Notes under the pieces: model-generated
What the model saw: the letters and a program-made list of their open reading frames with translations, nothing else
Told to the model about the DNA's origin: nothing
Database searches by the model: none
Source of the DNA: an uncultured Acidobacteriaceae bacterium
GTDB lineage: Bacteria > Acidobacteriota > Terriglobia > Terriglobales > Acidobacteriaceae
Direction of reading: 5' to 3'
Length of the DNA stretch: 64,000 nucleotides
Assembly: GCA_963707205.1 (NCBI GenBank)
Contig: CAVPQE010000035.1
Coordinates: 8,164 to 72,163 of the forward strand
Part shown: positions 1 to 64,000 of the stretch, one piece after another
How the letters are laid out: each line of letters starts with the position of its first letter
Numbering within the stretch: the stretch's first letter is position 1
Made by a program: the position numbers and the translations under genes

Positions 1-130
1 GCACCGTGCGCTGTTTCGCATTGAACTGCACCTGCCGGATGCCATACACCTCACGCATCGTATCAATCGCCCGCATTTCATTCTCGCCGGGAACTGCGCC
101 GTAGTTGAAAACCACATCCAGATAAGTCAT
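1..130 (-). CDS. hypothetical protein, N-terminal part (runs off window edge)
   Basis: ATG at 130..128 with AGGA about 9 nt upstream; open to position 1 (MTYLDVVFNYGAVPGENEMRAIDTMREVYGIRQVQFNAKQRTV...). Below the ORF-track length cutoff; no family recognised. Confidence 0.35.
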   Translation of the reverse strand, partial: MTYLDVVFNYGAVPGENEMRAIDTMREVYGIRQVQFNAKQRTV

Positions 131-246
131 GGGTTCAATCCTTCGGTATGATGATTTGGAAGCGCGGGCCATCCCGCCGGATGAATCCAATATAGAGCAT
201 CGGCAATCGAAGAAGATAGTTTTCCTGCGCATCTGCGGCATCGCAT

Positions 247-2799
<2,553 letters not shown>

Positions 2800-2929
2800 A
2801 GCCCTTCGACAGGCTTTTGGGCAGTCTCTACTCCTTTCCATTGAGGCTGACGATTACCGTTTCGGATCTGTGCCGGCAGAAGAAACCAACACGACCTCCA
2901 ACCCCAAAGCAGAGAAAGAAGTTGTCAGA

Positions 2930-3373
2930 CTAGGAGTTCAGTGAGAGGCGGTACGCCGCGTTAATTTGTCGGACCACATGCTCCACCGCGAGCTTCAATT
3001 CAGGCGAGACTTCGGTTCCATGTTCGAATCGCCGTCCCTCAATTCCGTATACTTGCAGTCGCTCTGGCAAACGGTCTAGAACTCGAGCCAGTCGGATTGC
3101 AGCCGATAAGCCCAGTCCATGGGTGGATGCAGATTGGTCAGTAGGGAAGCTCGCTTTTTCGCCGTCCCACAGCCACACCGTGCCAAGGGACGCACCTGTC
3201 TCCACTGAGTCCACCACGACAACGTCGTCAGCTCCGTACCAAGCTTCGATGAGTTCCAGGGCCTCCCCAGAGCGAATCTCAGCTTCTACGCCAAAGTCTC
3301 GCAGCCGCTCGGCCACCAACGCTCCAGCGCCGTCGTCGCCTCGCTCCGGATTTCCGCAGCAGATAATCCGCAT
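2930..3373 (-). CDS. NiFe-hydrogenase maturation endopeptidase
   Basis: 147 aa. N-terminal MRIICCGNPERGDDGAG motif typical of HyaD/HoxW-type proteases. Lies 3 nt downstream of the large-subunit gene. Confidence 0.85.
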   Translation of the reverse strand: MRIICCGNPERGDDGAGALVAERLRDFGVEAEIRSGEALELIEAWYGADDVVVVDSVETGASLGTVWLWDGEKASFPTDQSASTHGLGLSAAIRLARVLDRLPERLQVYGIEGRRFEHGTEVSPELKLAVEHVVRQINAAYRLSLNS

Positions 3374-3376
3374 GGA

Positions 3377-4687
3377 TCAGACTCCGTCAGCCTCCGCCCG
3401 CTCCACCGTGAGCTTTAGAGAGTGTGTGGCACAGGAGATGCAAGGGTCGTAGTTGCGAATAGCCTGCTCACACTTCCAACTTGCTTCTTCCAACGGCCAC
3501 GCCACTAATCGCATGGCGTAGTCGCGTAAGTCGTCCTCGATCCGTTTCTGGTTTTGCGATGTGGGCGGGATAATCCTGGCGGCGATGATCAGCCCTTTTT
3601 CGTCCATGGCGTAACGATGATAGAGAATGCCTCGGGGTGCCTCGGTAATCGCCTGACCTACCCCGGCCTGATTCGGTACCTCAACTCGCGGTACGGGAGG
3701 AGGTTCGTATTCGCCGATGATTCGTAATGCTTCAGCGCACGCAAACACAATTTCCACTGAGCGAACCATGATGCTACGGAACGGATTCTTCACGGGAACA
3801 GCAAGTTTGACTTCTCGGGCCACTTGCTGTGCTACTTCGGGCAGCTTATCGAAATTCAAATTGAAGCGCGCCATGGGTCCCACCAGATATGAACTTCTTC
3901 CACGCACGACCGAGTGTAGCGCGTTCGAATGCTTCACATGCATTTCGACAAAGTGATCCTCATACTCGGCTGCGTCAATGTCCAGACCTCGATTCGATAC
4001 CAGCCGCCCTTCGTTGAATGGATACTCATCAGGATGACGGAGAGCCACGAATTCATAGTCCTGCTCGAAATCGGGGAATTCCAGATTGGCCGTCCAACGC
4101 GCGGTTTCGAACGAAGCATCCAGCGCCCATTCCACGTCCTCCACTAGTTCGCGCAGTTGTTGCTTGGTGGGTACTTTGTAGAAGCCTCCGACTGCTGCCG
4201 AGATGGGATGAATCTCGCGGCCCCCGAGCAGCGTCACAATTCGGTTGCCGATCTTCTTCAACCGTAACGCTCGCTCGACTACGGCTCGATGGTCCCGGGC
4301 CATGGCAATGGCGTCCTGGTAGCCCAGAAAGTCCGGCGCGTGCAGCATGTAGACGTGCAAGGTGTGACTCTCAATCCATTCGCCGCAGTAGAACAGTCGG
4401 CGGAGGAGGCGCACGGCGGGATCGATGCGAGTTCCCAATGCGCGCTCGATCGCGTGAATCGCGCTCATCTGGTAAGCAATCGGACAGATCCCGCAGATGC
4501 GAGCGGTGATATCGGGAGCTTCGGAGAAATGACGCCCCCGAAGGAAGGCCTCGAAGAACCGCGGCGGCTCATAAATCCTAAGCTTCACGTCCGCCACACG
4601 TTCGCCCACGAGTTTAATGTACAAAGCTCCTTCCCCTTCCACCCGGGCCAATGTGTCCACGCGGATCGTTCTACTATGGCCGCTCAT
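3377..4687 (-). CDS. hyhL: NiFe hydrogenase large subunit, group 3b-like (HyhL)
   Basis: 436 aa. N-terminal RICGICP and C-terminal DPCISCATH Ni-Fe ligand motifs followed by a 14-aa cleavable tail. 4-nt overlap with the small-subunit gene. Operon partners are HydB/HydG-type subunits. Confidence 0.9.
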
Positions 4688-5472
4688 TTGCGCTCATACT
4701 CCTCGCTCGTCTTGCGGAACTGCCAGGACCAGGCGTTGAATCCCCGGAAGGCACGCGTGATCTGCGCATCCGATTGACCGAGGATGTGGAGTTGGGCAGC
4801 CAGTGACGGGGTGTTCGGACTCTCCATCGGCCCGTAGCAGCCGTAGCAGCCTCGATCATAGCTAGGACACAGTGCCCCACATCCCGCCTGCGTCACTGGA
4901 CCGAGGCAAGCAATGCCTCGCGCTACCGTGATGCAGACATTGTTTCTCCGCTTGCACTCCAGGCACACGCTATACGACGGAATGTTCGGCTTGCGCCCCA
5001 GGAGCGTCGCCGCGATCAGCTCGATCAAGTGATATTTGTTGATCGGGCAGCCGCGCAATTCGAAATCCACGGGAACGTGCTCGGCAATTGGAGTCGATAG
5101 CTTTAGGGTGCTGATGAATTGCGGGGTCGCATACACTACGCGAATGAATTCATCCACATCTTTCCAGTTACGCAATGCCTGGATGCCGCCTGCAGTCGCA
5201 CACGCGCCGATGGTAACCAGCGTCGTGCACTGCCGTCGCACCTCTTGGATGCGCTGCGCATCGTGATGAGTAGTAATGGAGCCCTCTACCAGTCCGATGT
5301 CATATGGACCCTTCAGCATGGCGCGCGATGCCTCCGGAAAATAGGCGATGTCGACCGCCCCGGCTACGCCGAGCAGTTCATCCTCGGCATCAAGCAAACT
5401 CAGCTGGCAGCCGTCACAGGACGCAAATTTGAAGACCGCGATCGTCGGTTTGTGCTTGGTATCAGAGTTCAT
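4684..5472 (-). CDS. hyhS: NiFe hydrogenase small subunit (HyhS, NuoB-like)
   Basis: 262 aa. NuoB/20-kDa-type proximal cluster cysteines ([19 protein letters not shown]) plus additional C-terminal Cys clusters. Confidence 0.85.
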
Positions 5473-6304
5473 ACTTTTCCAACAGGGTGCGGATGTTCTC
5501 GTAAGGAAAGACCGGCCCGTCCCTGCAAATAAAGTACGGTCCGTACTGACAGTGACCGCAGAATCCGATGGCGCACTTCATGTTGCGTTCCATAGAGAGA
5601 TAAATGTCCTCGCGCTTGAGCCCGTGGGTCTCCAGTTCGCGAGTGACAAAGCGCATCATGATCTCGGGGCCGCAAACCATCGCGATCGATCGCGCCGGCT
5701 GCAACCGGGCGTACTTAAACAGCGTCGTCACTACGCCCACGTGTCCGCGCCAACTCAACCCGCCATAGTCCACGGTGACCAGAACTTGTGTGTCTGGTTG
5801 ACGGGCCCAACTTGACAGTTCTCTGCGATACAGAAGATCACGAGGACTGCGCGAGCCGTAGAGCACCGTCAGACGCCCGTACTGCTTCCGATTGAGCAGG
5901 ACGTGGTAAATCACTGGACGAAGCGGGGCCAATCCGATTCCGCCAGCAACCACAATGACATCGTGCCCTCGGGCTGCCTCAATCGGCCAGCCCGTGCCGA
6001 ACGGGCCTCGGACGCCAATGCCGTCCCCGACTTTCTGACTCACCAGCGCATGGGTTGCCTGACCCACCGAGCGCACGGTATACACAAGCTGGTCCCGCTG
6101 CAAAGCCTGGCCGCTAATGGAGATGGGCAACTCGCCCACCCCGAATACCCACAACATGCTGAATTGGCCGGGCTGGAATAAGCTTCTATCATTTTCCTTC
6201 TCCGGCTCCAGTGTCAGGGTGAACGTGTCGGGCGTCTCCTTGGCGACCCCGCACACAACGTAGGGCTGCGAAACCATTGGCTCGGTTGTTGTCGTAAGAG
6301 TCAT
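5462..6304 (-). CDS. hyhG: hydrogenase gamma subunit, FAD/NAD(P)-binding with 2Fe-2S (HyhG)
   Basis: The track ORF extends to 6517, but the ATG at 6304 forms an ATGA overlap with the upstream stop. From there 280 aa with a PyrK/FNR-like fold ([10 protein letters not shown]) and C-terminal [10 protein letters not shown] 2Fe-2S motif. Confidence 0.85.
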
Positions 6305-6762
6305 CGCCCGACCGCGTAAACATCGAGCAACTGGAGACGAGTCGCGTCCAGCCGCTGCTCCATGATTTGAGCGAAGCGCTTCAGGATTTCGTAACCCAGA
6401 TCGTGGTTCTCTTCGCACTTGATACGCAAACACTTGCCGTCGAGGGCTATGGCGCGCGTATCCTCGGCAGCGCGGGCGTGGAACTTCCACTGAAAGGGCG
6501 GCAGCAGCCACGACCACCCCAGGATTTCTCCCACACTGAGCGTGGAAACGATGATCGGCTTGTGCTGGGGTGCCACGACTTCCACCGCCACCCTGCCCCC
6601 GCGAATCAGATAGAAGGTGTTGGCTGGGTCGCCCTCTTTCAAAATGTAGGTGCCGGCCTTGAAATGAACGTTGGAGGCGCAGCCCACCAGCAGCGCTATG
6701 AAGTCACGATCTAGACCGGTGAAGAAAGGATGCTCCGCGATGATGCGCTCAAGTGTTTCCAT
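6301..6762 (-). CDS. stand-alone cyclic-nucleotide-binding domain protein
   Basis: 153 aa. cNMP-binding beta-barrel signature (FYLIRGGRVAV, GEILGWSWL, RAAEDTRAIAL). No HTH or other output domain. Overlaps both flanking hydrogenase genes. Confidence 0.8.
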   Translation of the reverse strand: METLERIIAEHPFFTGLDRDFIALLVGCASNVHFKAGTYILKEGDPANTFYLIRGGRVAVEVVAPQHKPIIVSTLSVGEILGWSWLLPPFQWKFHARAAEDTRAIALDGKCLRIKCEENHDLGYEILKRFAQIMEQRLDATRLQLLDVYAVGR

Positions 6763-7897
6763 GATCGTTCCCCTCCCGTATAGCCCGAGCTTCCTCAGTG
6801 ATATCGATTCCTACTGGACACCAGGCAATGCAACGTCCGCAGCCTACACATCCCGAAGTGCCGAATTGATCGATCCACGAAGCCAGCTTGTGGGTCATCC
6901 ATTGACGATAGCGAGCTTTGCCGGAAGTGCGAACGTTGCCCCCGTGGATGTACGAAAAACTTAGCGTGAAGCACGAATCCCAACGGCGCCAGCGCTCGGC
7001 TTGATCGCTGCTCACGTAAGTCACGTCCTCGACCGCGGTGCAGAAGCAGGTGGGGCAAACCATGGTGCAGTTGGCGCACGTCAGGCAGCGGGCGGCGACG
7101 TTGTCCCAGCGTGGATGGTCGAAGTTCTGGTACAGCAGGTCTTTGATGCCGGCAGTGTCGATGCTTCGCATCTGCTCGACCGAGGCCCGCTCCACCGCAG
7201 CTTCTGCCTCTCGAAGATCGGCGTCGGCAGCCGGACCGGTCTGCAGATCAGCTAACACTTCGACGCCGCGATTGCTCCCCGTCTGCACGACAAATCGGTG
7301 GCCGCCCGGTCCGATAAGTTCCGTCAGAGCCAAGTCAAAACCGCTTTGCGCGCGCGGTCCCGTTCCCATCGAAGCACAAAAGCACGTGGCCGCCGACCGC
7401 GTGCATTGCACTGCCACGATGAACACATCTTGGCGTAGCCCCTCGTAAATTGCATCCCGATACTTATCGCCGATCAACACGCGATCCTGAAGCTTGATGG
7501 CTGCCAAGTCGCAGGCCCGGACTCCCAGGAGTGCGTATCGGTGCTTGGGTCGCATCTCATTGTTCAGAATTTGGAAGGTCCCGCCTCGACGTTCGGCCGA
7601 CCACAACCGCACTTCGGCCGGGTGTAGGTACCTCTTCCAGCTCTGGGGTCCCGCGGCATACCCGAACAAGGCCTGATCCTCGCGGCGCTTTAGCCGATAA
7701 CAGCCGCGTTCCTGTTCGTCGGTCCAGCCTGCGGGCAATTGCGCAGCCGACTCGATGCGCTCGTAGACAATTGCCCCGTCACGTACGATAGGGCCAATGG
7801 TCTCGTAGCCCTTGCACGACAACCTTTCGATTAGTTTCTGTAGCTGGTCTGCGTGCAGGATCCTGCGCTGTTCTTCGGCCACTGTGATCACTTCCAA
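6749..7897 (-). CDS. hyhB: hydrogenase beta subunit, FeS protein (HyhB / AsrA-like)
   Basis: 382 aa with Cys clusters [16 protein letters not shown] and [12 protein letters not shown]. Start is TTG at 7897 or GTG at 7891 (the latter has GAAGG about 9 nt upstream). Confidence 0.85.
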
Positions 7898-7960
7898 TGC
7901 CTTCTAGAGTTTTGTCCAAGGCTCAATGATCCGAGTCAGGGTGCCCAAAACTCGCACGTC

Positions 7961-8410
7961 TTAGGCACAAGCCTGAACAGCTCCCGAAACCAACTTCGCT
8001 TCACACTGAATGTTCACGTTCAAGACGCTCGAAACCGGACAGTCGCGTCGAGCGGATTCCACAGCCTCTGCGAATTGACCGTGTTCGAAATCGCGCGTTC
8101 GAGCGACGATCTTGAGGTGTGCTCCCACAATTCGTAATGACTCTCCCACAAAGTCCAGGGTCAAAGCGGTGTTGGTTTCAACCTCGACGGGTCGGATTCC
8201 CACCTTGGTCATTTCTACCGCGACCATTCTGGACATGCTGGAAGAAATAGCGGCGGCCAGCATTTCGCAGGGCGATGTAGAAGTCGCTACCAGACCCGTG
8301 AGCGACCCGAAGGTGTACTTGCTGTTGTTCAAGACCCCGCTCGGAGTGGAAAGCGTGCCTTCTCCGGCGTACGGACCGTCCTTCCAAATAGCGTGTGCTT
8401 CGCGCACCAT
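7961..8410 (-). CDS. osmC: OsmC/Ohr family peroxiredoxin-like protein
   Basis: 149 aa. OsmC-fold length and the two conserved cysteines (SPCEMLAAA and RDCPVS). Confidence 0.8.
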   Translation of the reverse strand: MVREAHAIWKDGPYAGEGTLSTPSGVLNNSKYTFGSLTGLVATSTSPCEMLAAAISSSMSRMVAVEMTKVGIRPVEVETNTALTLDFVGESLRIVGAHLKIVARTRDFEHGQFAEAVESARRDCPVSSVLNVNIQCEAKLVSGAVQACA

Positions 8411-8440
8411 TTGCGGCCTCCCGCGTTTTGGGCGAGTAAT

Positions 8441-8838
8441 CTATTCCGCCCACATTGGTGTTCCGTTTGGCTCCCGAAAGGCCAGGGTCTGGTTGCCCCG
8501 AACCACGGTGCGGGCGATCAGGGCCTCTTGTCCGTGATAGATGATTCTCGACCCGACTACCTGGATCTGGTCCCCCTTGCTAAAGCTCAATTTATTGTCG
8601 TTTAGAAACCGAGTCGGACCAACGTGTACCTGGAACGTGCCGTCCGCCGCTTTCACCAACAGGTGAGTTCCTACGTCGCCGCTGATCGGGCAGTAAAACT
8701 CCTGCACGTCTTGCACTACGCCTTGTACGGTTCTTTCGTTGGAAGCGCTGTAAACTGGCACCCGGTGCCTCGGGCTGGTAAACAGTAGAATTGCAAGGAA
8801 ACAACTGCAGTACCCATAACTGTCTGCGGGATTCTCAT
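8441..8838 (-). pseudogene. exported small beta-rich protein; signal peptide separated from mature domain by a 1-nt frameshift
   Basis: Strong RBS AAGGAGGAG plus ATG at 8838 opens a frame (MRIPQTVMGTAVVS...) that stops after about 40 codons. The 106-aa ORF 8441..8761 is open upstream in another frame through a hydrophobic stretch (CSCFLAILLFTSP) with no start. Restoring one base gives 133 codons. Confidence 0.5.
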
Positions 8839-8878
8839 AGCGCTCCTCCTTTTCGAGACTTGGTGCCGCACAACTCTG

Positions 8879-9403
8879 TCAGGCCGCCGCGGGGGTTCTT
8901 TTGTGTCTCGTCGCCGCCTTGAGCAGCTCGACCTTGAGCATCCCCTCCTGCAGTTCGATCACTGCTCCCTGAGGATCAACTTCTGTCGGCAGGTCGATCA
9001 GCCGCAATACCCGGTCGGGACACCAATCGACACGCTCGATTTGTCCTTCCTCGATCTGGAAGGTGGTAGCTTCTCTCTTTCCAAGGATGGCAACACGTCT
9101 GGGTTCAACGCTGACCTGGAGTTCCTTTTCTGCGAACCCGAAGACGTTGGCGCGAATACTGAGCCGTTCGTCTGATTCGGACGTCGCAATTGATACGGGA
9201 CACAAAAACTCCGACTCCGCCCTGAACCAATCCTCCCAGTCGTGGCCATGCTCACGGCCGCGCTTTTCGAACAACTCAAAAGCCCTGCGAGCAATCGCAA
9301 GTTGCACTGGTTGCATCTCCCACCGCAGCTTTTCGGGATCTTGCGATTGCAACAGCGTGGTTGGCGGTTCAGCTGTGAGAGCAGACATTTTGGTAGATTT
9401 CAT
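8879..9403 (-). CDS. DUF2934-like N-terminal region fused to Hsp20/alpha-crystallin domain
   Basis: Start placed at ATG 9403 (AAGGAGGG 5 nt upstream). N-terminal ARRAFELFEKRGREHGHDWEDWFRAE resembles DUF2934. C-terminal half has the ACD pattern (LSIRANVFGFAEKELQVSVEPRRVAILGKRE ... GMLKVEL). Confidence 0.7.
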   Translation of the reverse strand: MKSTKMSALTAEPPTTLLQSQDPEKLRWEMQPVQLAIARRAFELFEKRGREHGHDWEDWFRAESEFLCPVSIATSESDERLSIRANVFGFAEKELQVSVEPRRVAILGKREATTFQIEEGQIERVDWCPDRVLRLIDLPTEVDPQGAVIELQEGMLKVELLKAATRHKRTPAAA

Positions 9404-10122
9404 AAGACCCTCCTTCGAGCAATGCAGGTGGAAGGGGATCGCTCGGTCGCTTGTCGGAGCCTGCAAAGAGGCTGAAGCGAGCGGCTGGGCTCAATTTGCT
9501 AGAGAACACTTCTACACTTTGCATTTTCCTCGCCGCCTTCTTCGTTTGCCGTGATCCACGTCACTACGCGGCATATTTCTTTGGAGACAAGTCGAGATCA
9601 AATGGCGTGACCGTAATGCGTCGCCTGAAGCTAGATCCGCCTGGATGCGACAGTGCCGCATTTTTGCCGGGAAACCGTTTTGAGGTGCTGGGCGGGAACC
9701 GAAAGTGCGACACGGGTTTCGATTTGTCTGATTCGGTTGTGCCTATGAATAAAAACTGCAATGTCGAAGGTGAACCCGCTGACTGCCCGACCTTGGGGGC
9801 TTTCTGCGCTTGTTTGTTGAACTCACGATTTCAACCCATGATTCGCATGCCTCTCACGACTTCCCGGGGACTTAGAAGGTTCGGCTTGGGACAGTTCCGA
9901 AGCCACCCTGTCGTGCCGCTTGCAAGCGGCTCTCGTGGGTTTAGGAAAGCAGCCCTTATGTTCAAGAAAGAAGAGTGTGGTCGAGTCTGCCCTCGTTCGG
10001 CTCAGACTTCCATGTTTATCAGTACTTCTTAAAGTCGAACCGACCCGACATACCATTCGCAGAAGCCTTGTGCTGTGAGCGCGATCACAAGGCGATTGCA
10101 AGAGTTCTCTCTTGATAACGGT

Positions 10123-10137
10123 CTTGGCACTGCCAAG
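10123..10137. promoter_or_regulatory. perfect palindrome CTTGGCA-C-TGCCAAG, candidate operator
   Basis: 7-bp arms with a 1-nt spacer, about 87 nt upstream of the 10224 start, in a long low-GC intergenic region. Confidence 0.2.
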
Positions 10138-10223
10138 AAATCACCGTTAACTGTGACCAGCGGTACAGCCACCACTGTCAACCAGCGAGAACATAGGCAG
10201 TAAAAACAATTTCCGCTGGAGGG

Positions 10224-11573
10224 ATGGCCGTGAAGAGAGTGTTGATTCTTGGTGCCGCAGGCAGGGACTTCCATAACTTTAATGTCTTCTTCCGTGATAA
10301 CTCCGACTACCACGTAGTCGCATTCACAGCCACACAGATTCCTGATATTGCCGGGCGCCGGTATCCGCCGGAGCTAGCAGGGAGCTTGTATCCAGAAGGC
10401 ATTCCTATTCGCGAAGAGAAAGATCTGGAGAGTCTGGTCGCGGAATACGACATTGATGCCGTGGTGTTTTCCTACAGCGACATTTCTCACCAGAATCTGA
10501 TGCATCTCGCCTCGCGTGCGGTAGCTGCGGATGCCGACTTTTGGCTTTTGGGAACCGGGCGCACGCAACTCAAGTCGTCGCTGCCTGTGATTTCCGTGTG
10601 TGCCGTGCGAACGGGATGCGGCAAGAGTCCGGTCTCGCGCCTGGTCGCCGCAGAGTTACGCCGCCGGGGTCGAAGGCCAGTGGTCATTCGACATCCCATG
10701 CCTTACGGAGACCTCGCGGCGCAAGCTGTGCAACGTTTCGCTGCCATGGAAGATCTCGACCTTCAACAATGCACGATCGAGGAACGCGAAGAGTATGAAC
10801 CGCATATCACTCAAGGGACCGTGGTGTATGCGGGAGTGGACTACGGAAAAATTCTCGCGCGGGCCGAGAAAGAAGCGGATGTCATTTTGTGGGACGGAGG
10901 CAACAACGACACTTCTTTTTATGCCTCCGATCTGGAGATCGTAGTCGTAGATCCGCATCGTGCGGGTCATGAATTGTCCTACTTCCCCGGTGAAGTCAAC
11001 CTGCGGCGCGCGGATGTGATCGTGATCAATAAGGTAGACACCGCAGCGCAGCGCGACCTGGAGACGGTTCGCCATAACATCAAGCTCCACAACCCGAAGG
11101 CTGTTGTTTTTGAGATGGCGTGCCGAGTTTCCGTTCCCCAGCCGCATCTCGTGAAAGGACAGCGCGTATTGGTGGTGGAGGACGGTCCCACACTCACTCA
11201 CGGAGAGATGCCCTATGGCGCCGGCGTGGTCGCGGCCCGGCAGTGCGGGGCGGCAGAACTCGTCGACCCGCGGCCTTATGCCGTCGGATCGATCCGCGGC
11301 ACCTACGAACGTTATGGGCACCTCACGAACCTCTTACCCGCCATGGGTTACAGCGCCATGCAGAGACACGAACTGGAGGAAACGATCCGCCGGACTCCGT
11401 GCGATCTGGTGCTGATCGCCACTCCGATCGACCTCAAGCGGGTGATCAAACTCGACAAGCCGAGCCTCCGCGTGACCTATGAAGTGGAAGAACTCACCAA
11501 GCCCGGACTGGCCGAACTGCTTGCCCAGTTCACGCACAAGCACGAGCCAGCACTGGCAGGAGTCGGAAAATGA
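10224..11573 (+). CDS. COG2403 / cyclic 2,3-diphosphoglycerate synthetase-like P-loop protein
   Basis: 449 aa. N-terminal VLILGAAGRDFHNFN and P-loop-like CAVRTGCGKSPVS. Family recognised from memory only. Stop overlaps the OTC start (ATGA). Confidence 0.7.
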   Translation: MAVKRVLILGAAGRDFHNFNVFFRDNSDYHVVAFTATQIPDIAGRRYPPELAGSLYPEGIPIREEKDLESLVAEYDIDAVVFSYSDISHQNLMHLASRAVAADADFWLLGTGRTQLKSSLPVISVCAVRTGCGKSPVSRLVAAELRRRGRRPVVIRHPMPYGDLAAQAVQRFAAMEDLDLQQCTIEEREEYEPHITQGTVVYAGVDYGKILARAEKEADVILWDGGNNDTSFYASDLEIVVVDPHRAGHELSYFPGEVNLRRADVIVINKVDTAAQRDLETVRHNIKLHNPKAVVFEMACRVSVPQPHLVKGQRVLVVEDGPTLTHGEMPYGAGVVAARQCGAAELVDPRPYAVGSIRGTYERYGHLTNLLPAMGYSAMQRHELEETIRRTPCDLVLIATPIDLKRVIKLDKPSLRVTYEVEELTKPGLAELLAQFTHKHEPALAGVGK

Positions 11574-12541
11574 AAGGCAAAGATTTTCTCTCGATTCGAG
11601 ATTTCTCGCCCTCGGAGATCCAGTATCTGCTCATTCTTGGGCGCCAGGTTAAGGCTGACCCGACCGCCTATAGCACGGCACTCCGGCGCCGGACTCTGGC
11701 CATGATCTTCGAGAAACCCTCATTACGCACCCGCGTGACTTTTGATGTTGGCATCCAGCAACTGGGCGGATTTTCACTCTACCTGTCTCCCGCTGAGATC
11801 AATCTGGGTAAACGGGAGTCGGTGTACGACGTGGCCAAGAACCTGGAACGCATGGTTCAGGGCATCATGGTCCGGACCTTTGACCACGAAGTGGTTGTGC
11901 AGATGTCGCGGTACGCCAGCATTCCAGTCATCAACGGGCTCACCGACTACAGTCATCCCTGCCAGGCGATGGCGGACTACTTCACCATTTGGGAGGCTAA
12001 AGGCAATCTCGAGGGTCTGAAGATTGGGTTTGTCGGCGATGGCAACAACGTTGCGCGCTCGCTGATGTTTACCGGAGCCCAGTTAGGTGCGCATGTCTGG
12101 GTGGCCACGCCTCCAGGGTATGAACTCGACGCGGAGTCTGTGAAGTGGGCTCGCCAGCGCGGCGCTGAGACCGGTGGCACTTGCACCACAACCAATGACC
12201 CCGAGGAGGCGGCTTCCGGCGCGGATGTGATCTACACCGATGTCTGGGCAAGCATGGGGCAAGAGGCGGAAGCGGAAAAGCGGAAACATATCTTCCTCCC
12301 GTATCAAGTCGACACGACTCTGTTCCGCCGAGCCAAACGAGATGCCATCTTTCTGCACTGCTTGCCTGCGCATCGCGGCGAAGAAGTTACCAACGATGTT
12401 ATCGACTCACCACAGTCGCTGGTATTTCAGCAGGCGGAGAACCGGCTGCACGCTCAAAAGGCGATCATGCTGGAACTGATGAAAGGTGAGTTCGTCAAAT
12501 TGCCGGGACTGGTCGAGTTGCAAGAGTTGATGCACGTCTAG
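11570..12541 (+). CDS. argF: ornithine carbamoyltransferase
   Basis: 323 aa. SLRTR carbamoyl-phosphate motif, HPCQ, DVWASMG, HCLPAHRGEEV. Confidence 0.9.
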   Translation: MKGKDFLSIRDFSPSEIQYLLILGRQVKADPTAYSTALRRRTLAMIFEKPSLRTRVTFDVGIQQLGGFSLYLSPAEINLGKRESVYDVAKNLERMVQGIMVRTFDHEVVVQMSRYASIPVINGLTDYSHPCQAMADYFTIWEAKGNLEGLKIGFVGDGNNVARSLMFTGAQLGAHVWVATPPGYELDAESVKWARQRGAETGGTCTTTNDPEEAASGADVIYTDVWASMGQEAEAEKRKHIFLPYQVDTTLFRRAKRDAIFLHCLPAHRGEEVTNDVIDSPQSLVFQQAENRLHAQKAIMLELMKGEFVKLPGLVELQELMHV

Positions 12542-12546
12542 GAGCA

Positions 12547-13551
12547 GTGCACCTTATGAAGACCATACTCCTTGCCATTGGCGGAAATTCCCTGATTCGC
12601 GCGGGAGAAAAGGGAACGATCGCCGAGCAAAGGGAAAACGCCCAGCGGACAGCGGTCCAGGTCGTCGGCTTGATTCGTGCCGACTACCGGATCGTGCTCA
12701 CGCATGGCAATGGTCCGCAAGTTGGGGCAGAACTTCTGCGCTCGGAACGGGGCGCGAGCCAGGTTCCTGGGCACCCGCTGGACGTTTGTGGCGCCTCGAC
12801 CCAGGGTGAGATCGGATATCTTCTCGAGCAATCGTTGCAAACCGAACTGCAGCACGCGGGTCTGCACGTGCCGGTTACGACGGTTCTTACTCAGAGCCTG
12901 GTCTCGCCGGACGATCCCTCGATGAAGCATCCCACCAAGCCCATCGGTCCTTTCTATTCGCGTGTCGATGCCGAGGAACGCCAACGCCTCTTGGGATGGG
13001 AGATCGTGGAGGACGCAGCCCGCGGTTATCGCCGGGTGGTACCTTCTCCGGACCCGATTGACATTGTTGAATTGGAGGTCATTCGAGATCTGGTCAAGCA
13101 GGGCGTGCTGGTCATCGCGTGCGGTGGCGGAGGGATTCCTGTGCTCTGGAAGAACGACACATTGCAAGGGGTGGAAGCTGTCATCGACAAGGATCGCGCC
13201 TCCGCATTGCTCGCCTCGCGCCTCGGCGTCGATCTGTTTGTGATTTCCACGGACACCGACTTTGTGTACCTGGACTACAAGAAACCAACGCAGTGTCCGC
13301 TGCATCGCGTCGGCGCGGCTGAGTTGGAGCAGTATGCGCGGGCGGGTCACTTTCCACCCGGGAACATGGGCCCCAAAATCGAATCCGTATTGCGCTTCTT
13401 AAGCCAAGGCGGGAAGGAAGCCATTATTACTTCTTGCGAGAATCTGTGCCAGTCGGTGGTTGGATCTGCTGGAACCCACATGTTCCCGGATCGCGACCGT
13501 GTGGAAATCAAGCGAAACGCAGAGATCGAACTTCCGGTGGGAGGACGCTAA
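12547..13551 (+). CDS. arcC: carbamate kinase
   Basis: 334 aa. AIGGNSL N-terminus, THGNGPQVG motif, and the amino-acid-kinase-fold C-terminal half. Confidence 0.9.
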   Translation: MHLMKTILLAIGGNSLIRAGEKGTIAEQRENAQRTAVQVVGLIRADYRIVLTHGNGPQVGAELLRSERGASQVPGHPLDVCGASTQGEIGYLLEQSLQTELQHAGLHVPVTTVLTQSLVSPDDPSMKHPTKPIGPFYSRVDAEERQRLLGWEIVEDAARGYRRVVPSPDPIDIVELEVIRDLVKQGVLVIACGGGGIPVLWKNDTLQGVEAVIDKDRASALLASRLGVDLFVISTDTDFVYLDYKKPTQCPLHRVGAAELEQYARAGHFPPGNMGPKIESVLRFLSQGGKEAIITSCENLCQSVVGSAGTHMFPDRDRVEIKRNAEIELPVGGR

Positions 13552-14528
13552 TGCCCCAGCCGACAATCACGACTCGCAAGCCAAACCAGTCTCCTACGTT
13601 GGACTCGCCGCTCAGAGGTGGGATGACCTTGAAGCACGTCGTCGAGTCTCAGCAATTCACCGTTCCCTTGCTCATGGAATTGTTCGAGCGGTCGCGCGGC
13701 ATGGAGCGCGTGGTGGCGCGGGGAGGCTCCCTCGATTATCAGAACCGAATCATGACCACTCTTTTTTATGCGCCTTCGACCCGTACTCGACTCTCGTTCG
13801 AGGCGGCCATGCATCGCTTGGGCGGGAGGGTCTTGTCGACGGAGCACGCGGGCGCGTTTTCTTCGGAGGTCGAAGGCGAGCAGGTCGAGGATTCTATCCG
13901 CATTATCGGCGGTTACTCGGACGTGATCGTCATCCGACACACCGAAGATGACGGTGCGCGACGCGCCGCGGAAGTCTCGTCCGTGCCGGTGATCAATGCC
14001 GGCGATGGAAATGGCGGGCAACATCCGACCCAGGCTTTGCTTGACCTCTACACAATTTACCGGCAGCGCCCGCTCGATGGCCTGAGCGTCGCCATTATTG
14101 GCGAGTTGGACAAAGGGCGTACAGCAAGATCGCTGGCCTATCTGCTGGCCAAGTTTGAACGGGTGAAGATGTTCTTCGTCAGTCCGCCGCAGCTCCAGAT
14201 GAAAACCGACATTCTGGGGTATCTCGATGAGCATGGCGTCCGCTACGAACTGGAGTCGAATATTGACCGCGTGATTGGGGAAGTGGACGTGGTTTACCAG
14301 ACCCGAATCCGGCCCGAGCGAGTCCGGGACGTGAACGGCCTCAGAGGTTATGCCATTGATTCGACTGTTGTGCAGCGCATGAAGCCGGACGCGCTGATCC
14401 TTCATCCGTTGCCCCGCACGGTCGAGTTAGACAAGTCCGTCGATGCCGACCCGAGAGCGATGTATTTCCGCCAAGCCAGGAATGGGCTTTACGTGCGGAT
14501 GGCATTGTTGACCATGCTGCTGGAGTAG
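13551..14528 (+). CDS. aspartate-carbamoyltransferase-like transcarbamylase (atypical)
   Basis: Start at ATG 13551 overlaps the carbamate kinase TAA by 1 nt. 325 aa. STRTRLSFE, QHPTQ and HPLPR motifs match the ATCase type, but the KKGE and RxQxER positions are altered (see findings). Confidence 0.8.
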   Translation: MPQPTITTRKPNQSPTLDSPLRGGMTLKHVVESQQFTVPLLMELFERSRGMERVVARGGSLDYQNRIMTTLFYAPSTRTRLSFEAAMHRLGGRVLSTEHAGAFSSEVEGEQVEDSIRIIGGYSDVIVIRHTEDDGARRAAEVSSVPVINAGDGNGGQHPTQALLDLYTIYRQRPLDGLSVAIIGELDKGRTARSLAYLLAKFERVKMFFVSPPQLQMKTDILGYLDEHGVRYELESNIDRVIGEVDVVYQTRIRPERVRDVNGLRGYAIDSTVVQRMKPDALILHPLPRTVELDKSVDADPRAMYFRQARNGLYVRMALLTMLLE

Positions 14529-14593
14529 AAGCAGCGAGTAGCGCTGCACGACGACTAGGAACAAGATAACTGCACAATCGGCGCTTACCCTCG

Positions 14594-15145
14594 GTGATGG
14601 AGGAGTTCATGACGAAAGAGATTGGGAGTGTACGGCCAGCGGATCTTGAGTCGCAGTGGCCGGCAACCATTGCATCGTTGATTGTCGGCACTGCGTTTTT
14701 TGCCTTGTGGTTCTGGTTGCTGCCACCCTGGCTTGGCTTTCGAGTTGATGTGGCGCGCGTGGCACAGTGGCGATGGATTGCTGTTCTCCCATCGGTGCTT
14801 GGGTTTGCGGTAGCCATACGATGCATCTGGGATTTCGGACGGACGGGACATGGAACGCCCGCGCCCATCGTCCCTCCGAAGCGGCTGGTCGTGGTCGGCT
14901 TCTACCAGTATGTTCGGAACCCGATGTATGTCGGGTTTTTCGTCGGGTGGATCGGATTGTGGGTGGTGTTCGGGCGGGCGAGTTTACCAGCGATCGCGGG
15001 AGCTGTGGCTGTGGTGCTCGGAGTAGCTCTGTTTGTGCAACTGTATGAGGAGCCCACCCTGCGAAAGATGTTCGGCGAGGAGTACGAGGAATATTGCCGC
15101 AATGTGCGACGGTGGCTACCACATATGCGGGCGTGGAAGAAGTAA
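14594..15145 (+). CDS. ICMT/PEMT-family membrane methyltransferase
   Basis: 183 aa, multi-TM. C-terminal GFYQYVRNPMYVG ... EEPTLRKMFGEEYEEY motif. Confidence 0.7.
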   Translation: MMEEFMTKEIGSVRPADLESQWPATIASLIVGTAFFALWFWLLPPWLGFRVDVARVAQWRWIAVLPSVLGFAVAIRCIWDFGRTGHGTPAPIVPPKRLVVVGFYQYVRNPMYVGFFVGWIGLWVVFGRASLPAIAGAVAVVLGVALFVQLYEEPTLRKMFGEEYEEYCRNVRRWLPHMRAWKK

Positions 15146-15220
15146 GAGAACGTTGCGGAGACGAGCCGTGCCGTACCGGATTTCTTTCCTAACCAACCGA
15201 TCGAAAGGAACTCGTAACTT

Positions 15221-16443
15221 ATGACAACGCAACTCATAGAGAAACCCTTACGGACCGAGGACTTCGTCGAACTCGAGAATCAGTATGGTGCCCATAACTA
15301 TCGTCCGCTCGACGTGGTGATCGAGCGCGCGGAAGGCGTCTGGGTGTATGACGTTGAGGGCAAACGTTACCTCGATTGCCTGGCTGCGTATTCCGCGGTG
15401 AATCAGGGGCACTGCCATCCCAAGATTCTGCAGACTCTGGAGGAGCAGGCCCAGAAAGTCACTCTCACCTCGCGCGCCTTCCGCAACGAGCAATTGCCTC
15501 TGCTCTACAAGGAACTCCATGATTTGACCGGGTTCGACATGGTTCTGCCTATGAACTCAGGGCGCGGAGGCTGTCGAAACTGCGATCAAGACGGCTCGCA
15601 AGTGGGGTTACAAGATTAAGGGCATCCCCCAGGACAAAGCCGAGATTATTGTGTGCGCCAATAATTTTCATGGCCGCACCGTCACTATCGTGAGCTTCTC
15701 CACCGACGAACAATACCGCGATGGCTTCGGTCCCTTCACTCCGGGATTCAAAGTCATTCCCGTTCGGCGATGCGCGCGCCCTCCGCGAAGCCATCACTCC
15801 CAACACCTGCGCTTTTCTAGTGGAGCCCATTCAGGGCGAGGCGGGGATCGTCATTCCACCCAAGGGATTTCTCCGGGAAGCGGCGGCAATTTGCCGCGAG
15901 AATCAGGTATTGCTGATGGCCGACGAAATTCAATCCGGTCTGGGACGAACTGGCAAGCTCTTTGCCTACATGCACGATGCGGTCGTGCCCGACGTGTTGA
16001 TCATTGGCAAGGCGCTCGCTGGCGGGTTCTATCCGGTCTCGGCCGTATTGGCGTCTCGCGAGATTCTCGGCGTGTACAACCCTGGCGACCACGGAAGCAC
16101 CTTCGGCGGCAACCCCATGGGCTGCGCCATCGCCCGGACCGCGCTACGCGTCCTCATCGAGGAGAAGATGGTCGAACGTTCCGCCGAACTGGGCGCTTAT
16201 TTCCTGACTCTGCTGCGGACGCTGCGCAGTTCAGATTTGAAAGAGGTACGGGGCAAAGGTTTGTGGATCGGCATCGAACTCCGCAGCCCAGCGCGCCCCT
16301 ACTGCGAGGCGCTCAAGGAGGAAGGAATTCTGTGCAAGGAGACGCATGACCGCGTGATTCGCATCGCACCACCGCTCGTCATCAGTCGTCAGGAGATTGA
16401 CTGGGCCTTTGAGCGAATCGCGAAAGTGATTCAGCGGCATTGA
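15221..16443 (+). pseudogene. rocD: ornithine aminotransferase disrupted by two +1 frameshifts
   Basis: Three ORF pieces in frames 2, 0, 1 read continuously as an OAT: ...VLPMNSG | [40 protein letters not shown]...GFKVIP | [11 protein letters not shown]...EPIQGEAG.... The shifts are at the GGG run 15560..15562 and the CCC run 15759..15761. Length minus 2 nt gives 407 codons. Confidence 0.85.
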
Positions 16444-16681
16444 TCTGCAGCACAAAGAAGTCCGCGAGTTGGGACAGCAACCTGGCAGACGATATTATTG
16501 ACCAGCTCAAGAAGGATCGGGAGAGGTCTTTCAGTAATTACTAAGCTCCGGTCTATTTTGGTTTCTACCGGCCAATGTGGCCAAAAAAATGTGGCATCCG
16601 TATGACTGATGCATGCGCTCCGTGCCAGAGTGAACTTGGGCTAAAGGGTAGGGGACTGAATTCCGAGGTAAGTCGCGTTGC

Positions 16682-16921
16682 TTGATCCAGGGGCTTAAGG
16701 AGAAAGTAGTACTCGTAACCGGAACGAATAATCCTTACGGCATCGGCGCCGGAGTTGCGCGAGCGTCTGCTGCTCAAGGTGCGAGGGGTCCTTGCATAAG
16801 CATCCAGCTGCGTTATCTTCAAACATTGACCGAAATCGGGGTGGAAAGGAACACTACTTTGGTTTTCCCCGTGCCAGTGGACATATTCTCGCGCATCACC
16901 AAGCTCCGGGAGAAAGTCTAA
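16682..16921 (+). pseudogene. short-chain dehydrogenase N-terminal remnant
   Basis: Only the first ~35 residues (LKEKVVLVTGTNNPYGIGAGVARASAAQGA) look like an SDR Rossmann N-terminus. The rest of the ORF does not, and there is no room for a full SDR before the next gene. Confidence 0.3.
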
Positions 16922-16981
16922 GCCCAGCGCCTTGGCGCCCGCAGTTTGCCAGGAGGTGAGGTGTGACATGCGGAGCCAAAT

Positions 16982-17212
16982 CTAGGACTGCTTCCGTATC
17001 TCTTGATCCAGTTTTTTCATCAGGCTTTCTCTTAATTCCTGACCTACCGACACTCTTTTATCAAGCTCCGCTTTCGTTACGACGCCTTTCTCGATTAACA
17101 ACTCGGCTAAGGCCGAGGACTCAGCAAGAGCCTGTGTCGCAAACTTCATCGTATCGGCCAGCACGGGGATCAGCGCGGCGAACTCGCCGCTAATAGGCTT
17201 GTTTACGTGCAT
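16982..17212 (-). CDS. hypothetical small helical protein
   Basis: 76 aa. ATG at 17212 with GAAGGAGAA 7-9 nt upstream; protein-like composition. Confidence 0.55.
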   Translation of the reverse strand: MHVNKPISGEFAALIPVLADTMKFATQALAESSALAELLIEKGVVTKAELDKRVSVGQELRESLMKKLDQEIRKQS

Positions 17213-17529
17213 TGCTACATTCTCCTTCGGTGGTGCTCTATGACGGGTGCATGAAGTCTATTACCAGGACAACTGGCGCGCTATCCCGATTTGCAAAGTT
17301 CACACAGACGACGGATGCTTTATGGGCACGATCGCTATGAATGCTGTGTTTCAGGTGCTCCGGTACGTGGGAGGCGAGTCCAAGAACATTGCCCTGCTGC
17401 ACAACGGTTGCAACCGGAAAACATGCCTGTCCTGCGAGCTGGGCATGACGCTTGGGGAAATGATTTCTTACTGCCTCGGCGAACTTTGATTCGGCGCACT
17501 CCGGATAGTGATCTCGGTCACTGCTTTTT

Positions 17530-17712
17530 TTGACTCGACATGGTCGCGTAAATGATAGGGAGTTAGTTGGTACGCTTCCGAGTACGGTGGACCCGGAGAA
17601 GATTGAGGCCAATTACGTCCATGGTGTACTGGCGATTCAGATGCCAAAACGCGCCGAAGCTAGGCCAAAACAAATCAAGGTGAATGTGACTAAGGCACTG
17701 AAGGCCGCGTAG
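17530..17712 (+). pseudogene. Hsp20 C-terminal remnant
   Basis: LPSTVDPEKIEANYVHGVLAIQMPKRAEARPKQIKV matches the last strands of the alpha-crystallin domain. No matching N-terminal half upstream in any frame. Confidence 0.35.
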
Positions 17713-17829
17713 TCAGCATACGTGGTCTTGGCTGGAGGATGCAGTTCTTAATTGCGGCCCTGGAATGACTGATGTCTGAGGGGTCGCTGCACCGGTGGAG
17801 CCTGCAGAGGATTTTTGTGGGAGGTCGAT

Positions 17830-18225
17830 ATGGCAACCACCAAGGATAGACTTCAGGTTTTGAGGAATGAGTTGCAGTTCTTGGACAGAGGTGGCTACTG
17901 CTCTCCAATCCAATGGAGATCGGCTCGAATCTTCGAGGACTCGCCGACCTGTCCCAAGGATCAGTGGTCCGCTTGCCCGCATGGCGACTGCGTGTTGTTG
18001 GATTTTGTCCCGAAGCAGAGCCGTCACGAAGCGATTCCGTGCCGCCACATTCCCCTAAATGAAAGCGGCGAGACCCTAGACACTCTGTACCGCACGGGTA
18101 CCAACGAGGAGATTCAAAAGACACTTCGAGAATGGCTGCTGAAGACCATTGCGGGACTCGAACAAATAACCCAACCTGAAATGCGGCGATGGGACGAAAA
18201 GGCTGGTCAGCGGGACTTAGGATAG
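17830..18225 (+). CDS. hypothetical protein
   Basis: ATG 17830 preceded by GGGAGG; 131 aa; Cys/His-containing (CSPIQW, CPKDQWSACPHGDC). No family recognised. Confidence 0.5.
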   Translation: MATTKDRLQVLRNELQFLDRGGYCSPIQWRSARIFEDSPTCPKDQWSACPHGDCVLLDFVPKQSRHEAIPCRHIPLNESGETLDTLYRTGTNEEIQKTLREWLLKTIAGLEQITQPEMRRWDEKAGQRDLG

Positions 18226-18238
18226 GTTTGGAGCACAA

Positions 18239-19264
18239 GTGTCCCAAATGCGGAAAGACGTTTTTACCGGTCGCTGGGTAATCATGGCTGAGGCCACGAC
18301 GGTACGGCCCTCCGATTTTCATTTCAAGAAATTCGTCAGGGAGACGACATTCTGCCCATTCTGCGAAACCAACGAAGCCTCCACGCCGCCGGAAGTCTTC
18401 GCAATTCGCCGTCCGAACTCGTCCGCGAACGGGCCGGGCTGGTCCGTTCACGTGGTACCCAACTCCGACCCACGATTACGGATCGAAGGCGAATTGGGAC
18501 GGCGTGCCGAAGGGTTCCACGATCTAATGAACGGGGTGGGCGCACACGAGATAATTGCCGAGACGCCTCGCCACGACCGTAGCCTCCACGAATTCGAAAT
18601 CCACGAAATCCGTGACGTAATCCGAGCGTACGTGGCGCGCATGGTCGATCTGGAGGGCGATAAGCGGATGCGCTACGTGCTGATCTTCAAGAACCATGGC
18701 GAAGAAGCTGGCGCTCACACCATTAGTCATTCGATCTCGCAATTGATGGCCCTCTCGGTAACCCCGCGCACAGTTAAGACCAAGCTTATAACTGCTCGCG
18801 ACTATTTTGCTTTGAAGGAACGATGCATCTACTGCGATGTGCTCGAACAAGAGCTAAAGCAGCGGCAGCGATTGATCGCGGAGAACGAGGATTTTGTTGC
18901 GTTTGCTCCTTTCGCTTCGCGTTTTCCGTTCGAGATGGCAGTATTTCCCAAAGCTCACAACAGCGCCTTCAGCCGCATCAGCCCAGGGCAGGTTGAAAGT
19001 CTAGCCGGGATCCTGCGCGAGGTCTTGCAGAAGTTAGATCACACTCTGGGGGGGCCGCCCTACAACTTATCGCTGCAAGACAGACCCTTCCTGCGACCAA
19101 GAGCAGGGTATTGGAACTCCATCGAAGACGACTTCCACTGGCACATGGAGATACTGCCGCAGATTGCCCGTATCACAGGATTCGAATGGGCGTCCGGGTT
19201 TTTCTACAATCCAGTTCCGCCGGAAGTTGCTGCTCGATGTCTCTCGCCTGTTGCAGATGCGTGA
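18239..19264 (+). CDS. galactose-1-phosphate uridylyltransferase-family (HIT branch III) protein
   Basis: 341 aa. CPFC zinc motif near the N-terminus, two half-barrel repeats, FHWHME second-half motif. The active-site pentapeptide reads HSISQ. Confidence 0.75.
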   Translation: MSQMRKDVFTGRWVIMAEATTVRPSDFHFKKFVRETTFCPFCETNEASTPPEVFAIRRPNSSANGPGWSVHVVPNSDPRLRIEGELGRRAEGFHDLMNGVGAHEIIAETPRHDRSLHEFEIHEIRDVIRAYVARMVDLEGDKRMRYVLIFKNHGEEAGAHTISHSISQLMALSVTPRTVKTKLITARDYFALKERCIYCDVLEQELKQRQRLIAENEDFVAFAPFASRFPFEMAVFPKAHNSAFSRISPGQVESLAGILREVLQKLDHTLGGPPYNLSLQDRPFLRPRAGYWNSIEDDFHWHMEILPQIARITGFEWASGFFYNPVPPEVAARCLSPVADA

Positions 19265-19407
19265 TCCTTCTTGCCTTCGCGCGCGAGCGATTGACAGATA
19301 GTTACGGCGAAACTGGCCGACCGATCGATCCGGAGCTTCATGCCCGCTCGACGGTGGTGCAGTAAGGGGCGTCACAAGGACGTGGGACAGTTGGAAGCCT
19401 ACCGAAC

Positions 19408-19893
19408 CTATCGCTTGTACCCAATCTTGCGCAACAGGTCATGCCGCCATGCGATATCAGCTTGTCCCTCGATGCCTTTTGGCGAACTGCCGTCAATCAC
19501 ACCCAAAACTCCCCGGCCTTGCTCACTCTGGGCAACAATGATTTGGGCCGGGTTGGCGGTGGCGCAGAAAATGGAACAAACCTCGGGGACGTTGCGGATG
19601 ACGTGCAAGACATTGATGGGATAAGCATTCTGCATAACTACAACAAACGTATGGCCTGCACCCAAGGCCTGGGCATTGCGCACAGCGCAATCCCGGAGGT
19701 CCTGGTCGTTGCCCTCCGAACGAGTCAGACACGCGCCCGAGCTTTCATTGAAGGCGAGGCCAAACCGAGCCTGCGGCACAGTCGTGCTCAGCGCTTCGTA
19801 AAGGTCTTCGACTGTCTTGATAAAGTGTGCTTGACCAACAATGATATTGGCTTCCGCTGGGAGTTCCATCGGGACGGCCTTGATCTCCAGCAT
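19408..19893 (-). CDS. adenosine-specific kinase family (PF04008-like) protein
   Basis: Start moved to MLEIKAV (19893), giving 161 aa. Family recognised from the overall sequence (IIVGQAHFIKTVEDLYEAL...FGLAFNESSG...VLGVIDG). Confidence 0.7.
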   Translation of the reverse strand: MLEIKAVPMELPAEANIIVGQAHFIKTVEDLYEALSTTVPQARFGLAFNESSGACLTRSEGNDQDLRDCAVRNAQALGAGHTFVVVMQNAYPINVLHVIRNVPEVCSIFCATANPAQIIVAQSEQGRGVLGVIDGSSPKGIEGQADIAWRHDLLRKIGYKR

Positions 19894-19927
19894 GGTCACC
19901 CTCCGCACGGCGCACAAAATCTGTTTC

Positions 19928-20509
19928 TCACGCGATCCGCTTACGATCACTGTGGACCCGTTCGAGATAGCGGCCCGTCCGGAGATCGACGCGCACCCAT
20001 TCCTCCGGCGCAATGAACAAGGGAACGCGAATCGAAATGCCGTTTTCGAGCGTCGCTTCTTTCCAGGCACTGTCTTGTTGGGAGTGTGCGGGTGGCGCGG
20101 TATGAACTACTCGAGCTTCCACGATATCGGGCAACACCGCACTAATGGGCTTCCCTTCAAAGAATTCCAGGGGTACGGTCGTTCCCGATTGTAAGAAGTT
20201 CACTGCGAGTCCAAGAAGTTCGCCCGGAACTTCGACCTGTTCGAAAGTTCCGGGGTCCATGAAAGTGGATGTCTCGCCTTCACGGAAAAGAAATTCCATA
20301 TTCCGCCGCTCGACTTGCAAATCTTCTACATGCTCCTGGGGTCGGAAGCGAGCTTCCCACAGGCGACCGGTAACCACATTGCTTAATTCAGCCTTCACGA
20401 CGCCGCCCAGTTTCGCGGCTGCCGCCTTGGATTCGACCTTCAAGACTCTATAGATCTTTCCTTCGACTCGGATGACCATTCCGTCCGTTAGTTCTGAAGC
20501 AGTCGCCAT
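19928..20509 (-). CDS. efp: elongation factor P family protein (divergent)
   Basis: 193 aa. Three-domain EF-P layout with C-terminal VPLFIAPEEWVRVDLRTGRYLERV. The loop region lacks PGKG. Confidence 0.8.
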   Translation of the reverse strand: MATASELTDGMVIRVEGKIYRVLKVESKAAAAKLGGVVKAELSNVVTGRLWEARFRPQEHVEDLQVERRNMEFLFREGETSTFMDPGTFEQVEVPGELLGLAVNFLQSGTTVPLEFFEGKPISAVLPDIVEARVVHTAPPAHSQQDSAWKEATLENGISIRVPLFIAPEEWVRVDLRTGRYLERVHSDRKRIA

Positions 20510-20626
20510 CTAGGTCTCCGGGAAGGCAACAGTCTTTGCACCTTCGACTTCGCCCGTTGCGGGAGAAATATGCCGCCTGGAATAAGAAGACTAGGGCAGG
20601 GCGCACAAGGACAGCCCGGCCCGACA

Positions 20627-21754
20627 TCACGCTGCTGCACGACGTGCCTTATCTTCCGGCGTTTCGATATCCTCCAGTTCCTGCTTGCGATGCAGAAAAA
20701 CATAGGCCGCGAGAAGCGACAATATCAACAATGCGAGGATCATCACCAGCAGAGCGAAAGCGGTCATGTTGCGAACCGGACCGGTGACCTCTCTGGCTTC
20801 CTGGCTGGCCAGTACAATCCAAGGCAGATTCGGATAGGCCTCCTTCAAACCTGTATCAGCGAAACCGATGAGGTATGACTCGCCATTCGAAAGCGTGGCG
20901 AAGATGTAGCCGGCTTCGCGGCCTCGCAAGCTTCCGAGGGCGTCACGAATGGCCGTGTACTCTTCCGACTTGACCTTCATCGAAGGAGTGACCCCCGGCG
21001 CCTCAATCACGGTCCCGTTCTCCCGCACCAGGAACAATCGACCGGTGCGGCCGATCTGCTGGCGGTTGAGTTGAGCAAACAGCGGCGAGACGTCGACCGT
21101 AGCCGTCACGGCACCGACAAATCTCCCGGTTCCCTCTTGCAGGACGGGGTAGGCGATGCTGATGTAGTAAAGATGGCTCTGATCGTCATAGCGCAGATCC
21201 GACACGTTGATTGCACCACTCCCCCCGGAGGACAGCACGCGCCAGGATTCCCGGTCCGTCTGAGAGTAATGTGCCGGTCGATCGGTCGCAGCAACGGTCG
21301 CTCCCGCGACATCAGCGATCGTGATCTTCAGCAGCGTGGGATTGAGCTCACGCACACGCCGTAACTGGTGGGCCAAGTCAGAGGTGAGGATCTTCGCGGA
21401 CAATCCATCCGTGTCCGAACGTTCCCAAGCTTGGTCAATGGCATCAATCTTAGCCCGAACCGCTTCCTCCGAAAGGCGCTCATATTGGCGGTTCGCCGAG
21501 GTAACGGCATCTACCGGACCGGGGGTGTTGGCGATCACACTGACATCCCTCACACATCTGGCAATGAATTCAGACGTCGATTCTGCCGCGGTGAATGTGA
21601 GCGAGCGAAAGTTCTCACCGTTCGCCTGCCGTATGTGACTGTCTCCTTGCATTGCCACGTAGAAGCCAAAAACGGTGAGAGGAACAAGAATCAAAATGAG
21701 CCCGACGAGCAATTTCTGAAGAGATGTACGGAATTCCAAGCTATCGAGAGGCAT
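20627..21754 (-). CDS. membrane-anchored Cache-like sensor domain protein without output domain
   Basis: 375 aa. N-terminal TM, ~290-aa periplasmic Cache-like region, second TM, then only ~25 cytoplasmic residues. Confidence 0.65.
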   Translation of the reverse strand: MPLDSLEFRTSLQKLLVGLILILVPLTVFGFYVAMQGDSHIRQANGENFRSLTFTAAESTSEFIARCVRDVSVIANTPGPVDAVTSANRQYERLSEEAVRAKIDAIDQAWERSDTDGLSAKILTSDLAHQLRRVRELNPTLLKITIADVAGATVAATDRPAHYSQTDRESWRVLSSGGSGAINVSDLRYDDQSHLYYISIAYPVLQEGTGRFVGAVTATVDVSPLFAQLNRQQIGRTGRLFLVRENGTVIEAPGVTPSMKVKSEEYTAIRDALGSLRGREAGYIFATLSNGESYLIGFADTGLKEAYPNLPWIVLASQEAREVTGPVRNMTAFALLVMILALLILSLLAAYVFLHRKQELEDIETPEDKARRAAA

Positions 21755-22177
21755 GGGATTACCTCCTCTTCTTGCCGTGAAGGACGATCACGGCGCGATG
21801 GCGCCCAAGGAGGGAGCCGGTGCATAAACAGAAGAATATTAACGAGCAGGATAAAGCTACTTCTCCAGGGTCTCCCCGTCTGTGACGGGCCGCACAGCGC
21901 TCCGTGCGTCTGTCCGTGTCCGGGTTGGAACGGTGGAACGGTGGAATCCTGCCACAGCACCTACTGACGGTGCGGCAGGCGGGTCGACATTCTCTCCATC
22001 GTGCGCTGGGACTGGTCCGTCCTGGCCTACGGATACTGACGGGCCTTCAGACGATCAACGTCGCAAATAGAATCGAACTCGGTGCTTGGTGTCACAGACA
22101 GCGATCTGCCAGGTGCGCAAACATGAAAGTGGCAGGATCGATGCGGAAAACACCCAACTTCGACCCAGGGGGTACAT

Positions 22178-22510
22178 ATGAGGAAAATCATCCTCTGCAC
22201 TCTGCTGGTCCTCTTCCTCTCGTCTGGGTCAGTAGAAGGTTTGGCACAGGAGAAGTCCTACATCACGGTAGAAGGAAATAAGGTTAGCAACGGCGTGGTG
22301 GTCGTGGACATCTTGAAAGCAGGCAAGACTTTCGCGCTGCAGTGCAACCAGGGGGCACCTGACTGTGCGGCCCTGAACAACGGTAAATATCAGATGGTTG
22401 AACTTCCTGAGAATCTCGGAATGTACGATTGTAAAGATGTCGAAGTTTATCCGGAGCAGACTAACAGTCCACAGAACAAACTCGGAGAGTACTGCCTGAT
22501 AGAAAAGTAA
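22178..22510 (+). CDS. small secreted protein
   Basis: 110 aa. Clear signal peptide MRKIILCTLLVLFLSSGSVEGLA. GGGGG/GGTA-type RBS region upstream. Confidence 0.6.
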   Translation: MRKIILCTLLVLFLSSGSVEGLAQEKSYITVEGNKVSNGVVVVDILKAGKTFALQCNQGAPDCAALNNGKYQMVELPENLGMYDCKDVEVYPEQTNSPQNKLGEYCLIEK

Positions 22511-22738
22511 AAGTAATGAGCAGGCAGCGATTAAGGCTGGGGCCGTACTGCCGTTACGCGGCGATGTGTTTGAGAACACGAGAGCTTGGTTTCTCCGAAG
22601 CTATGTTCTTCATGCGGTTTCGACCGGAGCACGACGCTACTCCCTTTCAAACCTGCCACGGCAGGGGAAACGGCAGCAGGGGCGATGATACTCCAAGGGG
22701 AGGCCCCCTGTGCTTTCTTTTGAAACCGGAGGCTGGCC

Positions 22739-22991
22739 ATGGGGAAATGTGACCCTCAAAATCCGAATCCCAGAGAATGGAGAGTCCTCTATCGGAAAAC
22801 GATTCTCGAGACAAGCAGGTCCACAATTGCGAAGGAACTCTCTGACGCGGAGAACGCGATCGTTGGTCGCAGGCGTCACCTCTTTCAGGACAGCGGAGCT
22901 GAAGTTGAACAAGAGAGAGGCTCTGAATGACGCCTTGTATGCTGTGGAAGCGCTCAGAATCGCCCTGGAGCTGAAGACCCGTGCGGCCTGA
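22739..22991 (+). pseudogene. small conserved-looking protein split by a +1 frameshift in a GA repeat
   Basis: Frame A ends ...HLFQDSGAEVEQERGSE*. Frame B continues ...REALNDALYAVEALRIALELKTRAA*. The junction lies in GAGAGAG at 22913..22919. Length minus 1 nt gives 84 codons. Confidence 0.4.
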
Positions 22992-23092
22992 GATACTTAC
23001 GCTCCGAGTGGGTGGGCCCTGAAAGCCGTCGCCGAGACATTCGACTCCCAAGAAGAGCAATGCCACGTCACTGACTCTGAGCCTTGCGCAGA

Positions 23093-23947
23093 TTATTCCT
23101 TTAGATCCACGTGCTGCACGTCTTCAATCGTATGCCCCAGAAATCGCTCGCCCAGCCGGCGAAACTTCTCCACCGAATCAGTGGCGAAGAACTTGAGTCG
23201 CGGAAGCGCGCGTCGTTCTTCGGCGTCTCCGGTCGCGGGCACCAGCTGCTGCAGGCGCGAAGCCACGGCGCGGGCGGTAGATTCAGCCGAGTCCACGACG
23301 CTCACATGTCCCGGCGTTATGCGATGCAGCAGCGGCTTAAGCAACGGATAGTGTGTGCAGCCTAAAACAAGGGTATCGGCATCGTGGAATCCGTCCGCGA
23401 AGGCCTCTGCAAGATAAATCCTTGCCACCTGCTCGGTGACGGCGTGATCCACCCATCCTTCTTCGACCAGCGGAACCAGCAGAGGACACGCCTTCTCCCG
23501 AGCGCTCAGGCCGCGAGCCTCGAGCGCTCGGCGGTAGGCGTGGCTGCTGACCGTAGCCTCCGTTCCAATCACCACAATTTTCTGATTCTTGGTAGCAGCG
23601 GCTGCGGCCTCCGCGCCCGGCTCAATCACTCCGACCACTGGGACATGAGCCGCCGACGTAATGCGATCCAGCGCCAGCGCCGTCGCTGTATTGCAGGCGA
23701 TCACCAGCATCTGCGCGCCATGCGATTCGAGATAGTGCGCCGCTTCCACGGCGTAGCGGGCCACGGTTTCGACCGATTTCGATCCGTAGGGCAGGCGCGC
23801 CGTATCGCCGAAGTAGGCGTAATCCGATCGCGGGATTAGCTCAAGTAAAGCTTTAAGGACAGTCAGCCCGCCAAACCCGGAGTCGAATACGCCAATGGTC
23901 GGACGACGTCGCGAACTTGGATCTCCCGCGCCGTGTTCAGCGCTCAT
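23093..23947 (-). CDS. murI: glutamate racemase
   Basis: 284 aa. GVFDSGFGGLTV, IACNTATA and LGCTHYPLL motifs. Confidence 0.9.
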   Translation of the reverse strand: MSAEHGAGDPSSRRRPTIGVFDSGFGGLTVLKALLELIPRSDYAYFGDTARLPYGSKSVETVARYAVEAAHYLESHGAQMLVIACNTATALALDRITSAAHVPVVGVIEPGAEAAAAATKNQKIVVIGTEATVSSHAYRRALEARGLSAREKACPLLVPLVEEGWVDHAVTEQVARIYLAEAFADGFHDADTLVLGCTHYPLLKPLLHRITPGHVSVVDSAESTARAVASRLQQLVPATGDAEERRALPRLKFFATDSVEKFRRLGERFLGHTIEDVQHVDLKE

Positions 23948-25208
23948 TCAGCTCTTCCCGAGTGAACTTACGACCAGGGCTCACAGTCTCTCTTAGCTTG
24001 GGAATCGGATGTTCCGCGCAGCATGGTCCCGGCGGAATCCGTGCCCCGTGCGGGCAAGTCCTCGGATGCCCGAGGAATGTGCAGATCTTGTCGGTCGCCT
24101 CCGGCGAAAGAATGTGCTCGAACTTGCAGGCCTGCTGCTCGATCTCCGATTCGCTGTCCATCGCCAGGCTGTCGGTAAAGAGCCGCTCGGCCAGCCGATG
24201 CCGGCGGATGATGCTACCCGCGCGCTCCCGCCCGCGTGGCGTGAGTTCGACAATCAGAGTGCCGTCGCCCAAAGACGCGGCCACCGGTTTCAGTGCCTCG
24301 TGGCAGGGATTCACGAACGGCTTGTGATCATGCGGCTGCGGCGGGTGGGGAGCCGAGACCACCAGCCCCATCTCGATCATCTTTTCAATGGCCAGGCTGA
24401 CCGGCAGCGCGCCGTGTACTTCCATGCGCTCGACTTCGGCGATCTCTTTATGCTCCTCCAGCACCCACAGCTCTTCCAGAACCTCGTCCAGTTGCTCCTC
24501 GTCGGCCATGGAGAACACTTCCTGCGACGCGATCTTGCCATGATGCAACTCGATCCGCCGGTCGGCCAGCCGCGCCACCACCGGATCGTGCGTGACCATC
24601 ACAATGGTGCGTCCCTGCTGATGAAATTCGCGCAGCAGCCGCAACACGATTTCCTCATTCAGTGCGTCCAGGTTCCCAGTGGGCTCGTCGGCCAGAATGA
24701 TGCGCGGATCATTAATCAGCGCGCGGGCAATGCACACCCGTTGCTGCTCCCCGCCGGACAACTGAGAAGGCAGGTGCTGAGCGCGGTCGCCCAGTCCCAC
24801 GCGGGCCAGCGCTTCGACCGCTTCTTTTTCGTCGGTCATGCTGTGGAAATACTGCGCGAGCATGACATTCTCGACGGCGGTGAGAAAGGGAATCAGGTGG
24901 AATTGCTGGAAGATGAATCCAATTTTTTCCGCGCGCACCCGGTTTAAGTTTGCGGCAGAGATCCCAGCCACATTCTGCCCGTCGAGCCAGATCTCGCCCG
25001 ACGAAGGCCGATCAAGGCAGCCAATCAGGTTCACCAGCGTCGACTTTCCCGATCCCGACGGCCCCATGATCGACAGCCATTCCCCCTGCGTGACGTGCAG
25101 CGAGATATGGTCGAGAGCATGAATGGAGCCGTTGTCTTTGCCCGCCCCTTTCCCGTTTCCCGCTTCTTTGGCGGGGTAGAGCTTGGTGACATCCTTGATC
25201 TGAATCAT
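23937..25208 (-). CDS. ABC transporter ATPase (MacB/LolD-like) fused to a DtxR/MntR-like metal-sensor domain
   Basis: 423 aa. Walker [10 protein letters not shown], signature LSGGEQQR, Walker B ILADEPT. Residues ~236-423 then carry [10 protein letters not shown]..., [25 protein letters not shown]..., [14 protein letters not shown]..., [15 protein letters not shown], typical of iron-dependent repressors. Confidence 0.85.
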
Positions 25209-25209
25209 T

Positions 25210-26367
25210 TCACTCTCCCCTCAGAATCACCGCCGGTTGCACTCGGCGCAGCAGCGAGATTGGGAGGATCGCCGACAACAACGTAACCGCCATGCTACCA
25301 GCCAGAACCACCGGCAGGACACTCAAACGCGGCACCACGGGAGCGTGAAAGTTAACCCTCCCGATCCACGCCGCAATGCCGATTCCGACCAGAAAACCGA
25401 TCAGCGCGCCAGTCGCCCCGAGCACAGCCGCCTCCGCGGCGAAGAATCCGTTCAGCAGCCGTCCTGACGCGCCCAGAGCCTTCATGATGGCGAAGTCGCG
25501 TCGCCGGTCGAATACCCATCCCATCAGCGTCGAAAGCACACACAGCGCCGCGGTAAGAATGATCAGCGACGCCGCGGCCAGCAGCGTCGCCCGTGTCTTG
25601 CCCAGCACGCGCGCTTCGCCCTCCATAATCTGCCGTACCGGGCGCACATCGCCAGCCGGAATCGCGTGTGCCACTTGGTTCATGATGCCGGCTATTTCTT
25701 CGGGAGAGCCGCTCGCCGCAATTTCAATCGTCGACGGTTGCACCCCGGTCCACGCCACGAAATCAGCTAGCGAGATGTAGATGCGGCTGTCTTCGGCCGC
25801 CCCCGTCTGCACCGTGCCCGCGGGACTCACGTGCAGAATCCGCCCTTGGAAGCTGAGATCGAATGTCTGACTCTTGGGCGCCACCGCCGGTCGTGCGCGC
25901 ACGCCGATCAGGGCCTGCTGCGGAGCAGACGGCCAGTTGCTCACCGACCACCAGCGATCGAGTTGACGCACCCGATCAAAGTCCGCGCCCGCCACCACAA
26001 TTGGCTGTCCGTCACTGGTGCGTGCGACCACCAGCCCAAACGGCGCCGCAATGCCGCGTCCCGCAAGAACAAAATCCACGCTCGCGAGCGCATCCGGGGA
26101 CAGGGAAGCGCCGTCCCTCCCTACCACGATAATATTCGCTCCATAGTTGCGAAACTCTCGCCGCAGCTTCGCCTGCACATCGACATAAAGATTCAGCATT
26201 GCTGTGGCCACCGCCGCCGCCACCACCATGGCGAACAGCGCCGCGGCAGCGCGTCCGCGCCGCAGCACCGCCGCTCGCACCAGCATCCGCAGGAACATCG
26301 AGGTATGCGGAGCATGTGCGCGGTTGGCGGCGAGATCTCGTGCGGAGTGTGACATGGGCGCGCTCAC
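25210..26367 (-). CDS. FtsX-domain ABC permease
   Basis: 385 aa. N-terminal TM, large periplasmic domain, three C-terminal TMs. GTGA overlap with the upstream gene (alternative ATG at 26355). Confidence 0.8.
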   Translation of the reverse strand: MSAPMSHSARDLAANRAHAPHTSMFLRMLVRAAVLRRGRAAAALFAMVVAAAVATAMLNLYVDVQAKLRREFRNYGANIIVVGRDGASLSPDALASVDFVLAGRGIAAPFGLVVARTSDGQPIVVAGADFDRVRQLDRWWSVSNWPSAPQQALIGVRARPAVAPKSQTFDLSFQGRILHVSPAGTVQTGAAEDSRIYISLADFVAWTGVQPSTIEIAASGSPEEIAGIMNQVAHAIPAGDVRPVRQIMEGEARVLGKTRATLLAAASLIILTAALCVLSTLMGWVFDRRRDFAIMKALGASGRLLNGFFAAEAAVLGATGALIGFLVGIGIAAWIGRVNFHAPVVPRLSVLPVVLAGSMAVTLLSAILPISLLRRVQPAVILRGE

Positions 26368-27629
26368 AGTTCCCCTCGCAGCGCAAACACCGGATCCAGA
26401 CCGACGGCGCGGCGAATGGCCGCAGCGCTTCCCGCGAACGTCACGATCACTGCGATCGCTAGGATCACCGGCAGCAGCACCGGTGAAATCGAAATATCCG
26501 AATTGAAGATCGAGTGCCCAATCTGGTGGGCGAGCACAGCGCCCACACCAAATCCCGCCAAGCCGCCGATCAACGCCAGCAGCGTGGCCTCCGCGAAAAA
26601 TATCGACGCGACGGCGAGTTTTCCCGCGCCCAGAGCCTTCATCAGTCCAACCTCGGCCCGGCGTTCAAAAATCGTAGTAGCCATCGCTGCCGACACAGCG
26701 AGTGCGGAGGCAAAAAGAGCGGCCAGGGTAATCAGGAATATGAGTCCTTCGATCCGCGTGAGAACCGCGCCCTCGTTTTGCGAAACCTGCCGAATCTGCT
26801 CGGCCTGCGAGTGCGGAATCGCCTCCGCCAGCTGAAACGCAATGGATTGCGGGTAAGGCGTGCAATACCAGCGGTCGTAGATCGCCCCCGACAGACTCTT
26901 GGGATCGCGACGTCCGAACGCATCTTCCGGCTTGGTCAACGCGCTAACATACACGCGCCGCACCGCGCCCGGCCTGCCTAGAATCTCCTGTGCCAGAGCA
27001 AGCGGGGCAACCACCTCATCGTCTTCAGCTCCGCCAGTGGAAAGAATTCCGCTCACCCGCACTCGGCGTCCAACCAGCGTGACTTCATCTCCCGACTTCT
27101 CACCCAACCGTGCGGCCAGCCTTTCCCCGAGTAAAACGTCCCGAGACGAATCCTCGGGCCATGCGCCAGAAACTTTCCACCACGGATGCGTGCTGCGTAC
27201 GCCGGTGGTGAACGCGTCCGTCCCGAAGGAAAGCTGCTTCGCAAAATAGGTCCCCAGCAGCGTGACATCCTGCCGCTTGCCGTTCTGTTCGATTGCCACA
27301 TTGACGGGAAGCATGGGCGCAAACCCTGTAATGTTGTTGTGCCAGAAAATCCCTTTGATTTTCGGCAGGTCCGATTCGCTGAGAAACGCCCCGTCGGTCG
27401 GAGGCTTCAGGTTGACGCCACCAATTTCCAGGTCAAGCGAATCTTCTTGTGGAGTTACAACCAGGTTGGCGCCAATGGTGCGCAGTTCGCGGTTGATCTT
27501 GTCGCCGATGTCGGTCGCCACGCCAATCATCGCCGTCGCGACAGTCACGCCCAGCGTAATCGCCGCGCCCGCCAGCAACTTGCGCCGCGTCTGGCGCCGG
27601 AAGGATTCGTAAACGAGCCGAACGAACAT
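26364..27629 (-). CDS. FtsX-domain ABC permease
   Basis: 421 aa. Same MacB-type topology. Paralogue of the downstream permease. Confidence 0.8.
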   Translation of the reverse strand: MFVRLVYESFRRQTRRKLLAGAAITLGVTVATAMIGVATDIGDKINRELRTIGANLVVTPQEDSLDLEIGGVNLKPPTDGAFLSESDLPKIKGIFWHNNITGFAPMLPVNVAIEQNGKRQDVTLLGTYFAKQLSFGTDAFTTGVRSTHPWWKVSGAWPEDSSRDVLLGERLAARLGEKSGDEVTLVGRRVRVSGILSTGGAEDDEVVAPLALAQEILGRPGAVRRVYVSALTKPEDAFGRRDPKSLSGAIYDRWYCTPYPQSIAFQLAEAIPHSQAEQIRQVSQNEGAVLTRIEGLIFLITLAALFASALAVSAAMATTIFERRAEVGLMKALGAGKLAVASIFFAEATLLALIGGLAGFGVGAVLAHQIGHSIFNSDISISPVLLPVILAIAVIVTFAGSAAAIRRAVGLDPVFALRGEL

Positions 27630-27632
27630 CGC

Positions 27633-28883
27633 TTACTGTTGTGCGAACATGCGACCGCCGGCCGCAACGTCCGCCTCCTGGATAATGACCGCGTCTGCCG
27701 TCTGCGTGGCCTTGAGCGGCACCGGATTGCAACCCCCGGCCCTGCCCACCGACTGCGGGTTAATCGGCGCGGCGCAATTCTTGCAGACCACTCCATTGGC
27801 GCTCTTGTAAAACCCGACCGATCCACAGATTTCGCAGGCGTCGAATACGGTTGCGATCTTACCGTCGGGCTTCTGATACAGCCAGAACCGGATCGCAGTC
27901 CCGTTCTCCGTCGCTTGAAAGCGATGCAGGTCGCCATCAGAAATCTGCGCCAGCGGAATACTCACCCGCCCGTTCGTAAACGTTACCTCGGTCGCTGGAG
28001 AAAGATTGCTGACGCTCTTGGCATACACAAATTCCGCCGTGATCAGGGCGATGAAGATGAACGAGAACGTGAGCACAGAAATCATCCACATGCGTTCGCG
28101 CCGGGCGCTCCACGCGGCCTTGCGGCGCTCCGCAGCCGACGCAGTGGCAAGCACGGGCTGACGCCGCTTGGCCTCGAACAGGATCATCAACGCCGCTAGC
28201 GCAAAAATGGTGACAAAGAAGAACCAGTCGTTGCTGACAATCGGGCCAATGATCGCCATCTCGCGCTTGGAAGATGCTATGACGCCGCTTTCCGAAAGCT
28301 CGTGCAGACCGGAAATCACCAACTGCGCCGCCACCAGGAACATGATCGCGGTCGTAATGCGGAAGAACTTCTGCAGGTTGATGCGCACGCTGCCCTTGAC
28401 GAACATCACGCCAAAGGCAATCGCGGCCAGCACGCCCAGCAGGGTGCCCAGAAAACTCATCAGTTCCGTGGAGTTCAAAGACACCGCGGAGAGAATCAGC
28501 ACCGTCTCCGCGCCTTCCCGCAGCACCATCAGAAAGATGAAGACGAACAGCCCAAACCAGGCGTCGTTGCCCGCCAGCAGCCCGACCTTGCCCTCGATGT
28601 CGCCCTTCATCTTGCGCCCCGTCTTCATCATGAAAATCACCATGGTGACGACGAAGAAGGCAGCCACCAGCATGATCCAGCCTTCGAACACATCTTCGTT
28701 CAGGTGAGTGCGGGAGATGACCACCGCCACGCCGATGCTGCCGAGGAAAGCTGCGATCAGCGCTGCGTACACGGTCTTGCGCAGTTCCTGCCGCCCGATC
28801 TTGGTCAGATACGCCAGGGTGATGCCGACAATGAGCGCGGCCTCAACCCCTTCGCGGAGCGTAATGATGAAAGCCTGGAGCAT
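27633..28883 (-). CDS. FTR1/EfeU-family iron permease fused to a DUF2318-like Cys-rich domain
   Basis: 416 aa. Two REGxE motifs (REGVEAAL, REGAETVL) in a 7-TM region. An extra TM is followed by CEICGSVGFYKSANGVVCKNCAAPINP, matching DUF2318-type proteins. Confidence 0.85.
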   Translation of the reverse strand: MLQAFIITLREGVEAALIVGITLAYLTKIGRQELRKTVYAALIAAFLGSIGVAVVISRTHLNEDVFEGWIMLVAAFFVVTMVIFMMKTGRKMKGDIEGKVGLLAGNDAWFGLFVFIFLMVLREGAETVLILSAVSLNSTELMSFLGTLLGVLAAIAFGVMFVKGSVRINLQKFFRITTAIMFLVAAQLVISGLHELSESGVIASSKREMAIIGPIVSNDWFFFVTIFALAALMILFEAKRRQPVLATASAAERRKAAWSARRERMWMISVLTFSFIFIALITAEFVYAKSVSNLSPATEVTFTNGRVSIPLAQISDGDLHRFQATENGTAIRFWLYQKPDGKIATVFDACEICGSVGFYKSANGVVCKNCAAPINPQSVGRAGGCNPVPLKATQTADAVIIQEADVAAGGRMFAQQ

Positions 28884-28898
28884 TTAATGATACCGTAT

Positions 28899-28917
28899 GA
28901 TTTTGAAAATGAATTTC
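28899..28917. promoter_or_regulatory. Fur-box-like AT-rich element
   Basis: GATTTTGAAAATGAATTTC matches 13 of 19 positions of GATAATGATAATCATTATC. Lies 16-34 nt upstream of the FTR1 start, in the only AT-rich patch nearby. Confidence 0.3.
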
Positions 28918-29115
28918 AATTTCAACTTCAAGGATATCTCCGCCCCGCCAAAGCCGTCAATCCGCCACCTCACAACCGCCTGTGATTAGGATCACACTGT
29001 CGGAATACCGCCCTGAAATGCTTCTGGCTGCAGGGAAGGTCTTAAACTGTCGCACGCGCTGCAGTCGGACGTAGGAAGGCCAGGGCTCTGCCAGTTGGAT
29101 TCGTTCCGAGGTAGC

Positions 29116-30216
29116 TTAGGGTTGGGGCAGGGCGTTCTTGGGAGCTTTCGCCGTCAACTTCCGGATGACAAACTCTTGCAACAGATTGGCCATGGCAGTT
29201 TCGCCAATCTCGATTGCTGCGTTTTCGAACGTCAATCCCACTCCATTGCGATCTTGCGCCGGATAGTAGAGGTTTGAAATTCCGCCCGCCGCCAAGCTCC
29301 CGAGGAGATTCGAATAGTTTGCCTGCCAGCGCCCATTGTCTCCCTTACACATCACGGAATTCGCGATCGCATACACAATCCGGGACGGCGTGCTACCGCT
29401 TCCTTTGTAAAAATACCGCGGGTCTTGTTTAAGAAGCGATGGCAGTATGGCAGATCCGATGAACGTGCCCGCAACCGTGTCGGCATAACCAGCGCCGAAT
29501 CGTTTTCCATAACCTTCCGCGCCTTGCCCATATTCTCTGAAATGATTTTGCGCCTGCTCAACTCCCGCCGCGCCTCCGACGAATACAAAGGTGAATGGAT
29601 CCACCACCGTCTTCCAGGCGAGGTTGAACTTTTGCTTCGAGTTGAGAGGAACTGCATTGGGGATGTAGCTGACATAAAAATTTGGCAGGACGCCGAGCAC
29701 GCGCTGCTTTTCTTCAATCTTGACCTCCTCTTCTGCCACGTCCGTCTGAGAGACCCCGACTTCTATCTCAGAGACATTGGTAGCCACGGCCAACGCGACC
29801 TGCGGGATAACGTCGATCTCCCCCGAGCGCAGGATTCCAGAGGATGTTTGCGATTCGAAGCCCGCCGACATAATGGTGAGCTGAAACGGTCCCGGAGCGA
29901 TGTTGGCAAAGGAAAATTGCCCATCGCCGCCTGATCGCACCTCTTGGCTTAAGGATTGATCTTCGCTAGCACGAGTGAGCTTCACCTGGGCTCCCGCGAT
30001 GACAGCTCCACTTTGATCAACGACCGTTCCGCTGATGCTTCCCGACATTGGCGGACTGGGCAGGTGCTCGTTGCTTGAGGCGGCCCCACGCTGTGCCGGA
30101 CTATCTGTTGAACCAGGCACAGGTATTTCGCGAGGGCTCTGTCCCGGGCAGAACGAAGTCCAGCTCAGAATGACCAGCGCGAAAACTATGAGTTTAGACT
30201 TGAACTGGAGGGCCAT
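29116..30216 (-). CDS. secreted protein with carboxypeptidase-regulatory-like (CarboxypepD_reg) domain
   Basis: 366 aa. Signal peptide, then SISGTVVDQSGAVIAGAQVKL...GDGQFSFANIAPGPFQLTI. C-terminal half unassigned. Confidence 0.6.
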   Translation of the reverse strand: MALQFKSKLIVFALVILSWTSFCPGQSPREIPVPGSTDSPAQRGAASSNEHLPSPPMSGSISGTVVDQSGAVIAGAQVKLTRASEDQSLSQEVRSGGDGQFSFANIAPGPFQLTIMSAGFESQTSSGILRSGEIDVIPQVALAVATNVSEIEVGVSQTDVAEEEVKIEEKQRVLGVLPNFYVSYIPNAVPLNSKQKFNLAWKTVVDPFTFVFVGGAAGVEQAQNHFREYGQGAEGYGKRFGAGYADTVAGTFIGSAILPSLLKQDPRYFYKGSGSTPSRIVYAIANSVMCKGDNGRWQANYSNLLGSLAAGGISNLYYPAQDRNGVGLTFENAAIEIGETAMANLLQEFVIRKLTAKAPKNALPQP

Positions 30217-30400
30217 GAATGAATTAACTCAATCCTCTTTTCGTACTTCATCCAAATTCAGCAAAAGGTGATCCGATCCCGACTCTTCAGCAGACTGAAG
30301 GGGTGCAGCGCATCCCCTTCGCTGCCAATCTCAGCATGGCCCCGTTCTATTGTCCGGATTCCGCTCTACGAACTTTGATGCTTGATGTAAGGCGAACACC

Positions 30401-31087
30401 TTATAACCGCTTCAGAAACGTATTCGCTGCAGCGATGTGGGGGAACAACTTCTCCTCGGCCTGGAACTCCGCCGAGTGTACGCAGCGCCGGCTCCCTCGT
30501 AGCTTCACTGGATGCTTTAGATGCAGCATCTCGTGGTAAACGATGTATTCCAGCACATACGGCGGCACGGCGAAGTGGTCAAAGATGCGGCTGATGATGA
30601 TCGCATTGTGGGCCGGATCATAGTGGCCGAGAATGCGGCGAGTCTTGGTCTGGCTCCAGCTCATCTGCGGACGCGCCAACAGCCCATGAAAGAAGCGCGT
30701 ATTCAGTTGTTCAAAGATCGCGTCCAGGTCATAAAAGTGCCCGCGGGCCGGGCGCAACCGCTTGCGTCCGCGCATCTGCCGAACCAGGTGCGTCTTGCGC
30801 ACAATATCGTGGCTGGCGACATACTTGCGATAGCGCGCCGCCTGCCCGCGGTCGATCGGCCGCCGATACATCTTGGCCAGCAGAATATGCGCGATTGCCC
30901 GCAGGACTGCGTCCGGCGCTCCTTCCAGCAAATCCGAAAGCCGCACCAGCAGCCTGCCCTCCCGCAGCCGAATCGTGTTGTTGACGTTGGCGAAGGCAAA
31001 AAATTCGATCTTCAGCTCGGGAACGGCGGAGGCTGGGCGGAGTTCTTTGTATGTTTCCTGGAAGATTTCGAGCAGCCCTTCGCGCAC
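30401..31087 (-). CDS. SprT-like / DUF45-type zinc metalloprotease
   Basis: 228 aa. HEMLH zinc motif (IVYHEMLHLKH) near the C-terminus. Confidence 0.6.
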   Translation of the reverse strand: MREGLLEIFQETYKELRPASAVPELKIEFFAFANVNNTIRLREGRLLVRLSDLLEGAPDAVLRAIAHILLAKMYRRPIDRGQAARYRKYVASHDIVRKTHLVRQMRGRKRLRPARGHFYDLDAIFEQLNTRFFHGLLARPQMSWSQTKTRRILGHYDPAHNAIIISRIFDHFAVPPYVLEYIVYHEMLHLKHPVKLRGSRRCVHSAEFQAEEKLFPHIAAANTFLKRL

Positions 31088-31111
31088 GGTGAACCTAGGT
31101 TAGCATGGGGC

Positions 31112-31222
31112 AGGTCTTAGGTCTGAGGTCTTTGGTTTTAGGTCTTGAACGCGGCCGCAAATGCACTTGTGAATTCGTGATCCAACTCCTAACACTCAAC
31201 ATTAAGACCTAGCACCCAACAC
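31112..31222. repeat. heptanucleotide-periodic intergenic element (AGGTCTT family), two inverted arms
   Basis: Left arm AGGTCTT AGGTCTG AGGTCTT TGGTTTT AGGTCTT (31112..31146). Right arm 31181..31222 also has period 7 (CCTAACA CTCAACA TTAAGAC CTAGCAC CCAACAC) in the opposite sense. Central 34 nt is unique. Confidence 0.7.
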
Positions 31223-31227
31223 CTGCC

Positions 31228-31800
31228 TCACTCCGGCTTCCCCCCATTCTTTGCACTCGAATTGGAATTCAACTTCTTATGTTTGGCCGCGTCTTCCTGA
31301 TCGGCCAGCAGCTTGCGATGATCCTCCGCCGAACTGTCCACTGTCTCGAGCACATTGGTCAAAACGAACTCGTACTGATGAGATTCTTCCGCTGGAATAT
31401 CGGCGGCATCCTTCAGCGCGCGCAACTTCGCCTGAAACTCTGTGTCGGCCTCGATGATGACCTTCAGCGGTTTGCGGATGTCGTCTTTGCGATCGACGTA
31501 GGTGTCGATATTGTCGTTGAGTTCGTCGTAAAGCAACTGGAAATCATCGAGCAAGTCATGCGTCTGCCGCGGCCGATCCTTGGTCTTCGGATCGCTCCGC
31601 ATCTGCTCTAATTTGACCAGTCGCGCCCGGGCGAACTGCACGTAGAGCGTAAGGCGTTGTCTCGGCTCCCAACTGGCATCGCGGATCTGATCGATCTCAG
31701 GTTGCGTAAGCGGTTCGCGATGGCGCTGCGCCTGCACCCAGGAACCTCCAGCCAGTAACAGAGCTATGCACAAACAAGATCGCTGCCGGAAAGCAATCAT
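31228..31800 (-). CDS. secreted helical hypothetical protein
   Basis: 190 aa. Signal peptide MIAFRQRSCLCIALLLAGGSWVQA. 4-nt overlap with the upstream gene. Confidence 0.55.
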   Translation of the reverse strand: MIAFRQRSCLCIALLLAGGSWVQAQRHREPLTQPEIDQIRDASWEPRQRLTLYVQFARARLVKLEQMRSDPKTKDRPRQTHDLLDDFQLLYDELNDNIDTYVDRKDDIRKPLKVIIEADTEFQAKLRALKDAADIPAEESHQYEFVLTNVLETVDSSAEDHRKLLADQEDAAKHKKLNSNSSAKNGGKPE

Positions 31801-32264
31801 TTCGCTCCTTTCGGAAACATGGCGGAGAGCAGATCATCGCGCACTCGTTGCAGACGGTTGATGGCATCCCGCACCGGCGCCTGATCGTCATGACCGAGCG
31901 AGTGGAGCAGATCGGTAAGCTTGCGCGTCATCGAGCGGGCCGCAATCTCGGTTTGCTTCTGATATTTGTGCGATTGGATCGAATAGTCACGGGCCAATTC
32001 CGAAAAAGCCACAACGTCGGTCAACGCGGCCTGGCCCTTGTCGAATTCAGAAGCCGCATAGAGTTTGTCGACCTCTCCCAGTTCCTTCTGAGCAATCTGC
32101 ACACAGAGATGGGGTCGGTCCCCGATACTCGTCGAAGAAAGCCGGGCCTTCAGTTGCTCGACCGTAGGTTCGCTGCTGGGCGCCGCACGAGCCATCACTG
32201 CCGCAGTGAGCGCGAACAGTGTGACTGTTCCCCACAACTGAAATAAGCAACGTATCCGACGCAT
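31797..32264 (-). CDS. secreted helical hypothetical protein
   Basis: Start moved to MRRIRCLFQLWGTVTLFALTAAVMARA (32264); 155 aa. Confidence 0.55.
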   Translation of the reverse strand: MRRIRCLFQLWGTVTLFALTAAVMARAAPSSEPTVEQLKARLSSTSIGDRPHLCVQIAQKELGEVDKLYAASEFDKGQAALTDVVAFSELARDYSIQSHKYQKQTEIAARSMTRKLTDLLHSLGHDDQAPVRDAINRLQRVRDDLLSAMFPKGAK

Positions 32265-32284
32265 GATCCCAGTCCCGCGGCGAA

Positions 32285-33700
32285 TTACTTTTTCGGCTCG
32301 ATGGCAATGAGCCGATGCTTCGCCTGCCACTCCTGATCAGGATACTTCCCGTTGGCCGTATTAAGGAAGAGGTGATAATTCACCGCCGCTTGCTTGAAGT
32401 CTCGGAGATGATCGTAGGCCGACGCCCGCAGGAAGTAGGTGATCGGTTCCTCCGGCAGGAATTTCGCCCGCGTGTCCAAGGCCTTGATGGCCAGCGGATA
32501 ATTTTTGTTCTCGCCCGCGGCGAACGCCAGGTCACCGTAGGCCGTTCCCAGGTCCGGCTTGAGTTTCACCGCCTCCAGGAATTCCTTCTGCGCGTCAGTG
32601 AATTTCTTTTGTTCCAGCAGCGCTTTGCCGAGGCTCTGGTGAAGCCCGGCGTCGTTGGGATTTGCGGCCAGAAGTGCCCGATACGCCGTCTCGGCCTGAT
32701 CGTTTTTTTTGGCAAGGACGTACAGGTCGGCGAGATCGCGCTGCAGCGAAACATCGGCCGGCGCCAGCTTCGCTCCAGCCTGCAGTTCGGCGATCGCCTC
32801 CTCGTTCTTGCCCTCAGCCGCCAACACTCGCCCCAGTTGAATCCGCGCCGTGGCCTCCCCGGGATGAGCTGCGATCAGCTTGCGCAGTTCCGCCTCAGCC
32901 TCGGGAAAGCGGCGGCCACGCATGTAAATGTTGGCCAGCCCCGTTACCGCATCGAAGGCCGAAGGATCGACCGCTAAAGCCTGTTTATATTCGTGCTCCG
33001 CATCCGAGAATTTCTCTTGTTTTTCCAACAGAAGTCCAGCGGCCAAATGAGGTTCTGGATCTTTCGGCTGCAACACCGCAGCCTGCCGGTACGCTGCCAT
33101 GGCTTCTTCGGGCTTCGTCGCTTCGAGCACATGCGCCAGGGAAAGCCACGCCCGCGCTTGGCCCTCTGCAACGTGGCTTGTGGGCTTGAGTTGCGTGGCA
33201 GCCCGCAAGAATTGTTCGGCATCCGCTTGGCCAGACTTGGCGAGTTGCAATCCCAGATTCAGGTTCGACTCAAAAACATCCGGCTTCGCCGCTACCGATT
33301 TGCGATACGCGGCAATCGAGTCGTCCACCTTGCCTAGCGCATTCTCTGCAAAGCCGAGATCAAACCATGCTTCGTAATTCGCCGGATCGCCGTCCACCAC
33401 CTTGCGCAGCAACGGCTCGGCCGAAGCGTAATCCTTTTTCTGAATCAACTCCTCAGCCTTGGTGAGCTCGGGCGGCGGCCCGACTTCCTCGGCAACTTTT
33501 GTGTGATGCCCAGAATTCGCTCCCGTCTTGCGATGAGTGCTGGACGACGAGTCGCCCGTCTGCGCTTGCGAATCTGTCTGGGTCGAAGGCGAAGCTGGAT
33601 TCGCCGCTTGCGCGCCCGCGAATGCGCCGGTCACCCAAGCCACAAGCACAGCCACCGCCAGTCTACGAGCGACCATTGGAACGCGATGTGCCATTGCCAT
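32285..33700 (-). CDS. TPR-repeat protein (exported)
   Basis: 471 aa. Signal-like N-terminus, then about 9 tandem 34-aa TPR units (AxxxxxxAxxxxP pattern). The start may be an internal Met (33676), since 33700 overlaps the uvrA 3' end. Confidence 0.8.
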   Translation of the reverse strand: MAMAHRVPMVARRLAVAVLVAWVTGAFAGAQAANPASPSTQTDSQAQTGDSSSSTHRKTGANSGHHTKVAEEVGPPPELTKAEELIQKKDYASAEPLLRKVVDGDPANYEAWFDLGFAENALGKVDDSIAAYRKSVAAKPDVFESNLNLGLQLAKSGQADAEQFLRAATQLKPTSHVAEGQARAWLSLAHVLEATKPEEAMAAYRQAAVLQPKDPEPHLAAGLLLEKQEKFSDAEHEYKQALAVDPSAFDAVTGLANIYMRGRRFPEAEAELRKLIAAHPGEATARIQLGRVLAAEGKNEEAIAELQAGAKLAPADVSLQRDLADLYVLAKKNDQAETAYRALLAANPNDAGLHQSLGKALLEQKKFTDAQKEFLEAVKLKPDLGTAYGDLAFAAGENKNYPLAIKALDTRAKFLPEEPITYFLRASAYDHLRDFKQAAVNYHLFLNTANGKYPDQEWQAKHRLIAIEPKK

Positions 33701-36700
33701 TCAGGATACGCGCCAGATACTTTCCAGTATAAGAACCCGCCAGCTTGGCGATGGCTTCCGGCGGTCCGGCGCCGATCACCTTGCCACCACGACTCCCGCC
33801 TTCCGGCCCGAGATCGATAACCCAGTCCGCGGTCTTGATGACTTCCAGATTGTGTTCGATGACGACGATCGATCCCCCCGCTTCAATCAGACGGCGAAAG
33901 GCGGCCAGAAGCTTGCTGACGTCGTCAAAATGCAGTCCAGTCGTTGGCTCATCGAAAATGTAGAGCAGCCGCCGCTTGAGCCGCCCCTCACTCCCGGACG
34001 CGCTCCGGCCTATTTCGCGCGAGGCCGGCTGCAGATGTGCCGCCAGCTTCATGCGCTGCGCTTCGCCGCCGGACAGCGTCGTCGCGGACTGCCCTAGTCG
34101 CAGGTATCCGAGGCCGACTTCCTCCAGTGATCGCAGCTTCTCGGTGATCTTGGGCGCCTCGGCAAAGAACTTCAGCGCCTCCTTCACCGTCAGGTTCAGA
34201 ACTTCGTGAATGTTTTTGCCGCGATAGCGCACCTCAAGCACCGTCGGCTTGTACCGCGTGCCCTTGCACTCCTCGCAAATCAGTTCGACGTCGGCCAGAA
34301 ACTGCATCTCCACCGTGACCGTGCCGTCTCCCTGACAGGTTTCGCACCGCCCTCCCGGGATGTTGAATGAAAAATGTCCCGCGCCGAATCCACGCTTCTT
34401 CGCTTCCGGCAGAGAAGCGAACAGGTCGCGAATCGCATCGAACGCCTTGATATACGTAACCGGATTCGACCGCGGCGTGCGCCCAATCGGCGACTGATCA
34501 ACCAACACCACTTCCTCGATAAACTGATCGCCCTCCAGGCTCTCCCAACTCGCCGCCGGCCCCGTCGTTCCATCCCCTGATTGCTGCTTCGCTTGCGCCA
34601 GCGCCCGATACAGCACCTGATGTAGCAGAGTCGACTTGCCCGATCCCGAAACGCCGGTAATCGCCACGATCATGCCCAGCGGAATGCTGATGTCCACACC
34701 CTTCAGATTGTTGGCGCGAACGCCGCGAATCTTGATCTGCTGCGCCCCCGGCTTGCGCCGTAGCACCGGCGGCTGAATCCGCAAGTCCTCCGAAAGATAA
34801 CGCCCGGTCAACGAAACCGGATTGTGCAGAATCTCGTCGTATGTCCCCTCCGCGACGAGTTTGCCGCCATTCTCGCCGGCCCCAGGCCCAAGGTCGAGAA
34901 TCCGGTCCGCCGCGCGCATGATGTCGGCATCGTGCTCCACCACCAGGATTGTGTTCCCCAGATCGCGCAGCCCGTAAAGAATCTTGATCAGCCGGTGCGT
35001 ATCCCGGGGATGCAGCCCAATCGACGGCTCATCCAACACATACAGCGTGCCTACCAGCCGCGATCCCAGCGAAGTCGCCAACTGAATCCGCTGCGCCTCG
35101 CCGCCCGACAGCGTGGAAGAAAGCCGGTCGAGCGTCAGATACTCAAGCCCCACATCATTCAGAAATCGCAGCCGCTCACGAATCTCCTGCAGCAGTTTGT
35201 CCGCGATCTCGGCTTCCTGTGCGGTCAACTCGACTTGCTCAAAGAATCGCAGCGCATCTTCCACGGTGAGCCCGCAAATCTCGCAGAGATTCCGCCCGTT
35301 GATCTTGACCTGCCGCGCTTCCAGCCGCAGCCGCGACCCCTTGCAATCCGGGCACAGCGAATAGCCGCGATAGCGGCTAAGAAACACCCGCACGTGTAGC
35401 TTGTATTTCTTGCGCTCCAGATAACTGAAGAATCCCCGAACTCCCAGAAATTTTCCCTCGCCGCTGAGTACCAGGTTCCTGTGTTCGTCCTCCAGATCCG
35501 CCCACGGCACATCGAGCGGAATCCCCGCCTGCTTGGCATAACGCTTCAGATCGGTAAACAGCGGACGATACTTCGGCTTCGTCCACGGCTCAATCGCGCC
35601 CTCGGCCAAGCTCTTGATCTTGTCCGGAACGACGAGGTCCAGATCGAAATCGATCGTGTTCCCAAACCCCTGGCACCGCGGGCAAGCCCCGTAAGGATTG
35701 TTAAAAGAAAAAAGTCTCGGCTCCGGTTCCTCGTAACGCAAGTTACATTCCTTGCACTCAAACCGCTGCGCGAACCGCAGTGTGGGGCGGACACTCCTGT
35801 CCGCCGCCTTTGCTTGGGAATTATTCTCTGGACCGCCGGATTCCGGAATCTCAAAAATGACTTCGCCCGATTCTCGGTAAGCAGTCTCAATCGCGTCGAC
35901 CACGCGCGTCCGAGCCTCAGCCGAAACGACAAGCCGGTCCACCAGCACGAACACCGGTTCCGCAAAGTCAATATCGAGCAGCGACTCCGGCGTCGAGAAC
36001 TCGAAAATCTCTCCTCGTTGATAAAGCCGATTGAACCCAGACTTGCGCAGATCAAACAACCGCGTCTTCAGCGCCTCGGTCAATTGCCCAGCGGGTGCCC
36101 CATTTCTCGCGTTCTTTGCGAGAAGTGGGGCCTTTATCGCGGCCTTCCGTGCTTTCGATGCCCCCGCAGCCTTAGCCGCCGTTTCCTGCACTCCCGCTCC
36201 CGGCCGCTGCAGCGGAAACAACACCTGCAGCCGCGTTTCCGGATCAAGCGCCAGAATCGCGTCGGCGACTTCGTCGACGGTATCCTTCTTTACCTCGCGC
36301 CCGCAGTTCGCGCAATACGTCCGCCCTAGCCGCGCAAACAGCAGCCGCAGATAATCGTAGATTTCGGTCGCCGTCGCCACCGTCGACCGCGGATTCCGCG
36401 TCGTATTCTTCTGCCGGATCGCCACCGCCGGGGCAATCCCATCAATCGTGTCCGCATCCGGCTTCTCAATCCGCTCCAGAAATTGCCGCGCATAGGCCGA
36501 CAGGGACTCCACGTACCGGCGCTGTCCCTCGGCATAAATCGTGTCAAACGCCAGCGAGGACTTGCCAGAACCGGAGACCCCAGTCACTACCGTCAACGTA
36601 TTGTGCGGGACCTCAAAGTCAATGTTCTTGAGGTTATGGACGCGGGCACCGCGTACAACAATGCTTTCCTTGGGAGTCGAGACAGTGTGCGTTAAGTCAG

Positions 36701-36707
36701 AAGACAT
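33663..36707 (-). CDS. uvrA: excinuclease ABC subunit A
   Basis: About 1014 aa from ATG 36707 (alternative GTG 36731). Two ABC modules ([26 protein letters not shown] twice) and CxxC zinc modules. Confidence 0.95.
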
Positions 36708-36913
36708 CGGGTAAAGGCCGCGATAGCCCACGCTCGCCCCGAGCGCATGCGCTCAGAGCCTTCCGCGAGGGTTACCGAATCTTTCTATTATAAAGCAGGA
36801 AGGTGATCGTCGCCCCGGTCGTCGAAAAGTCGCTTGCTACGTCTCTGCCCGCGGCATTCCGAATGGATAGAAAACGACGTTGCAAGCAAAGTCTCTACAA
36901 CAAGTGGTATGGT

Positions 36914-37168
36914 TTATCGAGAGGTGTCGTCATTCTCGCGGTCGCGCCTTTTTCCGTAACGAACCGCGAAGCCGAACCCCAGTACCATGATGCCGAGGGG
37001 CGGCGCCAGCATGACAAAGATCGCGCGATTGAGCGCGCGCTGAGCTTCCTTAGGCGTGGCCTTCGCGTTTGCGTAACACATGGCGCAGCCTTGCGCAAAT
37101 GCCGGCGCCGCCCAAAGCGCGACCAGCAACAGCAGGAAAGCCACACGAAATTTCCCGGCAAGCTTCAT
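36914..37168 (-). CDS. small membrane protein with CxxC motif, last gene of the cox operon
   Basis: 84 aa. Signal/TM, QGCAMCY, a second TM, then a basic tail. Starts 8 nt after the subunit IV gene. Confidence 0.5.
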
Positions 37169-37175
37169 GGCCGTT

Positions 37176-37487
37176 TCAGTGCACCCCGAGTCTCAGGATC
37201 CGCCCGGCATCGGGGAAGAAGAAGAAATACATGATGATGAAGCACCCGACCACGGCGCTCAGCAGCATCCACCGCATCAACGCAGTCTCGAACTTCAAGT
37301 GCATGAAGTAGCCAATAATCAGCGCCGACTTGATGATCGACAGAACCAGCAGCGCCTCCAGCATCCGCACCGGCTCGAAGATCTGCTTGTACCCCAGCAC
37401 AACCTCCACGGCGGTCAGTGCCAGCAATGCTCCCCACACCCAGAAATACTGCCCTTTGCTGTCAGCGTGCGTTGCTGCGTCGTGCAT
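37176..37487 (-). CDS. cytochrome c oxidase subunit IV (prokaryotic type)
   Basis: 103 aa, three TM helices. Position and size are typical of CoxD/CtaF-like subunits. Confidence 0.7.
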
Positions 37488-37535
37488 CGTTTGGTCCTCG
37501 CTTCGCTTTTGGGCGGTGGCCCACGCTCTGGAACG

Positions 37536-38342
37536 TTATGTGATTTTGGTCGACATCAAATACACCAACGGGAAGATGAACATCCACACCAGATCGACGA
37601 AGTGCCAGTAAAGACCCGAAACTTCCACATCATGCGCATCGTAGTCTTTCGGTTTCAGAAACAAAATCACCGCCGCGACGACCAATCCAATCAGCAGCAC
37701 GTGGATGCCATAATGGAAGACATTATCCGACGGAATCAATAAATATCCGGCAATCCAGAGCACGCCCAGAACCGGCAGGAACCACTTGCGGAATGCGACC
37801 ACTCCCAGATAAATCACGCCAATTGTCACGTGCAGCATGTGCATCGCAGTGAGACCGAAGAACGTCGCAGGAAACTGCGGCACATTTCTCGATACGTCCG
37901 CCAACTCTCCTGCTGCCGCGCTCGCCGGTTTGGGAAATCCCGGGATGGTCAGCCCCTCCCCGATCAGTTTGCTCCACTCCATGCCGTGCAGCACGATGAA
38001 AGCCGTGCCAAACACCATGGTGGCCAGCAGCCAGTTGCGGGTCCAGGCCCGGTCGCCGCGCTGTGCCGCAAACACCGCCATTACCATCGTCAGCGAACTC
38101 GACAGCAGGCAGGCCGTCATGATCGTGGCGTTCGCGATGCTCGCCGCATGAAATGGCGTGGGCCACGCGGTATAAATCCGGTTGTAGCTGAAGGCGAATA
38201 GCAGCGCTCCGAAGGTTAGCGAGTCTGAGGCCAGGAACAGCCACATCCCCACCTTCTTCGAATAAGCTCCAAACAGAGGAGCCTCATAAGCTCCGGGCAG
38301 CCCATGTTGAACGGCAGCATGCTCCAGCGTGGCGTTAGCCAT
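37536..38342 (-). CDS. cytochrome c oxidase subunit III
   Basis: 268 aa, polytopic. C-terminal YWHFVDLVWMFIFPLVY motif. Confidence 0.85.
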   Translation of the reverse strand: MANATLEHAAVQHGLPGAYEAPLFGAYSKKVGMWLFLASDSLTFGALLFAFSYNRIYTAWPTPFHAASIANATIMTACLLSSSLTMVMAVFAAQRGDRAWTRNWLLATMVFGTAFIVLHGMEWSKLIGEGLTIPGFPKPASAAAGELADVSRNVPQFPATFFGLTAMHMLHVTIGVIYLGVVAFRKWFLPVLGVLWIAGYLLIPSDNVFHYGIHVLLIGLVVAAVILFLKPKDYDAHDVEVSGLYWHFVDLVWMFIFPLVYLMSTKIT

Positions 38343-38360
38343 TCCTCAAATTCCCCTTTC

Positions 38361-39098
38361 CTATCTCGCAAATCCCAACAGAGCGAACACGTAAATCCAC
38401 AGCACCGCCATGAAATGCCAGTACCATGCCGTGATGTCGACCACGATGCGGCGCGCTTCCACCGGCTTGTGCAGCAGGGAAGCGCTCGCCGCCCAAAGCA
38501 GCGCAATCATGCCTCCGCAAAGGTGCACCGCGTGCGCGATCGTCAGTAGAAACACAAACGAGCTGTTGGGATTCGTATTCACGAAGAACCCGCGAGCGTG
38601 CAACTCGCCCCATGCCAGCCATTGCCCCGCCAGAAATCCGATCCCCAGCAAAACCGTGATTTCCAGCCACGGAAATGATTTCTCATCTCCCAGCGAGATT
38701 CCAGGAATCGACTTCACCGGAGCCAGCGCCGCCTCCCGCGCCGCCTGTCGCCGCGCCAACTCCATGGTCGCGCTGCTGACCAGAAGCACCGCTGTATTAA
38801 TCGCCAGCAGCAGCCACGGCAAGTCCACCCGGCCCCAATCGCGCACGTAACTATTCGAGGCCCCGTCGAACGTCGGCAGCCCCTGCCGCACGATGTACGC
38901 GCTGGTCAGCGAGATGAACACCATGCAGACGGTGGCAATCCCGCAGATCAGTCCCAGCCGCGCCCGCCGCAGCCTCGCCCCATAATTCGGAACGTCGCCG
39001 CCACCGCGCCCATCATCGCCCCCACCCGCAGGTGGCGCGGGCGGTTTGTGGCCGTGACCAATGTGATCAATCGGAGTGCTTGGAGTATAGGTCGCCAT
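38361..39098 (-). CDS. cytochrome c oxidase subunit III-like paralogue
   Basis: 245 aa. C-terminal AWYWHFMAVLWIYVFALL motif. Gly/Pro-rich N-terminal tail. Confidence 0.8.
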   Translation of the reverse strand: MATYTPSTPIDHIGHGHKPPAPPAGGGDDGRGGGDVPNYGARLRRARLGLICGIATVCMVFISLTSAYIVRQGLPTFDGASNSYVRDWGRVDLPWLLLAINTAVLLVSSATMELARRQAAREAALAPVKSIPGISLGDEKSFPWLEITVLLGIGFLAGQWLAWGELHARGFFVNTNPNSSFVFLLTIAHAVHLCGGMIALLWAASASLLHKPVEARRIVVDITAWYWHFMAVLWIYVFALLGFAR

Positions 39099-39112
39099 AC
39101 CTACTTAGTGCG

Positions 39113-40843
39113 TCAATGTGCCGTACTGGTTGCCGGGTCCGTCTGCATGACATAATCGCGCGCCGCGCCGGGCACACCGTACTCATACGGTCCATGGTTC
39201 ACCACCGGGGTCACGCCGCCAAAGTTGTCGTGCGGCGGCGGAGTCGCGGTCGTCCACTCCAGTGTGGTCGCTTCCCACGGATTGTCGCTGGCCTTCGGTC
39301 CCTTGAACATGCTCCAGAAGAGATTGATCACGAAAATGAACTGCGCCGCAATCGTGATGAACGCCGCATAGGTCATGAACGTCTGCAGCGGAATCAGCTT
39401 GGTCTGATAAGCCACTTCGGTGAACTGCGAGTAACGCCGCGTCTGCCCCGCCATCCCTAGATAATGCATCGGCATAAAAATGGCATACGTTCCCGCCAGC
39501 GTAATGAAGAAGTGCAACTTGCCCAGAGACTCATTCATCATCCGCCCGAACATCTTGGGGAACCAGTAGTACGTCGCCGCGAAAATGCCGAAGATAGCCG
39601 CCACGCCCATGATCAGGTGAAAGTGCCCGACCACAAAATACGTATCGTGCAACTGGATGTCGAGCACCGGCTGTGCCAGGAACGGCCCGCTCAATCCGCC
39701 GGAAACAAATAGCGAGACGAACCCGATGGCATACAGCATCGGAGTATGAAAGCGAATGCGCCCCTTGTACATCGTCCCCAGCCAGTTAAACGTCTTGATG
39801 GCCGAGGGCACGCCAATGCACATGGTCAGAATCGAAAACGCAAACGCCGAGTAAGGGCTCATCCCGCTCATGAACATGTGATGGCCCCACACCATGAATC
39901 CTAAAAAGCCGATCGACAACATGGCGTACACCATCGCCCGGTAGCCGAAAATCGGCTTGCGCGAAAACGTCGAAAGAATCTGCGACGTCACACCCATGCC
40001 CGGCAGGATGGCGATGTATACCTCGGGATGTCCGAAGAACCAGAACAGATGCTGCCACAGCAGCGGCGACCCCCCCTTGTGGCCCATCACCACGCCGTTC
40101 ACCACAACCAGCGGCACGTAAAAGCTGGTGCCGAGATTGCGATCCATCAGGAGCAGGATGCCTGCCGAGAGCAGGACGCCAAACGCCAGCAGTCCGAGAA
40201 TGGCGGTGATGAACCACGACCACACGGTCAACGGCATCCGCATCATGGTCATGCCCTTGGCCCGCATATCGAGCGTGGTCGTGAGGAAATTCAACGCGCC
40301 CATCAGCGAGGCTACGCAAAAAATCGCAATGCTCGTAATCCAGAGATCGGCGCCCAATTGTTCCCCGGGTCCGGCCGACGGCAGTGCGCTGAGCGGGGCG
40401 TATCCCGTCCACCCGTGCAGCGGCGCGCCTCCCGTCACGAAGAAGGCACAGATAATCACGACGAATCCCACAAACGTAGTCCAGAACGAAAGCATGTTCA
40501 GGACCGGGAACGCCATATCCGGTGCGCCGATTTGAATGGGCAGGAAGTAGTTTCCGAACCCGCCTTGCGGCGCCGTGGTCAGCACGAAAAACACCATGAT
40601 GGTGCCGTGCATGGTCAGCAGGCTGAGATATGTCTCGGGCTGGATCGTGCCAATCAGGGGCAGCACAGCCGCCGGCCAGATCAAGTGAATGCGCATCAAC
40701 AGCGACAAAAACATCCCGACAAACACGGCCGTGAGTGCCAGGAAAAAATACTGCATGCCGATGACTTTGTGATCCAGGCTGAAAATGTATTTCCGGATGA
40801 AACCCTGAGGAGCGTGCGCGTGTACCGAAGCCGGGGTCGCCAT
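39113..40843 (-). CDS. ctaD: cytochrome c oxidase subunit I
   Basis: Start moved to MATPASVHAHAPQGFIRKY (40843), 1 nt after the subunit II stop; 576 aa. Canonical heme-copper motifs (WFFGHPEVY, HHMF). Confidence 0.95.
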   Translation of the reverse strand: MATPASVHAHAPQGFIRKYIFSLDHKVIGMQYFFLALTAVFVGMFLSLLMRIHLIWPAAVLPLIGTIQPETYLSLLTMHGTIMVFFVLTTAPQGGFGNYFLPIQIGAPDMAFPVLNMLSFWTTFVGFVVIICAFFVTGGAPLHGWTGYAPLSALPSAGPGEQLGADLWITSIAIFCVASLMGALNFLTTTLDMRAKGMTMMRMPLTVWSWFITAILGLLAFGVLLSAGILLLMDRNLGTSFYVPLVVVNGVVMGHKGGSPLLWQHLFWFFGHPEVYIAILPGMGVTSQILSTFSRKPIFGYRAMVYAMLSIGFLGFMVWGHHMFMSGMSPYSAFAFSILTMCIGVPSAIKTFNWLGTMYKGRIRFHTPMLYAIGFVSLFVSGGLSGPFLAQPVLDIQLHDTYFVVGHFHLIMGVAAIFGIFAATYYWFPKMFGRMMNESLGKLHFFITLAGTYAIFMPMHYLGMAGQTRRYSQFTEVAYQTKLIPLQTFMTYAAFITIAAQFIFVINLFWSMFKGPKASDNPWEATTLEWTTATPPPHDNFGGVTPVVNHGPYEYGVPGAARDYVMQTDPATSTAH

Positions 40844-40844
40844 T

Positions 40845-41651
40845 TTATTGTTTCTCCGCCTCCCGTGCCGCCAGCCACTTATCGAAATCCTCCTGGCTGA
40901 CGACGTGGACCATGCCGTGCATCTTGTAATGCCCAAGCCCGCAAAGTTCGGCACAGGCAATTTCGTACTCGCCGATCACCGTCGGCTTGAAGTGCATATG
41001 AATGTTCAGCCCCGGAACCGCATCCTGCTTGAAGCGCAGCGAGGGCACAAAGAAGCTGTGAATCACATCCACCGCCCGCAGACTGAGATCGACTTCGCGG
41101 TTGACCGGGAGAAACATCGTTCCCGTCACCACATCGTCCTTCGAGGCGGCGTCAGAGGTATTCAGTCCCACCGCGGCCTCGCCGCCGGCCGAAGGATCCA
41201 TCAGCTTCGGACTGGTGGCGCCGTATTTCCCGTCCGGCCCCGGATAGCGGAAGTACCAGGCAAATTGCATCCCGGTGACTTCCACCTGCACCGCGCCCGG
41301 CTCGGCTGCATCGAAGCGCTGGCTCGCCCACACGTTGCTGCCCATCAGATTCAGCCCGATGAACAGAATCGCGGTGAGCACCGTCCAAACGATTTCCAGG
41401 GTCGTATTTCCGTGAGAATAGGTAACGGGGAGAGAAGAGGGACTCTCGCGATACCTCCACACAATGTATCCGAGCGAGAGTTGTGCCGTGAGGAACACAA
41501 TCCCCATGATCACGAAGGTCAGCGCGAATTGGTGGTCGATCCAACCCGCGGCCGCGGATGCACCCGCCGGCAGCCACCATGTCTTGGCGACAAAAAAATA
41601 CGTACTGGCCAGAGTGATCAGCCAGATCAAGAACAGTAACGCGAGGCCCAT
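40845..41651 (-). CDS. ctaC: cytochrome c oxidase subunit II
   Basis: 268 aa. Two N-terminal TMs and the CuA motif HSFFVP...CAELCGLGHYKMHG. No fused cytochrome c domain. Confidence 0.9.
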   Translation of the reverse strand: MGLALLFLIWLITLASTYFFVAKTWWLPAGASAAAGWIDHQFALTFVIMGIVFLTAQLSLGYIVWRYRESPSSLPVTYSHGNTTLEIVWTVLTAILFIGLNLMGSNVWASQRFDAAEPGAVQVEVTGMQFAWYFRYPGPDGKYGATSPKLMDPSAGGEAAVGLNTSDAASKDDVVTGTMFLPVNREVDLSLRAVDVIHSFFVPSLRFKQDAVPGLNIHMHFKPTVIGEYEIACAELCGLGHYKMHGMVHVVSQEDFDKWLAAREAEKQ

Positions 41652-41914
41652 TCCCCAGCCCTCCTGAACCCTAAGGACGATACGAAAAGAATTTCCCCAC
41701 GGCCGTTGTCACGCCCCACAGCGCAAGCAACAGTCGGCCGCGAGTGTATCACAGCCACGCGTGGAAATATCAAGCGACTTCGCGAGAAAAGTTGCGAACG
41801 TATGTACGCTGATGAAAAATCAAACAGAACTACACATGCAAATCCACGAAAGAATCTCGAATCCCCGTGAACCTCTGTGTCCTCTGTGCTTAAACTTCTT
41901 CTTGTCGCGTGTCG

Positions 41915-44900
41915 CTACTGCTCCTGCCACTCGGGCACCCGTCCGGGAGTCCAAGGCGCCCCCGCCGCCTCCATGTCTTTCTCCAGTTTGCTCATGTCGA
42001 CTTCCACCAGCGTATGCAGCTTAGCCAGTTGCTCCCTAAACTCCGCCGCCGCGATGTTGTAGGAGTCAATATGCGATTGTGTAGGCTTCGCCAGCGAGAA
42101 CCGTTCGCCCTCCATGACGGAGTTCACTCGCTCGTTGATAGACGACGGCACATTCTCGCTCCGCTTGGCCATCTCGACGTCGCCGCGCAGCGCCCGCCGG
42201 ATCTCGCGATCCCTCTGCTCGAGCCCATCCGCGACGGCTCCCAGTTGCTTCTCGGCGGCCGGCGTCTCCCGTAGCGCCTGGCGAATCGCCTTCAATCGCG
42301 ACTCCACTTCGTCGGAAGTATGCAACGCACCCGAAACCGCCCGATACAGACGCGTGACCTTCCGCAGGAATTCCTCCTGCGCCGTGCGGTCCGCCGCATT
42401 CATCCCCGCCGCCCCTTCGGTCACAACTTTGAACGATTGCGGTCCCGCGAGTTCGGTCACCACGCCGCCGACCTTCTCGAACAGCCGCACCGAGTAATTC
42501 CCCGCAAGCACCAGCGGCCCCTGATTCGCCGCATCCGGAAAGTCTTCTTCGCTGTCCGCGGAATGCTCCTTGACCTGCGCCGCCGGGTAGCGCAAGTCCC
42601 ACGCCACCCGCTGGAACCCAGCTTCCGAGTTGCCATCCACCCGCCGGATCGCCGCTCCACTCTCGTCGTACACCACAAAATAAGCTTCCGGCTTCGCCTC
42701 CTCCGCCTCAGCCCGCAGTTCGTCATTCGTCGGATAGGGAAGCGTTTGATTCTTCTTGGCCGCGTCCTTTTCCGCCTCCTGCCGCTTTTCTTTCTTCGTC
42801 TTGATCTTCTCCTTCATGTACGCCGTAAACACAGCTCCGTACGGCGGATTCTCCGCCGTATAAAAGCCGTCACCCTGGAAGCCTTTCTTCGGTCCGCCCA
42901 GCGGATGCCGCTCCACATAAAGCAACGCATCCTTCACCGGAAACACCGCCACAGCCTGCTCCGTCGATTCCACCTTCATCTGCCGCAAAGGCGTGATGTC
43001 ATCCAGCACGTAAAATCCGCGCCCAAACGTCGCAATCACCAGATCGCCCTCTCGCGCCTGAATTACCATGTCTCGCACGGCAATCGTCGGCAGCCCGCCT
43101 TTCAGCCGCACCCAATGCTGCCCGCCATCGATCGAAAAGAACGCGCCAAACTCCGTCCCCGCAAACAGCAAATTCGGACTCACCGTATCTTCCGCGAACG
43201 CCAGCACCGGCCCGTTCTCCGGCAGATCGCCCACAATCGAAGTCCAGGTCTTTCCCTCATCAGCGGACTTCATCAAGTAAGGCTTGAAGTCCTCGTTCTT
43301 ATGATTGTCAAAGGCCGCGTAAACCGTATTCTCGTCGTGATTCGACGCCGCCAGCCGGCTCACATAAGTCATCTCCGGAACGCCCGCAAACTTCTCATAC
43401 TTCGTCCAATTCGCGCCGCCATCGCTCGTCACCTGAATCAGCCCATCGTCCGTGCCCACATAAATCAGCCCTTCTTTCTTCGGAGACTCCGCCAGCGCCA
43501 CAATATTCCCGTAAAACGATGTCGACTGATTCTTCGCCACCGCATCCGGCCCCCACACCTTGCCCATCACCGGCAACTTGTTTCGATCAATCTGCCGCGT
43601 CAGATCTCCGCTGATCGCCTTCCAGGTATCGCCCCGATCGTCGCTGCGAAATAATTTATTCGCCGCAAAATAAAGCCGCGTATGCGAATGTGGACTCACA
43701 ATAATTGGCGAATCCCAATTCCACCGCAGCGGAGGCTCGCCCTTGCCCTCCAGCGGCTGCAACACCAGTTCCTGCCCAGTAGGCTTGTCATACCGAACCA
43801 GCACCCCATACTGCGACTCGGAATACACCGTGTTCGGATCGACCGGATCCACCTGCGACCGAAACCCATCGCCCCCGGTCGTCACGTACCAGTCGGAATT
43901 CACGATCCCGTTCAGATCGCGCGTCCGCGCCGGTCCACACCACGAAAAATTATCCTGCGTCCCCCCGCATACGTGGTAAAACGGCGTCGCATTGTCCACT
44001 GCGACGTCATAAAACTGCACCGTGGGCAAATTTGCCTTAAACTCCCAGCTCATCGCGTCGTCGTGAGTCTCATACATTCCACCATCCGAGCCGAACAGCC
44101 AGTGTTTGGTATCGTCCGGATCGATCCACATGGCGTGATTGTCGCCGTGATGATTCACCTCATTAACTTTGTGCAAAGTCTTGCCGCCGTCCAGCGATTC
44201 GCGCAAGGAAACATTCATCACAAAAATGCGGTCCACATTTTTCGGATCGGCCACCACCCGCGCGTAGTACATCGCCCCCTGATCGAATTCGTTCCGCCGC
44301 TCCCATGTCGCGCCTTTGTCGCTCGACCTGAAAATCCCGCCCTTGCCCTCGGCCGCTTCAATCGTTGCGTAAACCACATTCGGATCCGCCGGTGAAACCG
44401 CCAGTCCGATTCGCCCCATGTCCACCGTAGGCAATCCCGAAGTCAACTTCTTCCACGTAGCGCCCGCGTCCGTCGATTTATAAATCGCGCTCTCCGGTCC
44501 GCCATCAATCAACGTGAACACATGCCGCCGCCGCTGATAAGCCGCCGCGTACACAACATCCGGATTCGCTGGATCGAGTTGCACATCGACCACGCCCGTG
44601 TTTTCGCTGATCGTCAGCAGCGCTTTCCAATTCTTCCCGCTATCCGTGGTCTTGTAGAGTCCCCGATCACCGCCCGGCCCCCACAAAGGCCCCTCGGCCG
44701 CCACATATACGACTTTCGAATCCCGCGGATCGACCACCACCCGCCCAATGTGCTCCGACTTCTTCAGCCCCAGATTCTGCCAACTCTTGCCCCCATCATC
44801 CGACCGGTAAATTCCATCGCCGTAGCTGACGCTGCGCTGGCCGTTGCTCTCGCCCGATCCCACCCACACCACGGACGAATCGTTCGGATCCACCGTGACC

Positions 44901-45313
44901 CACCCGATCGAGTACGATCCCTCGCCATCGAACACCGGAGTCCACGTCGTTCCGTCGTTTGCCGTCTTCCAAACTCCACCCGACGCCACGCCCACGTAGT
45001 ACTCGTTCTTGTTCTTCGGATTCACCGCCATCGACATCACGCGCCCCGAAGCCACAGCCGGCCCAATCAGTCGAAACTTCAGCCCAGAGAACGTGTCGGC
45101 GGTCATCCCGCCTTTCTTCTCTTCCTTTTTTGGCTCCTCTTTCTGCTCCTGCTTCTTTTGATCTTTCTTCAGCGCTTTCGCCACCGGCGGATTTTTCTTG
45201 TCGCCGTCCTTGTCGGTCGAAACCGGTGCCGCAGTCTGTGCCGCAAGTGAAAGGTGGAACAACGAAAGCGCAACGAGAAGAATGCTGAGACTTGATTTCA
45301 AGCGAAGCTCCAT
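41915..45313 (-). CDS. large exported BNR/Asp-box (sortilin-VPS10 / GH74-like) repeat protein
   Basis: Start moved to MELRLKSSLSILLVALSLFHLSLA (45313). Lys/Glu-rich linker, then many SxDxGxTW-type Asp boxes (SDDGGKSW, TDSGKNW, TDAGATW, SDKGATW, SDDRGDTW, SDGGANW, ADEGKTW). Confidence 0.8.
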   Translation of the reverse strand: MELRLKSSLSILLVALSLFHLSLAAQTAAPVSTDKDGDKKNPPVAKALKKDQKKQEQKEEPKKEEKKGGMTADTFSGLKFRLIGPAVASGRVMSMAVNPKNKNEYYVGVASGGVWKTANDGTTWTPVFDGEGSYSIGWVTVDPNDSSVVWVGSGESNGQRSVSYGDGIYRSDDGGKSWQNLGLKKSEHIGRVVVDPRDSKVVYVAAEGPLWGPGGDRGLYKTTDSGKNWKALLTISENTGVVDVQLDPANPDVVYAAAYQRRRHVFTLIDGGPESAIYKSTDAGATWKKLTSGLPTVDMGRIGLAVSPADPNVVYATIEAAEGKGGIFRSSDKGATWERRNEFDQGAMYYARVVADPKNVDRIFVMNVSLRESLDGGKTLHKVNEVNHHGDNHAMWIDPDDTKHWLFGSDGGMYETHDDAMSWEFKANLPTVQFYDVAVDNATPFYHVCGGTQDNFSWCGPARTRDLNGIVNSDWYVTTGGDGFRSQVDPVDPNTVYSESQYGVLVRYDKPTGQELVLQPLEGKGEPPLRWNWDSPIIVSPHSHTRLYFAANKLFRSDDRGDTWKAISGDLTRQIDRNKLPVMGKVWGPDAVAKNQSTSFYGNIVALAESPKKEGLIYVGTDDGLIQVTSDGGANWTKYEKFAGVPEMTYVSRLAASNHDENTVYAAFDNHKNEDFKPYLMKSADEGKTWTSIVGDLPENGPVLAFAEDTVSPNLLFAGTEFGAFFSIDGGQHWVRLKGGLPTIAVRDMVIQAREGDLVIATFGRGFYVLDDITPLRQMKVESTEQAVAVFPVKDALLYVERHPLGGPKKGFQGDGFYTAENPPYGAVFTAYMKEKIKTKKEKRQEAEKDAAKKNQTLPYPTNDELRAEAEEAKPEAYFVVYDESGAAIRRVDGNSEAGFQRVAWDLRYPAAQVKEHSADSEEDFPDAANQGPLVLAGNYSVRLFEKVGGVVTELAGPQSFKVVTEGAAGMNAADRTAQEEFLRKVTRLYRAVSGALHTSDEVESRLKAIRQALRETPAAEKQLGAVADGLEQRDREIRRALRGDVEMAKRSENVPSSINERVNSVMEGERFSLAKPTQSHIDSYNIAAAEFREQLAKLHTLVEVDMSKLEKDMEAAGAPWTPGRVPEWQEQ

Positions 45314-45521
45314 TCCAGGCCGCGCACCCGCAGATTGCACTCTGCACAACTCGGCGCTCGCTGCGTCCTCGGCAATGAAAAGATTTGCAAAACCGATATG
45401 TATACAGGATTTCCCTCCAACCAAGAAGGAATTTCCCCGCGCCCGCCCACAAATCCTCTGTGTTCCCCCGTGCCCTCTGTGGTTATCCGGGTTTTTGGGC
45501 TATCAGGTTAGAATCCTTCCC

Positions 45522-45992
45522 ATGCCACGAAAACCTCAAGCTCACGGCCACGACACCCGCTACGTCCAACTGCAGAAGAACTACTGCTTCGTCTGCGGCA
45601 TGAACAATCCCGACGGCATGCGCCTCAAGTTCACTCTCGACGAAGAACGCCAGGCCTTCGTTTGCAAATTCCGCCTGAGCAACCGCTACACCGGACCCCC
45701 TGGCCACTGCCACGGCGGCATCATCGCCAGCATCCTCGACGACGCCATGGGCAAAGTAAACAAGCTGCGCCACGTAATCGCCCTGACCAAGGAAATGACC
45801 GTCGAGTACCTCAAGCCCGTTCCCCTCCACAAACCGCTCCGCGTCGAAGGCCGCGAACTCAGCGTCCACGGCCGCCAGCACATCAACATGGCCGAAATCC
45901 TCAACGAGAAAAATGAAGTGCTCGCGCGCAGCAAAGGCATCTTCATCGCCATCGACCCCGAAAAAATGTTCGCGAAATTCGTGGAGCGCTAG
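45522..45992 (+). CDS. PaaI/hotdog-fold thioesterase
   Basis: Start moved to MPRKPQAHG (45522); 156 aa. CFVCG...PPGHCHGGIIASILDDAMG motif. Confidence 0.8.
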   Translation: MPRKPQAHGHDTRYVQLQKNYCFVCGMNNPDGMRLKFTLDEERQAFVCKFRLSNRYTGPPGHCHGGIIASILDDAMGKVNKLRHVIALTKEMTVEYLKPVPLHKPLRVEGRELSVHGRQHINMAEILNEKNEVLARSKGIFIAIDPEKMFAKFVER

Positions 45993-45994
45993 AC

Positions 45995-46117
45995 CAGCTG
46001 TCAGCCATCAGCTATCAGCCCCGCACCTCGACAAATGTGAGGACAGCCGCCCTCGGCTGTCCGCCGGGCGCAGCTTGGCAGCTCTTGCTAAGGCTGATAG
46101 CTGATAGCTGACAGCTG
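45995..46117. repeat. composite intergenic element: inverted GCTGAYA heptamer arrays flanking a GC hairpin
   Basis: 45995..46019 is (TGTCAGC CATCAGC TATCAGC). 46093..46117 is (GCTGATA GCTGATA GCTGACA GCTG), its reverse complement. The 9-bp hairpin GGACAGCCG-CCCT-CGGCTGTCC sits at 46041..46062. Confidence 0.75.
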
Positions 46118-46202
46118 CCTTCCGGGGTTCCGCATTTCCTCCCCCCGCTGTAGAATGAATCAGCGGCGAAAACCCACCAGGCAGCATCATCCCAAGGGGT
46201 TA

Positions 46203-46235
46203 GCTGATAGCTGACAGCTGAACGCTGACAGCAGC
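46203..46235 (+). repeat. GCTGAYA heptamer array in the pdxS leader
   Basis: GCTGATA GCTGACA GCTGAAC GCTGACA GCAGC, ending 15 nt before the pdxS ATG. Confidence 0.7.
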
Positions 46236-46250
46236 TTTTCGGAGCTCACC

Positions 46251-47171
46251 ATGTCGAAAAACAACGGTACCAACACCAGTCTCCGCCTCAAAACCGGCCT
46301 GGCCGAAATGCTCAAAGGCGGCGTCATCATGGACGTCACCAACGCCGAGCAGGCCACCATTGCCGAACGAGCCGGCGCCGTCGCCGTCATGGCGCTCGAA
46401 CGCGTCCCTGCGCAAATCCGCGCCGAAGGCGGCGTCGCCCGCATGGCTTCACCCAAAAAGATTCGCGAGATCATGGAGGCCGTCTCGATCCCGGTCATGG
46501 CCAAGTGCCGCATCGGCCATTTCGCCGAAGCCCAAATTCTCGAAGAACTCGGGGTCGACTACATCGACGAATCCGAAGTCCTCACCCCCGCCGACGAGGC
46601 CCACCACGTCGACAAGCACGCTTTCAAAGTCCCATTCGTCTGCGGCGCCCGCAATCTCGGCGAGGCCCTCCGCCGCATCGCCGAAGGCGCCGCCATGATC
46701 CGCACCAAGGGTGAAGCCGGCACCGGCGACGTCGTCCACGCCGTTAAGCACATCCGTCAGATCGTTCAGGAGATGAAGATCCTCACCGTCCTCAGCGAAG
46801 AAGAACTCTACGCCAAAGCCAAAGAGCATCAGGCCCCGTATGAACTGATCCGCATCGTCGCCAAAGCAGGCAAGCTCCCCGTCCCGAATTTCTCCGCCGG
46901 AGGCATAGCCACTCCCGCCGACGCATCGCTGGTAATGCAACTCGGCGCCGAAGCCGTATTCGTCGGCTCTGGAATCTTCATGAAAGATTCCACCACCTTC
47001 GCCGACCCAGCAGAAGCCGAGAAGCGCGCGCGAGCAATTGTGAAAGCCGCCACCCACTTCAACGACCCTAAAGTATTACTTGAAGTCAGCGAAGATCTCA
47101 CCGGCGCAATGAAAGGCCTCGCAATAGCTGGCATCGACCAAGCCAACATGCTGCAAACCAGGGGTTGGTAG
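46251..47171 (+). CDS. pdxS: pyridoxal 5'-phosphate synthase, synthase subunit
   Basis: 306 aa. [46 protein letters not shown]. Confidence 0.95.
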
Positions 47172-47274
47172 GTTTCCGAAAGGGTTAACCGGCCCCCGGT
47201 TTGGTGTGATCATGCCTGAAGCCGATATTGCTGGGGGCTGGCCCAGCCTATCCTGCACCCCTACTCCCTCGGTG

Positions 47275-47308
47275 CCCCGTCCAAGCTCTGCTTGGGCGGG
47301 GGTTTTCT
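47275..47308 (+). terminator. GC-rich hairpin plus T-run (repeat copy 1)
   Basis: CCCCGTCCAAGC-TCT-GCTTGGGCGGGG (12-bp stem with one G-T pair) followed by GTTTTCT. About 100 nt after the pdxS stop. Confidence 0.55.
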
Positions 47309-47355
47309 GCCTGACCTCCTTGAACGACCTTCATAAACTGTCATATTATGAAGCC

Positions 47356-47613
47356 ATGGCCATGACTTCGTTAAACATCTCGCTCCCCGAAGCCCTGAAA
47401 GAATACGTCGAAGGACAGGTTGCTTCCGGCGATTGGGGCACGCCCAGCGAGTACGTCCGCGAACTCATCCGTCAGGACAAAGAGCGCCGTCTCGGCGATC
47501 TCGAGCAAGAACTCATCGCCGCCGCCAAGGGACCGAAAATCGAAATCCCGTTGGCCGAAATCCGCCGCAAAGGCCTGATCCCCGCCCTCCGCGAGCGCGC
47601 CCGCCGCCGGTGA
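47356..47613 (+). CDS. parD: type II antitoxin, ParD/CopG ribbon-helix-helix family
   Basis: 85 aa. LNISLPEALKEYVEGQVASGDWGTPSEYVRELIRQD. 4-nt overlap with the toxin gene. Confidence 0.75.
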   Translation: MAMTSLNISLPEALKEYVEGQVASGDWGTPSEYVRELIRQDKERRLGDLEQELIAAAKGPKIEIPLAEIRRKGLIPALRERARRR

Positions 47614-47924
47614 AAAAACCTCGCCTTGTCCTCTCCGACTCGGCCATCGCCGACATCCTAGAGCAGGCCGACTGGTACCTTGGACAGTCTGGGCGGCCTC
47701 TGGCGCGGCGCTGGGAGAAGGCCGTCACGTCTGCCATCTCGTACGTGGTCACCCATCCCGCCGCCGGACCACTCTGCACATTCAAGTCCCCCGAACTCCG
47801 CGGCGTACGACGAACGGCGATTCCGGGATTTCCTAAGCATCTCCTCTTCTATCGGTTCGACGAAGCAGAAGTATTCGTCCTCCGCGTCGTGCACGGCGCG
47901 CGTGACTTAGAACGTCTTTTGTAG
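47610..47924 (+). CDS. parE: type II toxin, ParE/RelE family
   Basis: GTG start overlapping the antitoxin stop (GTGA); 104 aa. C-terminal HLLFYRFDEAEVFVLRVVHGARDL is typical of ParE. Confidence 0.75.
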   Translation: MKKPRLVLSDSAIADILEQADWYLGQSGRPLARRWEKAVTSAISYVVTHPAAGPLCTFKSPELRGVRRTAIPGFPKHLLFYRFDEAEVFVLRVVHGARDLERLL

Positions 47925-47996
47925 GCTGGGTAGACCTAACTATCCCGCACCACTCCTGAGGGCACTTCAGGCTGGTGGCCCAAACTCTCGCGGGTG

Positions 47997-48030
47997 CCCC
48001 GCTCAAGCTCCGCCTGGGCGGGGATTTTCT
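47997..48030 (+). terminator. GC-rich hairpin plus T-run (repeat copy 2)
   Basis: CCCCGCTCAAGC-TCC-GCCTGGGCGGGG then ATTTTCT, about 70 nt after the parE stop. Same sequence family as 47275..47308. Confidence 0.5.
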
Positions 48031-48057
48031 GCCGCCGAGGCTGGTAAAATCACGGCC

Positions 48058-48889
48058 ATGCCGCGACACAATTCAGCCCCATCGTTAGTCCGCGCGTTTT
48101 TGTTCTTCAGCATCGCATTCCTCCAAGTGGCGACAGCTGCCAGCGCACCGGCACTGCAAGCCGAAAACAAACCAGCCGCTGAGACACCAGGCGCCAATCC
48201 ACACCCCGTTCTCGTTGAGTTGTTCACTTCTGAAGGGCTGCTCCAGCTGTCCTCCTGCCGACATCCTTCTCAAGAAGTGGGACGCCGGCCAACCCATTCC
48301 TGGCGCCCGGTTGATCGTCCTCAGTGAGCACGTGACTTATTGGGACCATGATGGTTGGAAAGATCCAAACTCCTCGTCTTCGCTGACCGACCGCCAGAGT
48401 TCTTATGAAAGTGCTCTGGGCGTGAAGACTCTCTACACTCCCCAAATGATTGTGGATGGAACCCAGGAAATGCGCCTGAGCGATCCGCAGCAGATCAAGG
48501 ATTCCTTGGAGAAAGCCGCGGCCACACCCAAGGTTCTCGTGCGTATCGGCGAGGTAACGGTTGATCCCGGAAATCCCACCGTGCTGCGAGCGCGCATTGA
48601 AACGGATGTGAACTTTGAAAAACACAACGCCGACATGTACGTCGCTGTCGCGCTCGATCACGTGGAGTCGCAAGTCTTGCGCGGAGAAAATGGGGGCAAA
48701 CACCTGGTGCACGTTGCGGTTGTGCAGGAGCTTGCCAAGGTAGGAAAGCTACCCAAGGGGAAGAGTTTTGCCCAGGACGTTCAGCTGAAACTCAAGCCCG
48801 GCACGGATCCAAAGAACATTCGACTCGTTGCCTTGGTGCAAGAGTCCGGCCCCGGCAAAGTACTGGGAGCAGCCCTCTGGACCCCGTAG
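48058..48889 (+). pseudogene. DUF1223 family exported thioredoxin-like protein with a +1 frameshift
   Basis: ORF 48058.. carries the signal peptide and ...PVLVELFTSEG. The expected CSSCPPAD continues in the next frame (ORF 48215..). An extra G in the GGG run 48235..48237 explains it. Length minus 1 nt gives 277 codons. Confidence 0.75.
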
Positions 48890-49415
48890 GTTTGCGACTC
48901 GAAGCTGGCGACGAAATTTACTTCAACAACGGCTCCCACAACAACCTGCGAATCACTTTCGGTCCCATTCTCAGGTTTTGATAAATCCCCCATCAGCTTC
49001 TGACGAACGCCCGTCAGGTTCCTGATAAAGCCTTGTCATCCCAAGCGAAGAAGATGGTTCGCGAAGCGAACGATCTGCGTAGTCGAGGGATCTGCTCTTG
49101 CGTGCATCGCCTCGCTGTTCCTAAGCTCTTCGTTTCCGCTTTGCCACTTTCGCGCCCTGTTTCCCGAGCGTCGTTCGCGTCTCTTTGGAAAGATGCGAGA
49201 TCGTCCGTTTCTTTTTCGCAGCCGCAGCCGCCTTTTTGATATTTTTTCTCGCAGCCGTTCGTTGCTGCGCGCTGGGTATTTCCTGGGCCTCCGGGCCCTG
49301 CTAATAGATGTAAATGCGACCAGCAAGGTAACTAGAAAACTTGACGAACGAGTGAACACCGCGCGCTCCGTGACACGCTAAATTATCAGGTAATATCAAG
49401 TCGGACGCATGCGAT

Positions 49416-49464
49416 GACCCAAGACCTGACACCTAAGATCGAAGACCCAAACTGAACCGAACCG
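49416..49464 (+). repeat. heptamer array (AAGACCT family) in the pdxT leader
   Basis: GACCCAA GACCTGA CACCTAA GATCGAA GACCCAA ACTGAAC CGAACCG, ending 1 nt before the pdxT ATG. The unit AAGACCT is the reverse complement of AGGTCTT at 31112. Confidence 0.65.
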
Positions 49465-49465
49465 C

Positions 49466-50035
49466 ATGAGAATCGGAGTCCTAGCCCTGCAGGGCGATTT
49501 CGACGCCCACCGCCGCCGGCTCGAAGAGCTCGGCGCCGAAGTTGTGTTCGTCAAAAAGCCTGAGCAACTCGACGACATCGACGGCCTGGTTATCCCCGGC
49601 GGCGAATCCGGCACATTCCTGAAACTGCTGGGCGACGCCGGATTCGCAAAGCTAAAACAGTTCGTCCACCTCAAGCCCACCTTCGGCACCTGCGCCGGCG
49701 CAATCCTGCTGGCCACAGAAGTCGAGAATCCCAAGCAGGCCGGCCTGGGCGCGCTCAATATCCGTATCCGCCGCAACGCCTACGGACGCCAGATCGATAG
49801 CTCCATTCGCCAAGGCCTGCTAGGAAACTCTCCGTTGGAAATGGTCTTCATCCGCGCCCCCAAGATCGAGCACGTCGGCCCCGGCGTCGAAGTCATCGCG
49901 ACTGAAGGTGCCCAGCCGGTCGCCGTCCGCCAGGGAACCGCCATGGCCGCCACCTTCCACCCCGAACTCTCCGACGATACACGGATTCACCGCGCCTTCC
50001 TCGATCTGGTTTCGAACGGCAAGAAGAAGCCTTAA
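49466..50035 (+). CDS. pdxT: pyridoxal 5'-phosphate synthase, glutaminase subunit
   Basis: 189 aa. MRIGVLALQGDF, GLVIPGGESGT, FGTCAGAILLA (catalytic Cys), FHPE. Confidence 0.9.
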   Translation: MRIGVLALQGDFDAHRRRLEELGAEVVFVKKPEQLDDIDGLVIPGGESGTFLKLLGDAGFAKLKQFVHLKPTFGTCAGAILLATEVENPKQAGLGALNIRIRRNAYGRQIDSSIRQGLLGNSPLEMVFIRAPKIEHVGPGVEVIATEGAQPVAVRQGTAMAATFHPELSDDTRIHRAFLDLVSNGKKKP

Positions 50036-50198
50036 CTTCAAGAAAGTGTCGTGAAGGCGTCAAATCCCGAGTGCCGCATCCTTTGTGTTCTTTGCAAGGG
50101 TGGGATTCCACGGAACTCAATCCCCGGTCGATTCTCTCCGACTTGCTTGCGAACTCCCCGGCCCAGTGAGACGATGATCTCGCACCCGGAGGCCCCGC

Positions 50199-50612
50199 AT
50201 GGTCAACGGCGCCCACATCGTTCTCTATACCAGAGATCCGGAAGCGGACCGCGCCTTCTTTCGCGACGTGCTCAAGTTCTCCTCCGTGGACGCCGGCCAC
50301 GGCTGGCTAATCTTCGCCCTGCCTCCCGCCGAAGCCGCCTTCCATGATTTAGAAAAGCATGGTCTGGAGCACAACGACGTCGCACCCAAGGATTCCCAGG
50401 ATGCCGATGCCAAGCAAAACGCCCACCACGAACTTTTCCTGATGTGCGACGACATCGCCGCAACCTTGCGCGAGCTCAAATCGAAGCAGGTGCCAGTCTC
50501 CGACGTAAGCGAACAGCGTTGGGGAAAACTCGCCACCGTCACTCTCCCGGGCGGCAGCAAACTAGGCATCTACCAGCCCAAACATCCCAGTCCACCGCAC
50601 AATAAGCGCTAA
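50199..50612 (+). CDS. VOC/glyoxalase-family protein
   Basis: 137 aa. Two beta-alpha-beta-beta-beta half-modules (HIVLYTRDPEADRAFF..., ...KLATVTLPGGSKLGIYQP). Confidence 0.7.
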   Translation: MVNGAHIVLYTRDPEADRAFFRDVLKFSSVDAGHGWLIFALPPAEAAFHDLEKHGLEHNDVAPKDSQDADAKQNAHHELFLMCDDIAATLRELKSKQVPVSDVSEQRWGKLATVTLPGGSKLGIYQPKHPSPPHNKR

Positions 50613-51045
50613 GCCACGACTTACCGCACACCATTTCCCTTGGTCATTCCGAACCCGTTCTTTGGGTGAGGAATCTGCTTTTGACTGCATCTCGTCGAAC
50701 TTCCAGTTCGAGAGGTCACGTTAACCACACGATGCGTCTATCCGGAGGCAGTTCCCGGTGCGGCGTTGCCAGTGTTTATCGGCAAAACAATCGATGTCGT
50801 CAGGGATCACATAGACAGGTGATCGATGAAATCGCAAGGGACGCGTTGCCCGGGCGCCCCATCTTTTGTTCTGTGCAAAAGGTGGAATTCCACGAACATA
50901 GATCCCCTAGGATTTCGATTTCCTCCGACATCGACAATCCCGCAGAACCCGTGCCGGAAGCCGGATTCGGAGCAAATCGACCCTGGAATTTCTTCCACTT
51001 TCGGTTCATAATGACCCCTGGAAACGAAGATGCCCGGAGGCCCGT

Positions 51046-51540
51046 ATGCGTCTCGGTAGCCTGTTCTGCTTGTTGTTTCTCCTGGTTGGAATCACTGCCG
51101 CACAAGACACGAACTTTCCCGTGGGTCCGCAATACCTGGTGACCTTCGGTTCGCCCATGTTCGCTCGGCCCATCGCCACGCCGACTCTTTGGCTGGACGT
51201 CCCGCTCCCCCCGATTCCGAGCCTTCCCGAAGTCGGACCGGTGATCGGCAATCAACCCTACATCGAGAATCCCGAACTCCAGCACGAGGTCGATCTGTTC
51301 CCGATCTACTACGGCTACCCGATGCCCAGCGTGGTCGAGCTTACCTCGGCCGAGCCGCCCCGCGAACTGCCCGCGAGCATCGTCGATGTGGGCGTGGCGG
51401 GGATAACCAATGCGCAATCTCTGCGCGAACAGGGATACGGAGTCCCGCTCGGAGACACTGCCTCATTCTGGAAAGCTCACAAGCCCCACGCCCCTCGCGT
51501 CTATACCAATGCCGACGTCGAGCGCCTGCACGGGAGTTAG
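51046..51540 (+). CDS. secreted hypothetical protein
   Basis: 164 aa. Signal peptide MRLGSLFCLLFLLVGITAA; Pro-rich mature part. Confidence 0.5.
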   Translation: MRLGSLFCLLFLLVGITAAQDTNFPVGPQYLVTFGSPMFARPIATPTLWLDVPLPPIPSLPEVGPVIGNQPYIENPELQHEVDLFPIYYGYPMPSVVELTSAEPPRELPASIVDVGVAGITNAQSLREQGYGVPLGDTASFWKAHKPHAPRVYTNADVERLHGS

Positions 51541-51939
51541 CTTTTGCACAGGGCTGGTGTGACGTCTAACCTTGCCATCCGCAGGCAAGTAAGCAGATGA
51601 TCGTCAAGGCGGAGGCGGTAGACGCCGCAAACGTGAAACAGGGCATAAGTTCTTTGTTGTCAAGATTTTGACCTCTAAGTCATTTGCCCTCAAGATTTTG
51701 CAGGGCATTTTTGCAAACCCCGCGCCAGTCAAGGCATTCAGAGGGGGGGTGGGGGAGGGGGATACCCTCGAACCCTGGGGTCTTCCCGAAATGGACTTCC
51801 TCAAAACCCTCCTCTTCAAACCTCTCCTTGAAGTATTTTTCTCGGAAATTTCCACAGCGCGAATCGAGTCCAGTCCACTTCCCGCATCCGTCCCGCCTCG
51901 CGTGATAGCCTGAATCCATCTCACTCCGCACGGAGATTC

Positions 51940-53406
51940 ATGCACGACTCCAATCCTTCTCATCTCGACCTGCAGGCCACCGCAAAAGAAATCATGCAGC
52001 AACACGGCTTCGAGCCAGATTTTCCTCCCCAGGTTCCGCAGCAACTTGCCGACCTGAAGGCTCATCCGCCGCAAATCGCCGCGGGAGGCGATGTGTGCGA
52101 CCTGCGCAATTTGCTGTGGTCCTCCATTGATAACGACACTTCGCGCGACCTCGATCAAATTGAAGTCGCCAAACGCGCCTCGAATGGCGACGTGAAGATC
52201 ATGATTGGCATTGCGGACGTGGATGCGTTCGTCCCCAAGCAGACTGCGATTGACCAGCACGCCGCGCGCGAGACGACGACGGTTTACGCCGGAGTCCGCA
52301 ACTTTCCCATGCTGCCCGAAGAGCTTTCCACCGGAGCCAGCTCTCTGCTCGAAAACCAGGATCGGCTCAGCGTCGTGATTGAATTCGTGGTCGATTCCAG
52401 CGGAGGCCTGAACTCGCCCAGCGTCTATCGCGCGGTGGTCCGCAACAAGGCTCAACTGCAATACAACTCCGTCGGGGCGTGGTTGGAAGGGAAGTCTGCC
52501 GCTCCCCCGAAGGTCATGGCTTCCAGCGATTTGCAAGCGCAACTCAAACTGCAGGATGAGGTCGCGCAGAAGCTAAAAGACCAGCGCTTCCAGCACGGAG
52601 CGCTCAACCTGCAGACCGACGAAGTTCAACCCCTGCTGCTCAACGATCAGGTCATCGACGTCGTGAAACAGCAAAAGAACCGCGCGACGGAACTCATCGA
52701 AGACTTTATGGTTGCAGCGAACGGCGTGGTCGCCCGCCAGCTAGAGAAGGTTTCATCTCTGCGCCGCATCGTGCGCACTCCTGAGCGCTGGGATCGCATC
52801 GTGCAACTGGCTGCCACCAAAGGCGAGAAACTTCCGGCGCAGCCGGATTCGAAAGCGTTGAACGATTTCCTGCTGCGGCGCAAGGCCGCCGATCCCGATC
52901 ACTTCGCCGATCTTTCCCTCGCCGTGATCAAGCTCATCGGTCCCGGCGAATATGTTCTGGAGCGCGCAGGCGATGTTGCTCCCGGACACTTCGGTCTGGC
53001 GGTTCAGGATTACACTCACTCCACCGCCCCTAACCGCCGCTTCGCCGATGTCGTCACGCAGCGATTGCTCAAGGCCATGCTCGCTGGTCAGAACAATCCC
53101 TACTCCGACAGCGAACTAACCGTCATCGCAGCCAACTGCACGCAAAAAGAAGACGCCGCCAGAAAGGTCGAGCGTGAAATGTCGAAGCGGCTGGCTGCAG
53201 TTGCCTTGCAACACAGAATTGGCGAAGTCTTCGATGCGATCGTGAGTGGCGTGACCGAGCACGGAACCTTCGTCCGCGTTTTCCAGCCGCACATCGAGGG
53301 ACTCCTTGCCCAAGGTCAGCAGGGACTCGATGTGGGCGACAAGTTGCGCGTCCAGCTCATGCGCACCAACGTGCAAAAAGGATACATCGACTTCGCTCGC
53401 GCCTAG
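51940..53406 (+). CDS. RNB-domain exoribonuclease (RNase II/R family) with C-terminal S1-like domain
   Basis: 488 aa. SIDNDTSRDLDQ motif, RNB core, C-terminal GVTEHGTFVRV...GDKLRVQL S1-like segment. No N-terminal cold-shock domains. Confidence 0.8.
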   Translation: MHDSNPSHLDLQATAKEIMQQHGFEPDFPPQVPQQLADLKAHPPQIAAGGDVCDLRNLLWSSIDNDTSRDLDQIEVAKRASNGDVKIMIGIADVDAFVPKQTAIDQHAARETTTVYAGVRNFPMLPEELSTGASSLLENQDRLSVVIEFVVDSSGGLNSPSVYRAVVRNKAQLQYNSVGAWLEGKSAAPPKVMASSDLQAQLKLQDEVAQKLKDQRFQHGALNLQTDEVQPLLLNDQVIDVVKQQKNRATELIEDFMVAANGVVARQLEKVSSLRRIVRTPERWDRIVQLAATKGEKLPAQPDSKALNDFLLRRKAADPDHFADLSLAVIKLIGPGEYVLERAGDVAPGHFGLAVQDYTHSTAPNRRFADVVTQRLLKAMLAGQNNPYSDSELTVIAANCTQKEDAARKVEREMSKRLAAVALQHRIGEVFDAIVSGVTEHGTFVRVFQPHIEGLLAQGQQGLDVGDKLRVQLMRTNVQKGYIDFARA

Positions 53407-53420
53407 CCTGTCTTCAGCGC

Positions 53421-54572
53421 TTACTCTGTAACGACCGCCTTCACCAGATTTCGCGGATGATCTACGTCGTATCCCTTGTTCACCGCGACATGATAGGCAA
53501 ACAGTTGCAGAGGAATCACTTCGACAATGGGCAACAGCAGCTCCGGAGCCCCAGGAACGTAGAATACGTGATCAGCGATGGCCGCGACTTCCTTGTCTCC
53601 GTCCGTCGCGACCGCGACCAGCGGACCGCGGCGTGATTTCACTTCCTTCATTACCTCCAGCGTTCGCTTATAGCGCAACACCGAATCCGGATCGCGATGG
53701 TCGCAGGTAGCGAGCACCACGACTGGAAGTGTTTCGTCGACCAGTGCATTGGGTCCATGTTTGAGCTCGCCTGCGGGGTATCCTTCGGCATGCGCGTAGG
53801 AGATTTCCTTGAGCTTGAGCGCGCCTTCGCGCGCGATCGCGTAATGCACTCCGCGGCCGAGATAAAGGAACTTTTCCGCCTTGAAGTGCACCGCGCCGAA
53901 TTCTTCAGCGAGAGTGTCCCAAGTGGCGAGCTGTCGTTCGATCGCGTCGGGAAGGCGCATCAGCCGCTGCAGATACGACCGCGTCACTTCCGACGTCATC
54001 CGTCCCCGCTTGCGCGCGAGGAATAGGGCCATCAGATAGAGAATCGTGAGTTGGGTGGTAAAACTCTTCGTGGCAGGGATCGACAGTTCGGGCCCAGCGC
54101 CCGAGATCAAGGCCGCGCTGGCTTCGCGCACAATGGTTGTGTCCGGAACATTCGAAATCGCAATAGTCTTGACCCCGCGCGTCAGGGCTTCGCGTTGCGC
54201 CGCGATCGTGTCCGCGGTCTCCCCCGATTGCGTAATCACCATCACAATTGGCTCCACTGCCATCGCATGAGTTGAGCGGTAGCAGTATTCGCTGGCGTAT
54301 TCGACGTCAACCGCCACGCCCGAAAGATCTTCGATCATGATTTCGCCCGCCAGGCCTGCGTGTCGGCTCGATCCGCTGGCGGCAATGATCAATTTCTCGA
54401 AGGTGAGGAGCGCCCCTTCGATGGCATGCAGTTCTCCGGGAAAGAGGATGTCGTCTTTGAGGTGCTTCTCGACGGTCTTTGCGATGGCCGCGGGCTGCTC
54501 GTAGATTTCCCGCCGCATGGCGTGCGAATATTTCTGGTTGATGGCGCTCTTGTTTTCTTTGGCAGGAGTCAT
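53421..54572 (-). CDS. GlmS-like double-SIS protein without glutaminase domain (GlcN-6-P deaminase/isomerase type)
   Basis: 383 aa. Starts at the MRREIYEQP motif that begins the GlmS isomerase half and ends with DVDHPRNLVKAVVTE. Confidence 0.8.
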   Translation of the reverse strand: MTPAKENKSAINQKYSHAMRREIYEQPAAIAKTVEKHLKDDILFPGELHAIEGALLTFEKLIIAASGSSRHAGLAGEIMIEDLSGVAVDVEYASEYCYRSTHAMAVEPIVMVITQSGETADTIAAQREALTRGVKTIAISNVPDTTIVREASAALISGAGPELSIPATKSFTTQLTILYLMALFLARKRGRMTSEVTRSYLQRLMRLPDAIERQLATWDTLAEEFGAVHFKAEKFLYLGRGVHYAIAREGALKLKEISYAHAEGYPAGELKHGPNALVDETLPVVVLATCDHRDPDSVLRYKRTLEVMKEVKSRRGPLVAVATDGDKEVAAIADHVFYVPGAPELLLPIVEVIPLQLFAYHVAVNKGYDVDHPRNLVKAVVTE

Positions 54573-54677
54573 TGGGACTGGGCTGAGAGTAAATCATTTT
54601 CCGGGCAACGGGCAACCGCGCAGACGACGAAGCGAAGTTGCAGCGCCGCCGAGATACAGCGCTACGATTGAACCGCG

Positions 54678-56500
54678 CTACTTTCCGACGGTCGCGCCTT
54701 CGAAGTGGGCTTCAATTTCTTCCAGGGTCTTTCCTTTGGTCTCGGGTAAGAACCATGTGGCCGTAATGAAATAGATTACGGTGCAGGCTGCGAAGCCGAA
54801 GAACATGGTCGAGTATCCATACTTGCCCACGGTGGGCAGGAAGATCGCCGCGATCGTGGTAGAGACTGCCTGGTTGAGTACTAACGCGATGCTCATCCCG
54901 TTGGAGCGGATGCGCGTGGGCATCAACTCTGACAGCGCCAGCCAAACGCACACGCCGGGACCGACAGCGTAAAAGGCCATGAATACAAACAGAGTGATAG
55001 CCACCATCCAGCCATTGCGCGGCAGCGGGACTGGCGTGATCAGCGCGTTCTCGATTCTTAGCGGGGCTTCGCGTAAGGCAGCCTAGCGATTGCCGAACGG
55101 ATTGGAGAAAAACGCCACGACCTTATTGGCGGGTACACACCTTTCGCGCGTGATTTCGATCGGCTTCGCGGCCGGATCGTCGGAACGCACCACCTGGCTT
55201 GCGGCACGGAAGTCTCCGTACGAATAAATGACAACCAGCGACGTCGGACTTTCGCTTCTTGGACCGAGCGACGCCGGGGTTGCATGCAAGAGCCTTGCGG
55301 CCAACGGTTCCTGTTGTAGAGCAATGTGAGTCGTTGATCTGGAGTGACCATGGATTGGACATGCACCTTTGGCATCCACGCGGTGGACTTCGGTCCTGAG
55401 GAAGAGCACTCCCGTACAAATCAGCGACACGATAATTCCCGCAGTGCCGATTCCTAAGAGGAACTTTCGACCTTTACGATCGACGAGCACGACGCCGCCG
55501 AAGGTCACGGCGAAGTTGATGATGGTAGAATATGACGTAACCCCAGTGCGCCGCAGAGGTCCGAGAGTCCGCTCTGCAGGAGAATATTGGTGTTGTAAGC
55601 GATGATCGAGTTAATGCCGGTGGCCTGATTGAAGGCGAGAATAATGCAAGCGAGCACGAACGGGATTACGTACTTGCGCCGCAGGAGCGACTCCTTAACC
55701 TTCGTCCCACCCGAGTTTTTCCCCTGTTCGGCGGCGGTGACTTCCTGCATCTCCCTGAGTTCAAGATCCGCCTGCTCGGTGGTGCGCGAGCGCAGAAGCG
55801 CCGTATAGGCCGCTTCTTTCTTGCCGCGACGCAAAAGCCAGCGAGGGGATTCCGCGACCATAAAACTGCCGATGACGAATAAAATTCCCGGGGGCAACGA
55901 GACCCAGAAAATGCCGCGCCACGCCGTATCCTTGAATGCTAGGAGCCTGGCTGCATCCCCGAGCTTGGCCACTTGATCTACGCGGAAGCTGAAGTAAACG
56001 CCGACGAACGCCGCGGTCACAATGCCCAGCGTCAGCAGCCATTGGAAGATGCCGGTGCCTTTGCCCCGGCTCGATGCCGTCAAACACTCCGCAAGATAAA
56101 GAGGAACCACGACGCCGATTAACCCCGCGCTGATGCCCTGCAACAGCCGGCCGAAGACGAGTGGTCCATAACCGTGCGACAAGGCGATCATCGGAATGCT
56201 GATGACGAACATGACTCCGCTCAGCGCCATCAGGGACTTGCGTCCCATCCAATCCGCGAGCAATCCCGCAAACAGCGTGGAGATCACGCTGCCCAGCAGA
56301 ACCGCGGCAACCACAATGGAGAGTTGACCGGCATTCAGGCCGGAGGTCGCTTCCAGATAGGGCAAAGCGCCGGCAATGATGCCGACGTCCACGCCGTAGA
56401 GCAGTCCACCCAGCCCAGCCACTATTAAGAGGAAACGGTTATAGAAAATCTTTTTGTCATCGAGCAAGGAAGGAGTGCCGGTTGCGATCTCAGCAGTCAT
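54678..56500 (-). pseudogene. MFS sugar-porter-family transporter with two frameshifts and an in-frame TAG
   Basis: The N-terminal half (GRKSL, PESPRWLLRRG motifs) ends abnormally at ...LLQSGLSDL. AAHWGYVIF and TIINFAVTFGGVVLVDRKGRKFLL continue in the next two frames (shifts near 55553..55561 and 55522..55532). TAG at 55083..55085 precedes the in-frame C-terminal part (PESxxxLEE-type ending). Length minus 2 nt gives 607 codons. Confidence 0.75.
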
Positions 56501-56743
56501 AGAATGATTTGCACCTAAATGTTCCGGAAATGCACCTGAATTGTAGCGTAGGTCGGAGAGCAATCTAGCAAGATTGCTTCGCTATTCAGGTTCACGAGGT
56601 GCTGGTAGAGACGTAGCAGCTACTTCTCTACGAGGTGGCCGCCGCGGCCGCGGCCTCAAGCCGGTCACTACTGCCAGGCTGACAGTCAGCTACAATACCC
56701 AAGCCGCCCACGTTTTCGTCGCACGCGCTGATAACAATTCCGG

Positions 56744-58270
56744 ATGCGATACGGATTCATCATCGACAACCGCAAGTGCATCGGCTGTCACGCCTGCACG
56801 GTGGCATGCAAGACGGAAAACCATGTTCCGCTCACAGTGAATCGCACCTGGGTAAAGTACGTGGAGAAGGGAACATTTCCTAACACCCGCCGCGTCTTTC
56901 AAGTGACCCGCTGCAACCACTGCGAGAATCCGCCTTGCGTGACCATCTGTCCCGTGACGGCGATGTACCAGCGCAAGGACGGCATCGTCGATTTCAGTTC
57001 TGAGCGCTGCATCGGCTGCAAGGCGTGCATGCAGGCTTGCCCTTACGATTCCATTTACATTGATCCGGACGAAGGCACAGCGGCGAAGTGCCACTTCTGC
57101 GCGCATCGCACCGAAGTTGGGCTGGAGCCTTCGTGCGTGGTGGTGTGCCCGGAGCACGCCATCATTGCCGGCGACCTTGATGCCGGCGATGGAGAAATCG
57201 CGCAACTGCTGGCCCGCGAACCGGTGCGCGTGCGCAAGCCAGAGCAGGGCACGCGGCCCAAGCTCTATTACATCGACGGAGACGAGAGCGCGATCGTGCC
57301 CACGGCGGCCCGCCACGAGTCGATCTACATGTGGTCGCAGCGCAACGAGAGCCTGCACGGTGGCGGAGCCCTCTATCCTCCGGACAGTCCGCTGCTGCAG
57401 AAAGATGCTTTGGCAGCCTATGACGTTTCGCACGCGCGTCCGTGGGGCTGGCAGGTTCCGGCGTACTGCTGGACGAAGTCGATCGGCTCGGGCGCGCTGG
57501 CGATCCCGGCGATTGCCATGCTGCTCGGGCGTTTGGGAGTAGATCGCTTGCGGGATGTGGCGCTCTCCACTATCGCGTTGCTGTTTACTGCGCTGACGAC
57601 GCTGCTGTTGGTTTGGGATCTCGAGCACAAGACGCGCTTCCTGCGGGTAGTATTCACGCCGCAGAGCAAATCATGGCTGGCGCGCGGAGCGTTCATTCTG
57701 CTCGCGTACAGTGGTCTGAGTGGGCTGTTCTGGCTGGCGTCAGTGCTGGGTCTTTCGGCGGTGGCATCCGCGCTGTTGTGGCCCACGGTGCTGGTTGGGT
57801 TCTTCGCTGCCATGTACACTGCATTTCTTTTCGGACAGTGCGAAGGACGCGATCTGTGGCAGACTCCGCTATTGCCGGTGCATCTGATTGTGCAAGCGCT
57901 CATGTGCGGCGCTGCCGTTTTGGCTTTGCTCCCTTCCGCAGTTGGAGGTTCGACACAGGTTCTGGTGGTCGCGAAGGAGGCTCTCGGATTCACGCTCATT
58001 TTGCATTTGCTGATTGTCGCGGCTGAATTCATGATGCCGCATGCCACCGACAACTCAGCTTATGCGGCGCGATTGATTACGCATGGATCTTTCAGGAACT
58101 GGTTCTGGGGAGGCGCGGTGGTGCTGGGCGGAATCCTGCCGTTGTCTCTTTTGTGGCTGGTTCCTGTTGAGTTTTATAACGTGATGTTCGCGGGAGTGCT
58201 GGCTCTCGCGGGGTTGCTGATCTTTGAGTGGTGTTTCGTCATGGCTGGGCAGAGCGCGCCCAACAGCTAG
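56744..58270 (+). CDS. fused 4Fe-4S (PsrB/DmsB-like) and NrfD/PsrC-like membrane subunit
   Basis: 508 aa. Four ferredoxin-type Cys groups (CIGCHACTVAC, CNHCENPPC, CIGCKACMQACP, CHFC...C...CP), then eight predicted TM helices. Confidence 0.85.
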   Translation: MRYGFIIDNRKCIGCHACTVACKTENHVPLTVNRTWVKYVEKGTFPNTRRVFQVTRCNHCENPPCVTICPVTAMYQRKDGIVDFSSERCIGCKACMQACPYDSIYIDPDEGTAAKCHFCAHRTEVGLEPSCVVVCPEHAIIAGDLDAGDGEIAQLLAREPVRVRKPEQGTRPKLYYIDGDESAIVPTAARHESIYMWSQRNESLHGGGALYPPDSPLLQKDALAAYDVSHARPWGWQVPAYCWTKSIGSGALAIPAIAMLLGRLGVDRLRDVALSTIALLFTALTTLLLVWDLEHKTRFLRVVFTPQSKSWLARGAFILLAYSGLSGLFWLASVLGLSAVASALLWPTVLVGFFAAMYTAFLFGQCEGRDLWQTPLLPVHLIVQALMCGAAVLALLPSAVGGSTQVLVVAKEALGFTLILHLLIVAAEFMMPHATDNSAYAARLITHGSFRNWFWGGAVVLGGILPLSLLWLVPVEFYNVMFAGVLALAGLLIFEWCFVMAGQSAPNS

Positions 58271-58289
58271 GGTCGCCGTATTAAACAAA

Positions 58290-58336
58290 GCCGAGCTTTG
58301 CTCGGCGGACAGCTGAGGGCGGCTGTCCCCACATTG
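58290..58336 (-). repeat. REP-like hairpin element, second copy of the 46034..46079 element (inverted)
   Basis: The reverse complement CAATGTGGGGACAGCCGCCCTCAGCTGTCCGCCGAGCAAAGCTCGGC aligns almost base for base with AATGTGAGGACAGCCGCCCTCGGCTGTCCGCCGGGCGCAGCTTGGC. Confidence 0.7.
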
Positions 58337-58363
58337 TGGCACTCAACGATATGGAGATTCAGA

Positions 58364-61216
58364 ATGAGTCATGAGTTCAAACGGGACGGAAGTCATCTCG
58401 CATATTGTCCGCCGGTGGAGAAGTGGGATGACTGGGTTGAGCTCGATCCCGAGGCGTGGCCGCGGCGCGTCGAGAAGCATTATTCGCTGGTTCCGACAGT
58501 CTGTTTCAATTGCGAATCGGCGTGCGGGCTGCTGGCATACGTCGACAAAGAAACCGGGCAGGTCGCGAAGTTCGAGGGCAATCCGATGCATCCGGCGAGC
58601 CGAGGGCGGCTTTGTGCCAAGGGGCCGGCGACTATCAATCAGATTCACGATCCGGATCGCGTGCTTTATCCGATGAAGCGCAGCGGGGCGCGCGGAGCAG
58701 GGAAGTGGACGCGCACTTCTTGGGAGGAAGTGCTGGAGACGTTCGGCACACGGATTCGCAAGGCGTTTCAGCAAGGGCGTGGAGAAGAAGTCATGTACCA
58801 TGTGGGACGCCCGGGCCACGACTTCATCATGGAGCGGACGCTGCAGGCGTGGGGGATCGACGGGCACAACTCGCATACCAACGTTTGTTCGTCGTCCGCG
58901 CGTCTCGGATATTTGCTGTGGCACTATGCAGACCGGCCATCGCCTGATCACGCGAACGCGCGCTTCATTCTTTTACTTTCGGCGCATCTGGAGTCGGGAC
59001 ATTATTTCAATCCGCACGCGCAGCGGATCATCGATGGAAAAATGGCCGGGGCAAAACTCGCCGTGATGGATCCGCGGCTCTCGAACACGGCGAGCATGGC
59101 CGACTACTGGATGCCGACTTATCCCGGAACGGAAGCGGCCGTTCTGCTTGCGATGGCGAGGGTGATTCTCGACGAGAACCGTTTCGACGCCACGTTCGTG
59201 AGGAACTGGACGAACTGGGAAGAATTGGAGGTCGATGGCTTCAAGGCGAAGGGCCAGAGTTTTGAGGCGCTCATCGAAGCCTTGAAGAAACACTACGCGC
59301 GGTTCACACCGCAGTTTGCCGAGAAGGAAAGCGGAGTCAAAGCGGACATCATCGTCAAGACCGCGCGCGAGATCGCGACCGCGGGAAGCCGCTTTGCGTC
59401 GCACCTTTGGCGCGGGAGCGCTTCTGGCAATTTGGGGGGATGGCAGCCGGCGCGGGCCTTGATGCTGTTACACGTGCTGACCGCGTCGGTGGGCACCGAA
59501 GGCGGACACAATCTGAACGCGTGGAATAAGTTTGTGCCGAAGACATTTAAGGTTCCGCCGCCGCAGAAGCGTTGGAATGAATTGCTCTATCCGCGGGAGT
59601 GGCCCTTGTGCACGCACGAAATGTCGTTCCTGCTGCCGCATTTTCTGAAGGAAGGGCGAGGGCGCATCGAGGCGTACTTCACGCGCGTGTTCAATCCGGT
59701 GTGGACTTATCCGGATGGCTTTTCCTGGATCGAGATGCTGCGCGACGAAGAAAAAGTCGGGCTGCACGCGGCCCTGACTCCGACTTGGAGCGAGACCGCG
59801 TGGTTCGCCGACTACGTTTTGCCCATGGGCTTCAGTTCCGAGCGTCACGATTTGATGAGCCAGGAATCGTATGCCGGGAAGTGGATTGGGTTTCGACAGC
59901 CGGTGAATCGTGTGCTGCGCGAAAGGAGCGGAGAGAAATTCGAGTACACGTATCAGGCGAATCCCGGCGAGGTGTGGGAAGAGGATGAGTTTTGGATCAA
60001 CTTGTCATGGGCAATTGATCCCGATGGTGCGATGGGCATTCGGGAGTATTTCGAATCGCCCTACCAGCCAGGGCAGAAGCTCACGGTGGACGAATACTAC
60101 GGGTGGATGTTCGAGAACTCTGTCCCCGGCCTGCCCGAAACCGCCGCGAAAGAAGGGCTCACGCCATTGCAGTACATGCGCAAATATGGGGCCTTCGAGG
60201 TGACGCGGGACGTGTACAAGCAGAATGAGAAGCCGGTGGCGGCGGCCGATCTGGTGGGCTCCACAGTCGAGCCGAACGGAGTCGTCACGAAAGAAGGGAA
60301 GCCGGTTGGCGTGATGGTCGAAGACCAGCCGGTCGTCGGCTACAACACTCCGTCGCGCAAGCTGGAGCTGTTTTCGAAAACCATGGCTGACTGGAAGTGG
60401 CCAGAGTTCACACTGCCGGAATACTACCGCAGCCACATTCATCGGTCGGCGCAGGCGGCTTCGTTGGGACAACCCGAGGAAGATTTCGATCCGAAATACA
60501 CGCCGGTCGTCGAGTGGCCGAAGGATGCGCGTGGCGAGGTTTACACGCTGCTGCCGATTTTTCGCTTGCCGAATCTTATTCATACACGCTCGGGCAATGC
60601 CAAGTTTCTGTACGAGATTTCCCACAAGAATCCTCTGTGGGTGAATCCGGTGGACACGAAGAAACTGGGCGGAGTACGTACCGGCGATCTCATGAAAGTT
60701 CACACTGAGATTGGCTACTTCGTACTCCACGCCTGGGTGACCGAAGGGCTGACGCCGGGGGTCGTCGCTTGCTCTCACCATCTCGGGCGTTGGCGCATTA
60801 ATAAAGAGGATCAGGTGGAGCGCATGTCGAGCGCGTGGGTCGATCTGAAGGAAGTCGGCAAAGGGCAGTGGAAGATGCGGCAACTCGAAGGCGTCTCGCC
60901 CTACGAGAGCGCCGATCCGGAGACGAAGCGCGTGTGGTGGAGCGATGCTGGCGTGCATCAGGACATCACGTTCCCGGTGCACCCTGACCCGATCAGCGGC
61001 ATGCACTGCTGGCATCAGATGGTGCGCGTGGAAAGAGCTGGGCCGGACGACCGATATGGCGACATTTTTGTGGACACGAATCTTTCGTTTGCGGTTTATC
61101 AGAGGTGGAAGGCGTTGACGCGTCCCGCACCGGGACCCGGTGGGTTACGGCGGCCGCTGTGGATTCCGCGGGTGGTACGGCCCGAAGAAGCTGCGTACTA
61201 CATCAAGAAGCCGTAA
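58364..61216 (+). CDS. molybdopterin (bis-MGD) oxidoreductase catalytic subunit, no Tat signal
   Basis: Start moved to MSHEFKRDG (58364); 950 aa. N-terminal CFNCESACG...RLCAKG 4Fe-4S motif, candidate Mo ligand in HTNVCSSSARLG, C-terminal beta-barrel domain. Confidence 0.85.
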   Translation: MSHEFKRDGSHLAYCPPVEKWDDWVELDPEAWPRRVEKHYSLVPTVCFNCESACGLLAYVDKETGQVAKFEGNPMHPASRGRLCAKGPATINQIHDPDRVLYPMKRSGARGAGKWTRTSWEEVLETFGTRIRKAFQQGRGEEVMYHVGRPGHDFIMERTLQAWGIDGHNSHTNVCSSSARLGYLLWHYADRPSPDHANARFILLLSAHLESGHYFNPHAQRIIDGKMAGAKLAVMDPRLSNTASMADYWMPTYPGTEAAVLLAMARVILDENRFDATFVRNWTNWEELEVDGFKAKGQSFEALIEALKKHYARFTPQFAEKESGVKADIIVKTAREIATAGSRFASHLWRGSASGNLGGWQPARALMLLHVLTASVGTEGGHNLNAWNKFVPKTFKVPPPQKRWNELLYPREWPLCTHEMSFLLPHFLKEGRGRIEAYFTRVFNPVWTYPDGFSWIEMLRDEEKVGLHAALTPTWSETAWFADYVLPMGFSSERHDLMSQESYAGKWIGFRQPVNRVLRERSGEKFEYTYQANPGEVWEEDEFWINLSWAIDPDGAMGIREYFESPYQPGQKLTVDEYYGWMFENSVPGLPETAAKEGLTPLQYMRKYGAFEVTRDVYKQNEKPVAAADLVGSTVEPNGVVTKEGKPVGVMVEDQPVVGYNTPSRKLELFSKTMADWKWPEFTLPEYYRSHIHRSAQAASLGQPEEDFDPKYTPVVEWPKDARGEVYTLLPIFRLPNLIHTRSGNAKFLYEISHKNPLWVNPVDTKKLGGVRTGDLMKVHTEIGYFVLHAWVTEGLTPGVVACSHHLGRWRINKEDQVERMSSAWVDLKEVGKGQWKMRQLEGVSPYESADPETKRVWWSDAGVHQDITFPVHPDPISGMHCWHQMVRVERAGPDDRYGDIFVDTNLSFAVYQRWKALTRPAPGPGGLRRPLWIPRVVRPEEAAYYIKKP

Positions 61217-61289
61217 GTAGCACGGCGTTGTGCCCGCGCTGCGTGGGTGGCGGTGAGACGCCGCCACGACAGCTGCCGGGACGGCGGCG

Positions 61290-62759
61290 CTACTTCCGAG
61301 ATTCCTTGTCGAGCGGCAGGCTGAACGAGAATACTGAGCCGCTGCCTAATTGGCTGACCACACCGATCGTGCCGCCGTGGGCTTCCACGATTACTTTTGC
61401 GATGGCCAGGCCCATGCCCGTGCCAGGCGCCGAGTAACGCTGGTGTTGGCCGCGATAGAATTTTTCGAAGATCAGCGACTGCTCGAACGAATCGATGCCG
61501 GGTCCGCGGTCGGCAACACTGGTCACGAGACGGTCGCCCTTTACCTCGCTGGTCACTTTGATCGGCACGCCAGGGCCGGAATACTTCCCGGCATTTTCCA
61601 GAAGGTGCATCAGCACTTCACGAATGCGCGGCAGATCCATGCGCGCTTTCGGCAGGTCGGCAGCGACCATAACCTCTACGGGATGATTTTCCAGCGAGGC
61701 TTTCGCGTCCTGCAGAGCCAGTTCGAGCGCCTCCCCGATCGAATGAGGCTGCAAATCGAGCTTAAACATTCCGGAATCAAGTTGCGCCATCTCCGCGGCT
61801 TCGCCTACCAGACGGTTGAGGCGGTCAGTCTCTTCGTCGATGACGGTCAGCAATTCGCGTCTGCCTTGGTCGTCGAGGGTAGCGCCCGACAATAAAGTCG
61901 TAACGCTGGCCTTGACGGAGGTCAGTGGAGTACGGAATTCATGCGTGACGGAATCGAGCAAGGCGCTTCGCAGGCGCTCATGTTCCTGTTCGGCGCGGTT
62001 CTTGCTGAGCGCTTCCAAGGCGCGGGCGCGCTCGATGGCCAGACCCGCCAGGCTTCCCAGAGCATCGAGAGTCTCTCTCGAAAGCGCATCTCCCGTGACG
62101 CTCAAAGCTCCTACCGTGCGCATTCCGAGGCGCAGAGGTACGTACGATACGCCTCCCTGCGTGATGGGTTCACCGCGCAAGAGGGTGGAGCGCAGTACGC
62201 TTTCTTCGAATTTGGCATCGAGCGATGAGCGGTAGACGGTTGGGTGGTCCGCGGCCATGACGGCGACGCTGCCCACAGAAAACGTTTCTTGGACATAGGC
62301 CGGGAGAGCATTCAGCAGTTCGAGAACGTTCTCTGAAGCCAACAACCGCTGGCTCAGGGCGAAAAGTCGCTCCACTTCGCGGCGGCGTTGTTTCGCTCCT
62401 TCTGCCTCGCGACGGGCGCGTTCCGCCAGGTTGCTGGCCACGAGCGCGGTCACCAGGAAGGCAAACAGCGCAACCCAATTCTGCGGGTCGGCAATGGTGA
62501 ACGTTCCGATCGGAGGCAGGAAGAAAAAATTGAAGGCCGCAGTGGCGCCCACAGCCATCACCACCGCGTAGCGCAATCCCCAGTAGGCCGAGGTCAGCAG
62601 CACCATCACCAGGAACATCAACGCAACGGTCGTGTGATTGACGTGCAGCTTGAAATCGACTGCCGTGATCACGCCGATAGCGGCAATTACAAGTGCATAG
62701 CGTACCGCCTGCGTCCGAGGCCCGGTTTTCACACAGGCATTGTACGATGGACGTGACAA
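61290..62759 (-). CDS. kdpD: KdpD-type sensor histidine kinase, membrane plus kinase half only
   Basis: 489 aa. DUF4118-like 4-TM region, GAF-like linker, HisKA (SVTHEFRTPLTS) and HATPase_c (GLGLAIAK). Start is uncertain (TTG 62759 or GTG 62732). Confidence 0.85.
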   Translation of the reverse strand: MSRPSYNACVKTGPRTQAVRYALVIAAIGVITAVDFKLHVNHTTVALMFLVMVLLTSAYWGLRYAVVMAVGATAAFNFFFLPPIGTFTIADPQNWVALFAFLVTALVASNLAERARREAEGAKQRRREVERLFALSQRLLASENVLELLNALPAYVQETFSVGSVAVMAADHPTVYRSSLDAKFEESVLRSTLLRGEPITQGGVSYVPLRLGMRTVGALSVTGDALSRETLDALGSLAGLAIERARALEALSKNRAEQEHERLRSALLDSVTHEFRTPLTSVKASVTTLLSGATLDDQGRRELLTVIDEETDRLNRLVGEAAEMAQLDSGMFKLDLQPHSIGEALELALQDAKASLENHPVEVMVAADLPKARMDLPRIREVLMHLLENAGKYSGPGVPIKVTSEVKGDRLVTSVADRGPGIDSFEQSLIFEKFYRGQHQRYSAPGTGMGLAIAKVIVEAHGGTIGVVSQLGSGSVFSFSLPLDKESRK

Positions 62760-62788
62760 TTCCGACGCGGGGAAAGAGAATAGCTGCG

Positions 62789-63910
62789 ATGACCAAGACT
62801 CCCGAGGAGTGGCTGAACGAGGTTTCGTCGGAAAAGCCGCGTGGAATCTTCAAGCTCTTTCTCGGCTACGCGCCCGGGGTTGGCAAGACGTACAACATGC
62901 TGAGCGAGGCCATCCGCCGTGCCAGCCGCGGAGAAGACGTGGTCGTTGGCGTAGTGGAGAGCCATGGCCGCAAGGCGACCGCCGAACTGACCGGCAAACT
63001 CGAACGCGTACCGCCCCGGAAGCTCGAATACAAAGGCACAACTTTTGAAGAAATGGATGTGGACGCGATTCTTGCCCGCAAACCGGCGGTCGTGGTGGTC
63101 GACGAGTTGGCCCATACCAACATCGAGGGCAGCAAGCACGCCAAGCGGTATGAGGACGTCATGGAGCTGTTGGAGGCCAAGATCGATGTGCTCTCCACCA
63201 TGAACGTGCAGCACGTCGAGAGCGTCGGGCCGACCGTGCAGCAGATCACGGGCGTGCAGGTTCGAGAAACAGTTCCCGACTGGGTGATGCAGCGGGTGGA
63301 CGAAATCGTTCTCGCCGATTTGACGCCTCAGGCGCTGCAGAAACGTATGCAGCGCGGCGATATTTATCCCGTAGACCGCGCTCAGCGCGCGCTCTCGCAT
63401 TTCTTTCGGCCCGGCAATCTGATCGCATTGCGCGAACTGGCGCTGCGGCAGGTCACGGGAGTCGTTGACCGCAGTCTCGATGCATTTCTGGAAAAGGACG
63501 GGACGCAGCCGGCGCATACGGTGCGCGAGCGCATCGGCGTTTGTGTCAGTTCGAATCCCGCGGCACAGTATCTGATCGCCCGTGGCTCGCGCATGGCCGA
63601 GGCTATGGGCGGCGAGTTCTACGTTTTCTATGTTGATGTCGGCCGCGATACACGTCCGGAGGATCAGAAGACCTTGGCGGAGAACATTCGCTTCGCGGAG
63701 AATCTTGGGGCACGAGTGGTGCGCGGCTCCGGTCGTAGCATCGCAGATGGTCTTGCCCAACTGGTGCGCGAACACCACATAACGCAGGTAATCTTCGGGC
63801 GATCCGCGCGCACCGGCTGGCAACGATATCTATATTTATCGGCCATCCAGCGGTTTCTCCGCGAATCTCCCTCCGTCGATGTCCACATCGTTACCCAGGA
63901 GGCACACTGA
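62789..63910 (+). CDS. KdpD N-terminal sensor domain plus Usp domain as a separate protein
   Basis: Start at MTKTPEEW (62789); 373 aa. GIFKLFLGYAPGVGKTYNML P-loop typical of the KdpD N-terminal domain, then a Usp-like half (FYVFYVD...). Confidence 0.85.
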   Translation: MTKTPEEWLNEVSSEKPRGIFKLFLGYAPGVGKTYNMLSEAIRRASRGEDVVVGVVESHGRKATAELTGKLERVPPRKLEYKGTTFEEMDVDAILARKPAVVVVDELAHTNIEGSKHAKRYEDVMELLEAKIDVLSTMNVQHVESVGPTVQQITGVQVRETVPDWVMQRVDEIVLADLTPQALQKRMQRGDIYPVDRAQRALSHFFRPGNLIALRELALRQVTGVVDRSLDAFLEKDGTQPAHTVRERIGVCVSSNPAAQYLIARGSRMAEAMGGEFYVFYVDVGRDTRPEDQKTLAENIRFAENLGARVVRGSGRSIADGLAQLVREHHITQVIFGRSARTGWQRYLYLSAIQRFLRESPSVDVHIVTQEAH

Positions 63911-64000
63911 TGGCGGACCGGCCTCACATTCTCGTGGTGGATGACGAGCCGCAGATCACGCGCGTGCTGCGTACCAGTTTGTCGGCGCAAGGGTATGACA
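63910..64000 (+). CDS. kdpE: OmpR-family response regulator (KdpE-like), N-terminal part, runs off window
   Basis: MADRPHILVVDDEPQITRVLRTSLSAQGYD receiver-domain start. The ATG overlaps the upstream TGA by 1 nt. Confidence 0.7.
   Translation, partial: MADRPHILVVDDEPQITRVLRTSLSAQGYD

Follow-up and report, generated by a model that had tools for sequence, protein, structure and literature searches.

A putative arginine synthetase operon from an acidobacterium with a fourth, aspartate transcarbamylase-derived gene

A 64,000-nucleotide stretch of DNA from an uncultured Acidobacteriaceae bacterium (hereafter the window) carries four co-directional genes on the + strand (10224-14528) that very probably serve the arginine synthetase pathway as one bacterial operon (arcE-arcB-arcC), in which the fourth gene encodes an enzyme derived from aspartate transcarbamylase (ATCase) with a rebuilt acceptor site. 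The pathway itself is already known from Thermococcus kodakarensis; the bacterial operon version is new. The initial annotation had described an Arc-like cluster comprising the ATP-yielding core of ornithine carbamoyltransferase (OTC) and carbamate kinase (CK) without arginine deiminase, a description borne out by the HMM identities of the two enzymes and by the absence of arcA. It overlooked the putative role of the COG2403 protein as a replacement for arginine deiminase. Beyond the pathway, the interest of the locus lies in the substrate of the conserved ATCase look-alike with its rebuilt aspartate site.

Organization and genomic context of the cluster

The genes encode, in order, a COG2403-type P-loop protein (P0001; 10224-11573), an OTC (11570-12541), a CK (12556-13551) and an ATCase-like transcarbamylase (P0004, here termed ATCL; 13551-14528), and a Shine-Dalgarno box (AGGAG or GGAGG) lies 5' of each start. 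The four reading frames, the ATGA overlap between gene 1 and the OTC gene (11570-11573) and the TAATG junction between the CK and ATCL genes (13549-13553), all described in the initial annotation, were confirmed on the + strand. The 5-nucleotide gap it placed before the CK gene is possible with a GTG start at 12547, but the ATG at 12556, which leaves a gap of 14 nucleotides, is the more likely start. Gene 1 probably begins at GTG 10230 rather than at 10224, given that GGAGG is located 7 nucleotides 5' of this codon, that the codon lines up with the ATG of orthologues in an alignment of upstream regions, and that homologues are mostly 447 residues long.

The product of gene 2 was identified as an OTC from its scores against NF001986 (421 versus a cut-off of 306) and TIGR00658 (397 versus 281) and from the ornithine-type motifs HPCQ, DxxxSMG and HCLP. 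The putrescine, acetylornithine and YgeW carbamoyltransferase models all scored below their cut-offs. The protein is 49% identical to the argF product of the genome's argF-argG-argH cluster and represents a second, probably catabolic OTC copy (arcB). The gene 3 product, encoded downstream of the arcE-type gene, scored as a CK (arcC) against TIGR00746 (371.1 versus 358.25) and NF009007 (346 versus 266).

As initially annotated, the window contains no arcA, and none was found anywhere in the 99.97%-complete genome, where the closest match to the arcA profile, a 284-residue DDAH-like protein on another contig, fell far below the cut-off. Housekeeping argF-argG-argH, pyrB-pyrC and carB genes are present elsewhere in the genome. 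Among 301 Acidobacteriota genomes, ArcE is encoded in 186 and arcA scored over the cut-off in none; the genome's own family likewise yielded no arcA. Weaker genes of the arginine deiminase family were detected in 58 of the 301, some of them near arcE. The order arcE-OTC-CK-ATCL-ornithine aminotransferase is shared by nine further loci from Acidobacteriota, with a permutation in one (G198), and a tenth locus (G280) contains arcE-OTC-CK-ATCL with no match to the aminotransferase. The aminotransferase of this gene order scored 543 against TIGR01885 (cut-off 378). Neither of the two congeners sampled has the cluster, and in the rest of the family it was lacking from 20 of the 22 genomes sampled; this patchy occurrence marks it as accessory.

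Downstream of the ATCL gene lie a PEMT/ICMT-like membrane methyltransferase gene (14597-15145, + strand), found at this position in none of the related clusters and probably an unrelated insertion, and a rocD-type ornithine-oxo-acid aminotransferase gene (15221-16443, + strand). The latter is split over three frames by frameshifts near 15560 and 15755, reflecting either a pseudogene or homopolymer sequencing errors; in relatives, a gene of this type is intact (about 400 residues) at the same position. A group-3b [NiFe] hydrogenase operon adjoins the cluster, and another lies near one FCB-group cluster.

Approximately 60-80 nucleotides 5' of the arcE start, the dyad TCAC-N8-GTGA (10141-10156, + strand) overlaps a Crp/Fnr-like dyad, TGTGA-N6-GTACA (10152-10167). 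When the regions upstream of nine acidobacterial arcE genes were aligned, no block other than these positions was invariant; one of the nine (L016) has an exact TGTGA-N6-TCACA at the dyad. The dyads are consistent with a candidate operator at 10141-10167. Control of the ANR/ArcR type is usual for arc operons. A second site (10074-10089) is a perfect TGTGA-N6-TCACA and is not conserved. Crp/Fnr-like sites were not more numerous in the window than expected by chance, and scans for promoters and terminators returned matches at chance level.

The putative arginine synthetase and the proposed pathway

Arginine synthetase (ArcE) of T. kodakarensis is the product of TK2200, which was discovered through the co-occurrence of CK without ArcA and had previously been annotated as hypothetical or as a "putative GTPase" (Michimori, Yokooji & Atomi 2024; PMC11032458). 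The enzyme catalyzes the reversible reaction Arg + ADP + Pi ↔ citrulline + NH3 + ATP, its predicted fold is LpxK-like (4EHY) with weak similarity to cyclic 2,3-diphosphoglycerate (cDPG) synthase, and its homologues occur near arcB and arcC and in many bacteria, Acidobacteria included (PMC11032458).

Pfam matches of P0001 were weak (LpxK/CobW). A structural search with its AlphaFold (AF2) model (pLDDT 92.7) returned cDPG synthetase (cDPGS; 8ORU/8ORK) as the best match (E 1e-17, 14% identity), followed by LpxK (4EHX/4EHY), and phmmer comparison with the cDPGS chain gave an E-value of 0.022. Close homologues carry the database names "predicted GTPase" or "cyclic 2,3-diphosphoglycerate synthase." P0001 therefore combines an LpxK-like P-loop NTPase fold, low similarity to cDPG synthase and a GTPase-type annotation with a position adjoining OTC and CK in a genome from which arcA is absent. 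Matched to TK2200 by published description, fold and gene context, it is a putative arginine synthetase of the ArcE family, to which the activity of the T. kodakarensis enzyme may be carried over. The cluster would then have no arginine deiminase because the COG2403 protein replaces it, and arginine/citrulline alone would therefore suffice as substrate to make sense of the cluster.

The names of close homologues at NCBI, together with the best structural match, could also be read to mean that gene 1 encodes a true cDPG synthetase making a compatible solute, placed beside genes of carbamoyl phosphate metabolism by chance. This reading is scarcely credible and was rejected. The low identity and marginal phmmer score quoted above argue against it, as do Thr130/Gly131 of P0001, which align with the P-loop residues that bind 2,3-DPG in M. 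fervidus cDPGS, K145/R146 (PMC10690619). The abstract of PMC10690619, moreover, describes cDPG as exclusive to hyperthermophilic methanogens. Chance placement is further contradicted by the recurrence of CK and OTC beside the gene across phyla and by the existence of a natural CK::ArcE fusion (P0130).

In a contig scan, from which the best 80 loci were considered, the P0001 family proved continuous across Bacteria and Archaea, with relatives 58-62% identical to P0001 in Bathyarchaeia, Thermoplasmata and Heimdallarchaeota; no Thermococcales entry was present among the results of the cluster look-up and archaeal-profile search. The initial annotation had proposed examining whether the neighborhood of COG2403 with CK and OTC is conserved. 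In these best 80 loci, a CK gene lay downstream of the arcE homologue, mostly directly, in 31, representing many phyla, and an OTC gene lay beside it in 18, the linked loci spanning Acidobacteriota, Aminicenantes, WOR-3, Brocadia, Nitrospina and others.

In the proposed pathway, ArcE would convert arginine, ADP and Pi to citrulline, NH3 and ATP, a conversion for which arginine deiminase is not needed. ArcB would then phosphorolyse citrulline to ornithine and carbamoyl phosphate, from which ArcC would generate a second ATP, and the ornithine aminotransferase encoded next in relatives would send ornithine to glutamate semialdehyde and hence to proline/glutamate. Since ArcE is reversible, the direction in vivo is read from context, which points to flux in the catabolic, ATP-yielding direction of arginine breakdown.

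The placement of one CK between two transcarbamylases is also what might be expected of a Pyrococcus-style anabolic set, in which ammonia and CO2 are combined by CK, at the cost of one ATP, into carbamoyl phosphate for both OTC (arginine) and the ATCase-like enzyme (pyrimidines), the COG2403 protein being an accessory NTPase. A CK-like carbamoyl phosphate synthetase of P. furiosus is known from older literature, as cited in the study of the T. kodakarensis arginine synthetase pathway by Michimori et al. 2026 (PMC13260591). Such a role is very improbable here, given that carB, argF and pyrB are encoded separately in the genome and that deletion of arcC in T. kodakarensis barely altered the supply of carbamoyl phosphate (PMC13260591); it also leaves the conserved ArcE gene and the ornithine aminotransferase without a role.

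The ATCase-like transcarbamylase

ATCL passed the cut-off of TIGR00670 (288 versus 237), fell below that of NF002032 (255.5 versus 263) and is ~55% identical to Arabidopsis PYRB (6YPO). Its carbamoyl phosphate site is intact, as it is throughout the clade (STRTR, Arg105, HPTQ and HPLPR). By contrast with canonical PyrB, Lys84 is replaced by Glu and Gln231 by Arg (E. coli numbering), and the 240s loop is shortened and lacks the conserved Tyr and Lys. Mutagenesis of E. coli ATCase has assigned Lys84 and Gln231 roles in catalysis and aspartate binding. Both residues are replaced in all members of the ATCL clade, whereas Lys84, Gln231 and the 240s-loop Tyr are kept in all 24 canonical ATCases aligned with them, and the loop Lys in most. 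Residue 84 is highly variable across the clade; residue 231 is Arg in Acidobacteriota and Glu or Asp in the FCB group.

The ATCL clade is monophyletic (support 100/97) and under purifying selection, with dN/dS values of about 0.05-0.13. The gene lies immediately 3' of CK in all 18 contexts examined (Acidobacteriota and the FCB group), often with overlapping stop and start codons, and 17 of the 18 are arcE operons; all five FCB-group contexts examined read ArcE-OTC-CK-ATCL. Nor is its setting that of pyrimidine synthesis, the canonical pyrB-pyrC pair being located on contig C26 while ATCL follows CK in an arc-type operon. Judged by its sequence, ATCL is no normal PyrB but a member of a distinct, conserved, ATCase-derived clade with a rebuilt acceptor site, and the partner with which it handles carbamoyl phosphate is most likely not aspartate. 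The initial view that the second transcarbamylase is no ordinary biosynthetic PyrB is upheld by these residue losses and by the canonical pair elsewhere, and the combination named as evidence against that view, arcA elsewhere in the genome together with a normal PyrB, was not found. The initial annotation had called for phylogenetic placement of both transcarbamylases; gene 2 scores as an OTC by HMM, and ATCL falls in a monophyletic clade of its own.

ATCL may add to the ArcE pathway by catalyzing the reverse reaction on another N-carbamoyl compound, which might be the ArcE product of a non-arginine guanidino compound, with the carbamoyl phosphate passing to the shared CK to give ATP. We regard this proposal as tentative. 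The position directly after CK in every context, the strong purifying selection, and the retention of STRTR, R105, HPTQ and HPLPR alongside changed aspartate contacts are consistent with it; the cluster, however, contains no second ArcE or deiminase, and the variability of residue 84 and the opposite charges at residue 231 argue against one simple shared new contact. With similar reserve, ATCL could represent a new transcarbamylase specificity class, currently annotated everywhere as PyrB, that in Acidobacteriota and the FCB group forms the integral fourth enzyme of bacterial arginine synthetase operons and is paired with CK on a second ureido/amine substrate. If so, ATCL could, for example, phosphorolyse a ureido product made by ArcE from a non-arginine guanidino compound, and the operon would draw ATP from at least two guanidino compounds.

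The score over the TIGR00670 cut-off and the identity to Arabidopsis PYRB would also suit an ATCase that works despite its substitutions in a mainly biosynthetic route, in which carbamoyl phosphate derived from arginine is supplied to pyrimidines and might also be drawn upon for [NiFe] hydrogenase maturation. ArcE and ArcB feed both processes in T. kodakarensis (PMC13260591), and the adjoining group-3b hydrogenase operon, with its counterpart near one FCB-group cluster, fits such a supply. We consider this unlikely. Unlike T. kodakarensis, the genome encodes carB and a canonical pyrB-pyrC pair; Lys84 and Gln231, invariant in the 24 canonical ATCases, are lost throughout the ATCL clade; and the association with ornithine aminotransferase suggests a catabolic role.

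Comparison with known systems

The P0001 model shares with M. fervidus cDPGS (8ORK/8ORU) a two-domain architecture that includes an LpxK-like P-loop domain, but the proteins are only 14% identical, K145/R146 are not conserved, and gene context and host biology differ. ATCL has the full fold of the ATCase catalytic chain (E. coli, archaeal and plant), its closest solved structures being Arabidopsis PYRB (6YPO) and the M. jannaschii protein (2RGW). It keeps STRTR, Arg105, HPTQ, Arg167, Arg229 (in the P0004 copy) and HPLPR, but lacks Lys84, Gln231 and the 240s-loop Tyr/Lys, and no pyrI or pyrC adjoins it.

The cluster has the same three enzyme types as the T. kodakarensis pathway (ArcE, TK2200; ArcB, TK0871; ArcC, TK2158; PMC11032458, PMC13260591) and, like it, lacks arcA. 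Database labels, an LpxK/cDPGS-like fold and weak cDPGS similarity are common to the two ArcE-type proteins, and a downstream ornithine aminotransferase gene recalls the T. kodakarensis route to proline. Here, however, the predicted enzymes are encoded in one tight bacterial operon, whereas the T. kodakarensis locus numbers are far apart, and the host is a mesophilic soil acidobacterium with carbamoyl phosphate synthetase, ArgG/ArgH and canonical PyrB. The ATCase-derived fourth gene is integral to the cluster but absent from the main text of PMC11032458 and PMC13260591. With the arginine deiminase pathway, arcABC(D), of Pseudomonas aeruginosa and Halobacterium salinarum, the cluster has in common the ATP-yielding core of OTC and CK and a Crp/Fnr-like dyad upstream. 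It differs in the lack of ArcA and, by the initial annotation, of an arcD in the window, the first step being assigned instead to a non-homologous, putative ArcE P-loop enzyme by which the energy would be kept as further ATP.

The four-gene cluster and its ArcE-type protein

The initial annotation placed four plus-strand open reading frames at 10224-14528, and all were found as described. These are a COG2403-type gene, here called arcE (10224-11573, 449 amino acids; protein P0001), an ornithine carbamoyltransferase (OTC) gene (11570-12541, 323 amino acids), a carbamate kinase (CK) gene that starts at ATG 12556 or GTG 12547 and ends at 13551 (331 amino acids from the ATG), and an aspartate carbamoyltransferase (ATCase)-like gene, ATCL (13551-14528, 325 amino acids). 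The coupled junctions claimed for them, an ATGA overlap at 11570-11573 and a TAATG at 13549-13553, are both real, and an AGGAG/GGAGG box lies 6-11 nt 5′ of every start. For arcE, GTG 10230 appears the likelier start over ATG 10224, because GGAGG at 10218-10222 is 7 nt from the former and only 1 nt from the latter, the GTG matches the ATG of orthologues in alignment, and the resulting 447 amino acids is the length of most close homologues.

NCBIfam models identified the second gene as OTC (NF001986, 421 against a cut-off of 306; TIGR00658, 397 against 281) and the third as CK (TIGR00746, 371 against 358). The fourth exceeded the cut-off of the ATCase model TIGR00670 (288 against 237) yet fell below that of NF002032. 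The first gave weak Pfam matches to LpxK and CobW and nothing else.

An “arginine synthetase,” ArcE (TK2200) of Thermococcus kodakarensis, was described in 2024 by Michimori, Yokooji and Atomi, who were led to it by the occurrence of arcC without arcA in many archaea (PMC11032458). The enzyme catalyzes the reversible reaction arginine + ADP + Pi → citrulline + NH3 + ATP. TK2200 had been entered as a hypothetical protein, homologues of it as putative GTPases, and the AlphaFold model of TK2200 is LpxK-like (4EHY). The homologues show low similarity to cyclic 2,3-diphosphoglycerate (cDPG) synthase, lie close to arcB/arcC in some genomes, and are widespread in bacteria, Acidobacteria among them (PMC11032458). 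In public sources, homologues of P0001 carry the name “predicted GTPase” or that of a “cyclic 2,3-diphosphoglycerate synthase,” and phmmer against the PDB yielded a cDPG synthetase (cDPGS) chain alone (E = 0.022). The AlphaFold2 model of P0001, built from 26 sequences (pLDDT 92.7, pTM 0.91), best matched Methanothermus fervidus cDPGS (8ORU/8ORK; E = 1e-17, 14% identity) and then Aquifex LpxK (4EHX/4EHY; E = 1e-8). In sequence and predicted structure, P0001 reproduces the features described for TK2200 and is a putative ArcE. In cDPGS, the P-loop residues K145/R146 bind 2,3-DPG (PMC10690619). Since these positions align with Thr130/Gly131 in P0001, the function implied by its database name, cDPG synthesis, is very unlikely. 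No Thermococcales sequence was recovered by an archaeal-profile search or by looking up the clusters of 10 divergent representatives, and a literature search on “COG2403” found no papers. In the TM7x paper (PMC12815258), “arcE” denotes an arginine transporter, a different protein sharing only the name.

The P0001 family is very large and strongly conserved, with >8000 matches in 90% clusters and 3677 at E ≤ 1e-3 in a 50% representative library. With one genome scanned per species, 592 relatives emerged, the best 80 of which are 58-83% identical to P0001 and include Acidobacteriota, Aminicenantes, WOR-3, Anaerolineae, Clostridia, Brocadia, Nitrospina, Bacteroidota, Bathyarchaeia, Thermoplasmata, Heimdallarchaeota, and others. 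Neighborhood conservation, to which the initial annotation had pointed as informative, was evident for both partners: CK lies 3′ of the gene in 31 of these 80 loci, mostly directly, and 18 of the 80 contain an OTC, several contigs stopping too soon to decide. A 766-residue protein (P0130) is a natural CK::ArcE fusion (NF009007, 314 against a cut-off of 266).

An 806-residue ArcE homologue (P0246) contains intein-splicing and LAGLIDADG homing-endonuclease domains. The proteins closest to P0001 among the best 80 (82-83% identical) come from two Acidobacteriaceae metagenome-assembled genomes (MAGs; loci L012 and L013) in which arcE is solitary, with OTC, CK, and the ATCase-like gene all absent within 8 kb. 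In locus L090, arcE lies within a 1369-residue open reading frame whose N-terminal 921 residues hold no Pfam domain; its length probably reflects a lack of stop codons in high-GC DNA.

Arginine genes in the genome and spread of the operon

The genome around the window spans 5.55 Mb and is 99.97% complete, and the absence of arcA first noted for the window extends to all of it. Judged by how public sources name proteins nearly identical to its own, it belongs to Terriglobales, close to Candidatus Sulfotelmatobacter. The best arcA-profile match, and the sole ADI-superfamily gene of the genome, encodes a 284-residue amidinotransferase-fold protein on contig C25 (37810-38664, minus strand) that scored 69 bits against a cut-off of 489. 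Its nearest models are those of dimethylargininases, each below cut-off, and it could release citrulline from methylated arginines. Among 22 genomes sampled from the family, an ADI-family match at E ≤ 1e-30 was found in none. One Acidobacteriota family, f32, does have a full-length ADI-family gene next to arcE or within 7 kb of it (G115:C2:1086807-1090258; G292:C1:737413-746401; G066:C2:595878-604273). ArcE and ADI-like enzymes thus do not strictly exclude each other in that family; these genes scored 230-315 bits against arcA, below the 489 cut-off.

A second ATCase, the housekeeping PyrB, is encoded on contig C26 and is followed by a probable dihydroorotase. A second OTC, the housekeeping ArgF, lies on contig C14 in a cluster with open reading frames read as argC, argG, and argH, the last two assigned from N-terminal motifs alone. 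A full-length carB is also present (1483 bits). The cluster OTC is 49% identical to ArgF, and ATCL no more than 34% identical to PyrB.

Inspection of relatives revealed the order arcE-OTC-CK-ATCL-OAT, where OAT is a rocD-type ornithine aminotransferase, in six Acidobacteriaceae MAG loci (L010, L011, L014-L017) and, in two further Acidobacteriota families, in G063, G210, and, permuted, G198. Genome G280 has arcE-OTC-CK-ATCL with no OAT match. The relatives' aminotransferase is an ornithine-oxo-acid transaminase by TIGR01885 (543 against a cut-off of 378) and is intact at ∼400 amino acids. In the window, rocD (15221-16443) changes frame twice, near 15560 (a GGG run) and 15755 (a CCC run), and so occupies three frames; it is either a true pseudogene or the product of homopolymer assembly errors. 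Between ATCL and rocD lies a PEMT/ICMT-like membrane methyltransferase gene (14597-15145) that none of the related arcE clusters carries at this position. Other forms among relatives are arcE-OTC-CK and arcE-CK-OTC.

An arcE-type gene was present in 186 of 301 sampled Acidobacteriota genomes, on which basis soil and sediment bacteria appear to carry the putative route very commonly. The arc cluster is accessory in this lineage, because, beyond this genome, arcE occurs in just 2 of 22 sampled members of the family and in neither of two sampled congeners, and neither congener shows DNA-level synteny with window positions 6000-21000. The two positive family members have arcE-OTC-OAT without CK or ATCL.

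The ATCase-like fourth protein

The best solved relative of ATCL is Arabidopsis PYRB (6YPO; E = 1e-92). The alignment is almost gapless, and STRTR, Arg105, HPTQ, Arg167, Arg229, and HPLPR are kept. In contrast, FSSAAKGE of 6YPO is replaced by FSSEVEGE, which changes Lys84 (E. coli numbering) to Glu, and RIQRER by RIRPER, which changes Gln231 to Arg. In E. coli ATCase, Lys84 is donated by the adjacent chain and Gln231 touches the substrates; mutation of either cripples activity. Both residues are kept in 17 of 17 E. coli/archaeal-type ATCases of other Acidobacteriota, in the housekeeping PyrB, and in two PDB references, and are lost in all arcE-linked copies. Phylogenetic placement of the second transcarbamylase put the arcE-linked copies in one clade (13 of 13 rows; support 100/97). 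Further positions that set this clade apart from 24 canonical ATCases include two in the 240s loop, a conserved Tyr and a conserved Lys; the acidobacterial proteins have a shorter version of this loop. The arcE-linked copies are under strong purifying selection (dN/dS 0.05-0.13, with dS close to saturation).

A search with a Bacteroidota member uncovered a far larger branch in Bacteroidota, Ignavibacteriae, Rhodothermia, and relatives (the FCB group), where both Lys84 and Gln231 are retained in only 4 among the best 120 matches. Of 117 FCB-group sequences, 113 carry Glu or Asp at position 231, and position 84 varies (Ser, Ala, Met, Tyr, Ile, Leu, and others). A salt-bridge charge swap, Glu84/Arg231 in Acidobacteriota versus Arg84/Glu231 in one Bacteroidota sequence, was rejected because position 84 is too varied. 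All five FCB-group contexts examined read ArcE-OTC-CK-ATCL, with ArcE 57-61% identical to P0001 and the CK stop and ATCL start frequently overlapping. At least two phylum-level groups thus have ATCL in their arcE-arcB-arcC operons.

Side features of these contexts (L124, L125, L128, and L129 among them) include a short-chain dehydrogenase gene 3′ of the ATCase-like gene in four of five, acyl-CoA dehydrogenase or ETF genes beyond it in three, and a GlmS-like amidotransferase 5′ of arcE in three of five. Separately, in an acidobacterial genome without ArcE (G211), locus L123 (G211:C8:56000-71000; positions 6451-8321) carries CK and then a degenerate ATCase-like gene with SSLTR instead of STRTR and SPLP instead of HPLP, which looks like a decaying operon remnant.

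The initial annotation implied that the second transcarbamylase is something other than a normal PyrB, and residues, clade, and arcE-operon context agree. ATCL is not a normal PyrB; the carbamoyl-phosphate site is kept and the acceptor site is rebuilt. ATCL may be a transcarbamylase acting, in reverse or forward, on another substrate. Alternatively, the protein might be a low-activity ATCase that would drain arginine-derived carbamoyl phosphate into pyrimidines, a reading likened to ArcE/ArcB in T. kodakarensis (PMC13260591). A third reading makes it a carbamoyl-phosphate-binding partner of CK. The ATCase-derived gene is absent from the main text of both ArcE papers (PMC11032458, PMC13260591). 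ATCL is a testable candidate for a new transcarbamylase activity or a new carbamoyl-phosphate-handling partner protein. Since automatic annotation labels it PyrB, pyrimidine-pathway reconstructions relying on it may be wrong.

Upstream region, direction of flux, and relation to the known pathway

The sole invariant block over nine acidobacterial arcE upstream regions (window 10141-10167) contains TCAC-N8-GTGA and an overlapping Crp/Fnr-like dyad of the TGTGA-N6-TCACA type. A perfect Crp-type palindrome, TGTGAGCGCGATCACA (TGTGA-N6-TCACA), also lies at 10074-10089, 150 nt 5′ of arcE; the aligned relatives do not share it, and the number of such sites within the window is not above chance. Rfam gave zero matches at E ≤ 1 for an upstream RNA element, and promoter and terminator scans gave nothing above chance level. 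A short ATG-containing block shared by four relatives 5′ of arcE, a possible leader peptide, is not conserved in the window.

Divergent from and upstream of the arc cluster is a group-3b-type [NiFe] hydrogenase operon (3377-7897, minus strand) with an embedded cNMP-binding gene. An FCB-group contig (L125/L126, 13470-14927) likewise carries HyhB-like (51% identity) and cNMP-binding genes 5.5 kb from arcE-OTC-CK-ATCL. Hydrogenase maturation in T. kodakarensis requires ArcB-derived carbamoyl phosphate (PMC13260591). By analogy, the proximity may reflect carbamoyl-phosphate-dependent maturation or shared anaerobic control; two cases do not make a pattern.

The arginine synthetase pathway published in 2024 accounts for the absent deiminase: the ArcE-type protein would replace it, converting arginine to citrulline with a yield of ATP. 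An anabolic role for CK was rejected because carB, argF, and pyrB are encoded elsewhere in the genome. Catabolic flux with two ATP per arginine is favored by the apparent ArgG/ArgH, by the ornithine aminotransferase, and by the housekeeping genes being encoded apart from the cluster; the ArcE authors argue that in ArgG/ArgH-bearing organisms the enzyme serves arginine-to-citrulline conversion (PMC11032458). The labels “GTPase” and “cDPG synthase” would then conceal a two-ATP arginine fermentation route, which would alter what genomes say of arginine turnover and of anaerobic energy metabolism in these communities. Most probably, the cluster represents an operon-organized bacterial variant of the known arginine synthetase pathway, with an ATCase-derived fourth gene that this pathway does not explain.

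Follow-up and report, generated by a model that had tools for sequence, protein, structure and literature searches.

The window, a 64,000 nucleotide stretch of DNA from an uncultured Acidobacteriaceae bacterium, contains at 13551..14528 on the forward strand a gene that carries the public database label aspartate carbamoyltransferase (ATCase). A sequence-only reading of this locus had proposed that residues contacting both substrates are replaced and that the specificity of the enzyme is altered. The question raised is whether the product of this gene, called X here, still uses aspartate or has become a transcarbamoylase with a different acceptor.

X is an ATCase-fold paralogue

The reading frame of X extends from the ATG at 13551 to the TAG at 14526–14528 and encodes 325 aa, with the Pfam domains OTCace_N and OTCace at residues 28–170 and 176–322, respectively. 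An AF2 monomer model built from a 102-sequence alignment has the ATCase fold (pLDDT 93; TM 0.87–0.91 against Arabidopsis PYRB), and its best Foldseek matches are ATCases. X is 52–55% identical to Arabidopsis PYRB and the HMMER alignment to 6YPO scores 314 bits. It scores above the cut-off of the ATCase profile TIGR00670 (288.2 bits, cut-off 236.95) and below that of NF002032 (255.5, cut-off 263).

Other members of the family were considered and rejected. X is not an ornithine carbamoyltransferase (OTCase), having HPLP rather than HCLP, no SMG loop (DxxxSMG) and a TIGR00658 score of 119.9 bits, below the cut-off of 280.85. It is not a UGTCase, since it has HPLP, Glu108 and R252/R254 in place of H(T/S)LP, Lys and S/K. 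A YgeW type is rejected through the lack of a match to TIGR03316 or NF005538 among the 15 NCBIfam matches listed, and a PTCase is ruled out by motifs and profile scores.

Active site residues

The conservation of X was assessed against 106 canonical full-length ATCase representatives, in which 50 positions are at least 90% conserved, and within a set of 121 members of the X clade. The clade keeps 47 of these 50 positions, the only ones changed being K84, D162 and Q231. All of the carbamoyl phosphate (CP) contacts are intact in X, and the S, T, R and T of STRTR, R105, H134, Q137, R167 and L267 are invariant in the 121 clade sequences. The motifs that had been read as conserved by eye are indeed all there, being STRTR (76–80), HPTQ (158–161), the GRT arginine (R190) and HPLPR (285–289), as are R129-H130 and R252. 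The two arginines that bind the carboxylates of aspartate, R167 and R229, are also retained.

The two substitutions seen by eye, at Lys84 and at Gln231, persist in proper alignments. HMMER alignments of X to solved ATCases (Arabidopsis 6YPO, M. jannaschii and P. abyssi) have no gap near either motif. E. coli Lys84 corresponds to Glu108 of X (codon GAA, 13872–13874), because FSSEVEGEQVED of X aligns with FSSAAKGETLED of Arabidopsis, and Gln231 corresponds to Arg254 (codon CGG, 14310–14312), because QTRIRPER of X aligns with QTRIQRER of Arabidopsis. K84 and Q231 are invariant in all 106 canonical representatives; of the 121 clade members, 118 have E at position 84 and 115 have R at position 231. 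The equivalent of the 80s loop is S104-S-E106-V-E108-G-E-Q111-V (13860..13886, forward strand), in which E106 is conserved in 119 of 121 members and Q111 in 117; across the wider-clade loci E106 is invariant, and the Q111 position is K at one of them. The equivalent of the RxQxER motif is T251-R252-I-R254-P255-E-R257 (14301..14321, forward strand), so that RxQxER has become RxRxER. The third changed position, Asp162 in E. coli, is Glu185 in X (14103..14105, forward strand); 99% of the canonical set have D here, and all 121 clade members have E. Further changes are E50 to Ala (91 of the 106 canonical sequences have E), G82 to Glu106, T87 to Gln111, K164 to Asp187 and K232 to Pro255, along with a one-residue insertion preceding HPTQ. 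Glu185, these five substitutions and the insertion were not part of the sequence-only reading.

Work from the Kantrowitz laboratory is reported to describe D162 contacting Q231 in ATCase, E50 taking part in domain closure, and what happens when K84 is mutated, with K84 said to be catalytically important in E. coli. A literature search for published mutant data on K84, Q231 and D162 yielded only a 2015 review. The retention of 47 of 50 positions and the replacement of the other three by residues conserved in the clade indicate that the change in X is targeted, rather than decay. No wider-clade sequence has K at position 84, where E, D, A, N and Q all occur, and because of this variation Glu108 may not itself be a ligand.

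These data must be weighed against the main rival reading, judged rather unlikely, that X has remained an aspartate carbamoyltransferase despite a rewired pocket, in which Arg254, held by Glu185, provides in cis the positive charge that Lys84 of the neighbouring subunit provides in trans in canonical enzymes. This would fit the retention of all CP contacts together with R167 and R229, the lack of a fixed residue at position 84, and the score above the TIGR00670 cut-off. One sister lineage reads TQIRPGR, where RxQ has been swapped to QxR, thus preserving one Arg and one Gln. Against it are the Ala at E50, the residue with a part in domain closure, and the invariance of K84 and Q231 in the canonical set. 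RxQxER is stated to be present in all known ATCases (PMC4581275).

The operon and the remainder of the genome

X is the fourth gene of a conserved order of ArcE-like protein, OTCase, carbamate kinase (CK), X and ornithine aminotransferase (OAT), all on the forward strand. The first (10224..11573) encodes 449 aa with weak LpxK/CobW Pfam matches only. Its near homologues carry the names 'cyclic 2,3-diphosphoglycerate synthase' or 'predicted GTPase', under which ArcE homologues have been described, and Acidobacteria are among the ArcE carriers listed (PMC11032458). Homologue names and context thus make it a putative ArcE, or arginine synthetase (arginine + ADP + Pi <-> citrulline + NH3 + ATP). 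Its stop codon overlaps the start of the OTCase gene by 4 nt (ATGA). The OTCase (11570..12541), in the arcB-type position, scores 396.7 bits with TIGR00658 (cut-off 280.85) and contains DVWASMG and HCLP, with SLRTR as its CP motif. The CK (12547..13551; TIGR00746 371.1 bits, cut-off 358.25) is the single arcC match across the whole genome.

Between X and OAT there is an optional insert, a PEMT/ICMT-family membrane methyltransferase (14594..15145; Pfam PEMT E = 4e-12), which 10 of 80 related genomes also have at this position. The OAT gene (rocD, 15221..16443) has two +1 frameshifts. NCBIfam Orn_aminotrans matches both pieces, and an intact relative can be aligned across three frames in succession, at 15221–15562, 15561–15761 and 15751–16440; the gene is intact in most relatives. 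A scan of 9000–17000 for promoters and terminators found sites no more numerous than in shuffled sequence. An OPT transporter, an ammonium transporter, a 241-aa unknown protein and the methyltransferase are each near the operon in some genomes only.

There is no pyrI or pyrC beside X. A canonical pyrB adjoins pyrC on another contig of the same genome, and its product is only 34% identical to X; argCBFGH and carB are also elsewhere in the genome. A genome-wide profile search for arginine deiminase (arcA) gave a best score of 33 bits against a cut-off of 489. The catabolic context suggested by the sequence-only reading is therefore upheld, as ArcE-OTC-CK-X-OAT with arcA absent and carB elsewhere. 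Canonical PyrB is retained in all 25 other X-carrying genomes tested.

This operon resembles the arginine synthetase pathway of Thermococcus kodakarensis, ArcE-ArcB-ArcC (Michimori et al. 2024, PMC11032458; 2026, PMC13260591), in that an ArcE-like gene clusters with those for OTC and CK and in that arginine deiminase is likewise absent. The T. kodakarensis pathway is however made up of three enzymes, whereas here X and OAT are fixed operon members as the fourth and fifth, and in the Acidobacteriota operon CK and X form a separable module. If X did use aspartate it could be an arginine-operon isozyme that sends arginine-derived CP to carbamoyl-aspartate for pyrimidines, or that runs the reverse reaction, and in T. 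kodakarensis the ArcE-ArcB route does feed CP to pyrimidine synthesis (PMC13260591). This role is countered by the pyrB-pyrC pair and carB that the genome already has.

Coupling to carbamate kinase and the N-terminal extension

The CK stop codon and the ATG of X share one base. The junction GGGAGGACGCTA-ATG, which consists of a Shine-Dalgarno sequence within the CK gene and a TAATG/TGATG stop-start overlap, is conserved, being present with the overlap in about 48 of 80 related genomes. CK is directly upstream of X in 79 of 80 species genomes. An alternative start at Met25 (13623) is ruled out, because relatives conserve the stop-start overlap and, with its GGGAGG, the ATG further upstream. The N-terminal extension noted previously is therefore genuine, comprising residues 1–24 (13551..13622, forward strand), which are rich in Pro, Thr, Ser and Gln and vary in sequence among relatives. 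It is predicted to be disordered, with an AF2 pLDDT of 46–54 for residues 1–20.

Where ArcE lies elsewhere in the genome OTC-CK-X-OAT remains joined, and in one genome (G574) the arrangement is ArcE-OTC-OAT, lacking both CK and X. CK and X are a fixed two-gene module that is separable within the operon.

Such coupling could also be expected if X had a non-catalytic or a regulatory role, binding CP as a trimer and docking, perhaps via its N-terminal tail, on CK or OTC to channel or buffer CP. The joint gain and loss of CK and X, the disordered extension with its conserved start, and the loss even of R54 in the sister lineage X' described below are in keeping with this, as is the loss of the catalytically important K84. 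It is nevertheless an improbable explanation. The catalytic and CP-binding residues are invariant in 121 sequences and would not be needed in a scaffold, and the acceptor-side residues have been swapped for new conserved ones and have not drifted. The absence of K84 need not abolish activity, OTCases being functional without Lys at the equivalent position, which is Q82 or, in the human enzyme, His (PMC4581275).

Distribution and selection

Among the 401 genomes from the order, 60 encode X, the carriers being peat-soil Acidobacteriota. ArcE is present in 59 of the 60 genomes with X and in 10 of the 341 without (Fisher p = 6e-59, not corrected for phylogeny). Across 61 complete operons X averages 88.4% identity to the window, compared with 82.3% for CK, 87.0% for both OTC and ArcE, and 89.2% for OAT, which indicates strong purifying selection on the X clade. 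The frame of X is intact across 80 species genomes, at 81–94% identity.

This conservation bears directly on whether a defect of this strain, or a mistake in the assembly, produced the substitutions in a decaying pyrB duplicate. The two frameshifts in the adjacent OAT gene of this assembly might suggest so, and K to E and Q to R each need only a single-base change. More than 100 independent sequences from metagenomes and genomes however have the same residues, the intact frame is retained as above, and X is nested in an ATCase lineage other than that of the genome's pyrB. The recurrence and conservation of the substitutions across the clade refute this explanation, which is given a negligible probability. 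On the basis of the low identity and the different ATCase lineage, X is also not a recent duplicate of the pyrB in this genome.

Related enzymes in other catabolic clusters

A sister lineage, X', shares 54% identity with X, the grouping having SH-aLRT support of 98%. X' is encoded in the cluster YgeY-CK-X'-SsnA-YgfK-XdhD for uric-acid degradation, at the position of YgeW and directly after CK. It alters the same triad, 84/162/231, to other residues, P/N/E, and is without R54. In a more distant relative, P0139, K84 and Q231 are also absent and the gene follows CK in an AllH/amidase/amidohydrolase cluster. That relatives altered at the same positions are in catabolic clusters unconnected with pyrimidines is a further point against aspartate as the acceptor of X.

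YgeW is responsible for 2-ureido phosphorolysis of 2,3-diureidopropionate, with the carbamate kinase YqeA, in reductive uric-acid degradation (PMC12507026). It is thus a catabolic transcarbamoylase paired with CK for ATP, and X' fills exactly this slot in the Acidobacteriota cluster. YgeW however is one of the knotted transcarbamoylases, and X itself is in an arginine, not a purine, cluster. The UGTCase of Rubrobacter xylanophilus (PMC4581275) is likewise an ATCase-like protein, annotated as ATCase or pseudo-ATCase, that was recruited to catabolism with a changed acceptor site. It keeps the 80s-loop Lys (K106) and has H(T/S)LP, with S258/K261 for R229/Q231, whereas X has HPLP, no Lys, and R252/R254. 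In comparison with the ATCase catalytic chain (Arabidopsis PYRB 6YPO/6YS6 and E. coli PyrB), X shares the fold, CP site, R167, R229 and HPLP, and differs in K84, D162, Q231 and E50, in the insertion before HPTQ, in its 24-aa tail and in its CK neighbour within an arginine operon.

Proposed role of X

The reading favoured here, which has about an even chance of being correct, is that X is coupled to CK and works as an active transcarbamoylase whose acceptor specificity is new. X probably acts on a non-canonical substrate, because it is a second conserved copy, has rebuilt aspartate-binding residues and is next to CK in an arginine-breakdown operon. The changed acceptor also fits the strong purifying selection and the presence of the sister enzyme in a different catabolic cluster. 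The altered specificity proposed in the sequence-only reading thus agrees with the alignment, the second pyrB and the catabolic setting; we infer it from these, with a rewired enzyme that uses aspartate as the alternative. On the other side, X passes TIGR00670, R167 and R229 are retained, and Arg254 could replace the charge of Lys84. Nor does the operon have an obvious gene for making a second ureido substrate, and a search of its flanks for one found no consistent extra gene.

X would be a CP-dependent transcarbamoylase derived from a plant/archaeal-type ATCase, with predicted catalytic competence. The CP half of its active site is unaltered and the acceptor half has been rebuilt at the 84/162/231 triad (K to E, D to E, Q to R) and at E50, G82, T87, K164 and K232. 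X would be produced by translational coupling with CK, the two forming a module placed inside ArcE-OTC-CK-X-OAT, a likely 'arginine synthetase' route. It would have no role as a pyrimidine ATCase and would instead interconvert CP with some N-carbamoyl compound that is not carbamoyl-aspartate. The genomic context suggests that the direction is most likely phosphorolysis, with the CP handed to CK for ATP, and X would therefore be a second source of CP beside OTC. Since Arg254 is conserved and R190 is kept, the distal end of the acceptor is probably still a carboxylate or carbonyl.

More broadly, it could just as readily be true as not that X founds a new non-aspartate specificity class and belongs as a regular fourth member to the arginine synthetase operon of bacteria, and that an ATCase-like gene lacking K84 and Q231 directly downstream of CK marks an undescribed catabolic transcarbamoylase family that includes X, X' and P0139.

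Implications

The arginine synthetase pathway was first described in 2024, with three enzymes (PMC11032458). A bacterial operon with a tightly coupled extra transcarbamoylase therefore makes a missing reaction or missing substrate directly testable. The switch of 3 of 50 invariant positions, with the same three changed differently by a sister in another pathway, provides a compact handle on acceptor specificity in the ATCase fold. Hundreds of Terriglobales and Ca. Sulfotelmatobacter database entries are named aspartate carbamoyltransferase, which is probably wrong for the reconstruction of pathways in peatland Acidobacteria. These bacteria are major players in peat carbon and nitrogen turnover and, if the role proposed for X is true, would gain a second, ATP-yielding phosphorolysis of ureido compounds via a co-translated CK.

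The ATCase-fold protein and its acceptor site

The ATCase-fold gene, here called X, is an intact forward-strand ORF (13551-14528) with 325 codons, running from the ATG at 13551 to the TAG at 14526-14528. Both transcarbamoylase domains are found in its product with Pfam (OTCace_N, residues 28-170; OTCace, 176-322). X scores 288 bits against the general NCBIfam ATCase model TIGR00670 (cut-off 237) and 255 bits against a second ATCase model, NF002032, which is below the cut-off of 263. The best solved-structure match with HMMER is Arabidopsis PYRB (6YPO; 314 bits, 52-55% identity). An AF2 model of the monomer, built from a 102-sequence alignment, has a mean pLDDT of 93 with only residues 1-24 poorly defined, and all Foldseek matches to this model are ATCases (TM 0.87/0.91 to Arabidopsis PYRB). 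The start codon overlaps the stop of the carbamate kinase (CK) gene by one base, with GGGAGG upstream, and the GGGAGGACGCTA-ATG junction with a TAATG or TGATG overlap is present in about 48 of 80 related species genomes. Since this junction is kept in relatives, the N-terminal extension proposed in the sequence-only reading is real; its 24 residues are variable in sequence, rich in Pro, Thr, Ser and Gln, and disordered in the AF2 model.

The sequence-only reading had also described conserved ATCase motifs with changes at two aspartate or carbamoyl-phosphate contact positions, and it was right on all points. STRTR, R129-H130, HPTQ, R190, R252 and HPLPR are all present in X. In HMMER alignments to solved structures, FSSEVEGEQVED lies opposite FSSAAKGETLED and QTRIRPER opposite QTRIQRER, both without gaps, therefore E. 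coli Lys84 corresponds to Glu108 of X and Gln231 to Arg254. Among the 120 homologues closest to X (81-93% identity; metagenomes of Terriglobales and Ca. Sulfotelmatobacter), every one is named ATCase, and nearly all have SSE[IV]EGEQ as the loop and TRIRPE as the second motif.

A library of 1.8 billion representative proteins supplied 106 full-length canonical ATCases, with which 121 members of the X clade were compared. Of the fifty positions with at least 90% conservation in the canonical ATCases, 47 are retained in the clade. The sole three that are altered, in E. coli PyrB numbering, are K84 to E (118/121), D162 to E (121/121) and Q231 to R (115/121). In E. coli mutant work, D162 hydrogen-bonds Q231. 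K84 and Q231 are invariant in the canonical set (106/106) and position 162 is D in 99%. Less conserved neighbouring positions have also switched in the clade (E50 to A, G/A82 to E, T/S87 to Q, K164 to D and K232 to P), and there is a one-residue insertion ahead of HPTQ. The aspartate contacts of ATCase include K84 and Q231, and RxQxER is stated to be present in every known ATCase (PMC4581275). The carbamoyl phosphate (CP) site of X is complete and its acceptor site rebuilt. The substitutions are due to neither chance nor error; the acceptor half has undergone targeted rebuilding and the CP half is unchanged, a pattern that is not decay. All of the catalytic CP-side residues are invariant, which makes a purely structural or regulatory function less likely.

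Other transcarbamoylase genes in the genome

The genome (5.55 Mb, 99.97% complete) contains four transcarbamoylase-family genes: pyrB, argF, the ornithine carbamoyltransferase (OTC) gene of the window, and X. The sequence-only reading had proposed a search for a canonical pyrB elsewhere; one is present, of the B. subtilis type (NF002032, 347 bits), with dihydroorotase directly after it. X is 34% identical to this PyrB. The argF gene sits within argC-argB-argF-argG-argH, and carB was found at 1483 bits. The single CK copy is that upstream of X. Arginine deiminase was not found in the genome, the best score being 33 bits against a cut-off of 489. Canonical PyrB is also present in 25 of 25 other X-carrying genomes tested, so in none of these genomes is X needed for the pyrimidine role.

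The operon and its distribution

X is co-translated with CK inside a putative bacterial arginine-synthetase operon. On the forward strand, a 449 aa ArcE-like protein (10224-11573) with weak LpxK-like Pfam matches is followed by OTC (11570-12541; TIGR00658, 397 bits), CK (12547-13551; TIGR00746, 371 bits) and X, the junctions being a 4-nt overlap, a 5-nt gap and a 1-nt overlap. Relatives of the 449 aa protein are named 'cyclic 2,3-diphosphoglycerate synthase' or 'predicted GTPase'. Homologues of the arginine synthetase ArcE are similarly described by Michimori et al., and occur in Acidobacteria, often beside arcB and arcC (PMC11032458). The weak Pfam matches, homologue names and this description suggest that the protein is ArcE. 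The OTC has the CP motif SLRTR where STRTR is usual, and retains DxxxSMG and HCLP. Downstream of X are a 183 aa membrane methyltransferase of the PEMT/ICMT family (14594-15145, forward strand) and ornithine aminotransferase (OAT; 15221-16443, forward strand). Two +1 frameshifts are implied in the OAT gene, which occupies three frames in turn (15221-15562, 15561-15761 and 15751-16440) but is intact in most related genomes; the frameshifts may be homopolymer assembly errors, or true decay of this part of the operon to a pseudogene in the strain. Elsewhere in the window, a GalT-like ORF (18239-19264) scores 112.7 bits, far under the curated cut-off of 448 (NF008724).

A sample of 401 genomes from the order of the window's genome includes 60 with X (19 of 70 genera) and 69 with ArcE. 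ArcE is found in 59 of the 60 X genomes and without X in 10, an association with a Fisher p of 6e-59, a statistic that ignores shared ancestry. X is patchy within the window's own genus. In a set of 80 GTDB species genomes, all MAGs with isolate names that often include bog, fen, palsa or SPRUCE, the order ArcE-OTC-CK-X-OAT occurs in 67 and CK is directly upstream of X in 79. The methyltransferase lies between X and OAT in 10 of the 67; in other related genomes this position is filled by a different small gene or is empty. OTC-CK-X-OAT stay together where ArcE is relocated or inverted. Reduced operons also occur, one with ArcE-OTC-OAT and neither CK nor X (L032, G574:C2, 7493-11180), the other with ArcE-CK only, then RtcB (L034, G651:C13, 7838-10220). 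This linkage and these reduced operons indicate that CK and X act as one insertable module.

Mean identity to the window's proteins over 61 complete operons is 88.4% for X, 82.3% for CK, 87.0% for both OTC and ArcE, and 89.2% for OAT; on these identities, constraint on X is at least equal to that on its partners. X is an intact ATCase-fold paralogue under strong selection.

The operon recurs in other Acidobacteriota families, whose X proteins are 69-74% identical; there A, D or Q stands at position 84, and the second motif may be TQIRPGR, a swap from RxQ to QxR. Constant throughout the clade are the absence of Lys84 and the presence of Glu106 and Arg254 (X numbering for both), while Glu185 and Gln111 have one deviating locus each. 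The variable position 84, the QxR swap, and the retention of R167 and R229 in X lend some support to the main rival explanation, less likely than a changed acceptor, that Arg254, held by Glu185, replaces the Lys84 charge in cis, X still uses aspartate, and arginine-derived CP is handed to pyrimidine synthesis. In Thermococcus the ArcE route does pass arginine-derived CP to pyrimidine synthesis (PMC13260591). The functional context, with a canonical pyrB present elsewhere, differs from that of an ATCase.

Relatives in ureido-compound clusters

In an ML tree the X clade (100% SH-aLRT) is nested in plant, archaeal and E. coli-type ATCases, and the PyrB of the same genome falls far away from it. 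The sister of the clade (98% support) is X' (L039, G211:C8, 8401-9324), a protein of 54% identity encoded in a different Acidobacteriota family; its gene starts at the end of a CK gene. The cluster (6067-16657) encodes YgeY (582 bits), CK, X', a ThrC-like PLP enzyme, SsnA (469 bits), a YgfK-like protein and a selenium-dependent XDH-like protein, which suggests reductive uric-acid degradation. YgeW in that pathway phosphorolyses the 2-ureido group of 2,3-diureidopropionate, supplying CK (PMC12507026). X' sits in the YgeW slot of the cluster and is possibly an ATCase-derived, non-orthologous replacement of YgeW, a knotted transcarbamoylase unrelated to it. In X' the same triad as in X is altered, to other residues (P84, N162 and E231), with R54 to L and H265 to S in addition.

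A further ATCase-like representative, P0139 (6001-6942 of the 1-7514 locus L123, JGI metagenome 3300044712), has neither K84 nor Q231 (SIRTR, SSEMAG, TQLSKDH) and is directly downstream of CK, in a cluster that includes AllH, an amidase, two amidohydrolases and a nitroreductase. In contrast, a canonical pyrB-pyrI in another Acidobacteriota family (L041, G078:C132, 6274-9783, minus strand) keeps K84 and Q231, and is directly followed by CK and then an OTC, possibly as an anabolic CP cluster supplied by CK. The contexts of X, X' and P0139 show that ATCase-fold genes without K84 and Q231, following CK, recur in catabolic ureido-compound clusters.

Proposed function and family assignment

On the favoured reading, X would be catalytically active on CP and a non-aspartate acceptor. 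The settings of its relatives make phosphorolysis, with a yield of ATP, the most likely direction of the reaction. With Arg254 invariant and R190 retained, the acceptor is expected to carry a distal carboxylate or carbonyl group. None of the operon genes obviously encodes an enzyme that makes a second ureido compound; such a compound might be imported or, more speculatively, produced by ArcE acting on a second guanidino substrate. The reduced operons of G574 and G651 are natural comparators for the contribution of the CK-X module.

Assignment of X as an OTCase, UGTCase or YgeW was rejected, as the signatures do not match. Lys84 and RxQxER, two defining sequence features of ATCase, are both absent. 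X would function as a transcarbamoylase-superfamily enzyme, and should not be filed as PyrB. It is probably a new specificity class, one that is probably mis-annotated systematically as ATCase.

Follow-up and report, generated by a model that had tools for sequence, protein, structure and literature searches.

The operon at positions 23937-28883 on the minus strand of the window (the whole 64-kb stretch of DNA that was analysed) on balance probably encodes a compact form of the FetMP-FetABCDEF iron-uptake system in which P19 is missing, an acidobacterial variant likely repressed by a Fur-type regulator and likely gated by metal through a DtxR-like domain carried on its ATPase. Our canonical reference is the FetMP-FetABCDEF cluster on the E. 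coli IncF plasmid. Such Fet/P19 systems are widespread and matter in pathogens, and their mechanism is unsolved. In C. jejuni, the canonical system is needed gene by gene for growth under iron limitation (PMC10783030, PMC6083913); the roles of its DUF2318 protein and FetBCD machine are unsolved there as elsewhere (PMC10783030). We found no description of the four-gene architecture reported here, either in the literature searched or in a review from 2023 on how transporters are regulated (PMC10710835).

A four-gene module in peat and soil Acidobacteriota

According to the ORF listing, the operon consists of four tightly packed genes, and their coordinates confirm the close spacing and the run-in to murI that a preliminary description of this DNA had noted (Table 1). 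The murI gene itself is probably a neighbour and not part of the iron system. Its product scores 222 bits against the glutamate racemase model TIGR00067 (cut-off 147), and it lies 3′ of the module in about 75 of 80 Sulfotelmatobacter-like loci; beside the module, it was not found in loci of the Acidoferrum-like or Polarisedimenticolia-like clades. The link is confined to one clade and is probably non-functional.

Table 1. Coordinates of the operon, its domains and its flanking elements in the 64-kb window.
Feature	Position	Strand	Remarks
murI (glutamate racemase)	23093-23947	-	Co-oriented; 11-nt overlap with ATPase gene stop
FetD-type ATPase with DtxR-like C-terminus	23937-25208	-	423 aa; 1-nt gap before
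DtxR/IdeR-like two-domain module	23940-24512	-	Residues 233-423, after complete nucleotide-binding domain
FetD-type ABC nucleotide-binding domain	24513-25208	-	Residues 1-232; ABC_tran E=5.7e-36
FetC-like FtsX-type permease	25210-26367	-	385 aa, GTG start; 4-nt overlap with preceding gene
FetB-like MacB/FtsX-type permease	26364-27629	-	421 aa; 3-nt gap before
FTR1::DUF2318 fusion gene	27633-28883	-	416 aa, 8 TM helices
DUF2318/FtrD-like domain	27645-27944	-	Residues 314-413; PF10080 E=1.6e-29
FTR1 permease domain	28284-28883	-	Residues 1-200; Pfam PF03239 E=2.3e-36
Operator-like 23-bp palindrome TTGAAATTGAAATTCATTTTCAA	28903-28925	-	20/23 positions self-complementary
Promoter-like site	28931-28960	-	TTGACG, 18 nt, TATCCT; consensus scan

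The preliminary description placed FTR1 and DUF2318 in one protein and named domain searches beforehand as a possible refutation; these searches support both domains. Hydropathy analysis gives eight hydrophobic segments: the seventh helix of the FTR1 part reaches approximately residue 240, beyond the Pfam match, and an eighth membrane helix joins FTR1 to DUF2318. By the positive-inside rule, the N-terminus is predicted to face outward and the DUF2318 domain to be periplasmic. Invariant among 86 sequences are both FTR1 motifs (REGVE, residues 10-14; REGAE, residues 122-126) and the five DUF2318 cysteines, C350-x2-C353-x13-C367-x2-C370-x14-C385, whose spacing equals that of the CxxC-x13-CxxC-x14,15-C motif of C. 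jejuni 1651 (PMC6083913). No YHS domain is present in the fusion protein, as judged from Pfam and from comparison with FetA.

How close is the operon to its plasmid counterpart? In BLASTP, the FTR1 domain shares 29% identity with that of E. coli FetM (E=1e-18), and the last transmembrane helix together with DUF2318 shares 32% identity with FetA residues 230-401 (E=2e-26); the fusion protein also matches NCBIfam EfeU (E=7.7e-44, under the curated cut-off). The two further proteins, previously assigned as FtsX permeases, indeed both carry MacB_PCD and FtsX domains in Pfam: PF12704 and PF02687 in the FetB-like permease (phmmer against E. coli FetB, E=1.6e-91), and FtsX with a weak MacB_PCD match in the FetC-like one (against FetC, E=4e-40). 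The nucleotide-binding domain matches E. coli FetD (phmmer, E=3.1e-82), and the top NCBIfam matches of the ATPase are MacB (3.8e-66), LolD (3.7e-61) and FtsE (6.1e-59). Since its Walker A, Q-loop, LSGGEQQR signature, Walker B D174-E175 and H207 are invariant, the ATPase is predicted to be competent. Because phmmer and BLASTP thus recover matches to FetA-D and FetM, the parallel with Ftr1-P19 and FetMP systems drawn in the preliminary description reflects real homology rather than mere resemblance; the two permeases and the ATPase are orthologues of FetB, FetC and FetD.

The proposed lack of P19 and thioredoxin genes stands for the operon and its surroundings. Queries with the E. coli plasmid P19, TlpA-like, DsbA-like and NqrC-like proteins returned no phmmer match in six-frame ORFs of the window, Pfam scans detected no P19 or thioredoxin gene among its ~60 ORFs, and no FMN-binding redox partner was found in it. 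In related genomes, flanks of ±10 kb around the module contained no P19 homologue (PF10634) at any of 80 species-level genome loci and ~75 metagenome loci. A TlpA-like gene lies upstream of the module in just 2 of the 80.

Neighbourhood profiling of the fused genes recovered an identical gene order in 80/80 species-level genome loci, two apparent splits being frameshifts. With both fusions, the four-gene module occurs in three divergent acidobacterial clades and in different genomic contexts: the Acidoferrum-like clade has the same four genes in four loci with different flanks, and the Polarisedimenticolia-like clade has them in every sufficiently long contig. Conservation in 80 loci and two further clades argues that the arrangement did not arise by chance. 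Across the three clades, conservation extends to the REGxE motifs, to the five cysteines of DUF2318 and to all DtxR metal-ligand positions. In peat and soil Acidobacteriota the module is abundant, with thousands of near-identical protein clusters and no fewer than 80 species-level genomes, and it may thus provide these bacteria with a major route to iron.

A conserved palindrome at the promoter

The operon is probably repressed at the level of transcription by a Fur-type regulator, as suggested by the sequence of its promoter region. The arrangement GGATTGAC-N17/18-TATCCT is kept upstream of the operon in most of 79 related upstream regions, and 5 nt past the -10 hexamer begins a palindrome with the core TTGAAATT-C-ATTTTCAA. 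This palindrome is unique in the window, with 0 occurrences expected by chance. Its exact 19-mer core is present once in 70 of 80 loci, and the 23-mer, allowing up to one mismatch, in 78 of 81 sources, every time upstream of the operon; no further site was detected at up to five mismatches in 1.6 Mb. The palindrome agrees at 14 of 19 positions, and differs at five, with the E. coli Fur-box consensus, GATAATGATAATCATTATC, and has the same hexamer layout. Related 8-1-8 palindromes sit at the promoter in the two other clades, all three sharing the form TTGnnAnT-N-AnTnnCAA.

Which protein might bind there? In 15/15 Polarisedimenticolia-like loci, the module is immediately preceded by a Fur-family gene (PF01475, E=2.6e-27), with the palindrome upstream of this fur gene. 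Among the NCBIfam matches of its product, three Fur models score best and PerR and Zur come after them; the same proteins score under the curated cut-offs of all Fur equivalog models. Pfam scans found neither a Fur nor a DtxR gene among the ~60 ORFs of the window, and near the operon no Fur gene was found in Sulfotelmatobacter-like loci.

A DtxR/IdeR-like module on the ABC motor

The metal-repressor domain originally proposed for the ATPase proved to be more than had been claimed: in addition to ABC_tran, Pfam matches PF02742 (Fe_dep_repr_C) at residues 323-392 (E=8.4e-26), and the extension comprises the whole two-domain DtxR/IdeR core. It consists of an acidic winged helix, a His/Pro-rich insert and a dimerisation/metal-binding domain with a Cys4 motif, and forms the C-terminal part of an ABC ATPase in 128/128 fused sequences examined. 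The module matches IdeR 7b25 (E=5e-14), and its profile aligns to MntR residues 6-114 and SloR residues 9-132. AF2 models the module with a pLDDT of 87 and a pTM of 0.81 (pLDDT 41 for the full-length ATPase), and the best Foldseek matches are IdeR/DtxR, at TM 0.77-0.78 normalised to the target.

The ligand positions H337, E341, E357, C361, E364, H365, E242 and E245 are conserved among 128 distinct sequences. The equivalents of DtxR H79, E83, H98, C102, E105 and H106 and of MntR D8 and E11 are invariant or ligand-competent, the DtxR H98 equivalent being Glu here and Glu or His across the set. The ligand set is a hybrid of the Fe type (Cys at DtxR-102) and the Mn type (acidic N-terminal ligands), so that iron is a probable rather than an established choice for the sensed metal.

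The module might import or respond to another divalent metal (Mn, Zn, Co or Pb); its regulator would then be a Fur paralogue of the Mur/Zur type, and its sensor domain would be MntR-like. The acidic positions corresponding to MntR D8 and E11 fit such a reading, as do an operator that is not a canonical Fur box, the sub-cut-off scores of the Fur-family proteins in the third clade, and the fact that the FTR1 family includes lead-uptake proteins. We nevertheless regard it as quite unlikely: iron permeases typically carry REGxE motifs, both of which are invariant here, the module has the Fe-type ligand Cys where DtxR has C102, and the adjacent regulator matches Fur models best. Moreover, all characterised homologues of the gene set serve iron acquisition (PMC6083913, PMC10783030).

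Does the module sense metal at all? ABC ATPases act as dimers, and in DtxR it is domain 2 that mediates dimerisation, which would suit a constitutive dimerisation scaffold, a relic of gene fusion without sensing, leaving control purely transcriptional. However, six canonical and two N-terminal ligand positions stay invariant or ligand-competent in three clades that share only ~45-55% identity in the DtxR-like domain, and an additional Cys4/His2 motif is invariant as well. A mere scaffold is not expected to conserve ligand positions to this degree, and we deem this explanation fairly unlikely. Rather, since its ATP motor bears a metal-sensor fold of the kind usual in gene repressors, the pump is likely to sense the metal level of the cell directly.

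A module that retains the full winged-helix fold could, in principle, still bind DNA, making the ATPase a membrane-tethered, metal-dependent autoregulator acting on its own palindrome. A strongly conserved palindromic operator does lie at the promoter, operator and putative recognition helix both vary by clade as co-variation would predict, and the Sulfotelmatobacter-like clade lacks a Fur or DtxR gene near the operon. Yet the winged helix is very acidic (net charge -14 here, and some -6 to -7 in either of the other clades), a hand alignment places Leu and Glu at the base- and phosphate-contact positions Q43 and R50 of DtxR, and the DtxR HTH model PF01325 matches neither the ATPase nor any of its 149 closest relatives. 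The operator, too, has the architecture of Fur-box hexamers, unlike the IdeR/DtxR box, and the Polarisedimenticolia-like operon comes with its dedicated Fur-family gene downstream of the palindrome. The nearest free-standing relatives of the module, often carrying a FeoA domain, belong to a subfamily that is also without the HTH signature. We infer that the fused module does not bind DNA, and consider autoregulation very improbable.

Under the favoured reading of a Fur-repressed, metal-gated Fet variant, the Cys-rich DUF2318 domain would handle periplasmic iron directly above the permease, replacing P19 as its partner. The FetBCD-like machine would itself carry no metal; instead, cytoplasmic ATP hydrolysis might drive a periplasmic step through the MacB-like periplasmic domains. 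In metal-replete cells, a Fur-family repressor seated on the conserved palindrome just past the -10 hexamer would shut off transcription. In parallel, the DtxR-like domains of the ATPase dimer could bind Fe(II), or a divalent metal akin to it, in the cytoplasm, dimerise and thereby restrain the nucleotide-binding domains, switching uptake off within seconds. Such gating would amount to trans-inhibition by analogy with MetNI and ModBC, albeit with a metalloregulator fold. Metal binding by the fused domain, its metal specificity and the direction of regulation (inhibition or activation) are here predicted from sequence.

Implications and relation to known systems

More tentatively, one may suppose that a DtxR/IdeR fold was moved from transcription onto a MacB-type ABC motor, that cytoplasmic Fe(II) thereby switches iron uptake off (or on), and that the module represents the minimal core of P19-type systems. 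A domain of this fold on the ATPase points to post-translational feedback in which metal acts directly on an ABC motor. The 2023 review lists such feedback for importers of methionine and molybdate alone, and the domains involved there are unrelated (PMC10710835). If true, this would be the first case of trans-inhibition by a DtxR/IdeR-type device and the first of a type VII ABC system gated by metal, while FTR1, DUF2318 and FetBCD would constitute a minimal working core to which P19 and thioredoxins are accessories. The fusion of permease and DUF2318, together with the absence of P19, thioredoxins and YHS, would then mark out what is obligatory and place the action of DUF2318 right at the permease. 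The four-gene module also offers a simpler object for reconstitution and cryo-EM, and its carriers are ecologically dominant, rarely cultured Acidobacteriota.

Compared to the homologous gene sets of C. jejuni (cj1658-cj1665 / CJJ81176_1649-1656), E. coli IncF plasmids and Yersinia pestis, the acidobacterial module has in common the REGxE FTR1 permease, the five-Cys DUF2318 spacing, the FetB-FetC-FetD order and, likely, Fur control. It differs in dispensing with P19/FetP, the thioredoxin or FMN-binding partner and the YHS domain, and its fusion protein lacks the long N-terminal periplasmic domain of FetM. Canonically, DUF2318 resides on a membrane protein of its own, FetA, whereas here FTR1 replaces the first seven of FetA's eight transmembrane helices; and the ATPase, at 423 aa, exceeds the 231 aa of canonical FetD because of the added DtxR-like module. 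An FTR1/EfeU-type permease is also shared with EfeUOB, Bordetella/Brucella FtrABCD and yeast Ftr1p-Fet3p. These, however, rely on a separate protein as periplasmic partner (an oxidase, a peroxidase or cupredoxin/P19) and have no ABC machine, while in the acidobacterial module the fused DUF2318 is the sole encoded periplasmic partner.

With DtxR, IdeR and MntR, the ATPase module shares the two-domain fold and the ligand positions. Unlike these regulators, it is not a free transcription factor, lacks the PF01325 signature and an SH3/FeoA-like third domain, and has an acidic winged helix along with the extra Cys4/His2 motif. An additional C-terminal domain on the nucleotide-binding subunit is likewise known from MetNI (C2 domain) and ModBC (ModC regulatory domain) (PMC10710835), and by analogy the acidobacterial extension might dimerise and bind the imported species in the cytoplasm. 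The fold is a different one (DtxR-like), the ABC class is MacB/FtsX rather than type I importer, and the ABC part is probably not itself the substrate carrier. Its FtsX four-helix permeases and MacB-like periplasmic core instead resemble the type VII mechanotransmission systems MacB, LolCDE and FtsEX. No metal-sensor domain is known from any member of this class. The acidobacterial machine further departs from them in being coupled to an FTR1 permease and a Cys-rich periplasmic domain.

Gene content and homology of the operon

What kind of transport system do these genes encode? Five co-oriented ORFs follow one another: the first two are 3 nt apart, the second and third overlap by 4 nt, one nt separates the third from the fourth, and the fourth and fifth overlap by 11 nt. 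The preliminary description had read them as a tightly packed operon running into murI and comprising an FTR1–DUF2318 fusion, two FtsX permeases and an ABC ATPase with a DtxR-like domain. This was accurate, because ORF layout and Pfam domains agree: the first protein contains both FTR1 (residues 1–200, E=2.3e-36) and FtrD-like/DUF2318 (PF10080, residues 314–413, E=1.6e-29), both middle proteins match permease families, and the fourth joins ABC_tran (E=5.7e-36) to Fe_dep_repr_C (PF02742, residues 323–392, E=8.4e-26). In public annotation, the module's products are called 'Fe-S-containing protein', 'high-affinity iron transporter' and 'ATP-binding cassette domain-containing protein'. The window belongs to a Candidatus Sulfotelmatobacter-like acidobacterium; two of its proteins have identical copies in the databases under that name. 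Also as described, P19 and thioredoxin-like genes are lacking: phmmer found no homologue of these, nor of DsbA-like or FMN-binding (NqrC-like) proteins, in the whole window, and Pfam scans of ~60 window ORFs likewise returned no such partner gene.

Coordinates of the operon and of other features in the window
Feature	Position	Strand	Basis or remark
FTR1::DUF2318 protein, 416 aa	27633–28883	-	ORF and Pfam
FetB-like permease, 421 aa	26364–27629	-	ORF and Pfam (MacB_PCD + FtsX)
FetC-like permease, 385 aa, GTG start	25210–26367	-	ORF and Pfam (MacB_PCD + FtsX)
ATPase::DtxR, 423 aa	23937–25208	-	ORF and Pfam
Glutamate racemase (murI), 284 aa	23093–23947	-	Pfam; TIGR00067 above cut-off
Operator-like palindrome, 23 bp	28903–28925	-	
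murI/ATPase overlap	23937–23947	-	
His/Pro-rich insertion	24261–24356	-	ATPase residues ~285–316
CarboxypepD_reg protein, 366 aa	29116–30216		
Class-III aminotransferase, first ORF	15221–15619	+	Profile positions 1–94
Class-III aminotransferase, second ORF	15721–16443	+	Profile positions 180–403
KdpD-type sensor kinase half	61290–62759	-	
KdpD-type sensor kinase half	62693–63910	+	
P-type ATPase	247–2799	+	YHS and HMBD metal-binding domains
NiFe-hydrogenase-like cluster	2930–7897	-	
ORF with ParE-toxin domain	47433–47924	+	Domain at residues 66–158

As a reference we used the canonical cluster of an E. coli IncF plasmid, Pfam-checked, which encodes FetM (FTR1 family), P19, FetA (DUF2318 plus YHS), FetB, FetC, FetD (231 aa) and a TlpA-like reductase. 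In phmmer, both permeases and the ATPase of the window match their counterparts FetB (1.6e-91), FetC (4e-40) and FetD (3.1e-82); the parallel drawn earlier with the Ftr1–P19 and FetMP systems is thus one of homology, and the three proteins are clear orthologues. The first protein is a true chimera: in BLASTP, its residues 1–198 align with FetM over the FTR1 domain (29% identity, E=1e-18) and residues 241–414 with the last TM helix and DUF2318 of FetA (32% identity, E=2e-26). Unlike FetA, it has no YHS domain, and unlike FetM, no N-terminal periplasmic domain. Both REGxE motifs are found (REGVE at 10–14, REGAE at 122–126), and the DUF2318 cysteines (C350-x2-C353-x13-C367-x2-C370-x14-C385) follow the same pattern as in C. 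jejuni 1651 (PMC6083913); the REGxE motifs and the five cysteines are invariant among 86 FTR1::DUF2318 sequences. Hydropathy gives eight TM segments, and the positive-inside rule predicts N-terminus and DUF2318 domain on the periplasmic side, the eighth helix therefore returning DUF2318 to the outer side. In a plasmid collection, no record held the fused gene, with 0 of 977 matching records covering at least 80% of the query.

We also considered whether the membrane part of FetA is itself a degenerate FTR1. BLASTP and Pfam both speak against this; an hhalign match reaching back to TM6–TM7 of the fused protein's FTR1 domain (residues 173–245 versus FetA 151–225; alignment A4 versus E. coli FetA at L001:10476–11855), of low per-column confidence and from a thin profile, could hint at such a remnant.

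The DtxR-like domain of the ATPase

The metal-repressor domain noted earlier on the ATPase is a whole DtxR-like core. In a search of the PDB, the last 191 residues of the protein match chains of IdeR and DtxR (E=5e-14), and a small profile built with free-standing relatives aligns with SloR 9–132, MntR 6–114 and IdeR 39–136, spanning nearly the whole winged-helix domain. AF2 reached a pLDDT of 41, too low for use, for the full-length protein (19-sequence alignment), and of 87, with a pTM of 0.81, for the 191-aa piece (149-sequence alignment), whose top Foldseek matches in the PDB belong exclusively to the DtxR family (TM 0.77–0.78, normalised to two-domain IdeR chains).

Transferring the established DtxR ligand numbering to the alignment with the PDB chains equates H79, E83, H98, C102, E105 and H106 of DtxR with H337, E341, E357, C361, E364 and H365 of the ATPase; by hand alignment of helix 1, E242 corresponds to DtxR M10/MntR D8 and E245 to MntR E11. 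Across 128 distinct fused sequences, which represent the Sulfotelmatobacter-like clade (that of the window), the Acidoferrum-like clade and the Polarisedimenticolia-like clade, these positions are invariant or swapped only for ligand-competent residues, the exception being H337, replaced by Gln in 10. Likewise invariant are C376, C385, C396, C397, H381 and H387, a set without counterpart in classical DtxR, and the ATPase motifs, which are intact.

Two clade-specific elements accompany this core. Between putative recognition helix and wing, the Sulfotelmatobacter-like proteins alone carry a His/Pro-rich insertion of roughly 30 residues, modelled by AF2 at low confidence, which may serve as an additional metal-binding loop. 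Acidoferrum-like proteins have a Cys-rich linker (HGPSHPLNCPLVNTGDCC; protein representative P0275 and relatives, columns 232–255 of alignment A3) that joins the nucleotide-binding domain to the DtxR-like module; the window's ATPase lacks it.

Does the fused domain bind DNA? Judging from its sequence, probably not. The winged-helix part has a net charge of −14 in the window protein, compared with −6 to −7 for the two other clades, and in our hand alignment Leu and Glu occupy positions Q43 and R50, by which DtxR contacts DNA. The DtxR helix-turn-helix family (PF01325) matches neither the fused ATPase nor any of its 149 closest relatives, 139 of which contain PF02742 and 63 a FeoA domain. The closest free-standing relatives (P0315, P0362, P0376 and others) form a subfamily with an N-terminal EELLExLW helix and often a C-terminal FeoA domain; it shares the invariant Cys4/His2 motif with the fused domain, has no match to the DtxR helix-turn-helix either, and may comprise metal sensors working on transporters instead of DNA. 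Most matches of the C-terminal piece among 50% representatives were fragments or free-standing DtxR-like proteins; this search offers no basis for counting fusions because the full-length family representative was not among the matches.

Distribution, neighbourhood and probable transcriptional control

A pattern scan with one genome per species yielded 80 Sulfotelmatobacter-like loci, all from Acidobacteriota and all at least 80% identical. Every one has the order FTR1::DUF2318, FetB, FetC, ATPase::DtxR (at two loci the first gene looks split because of a frameshift), and at no locus do the 10-kb flanks contain a P19 homologue. The Acidoferrum-like clade, with ATPases 53–56% identical, combines the same four genes with an unrelated neighbourhood, and they recur in the Polarisedimenticolia-like clade, which belongs to a different class of Acidobacteriota, on all metagenome contigs of sufficient length. 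Given the same genes in three clades and invariant REGxE motifs and cysteines, these four genes behave as a single module, one that soil Acidobacteriota carry in abundance.

Its neighbours are less constant. murI lies downstream at about 75 of the 80 loci, an adjacency that is clade-specific, and it is therefore probably not a functional member. The upstream CarboxypepD_reg protein, considered as an outer-membrane partner, was rejected because it stands beside the module at only 3/80 loci. Upstream of the module, a TlpA/thioredoxin-like gene occurs at two of the 80 (L029:3951–5180, directly upstream, and L011:1758–2336), and may be a remnant or re-acquisition of the canonical redox partner. 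Downstream of the fused ATPase gene, Acidoferrum-like loci always have a small GBBH-like_N gene (PF06155; L082:11222–11614, L162:7222–7611, L163:7310–7699, L164:7222–7614), which may be a fifth, clade-specific member.

Within the 232-nt region upstream of the operon lies a promoter-like TTGACG-18-TATCCT, and five nt after TATCCT starts a palindrome, TTGAAATTGAAATTCATTTTCAA, which occurs once in the window. Its 19-mer core is exact in 70/80 loci and the 23-mer is found at no more than one mismatch in 78 of 81 sources, with freely varying flanks; across 1.6 Mb no further site appeared at up to five mismatches, confining it to this operon. Compared with the Fur consensus of E. coli, it agrees at 14 of 19 positions and has the same hexamer layout. 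The Acidoferrum-like operator, AGTTGCAAATGATTTACAACT, follows TTGAC-N17-TAAACT. The Polarisedimenticolia-like clade has a Fur-family gene on the same strand, directly upstream of the FTR1::DUF2318 gene and abutting it, in 15/15 loci (L087, L099, L103, L104, L111, L119–L121, L125, L127, L131, L135–L137 and L140; for example L136:5025–5522). The product of this fur gene matches PF01475 (E=2.6e-27); among NCBIfam models, three for Fur score best and those for PerR and Zur come after them, all below cut-off. In the promoter of the fur gene, the −10 hexamer is overlapped by a conserved palindrome, ATTGAGACTsAGTCGCAAT. Common to the putative operators of all three clades is the form TTGnnAnT-N-AnTnnCAA. 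From these sites we infer that a Fur-type repressor acts on the operon; the window itself holds no Fur or DtxR gene. An Rfam search of 22000–30500 gave no riboswitch or leader at E≤0.1, and terminator-like sites were no more numerous than in shuffled sequence.

murI overlaps the ATPase stop with no terminator-like site between them, and this essential cell-wall gene would therefore sit behind a probably metal-repressed promoter. An internal promoter for murI inside the ATPase gene is likely.

Elsewhere in the window, a class-III aminotransferase divided over two ORFs is likely a pseudogene, or an assembly error with the middle part missing. Two KdpD-type halves, one with KdpD N-terminal and Usp domains and the other with DUF4118, HisKA and HATPase, diverge on opposite strands from an overlapping start region. 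A P-type ATPase adjoins the NiFe-hydrogenase-like cluster (maturation protease, large and small subunits, NAD-binding and Fe-S subunits). The ParE-toxin domain forms the C-terminal part of its ORF, whose first 65 residues may stem from an antitoxin located upstream and read in frame, or reflect a wrong start choice.

A proposed mechanism and its relatives

In C. jejuni, every gene of the homologous iron-uptake system is needed under iron limitation (PMC10783030). Starting from the observed parts and their homology to that system, the conserved ligands and the conserved operator, we propose a scheme in which the fused DUF2318 domain would serve as periplasmic partner of the permease, replacing P19, while a MacB-type FetBCD machine would carry out an ATP-driven periplasmic step. 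Transcription would be under the control of a Fur-type repressor, and both DtxR-like modules in an ATPase dimer would bind metal from the cytoplasm and thereby hold back the nucleotide-binding domains. Full-text literature searches and a 2023 review (PMC10710835) yielded no description of either fusion or of a DtxR-type regulatory domain on an ABC protein. Such an ATPase-borne restraint would be analogous to that by the C2 domain in MetN and the ModC regulatory domain (PMC10710835).

Follow-up and report, generated by a model that had tools for sequence, protein, structure and literature searches.

What would a domain from a family of metal-dependent repressors do when it is built into the motor of a membrane transporter? 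The question is raised by a gene in the window (the whole stretch of DNA analysed here, 64,000 nucleotides), which had been predicted to encode a DtxR-like winged helix and metal-binding domain C-terminal to a MacB/LolD-type ATPase. Pfam, AlphaFold and Foldseek bear out this architecture, and the four peptides quoted in the original prediction are all present in the translation of 23937..25208 (minus strand), at aa 244-253, 322-344, 361-370 and 379-392. The region 23937-24503, to which the prediction referred, covers aa 236-423 and the stop codon. The gene and its parts are:

23937..25208, minus strand: whole gene, FetD-like ABC ATPase with DtxR-like module, 423 aa (single ORF; Pfam ABC_tran and Fe_dep_repr_C)
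24516..25208, minus strand: nucleotide-binding domain, aa 1-231, with all catalytic motifs (Pfam, NCBIfam)
24501..24515, minus strand: linker, aa 232-236 (FSMAD), connecting the final ATPase strand with the module's helix 1 (AlphaFold secondary structure)
24243..24500, minus strand: diverged winged helix, aa 237-322, with Glu242, the equivalent of DtxR Met10, in helix 1 (subthreshold PF01325; AlphaFold, Foldseek)
24258..24350, minus strand: wing insert of ~30 residues, aa 287-317 (column counts)
24015..24242, minus strand: metal-binding/dimerisation domain, aa 323-398 (Pfam Fe_dep_repr_C, PDB phmmer)
following the ligand set, minus strand: subfamily-specific Cys/His set, Cys376, His381, Cys385, His387, Cys396 and Cys397 (invariant columns)
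23937..24014, minus strand: C-terminal tail, aa 399-423 plus stop, unconstrained and overlapping the start of a murI-like gene (dN/dS, pLDDT)

The ATPase domain is complete (Pfam ABC_tran, E 5.7e-36), with Walker A (GPSGSGKST), Q-loop, the LSGGEQQR signature, Walker B (ILADEPT) and H-loop (VTHD) all found. Its top NCBIfam matches are MacB, LolD and FtsE, and a profile search of the PDB with alignment A4 matched MacB and LolD chains (E 1e-45 to 1e-51), a search that is dominated by the ATPase columns and is uninformative on the DtxR-like module. In the full-length AlphaFold model, the strand at 225-231 is followed by a helix at 237-252, leaving a linker of ~5 residues that is almost invariant across the 79 species. 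Behind the linker, aa 237-398 form a two-domain DtxR/IdeR-like module. Its AlphaFold model (pLDDT 87, pTM 0.82) has two-domain IdeR/DtxR chains as its top Foldseek matches (E 1e-7, target TM 0.76-0.79, ~164 columns), and the family profile of the module aligns to IdeR residues 8-133 as one piece. The SH3-like (FeoA-like) third domain of DtxR/IdeR proper is absent, and the protein stops 1-25 residues past the CC motif.

A genome scan reported 535 relatives, and the counts of genomes and loci are taken from the best 80 of these. Within this set, 78 other species-representative genomes carry an intact ORF of 407-433 aa, making 79 Acidobacteriota species with the window, and the four-gene operon to which the gene belongs is strictly syntenic at 80 loci. 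The same operon occurs in clades of several Acidobacteriota classes in which the identity of the module is 40-60%. The fusion is carried by more than 120 protein clusters on independent contigs. With at least 79 intact ORFs in independent genomes, these clusters establish the fusion as genuine and rule out an assembly or gene-fusion artefact, the caveat attached to the original prediction. The dN/dS ratios are 0.045 for the ATPase domain, 0.049 for the winged helix, 0.062 for the wing insert and 0.025 for the C-domain, and the fusion is under strong purifying selection (0.03-0.06); the tail has a dN/dS of 0.52, 37% gaps, 52% majority identity and a pLDDT below 50. Two candidates for natural two-gene forms, P0355 (L086) and P0343 (L087), break within the ATPase domain and resemble frameshift errors. 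A literature search for a DtxR-like module fused to an ABC ATPase found no description of one.

The two Pfam profiles that cover the module fare differently. Fe_dep_repr_C (PF02742) is matched at aa 323-392 with E 8.4e-26 and 90.2 bits against a cutoff of 27, whereas Fe_dep_repress (PF01325) reaches E 0.018 and 15.7 bits, below its cutoff of 26; the metalloregulator assignment was thus borne out by HMM for the C-terminal half and not for the DNA-binding half. Consistent with the former, phmmer against the PDB matched IdeR/DtxR residues 60-135 (E 6e-14). With DtxR numbering for the ligands (Met10, His79, Glu83, His98, Cys102, Glu105, His106), the equivalents in the window protein are Glu242, His337, Glu341, Glu357, Cys361, Glu364 and His365. 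Across 143 family members, the Met10 position is Glu/His in 100%, His79 is kept in 97-100%, Glu83, Cys102 and Glu105 in 100% and His106 in 97-100%, and the His98 position is Glu or His. To these ligands, the subfamily adds residues of its own: Cys376, Cys385, Cys396, Cys397 and His381 are invariant, and His387 is kept in at least 90%, in fused and free-standing members alike. IdeR has SPFG where the subfamily has CPHG, and no CC; DtxR/IdeR carry SP[FY]G in the PDB alignments, the reference for the DtxR-family argument being the IdeR alignment only. These extra conserved Cys and His residues point to a putative second cofactor site, outside a simple Fe(II) model.

The weak PF01325 match is correctly placed (aa 239-287, profile positions 5-56 of 60), and the module profile over the winged helix aligns to IdeR 8-64. 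For the 120 module relatives and 120 free-standing relatives among the matches listed, none of the precomputed Pfam lists includes PF01325. The AlphaFold model, the Foldseek matches and the one-piece alignment to IdeR together indicate that the winged-helix fold is present but highly diverged. This divergence extends to the residues that we take to be the DNA contacts in IdeR/DtxR-DNA structures. The equivalents of IdeR Arg27, Ser37, Pro39, Thr40, Gln43, Arg50 and Arg60 are here Val, Gly, Leu, Pro, Leu, Glu and Leu, and across the 143 family members the DNA-reading columns (Arg27, Arg29, Ser37, Pro39, Thr40, Ser42, Gln43, Arg47, Arg50, Arg60) are variable and often acidic. Three IdeR residues inside the QSGPT segment, where the recognition helix begins, have no counterpart in the family, and what corresponds to this helix is hydrophobic/acidic. 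The net charge of the winged helix is -14, compared with a family mean of -7.7 and -4 in IdeR; since IdeR domain 1 is itself at -4, net charge alone is a weak test of DNA binding, and contact positions and HMM were weighed mainly instead. The wing insert holds invariant His288, His293, His295, Cys302 and His303 (79 species), has a lower pLDDT of ~70 and is absent from clades P0143, P0156 and P0197. Within the clade, the winged helix is under constraint as strong as that on the ATPase domain, indicating that it has some function, and it may be a winged helix with diverged DNA specificity. In sum, the module has the two-domain fold of DtxR/IdeR (M. tuberculosis IdeR, PDB 1fx7/2isy; S. erythraea IdeR, 7b1v) and retains primary and ancillary site ligands from domains 1 and 2. 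It differs from these free cytoplasmic proteins in being fused behind an ABC ATPase, in its subthreshold DNA-binding HMM, lost DNA contacts, strongly acidic winged helix and missing SH3-like domain, and in its four extra invariant Cys, two extra His and His/Cys-rich wing insert.

Its closest free-standing relatives, among the matches listed, are Fe_dep_repr_C+FeoA proteins, 34-42% identical across the module. They share the signature ACxFEH...ICTxLGHPxxCPHGxxIPxGxCC and a degenerate, acidic N-terminal domain without a PF01325 match, and they too are tied to a ferrous iron transporter: their genes lie directly 3' of feoB at 7 of 7 loci, in Planctomycetota, Acidobacteriota, Deltaproteobacteria and Archaea. 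Unlike the window protein, which has no FeoA domain and has its module covalently joined to an ABC ATPase, they still have the SH3-like FeoA domain and are encoded by separate genes 3' of feoB. Adjoining these seven feoB loci is a gene for a canonical PF01325+PF02742 regulator in four cases and a Fur gene in one. The position after feoB and the adjacent canonical regulators make the subfamily look like a transporter accessory rather than an operon repressor.

The ATPase-DtxR gene is the fourth and last of its operon, which otherwise encodes an FTR1+DUF2318 protein and two FtsX permeases:

25210..26367, minus strand: FetC-like FtsX/MacB-type permease (Pfam FtsX; syntenic, 80 loci)
26364..27629, minus strand: FetB-like permease, MacB_PCD and FtsX (Pfam; syntenic, 80 loci)
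27633..28883, minus strand: FTR1/EfeU-type iron permease fused to an FtrD-like (DUF2318) domain, FetM plus FetA (Pfam, NCBIfam)
28903..28925, minus strand: conserved 23-bp operator-like element TTGAAATTGAAATTCATTTTCAA, two overlapping 7-1-7 boxes (78/79 loci)
28931..28960, minus strand: promoter-like TTGACG-18-TATCCT, directly upstream of the operator (consensus scan)

The first protein matches Pfam FTR1 (E 2e-36), NCBIfam EfeU (E 8e-44) and FtrD-like PF10080 (E 1.6e-29), and its translation contains two REXXE motifs (REGVE, REGAE) and the pattern CEIC-x13-CKNC-x14-C; the motif of the FetA DUF2318 domain is CxxC-x13-CxxC-x14/15-C (PMC6083913). These are the parts (FetM, FetA, FetB, FetC and FetD) of the Campylobacter jejuni FetMP-FetABCDEF cluster (Liu et al. 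2018, PMC6083913; PMC10783030), of which the window operon is a compact version with FetM and FetA in a single protein. A Pfam scan of 16 ORFs in and around the operon found no match for P19/FetP or thioredoxin (FetE/F) genes. Whereas the FetD-like ATPase here has a DtxR-like module, these two papers mention none on C. jejuni FetD: the term "DtxR" does not appear in PMC6083913, and the only features by which PMC10783030 describes fetD are its ATP-binding motifs. The C. jejuni cluster is regulated by Fur, and its FetB, FetC and FetD are required for growth in low iron (PMC10783030).

From sequence comparison, we consider it somewhat better than an even bet, at a probability of about 55%, that the gene product is the FetD-like ATPase of a MacB-type ABC complex in an Ftr1-type ferrous iron uptake system, and that its DtxR/IdeR module has taken on a new role as a cytoplasmic Fe(II) sensor that acts allosterically on the ATPase. 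As the metal-binding residues are kept and the DNA-reading residues are lost, the module would most likely switch the transporter off directly at iron sufficiency. The two ATPase subunits of one transporter would bring their modules side by side, allowing DtxR-like dimerisation. Rising cytoplasmic Fe(II), or Mn(II), would then fill the primary site formed by Glu242 of helix 1 with Cys361, Glu364 and His365, and re-orient domain 1 relative to domain 2, as in DtxR. Because helix 1 is joined to the last ATPase strand by only ~5 residues, this movement could be passed to the ATPase dimer, where it would block the cycle of closing and opening and shut down iron uptake (trans-inhibition).

Metal binding, dimerisation, the identity of the metal and inhibition as the direction of the effect are all steps that we infer. 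The full-length AlphaFold models are inconsistent (57-80 pLDDT; pTM 0.60), so that the proposed coupling of ATPase and module stands without inter-domain geometry in its support. What the FetBCD-type ABC complex transports, and in which direction, has yet to be established (PMC10783030), which makes inhibition by the imported metal an assumption, and on structural grounds metal-driven activation of the ATPase would be as plausible as inhibition. MetNI and ModBC are established cases in which a C-terminal domain of the ABC ATPase mediates trans-inhibition (reviewed in PMC10710835). Like the C2 domain of MetN and its counterparts in ModC and MalK, the module is a putative ligand-binding, dimerising domain directly after the ATPase, present in two copies per transporter (its dimerisation being predicted by homology to IdeR), and its presumed ligand would be akin to the transported substrate. 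It differs from these in its fold, a DtxR-type winged helix with a helical dimerisation domain, in its host, a MacB/LolCDE-type (type VII) ABC complex rather than a type I importer, and in that the metal probably crosses the membrane via the FTR1 permease and not the ABC complex. A further system for comparison is FeoC, a winged helix with Cys ligands in an Fe(II) uptake system that acts post-translationally on the transporter (PMC10710835); unlike the module, it is an unrelated small protein without a DtxR dimerisation domain, and it shields FeoB from proteolysis.

FeoC also lends itself to a different reading of the module, as a sensor of redox or Fe-S state (or of zinc), in which Cys376/385/396/397, His381/387 and the wing insert bind a cofactor whose state (oxygen, Fe-S sufficiency) gates the ATPase much as FeoC acts on FeoB (PMC10710835). 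The conservation of these residues in fused and free-standing members and their absence from IdeR would fit this idea, as would the invariant His and Cys of the wing insert, and a redox-linked system is further suggested by the Cys-rich DUF2318 partner and by the thioredoxins of the Campylobacter cluster (PMC6083913, PMC10783030). Nevertheless, we regard it as unlikely: the four Cys could equally form a structural zinc site, other fused clades lack the wing insert, and the kept primary and ancillary DtxR ligands argue for ordinary sensing of a divalent metal.

Somewhat less probable is that the module is still a DNA-binding repressor, now tethered to the membrane, whose metal-bound form represses its own operon at 28903-28925, or whose release or sequestration follows transport activity in the manner of MalK-MalT. 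This idea draws on the strongly constrained winged-helix fold (dN/dS 0.049) and on the perfectly conserved palindromic operator that overlaps the promoter of the module's own operon. The element TTGAAATTGAAATTCATTTTCAA is exact at 66 loci and has one mismatch at 12 (78/79 in total), with variable flanks and a variable distance to the ATG, and both promoter hexamers are kept across loci. It is unique in the window, and no further copies with up to 3 mismatches were found there or in the 16-kb loci. Upstream of the L088/L089 feoB operon, which encodes a free-standing subfamily member, there is a related motif, and in the window itself tblastn with E. coli Fur and IdeR turned up no further regulator gene, neither Fur nor another DtxR, across the 64 kb. 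However, the boxes at 28904-18 and 28910-24 read TGAnAnT-N-AnTnTCA, the layout of a Fur box rather than of a DtxR/IdeR box, and a Fur-type box at the promoter is common to this operon and the C. jejuni Fet cluster. Further points against a repressor are the subthreshold PF01325 match and its absence from the 240 relatives among the matches listed, the loss of the IdeR contacts with a hydrophobic/acidic recognition-helix equivalent and a net charge of -14, the three residues missing from the QSGPT segment together with the ~30-residue insert in the wing, and the feoB loci that encode a canonical regulator beside the non-canonical member. Most likely, a Fur-type repressor at 28903-28925 controls transcription of the operon, separately from the module. 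The original prediction had offered two mechanisms, and on comparative grounds they part here: direct metal feedback on the ATPase would fit the kept ligands, the ~5-residue linker and the feoB-linked relatives, whereas membrane sequestration of a DNA-binding regulator appears poorly supported, given the HMM, contact, charge and operator evidence. Two observations on the boxes may be added. At 40780, within an ORF, there is a weak 7-1-7 match that probably arose by chance, and the motif upstream of the L088/L089 operon, which is similarly AT-rich, would also fit autoregulation by the module.

Least probable of all is that the module is a cytoplasmic acceptor or chaperone taking Fe(II) from the FTR1 permease without regulating the ATPase, or an activator of ABC-driven export or repair at high metal; it offers several candidate metal sites, sits at the membrane beside the FTR1+DUF2318 protein of the same operon and serves a FetBCD-type complex of unknown function (PMC10783030), but DtxR-family domains are known as sensors and not as carriers, the 5-residue linker gives the usual layout of the allosteric domains of MetN, ModC and MalK, and the parallel fusion to FeoA, an accessory acting on FeoB, points to regulation.

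If the module is indeed an allosteric sensor of the ATPase, it would link cytoplasmic metal status to a FetBCD-type complex. Models of iron homeostasis are built almost wholly on transcriptional control of the Fur/DtxR type, and post-translational feedback on iron importers is, to our knowledge, poorly documented. FetMP/Ftr1-P19 systems are widespread and include those of Campylobacter, Yersinia and Bordetella, and the host group of the present fusion, the Sulfotelmatobacter-like Acidobacteriota, is abundant in peat and acidic soils with a strongly fluctuating Fe(II) supply. The fusion would also offer a compact system for studying how metal-induced domain movement of the DtxR type is coupled to another output. 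Taken further, and with somewhat less than even confidence, a branch of the DtxR family may no longer consist of transcription factors, having become a portable cytoplasmic sensor of iron (or of Fe-S or redox state) that was plugged into Fe(II) importers twice: with a FeoA domain on FeoB in Bacteria and Archaea, and as a fusion to the FetD ATPase in Ftr1-type systems of Acidobacteriota. Ferrous iron uptake would in that case be throttled at the protein level within seconds, and the enigmatic FetBCD ABC complex would prove to be the control point of Ftr1-type iron uptake. A DtxR module wired to a transporter ATPase would also suggest that the many feoB-adjacent proteins annotated as "metal-dependent transcriptional regulator" could be regulators of FeoB rather than repressors. 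Among the free-standing relatives, P0474 (Candidatus Brocadia) and P0459 (Blastocatellia) are examples that carry this annotation.

Residues 1-231 of the FetD-like fusion protein form a complete ABC nucleotide-binding domain (ABC_tran in Pfam, E 5.7e-36), with Walker A, the Q-loop, the LSGGEQQR signature, Walker B and the H-loop all seen in the translation. The top NCBIfam matches of this domain are MacB, LolD and FtsE (E 1e-59 to 1e-66), and a profile that includes the ATPase part matched PDB chains of MacB and LolD at E 1e-45 to 1e-51. The gene is the last of a four-gene operon, arranged with its neighbours as follows.

Features of the operon and its surroundings
29116-30216, minus strand: CarboxypepD_reg-domain protein with a signal-peptide-like N-terminus, upstream of the operon
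28931-28960, minus strand: promoter-like TTGACG-18-TATCCT, directly upstream of the first gene
28903-28925, minus strand: AT-rich 23-bp operator-like element TTGAAATTGAAATTCATTTTCAA, after the promoter
27633..28883, minus strand: FTR1/EfeU-type iron permease with two REXXE motifs (REGVE and REGAE), fused to an FtrD-like/DUF2318 domain carrying CEIC-x13-CKNC-x14-C
26364..27629, minus strand: MacB_PCD + FtsX permease
25210..26367, minus strand: second FtsX-type permease
23937..25208, minus strand: FetD-like ATPase fusion, a single 423-aa ORF downstream of the three preceding genes
24258-24350, minus strand: wing insert of 30 residues (aa 287-317) in the winged-helix domain, Sulfotelmatobacter-type clade
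24018-24083, minus strand: subfamily-specific C-x8-C-x10-CC set with two His (aa 376-397)
23937-24014, minus strand: C-terminal tail of the ATPase gene (last 25 codons; length variable, dN/dS 0.52 in 79 orthologues)
23093-23947, minus strand: downstream glutamate-racemase-like gene, its start overlapped 11 nt by the ATPase gene; in other species up to ~2 kb farther away

The operon has the component set (FetM/FetA/FetB/FetC/FetD) of the Fur-regulated Fet cluster of Campylobacter jejuni, in which FetB, FetC and FetD are each required for low-iron growth and the role of the ABC part (FetBCD) is still unknown (PMC6083913, PMC10783030). It differs in that FetM-like and FetA-like functions are joined in one protein, and no P19/FetP or thioredoxin genes were found in the operon or among the neighbouring genes scanned. 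It is the FetMP-FetABCDEF system in minimal form, and through the fusion both the part played by FetBCD-type ABC complexes and the protein-level control of ferrous iron uptake become directly accessible to experiment. Of 80 related loci, only two have the CarboxypepD_reg gene in this upstream position and a third (L041) has a weaker copy elsewhere, so the gene is probably not part of the iron system.

The original prediction placed a DtxR/MntR-like winged helix and metal-binding domain behind the ATPase, and its four quoted peptides were all found in the translation (aa 244-253, 322-344, 361-370 and 379-392). Of the two profiles it named, the metal-binding one held: aa 323-392 match the Pfam 'iron dependent repressor, metal binding and dimerisation domain' (Fe_dep_repr_C) at 90 bits (cutoff 27), and align with residues 60-135 of the IdeR and DtxR crystal-structure sequences (E 6e-14). 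The N-terminal DNA-binding HMM (Fe_dep_repress, PF01325) did not, scoring 15.7 bits where 26 are needed, with the subthreshold match at the expected place (aa 239-287, profile positions 5-56 of 60); the first domain has diverged too far for this curated HMM. As a fold, the predicted pair is nevertheless borne out. A structure model of aa 229-423, built with an alignment of 143 relatives (pLDDT 87.3, pTM 0.82), has the element order of DtxR, namely helix 1, a short second element, a third helix, a beta hairpin and the long dimerisation-domain helices. Foldseek's top PDB hits are without exception two-domain chains of IdeR/DtxR (e.g., 7b1y_A, E 1.3e-7), with target-normalised TM-scores of 0.76-0.79 over ~164 columns, and a profile HMM built from the module's relatives matches IdeR continuously over residues 8-133. 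In the full-length model (pLDDT 80, pTM 0.60), the domains are good but their mutual arrangement is undefined; the last ATPase strand (225-231) is followed by ~5 residues and then by module helix 1 (237-252). In P0156, a protein of a distant fused clade, an extra Cys-containing stretch (…PLNCPLVNTGDCCTN…) lies between the ATPase domain and this helix.

Searching with the whole protein gave over 120 clusters (86-94% identity), each with PF00005+PF02742 and together from many independent contigs, and a one-genome-per-species scan gave 535 relatives. Among the best 80 of these, nearly all labelled Acidobacteriota MAGs (Sulfotelmatobacter, 'Acidobacteriaceae', Terriglobia; a few bins are labelled otherwise), the fusion ORF is unbroken and always ends the four-gene operon. 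The fusion is under strong purifying selection: in pairwise comparisons of 79 orthologues, dN/dS is lowest in the metal-binding domain (0.025), followed by the ATPase domain (0.045), the winged-helix region (0.049) and the wing insert (0.062), while the last 25 residues (0.52) are unconstrained. Remoter fused proteins, from Solibacter-like, Polarisedimenticolia and other Acidobacteriota, have modules 40-60% identical and the same operon. Continuous ORFs in independent contigs and 80 syntenic loci rule out an assembly artefact as the source of the fusion. Two seemingly split ATPase genes in metagenome contigs (L086 6476-7570; L087 5590-7900, where the permease ahead of the gene is fused with its first part) break inside the nucleotide-binding domain, and are probably frameshift errors of assembly rather than natural split genes.

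When the family is mapped onto IdeR, the metal ligands of DtxR are found to be kept.

Ligand positions (DtxR; window protein; module family)
Met10; Glu242; Glu or His 100%
His79; His337; 97-100%
Glu83; Glu341; 100%
His98; Glu357; mostly Glu or His
Cys102; Cys361; 100%
Glu105; Glu364; 100%
His106; His365; 97-100%

We favour, at a probability of roughly 55%, the reading that the module is an Fe(II) sensor that trans-inhibits its own ATPase. Within one transporter, the pair of ATPase subunits would place two modules together, which could dimerise as in DtxR; cytoplasmic Fe(II) would fill the primary site bridging helix 1 and the dimerisation domain, and the domain movement, passed on by the linker of 5 residues, would stall the ATPase dimer and halt iron uptake. 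Metal binding, dimerisation and the inhibitory sign of the effect are what we infer from the observed anatomy, conservation and genomic contexts. Regulatory domains at the C-terminus of ABC ATPases are well known, as are DtxR sensors; what is new is their combination, together with the apparent loss of DNA reading. A literature search found no paper on the fusion or on members of the FeoA-linked subfamily acting as transporter regulators, and the fused proteins bear generic database names ('ATP-binding cassette domain-containing protein', 'putative ABC transport system ATP-binding protein'). Trans-inhibition is known for MetNI and ModBC (PMC10710835), from which the proposed system differs in the fold of the regulatory domain and in having a MacB-type complex as host.

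Cys376, Cys385, Cys396, Cys397 and His381 are invariant, and His387 is conserved in at least 90%, in fused and free-standing members alike; IdeR and DtxR have none of these residues. The set might bind zinc or an Fe-S cluster. The wing insert, which other fused clades lack, has five invariant residues across 79 species (His288, His293, His295, Cys302 and His303), and both groups may form further metal or cluster sites. These residues would suit an Fe-S or redox sensor, a role that we hold possible but unlikely beside the retained DtxR ligands.

A module that retained a DNA-binding role would agree with the winged-helix fold. The DNA-contacting positions of IdeR/DtxR (Arg27, Arg29, Ser37, Pro39, Thr40, Ser42, Gln43, Arg47, Arg50 and Arg60) are, however, variable and often acidic across the module family, which is also three residues shorter than IdeR within the QSGPT segment that begins IdeR's recognition helix. 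The net charge of the winged helix is -14 in the window protein and -7.7 in the family mean, against -4 in IdeR, and none of 240 listed relatives has a recorded PF01325 match, making DNA binding quite doubtful. The role of metal acceptor or activator appears the least probable of all.

The nearest free-standing relatives are ~220-aa Fe_dep_repr_C + FeoA proteins that share with the module the signature ACxFEH...ICTxLGHPxxCPHGxxIPxGxCC. They are annotated 'metal-dependent transcriptional regulator' and have no PF01325 match. In 7/7 loci examined (L081-L083, L088-L094; Brocadia, Blastocatellia, one deltaproteobacterium and four archaeal contigs), feoB immediately precedes the relative; a canonical PF01325+PF02742 regulator gene directly follows it in the four archaeal loci, and a Fur gene lies ahead of feoB in the deltaproteobacterial one (L091). 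This branch of the family thus goes with Fe(II) transporters and stands next to ordinary regulators, in keeping with the role of a transporter accessory rather than that of the repressor.

The 23-bp element is exact in 66/79 Acidobacteriota loci, with one mismatch in 12 more, while its flanks vary and its start-codon distance ranges from 17 to 205 nt. Two 7-1-7 inverted repeats (TGAAAWT-N-AWTTTCA) make up the element, overlapping with a 6-bp offset. This is the classical layout of Fur boxes (GATAATGATAATCATTATC) and is unlike the IdeR/DtxR box. Neither a Fur gene nor a second DtxR gene was found in the 64-kb window, and we infer that a Fur-type protein encoded elsewhere would control transcription of the operon. 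In a Blastocatellia genome, a motif kin to the operator (TTGAAAATGGATTTCATTTTTAC) precedes feoB by ~70-95 nt (L088/L089 3543-3565), which hints at an iron-responsive regulator common to Acidobacteriota.
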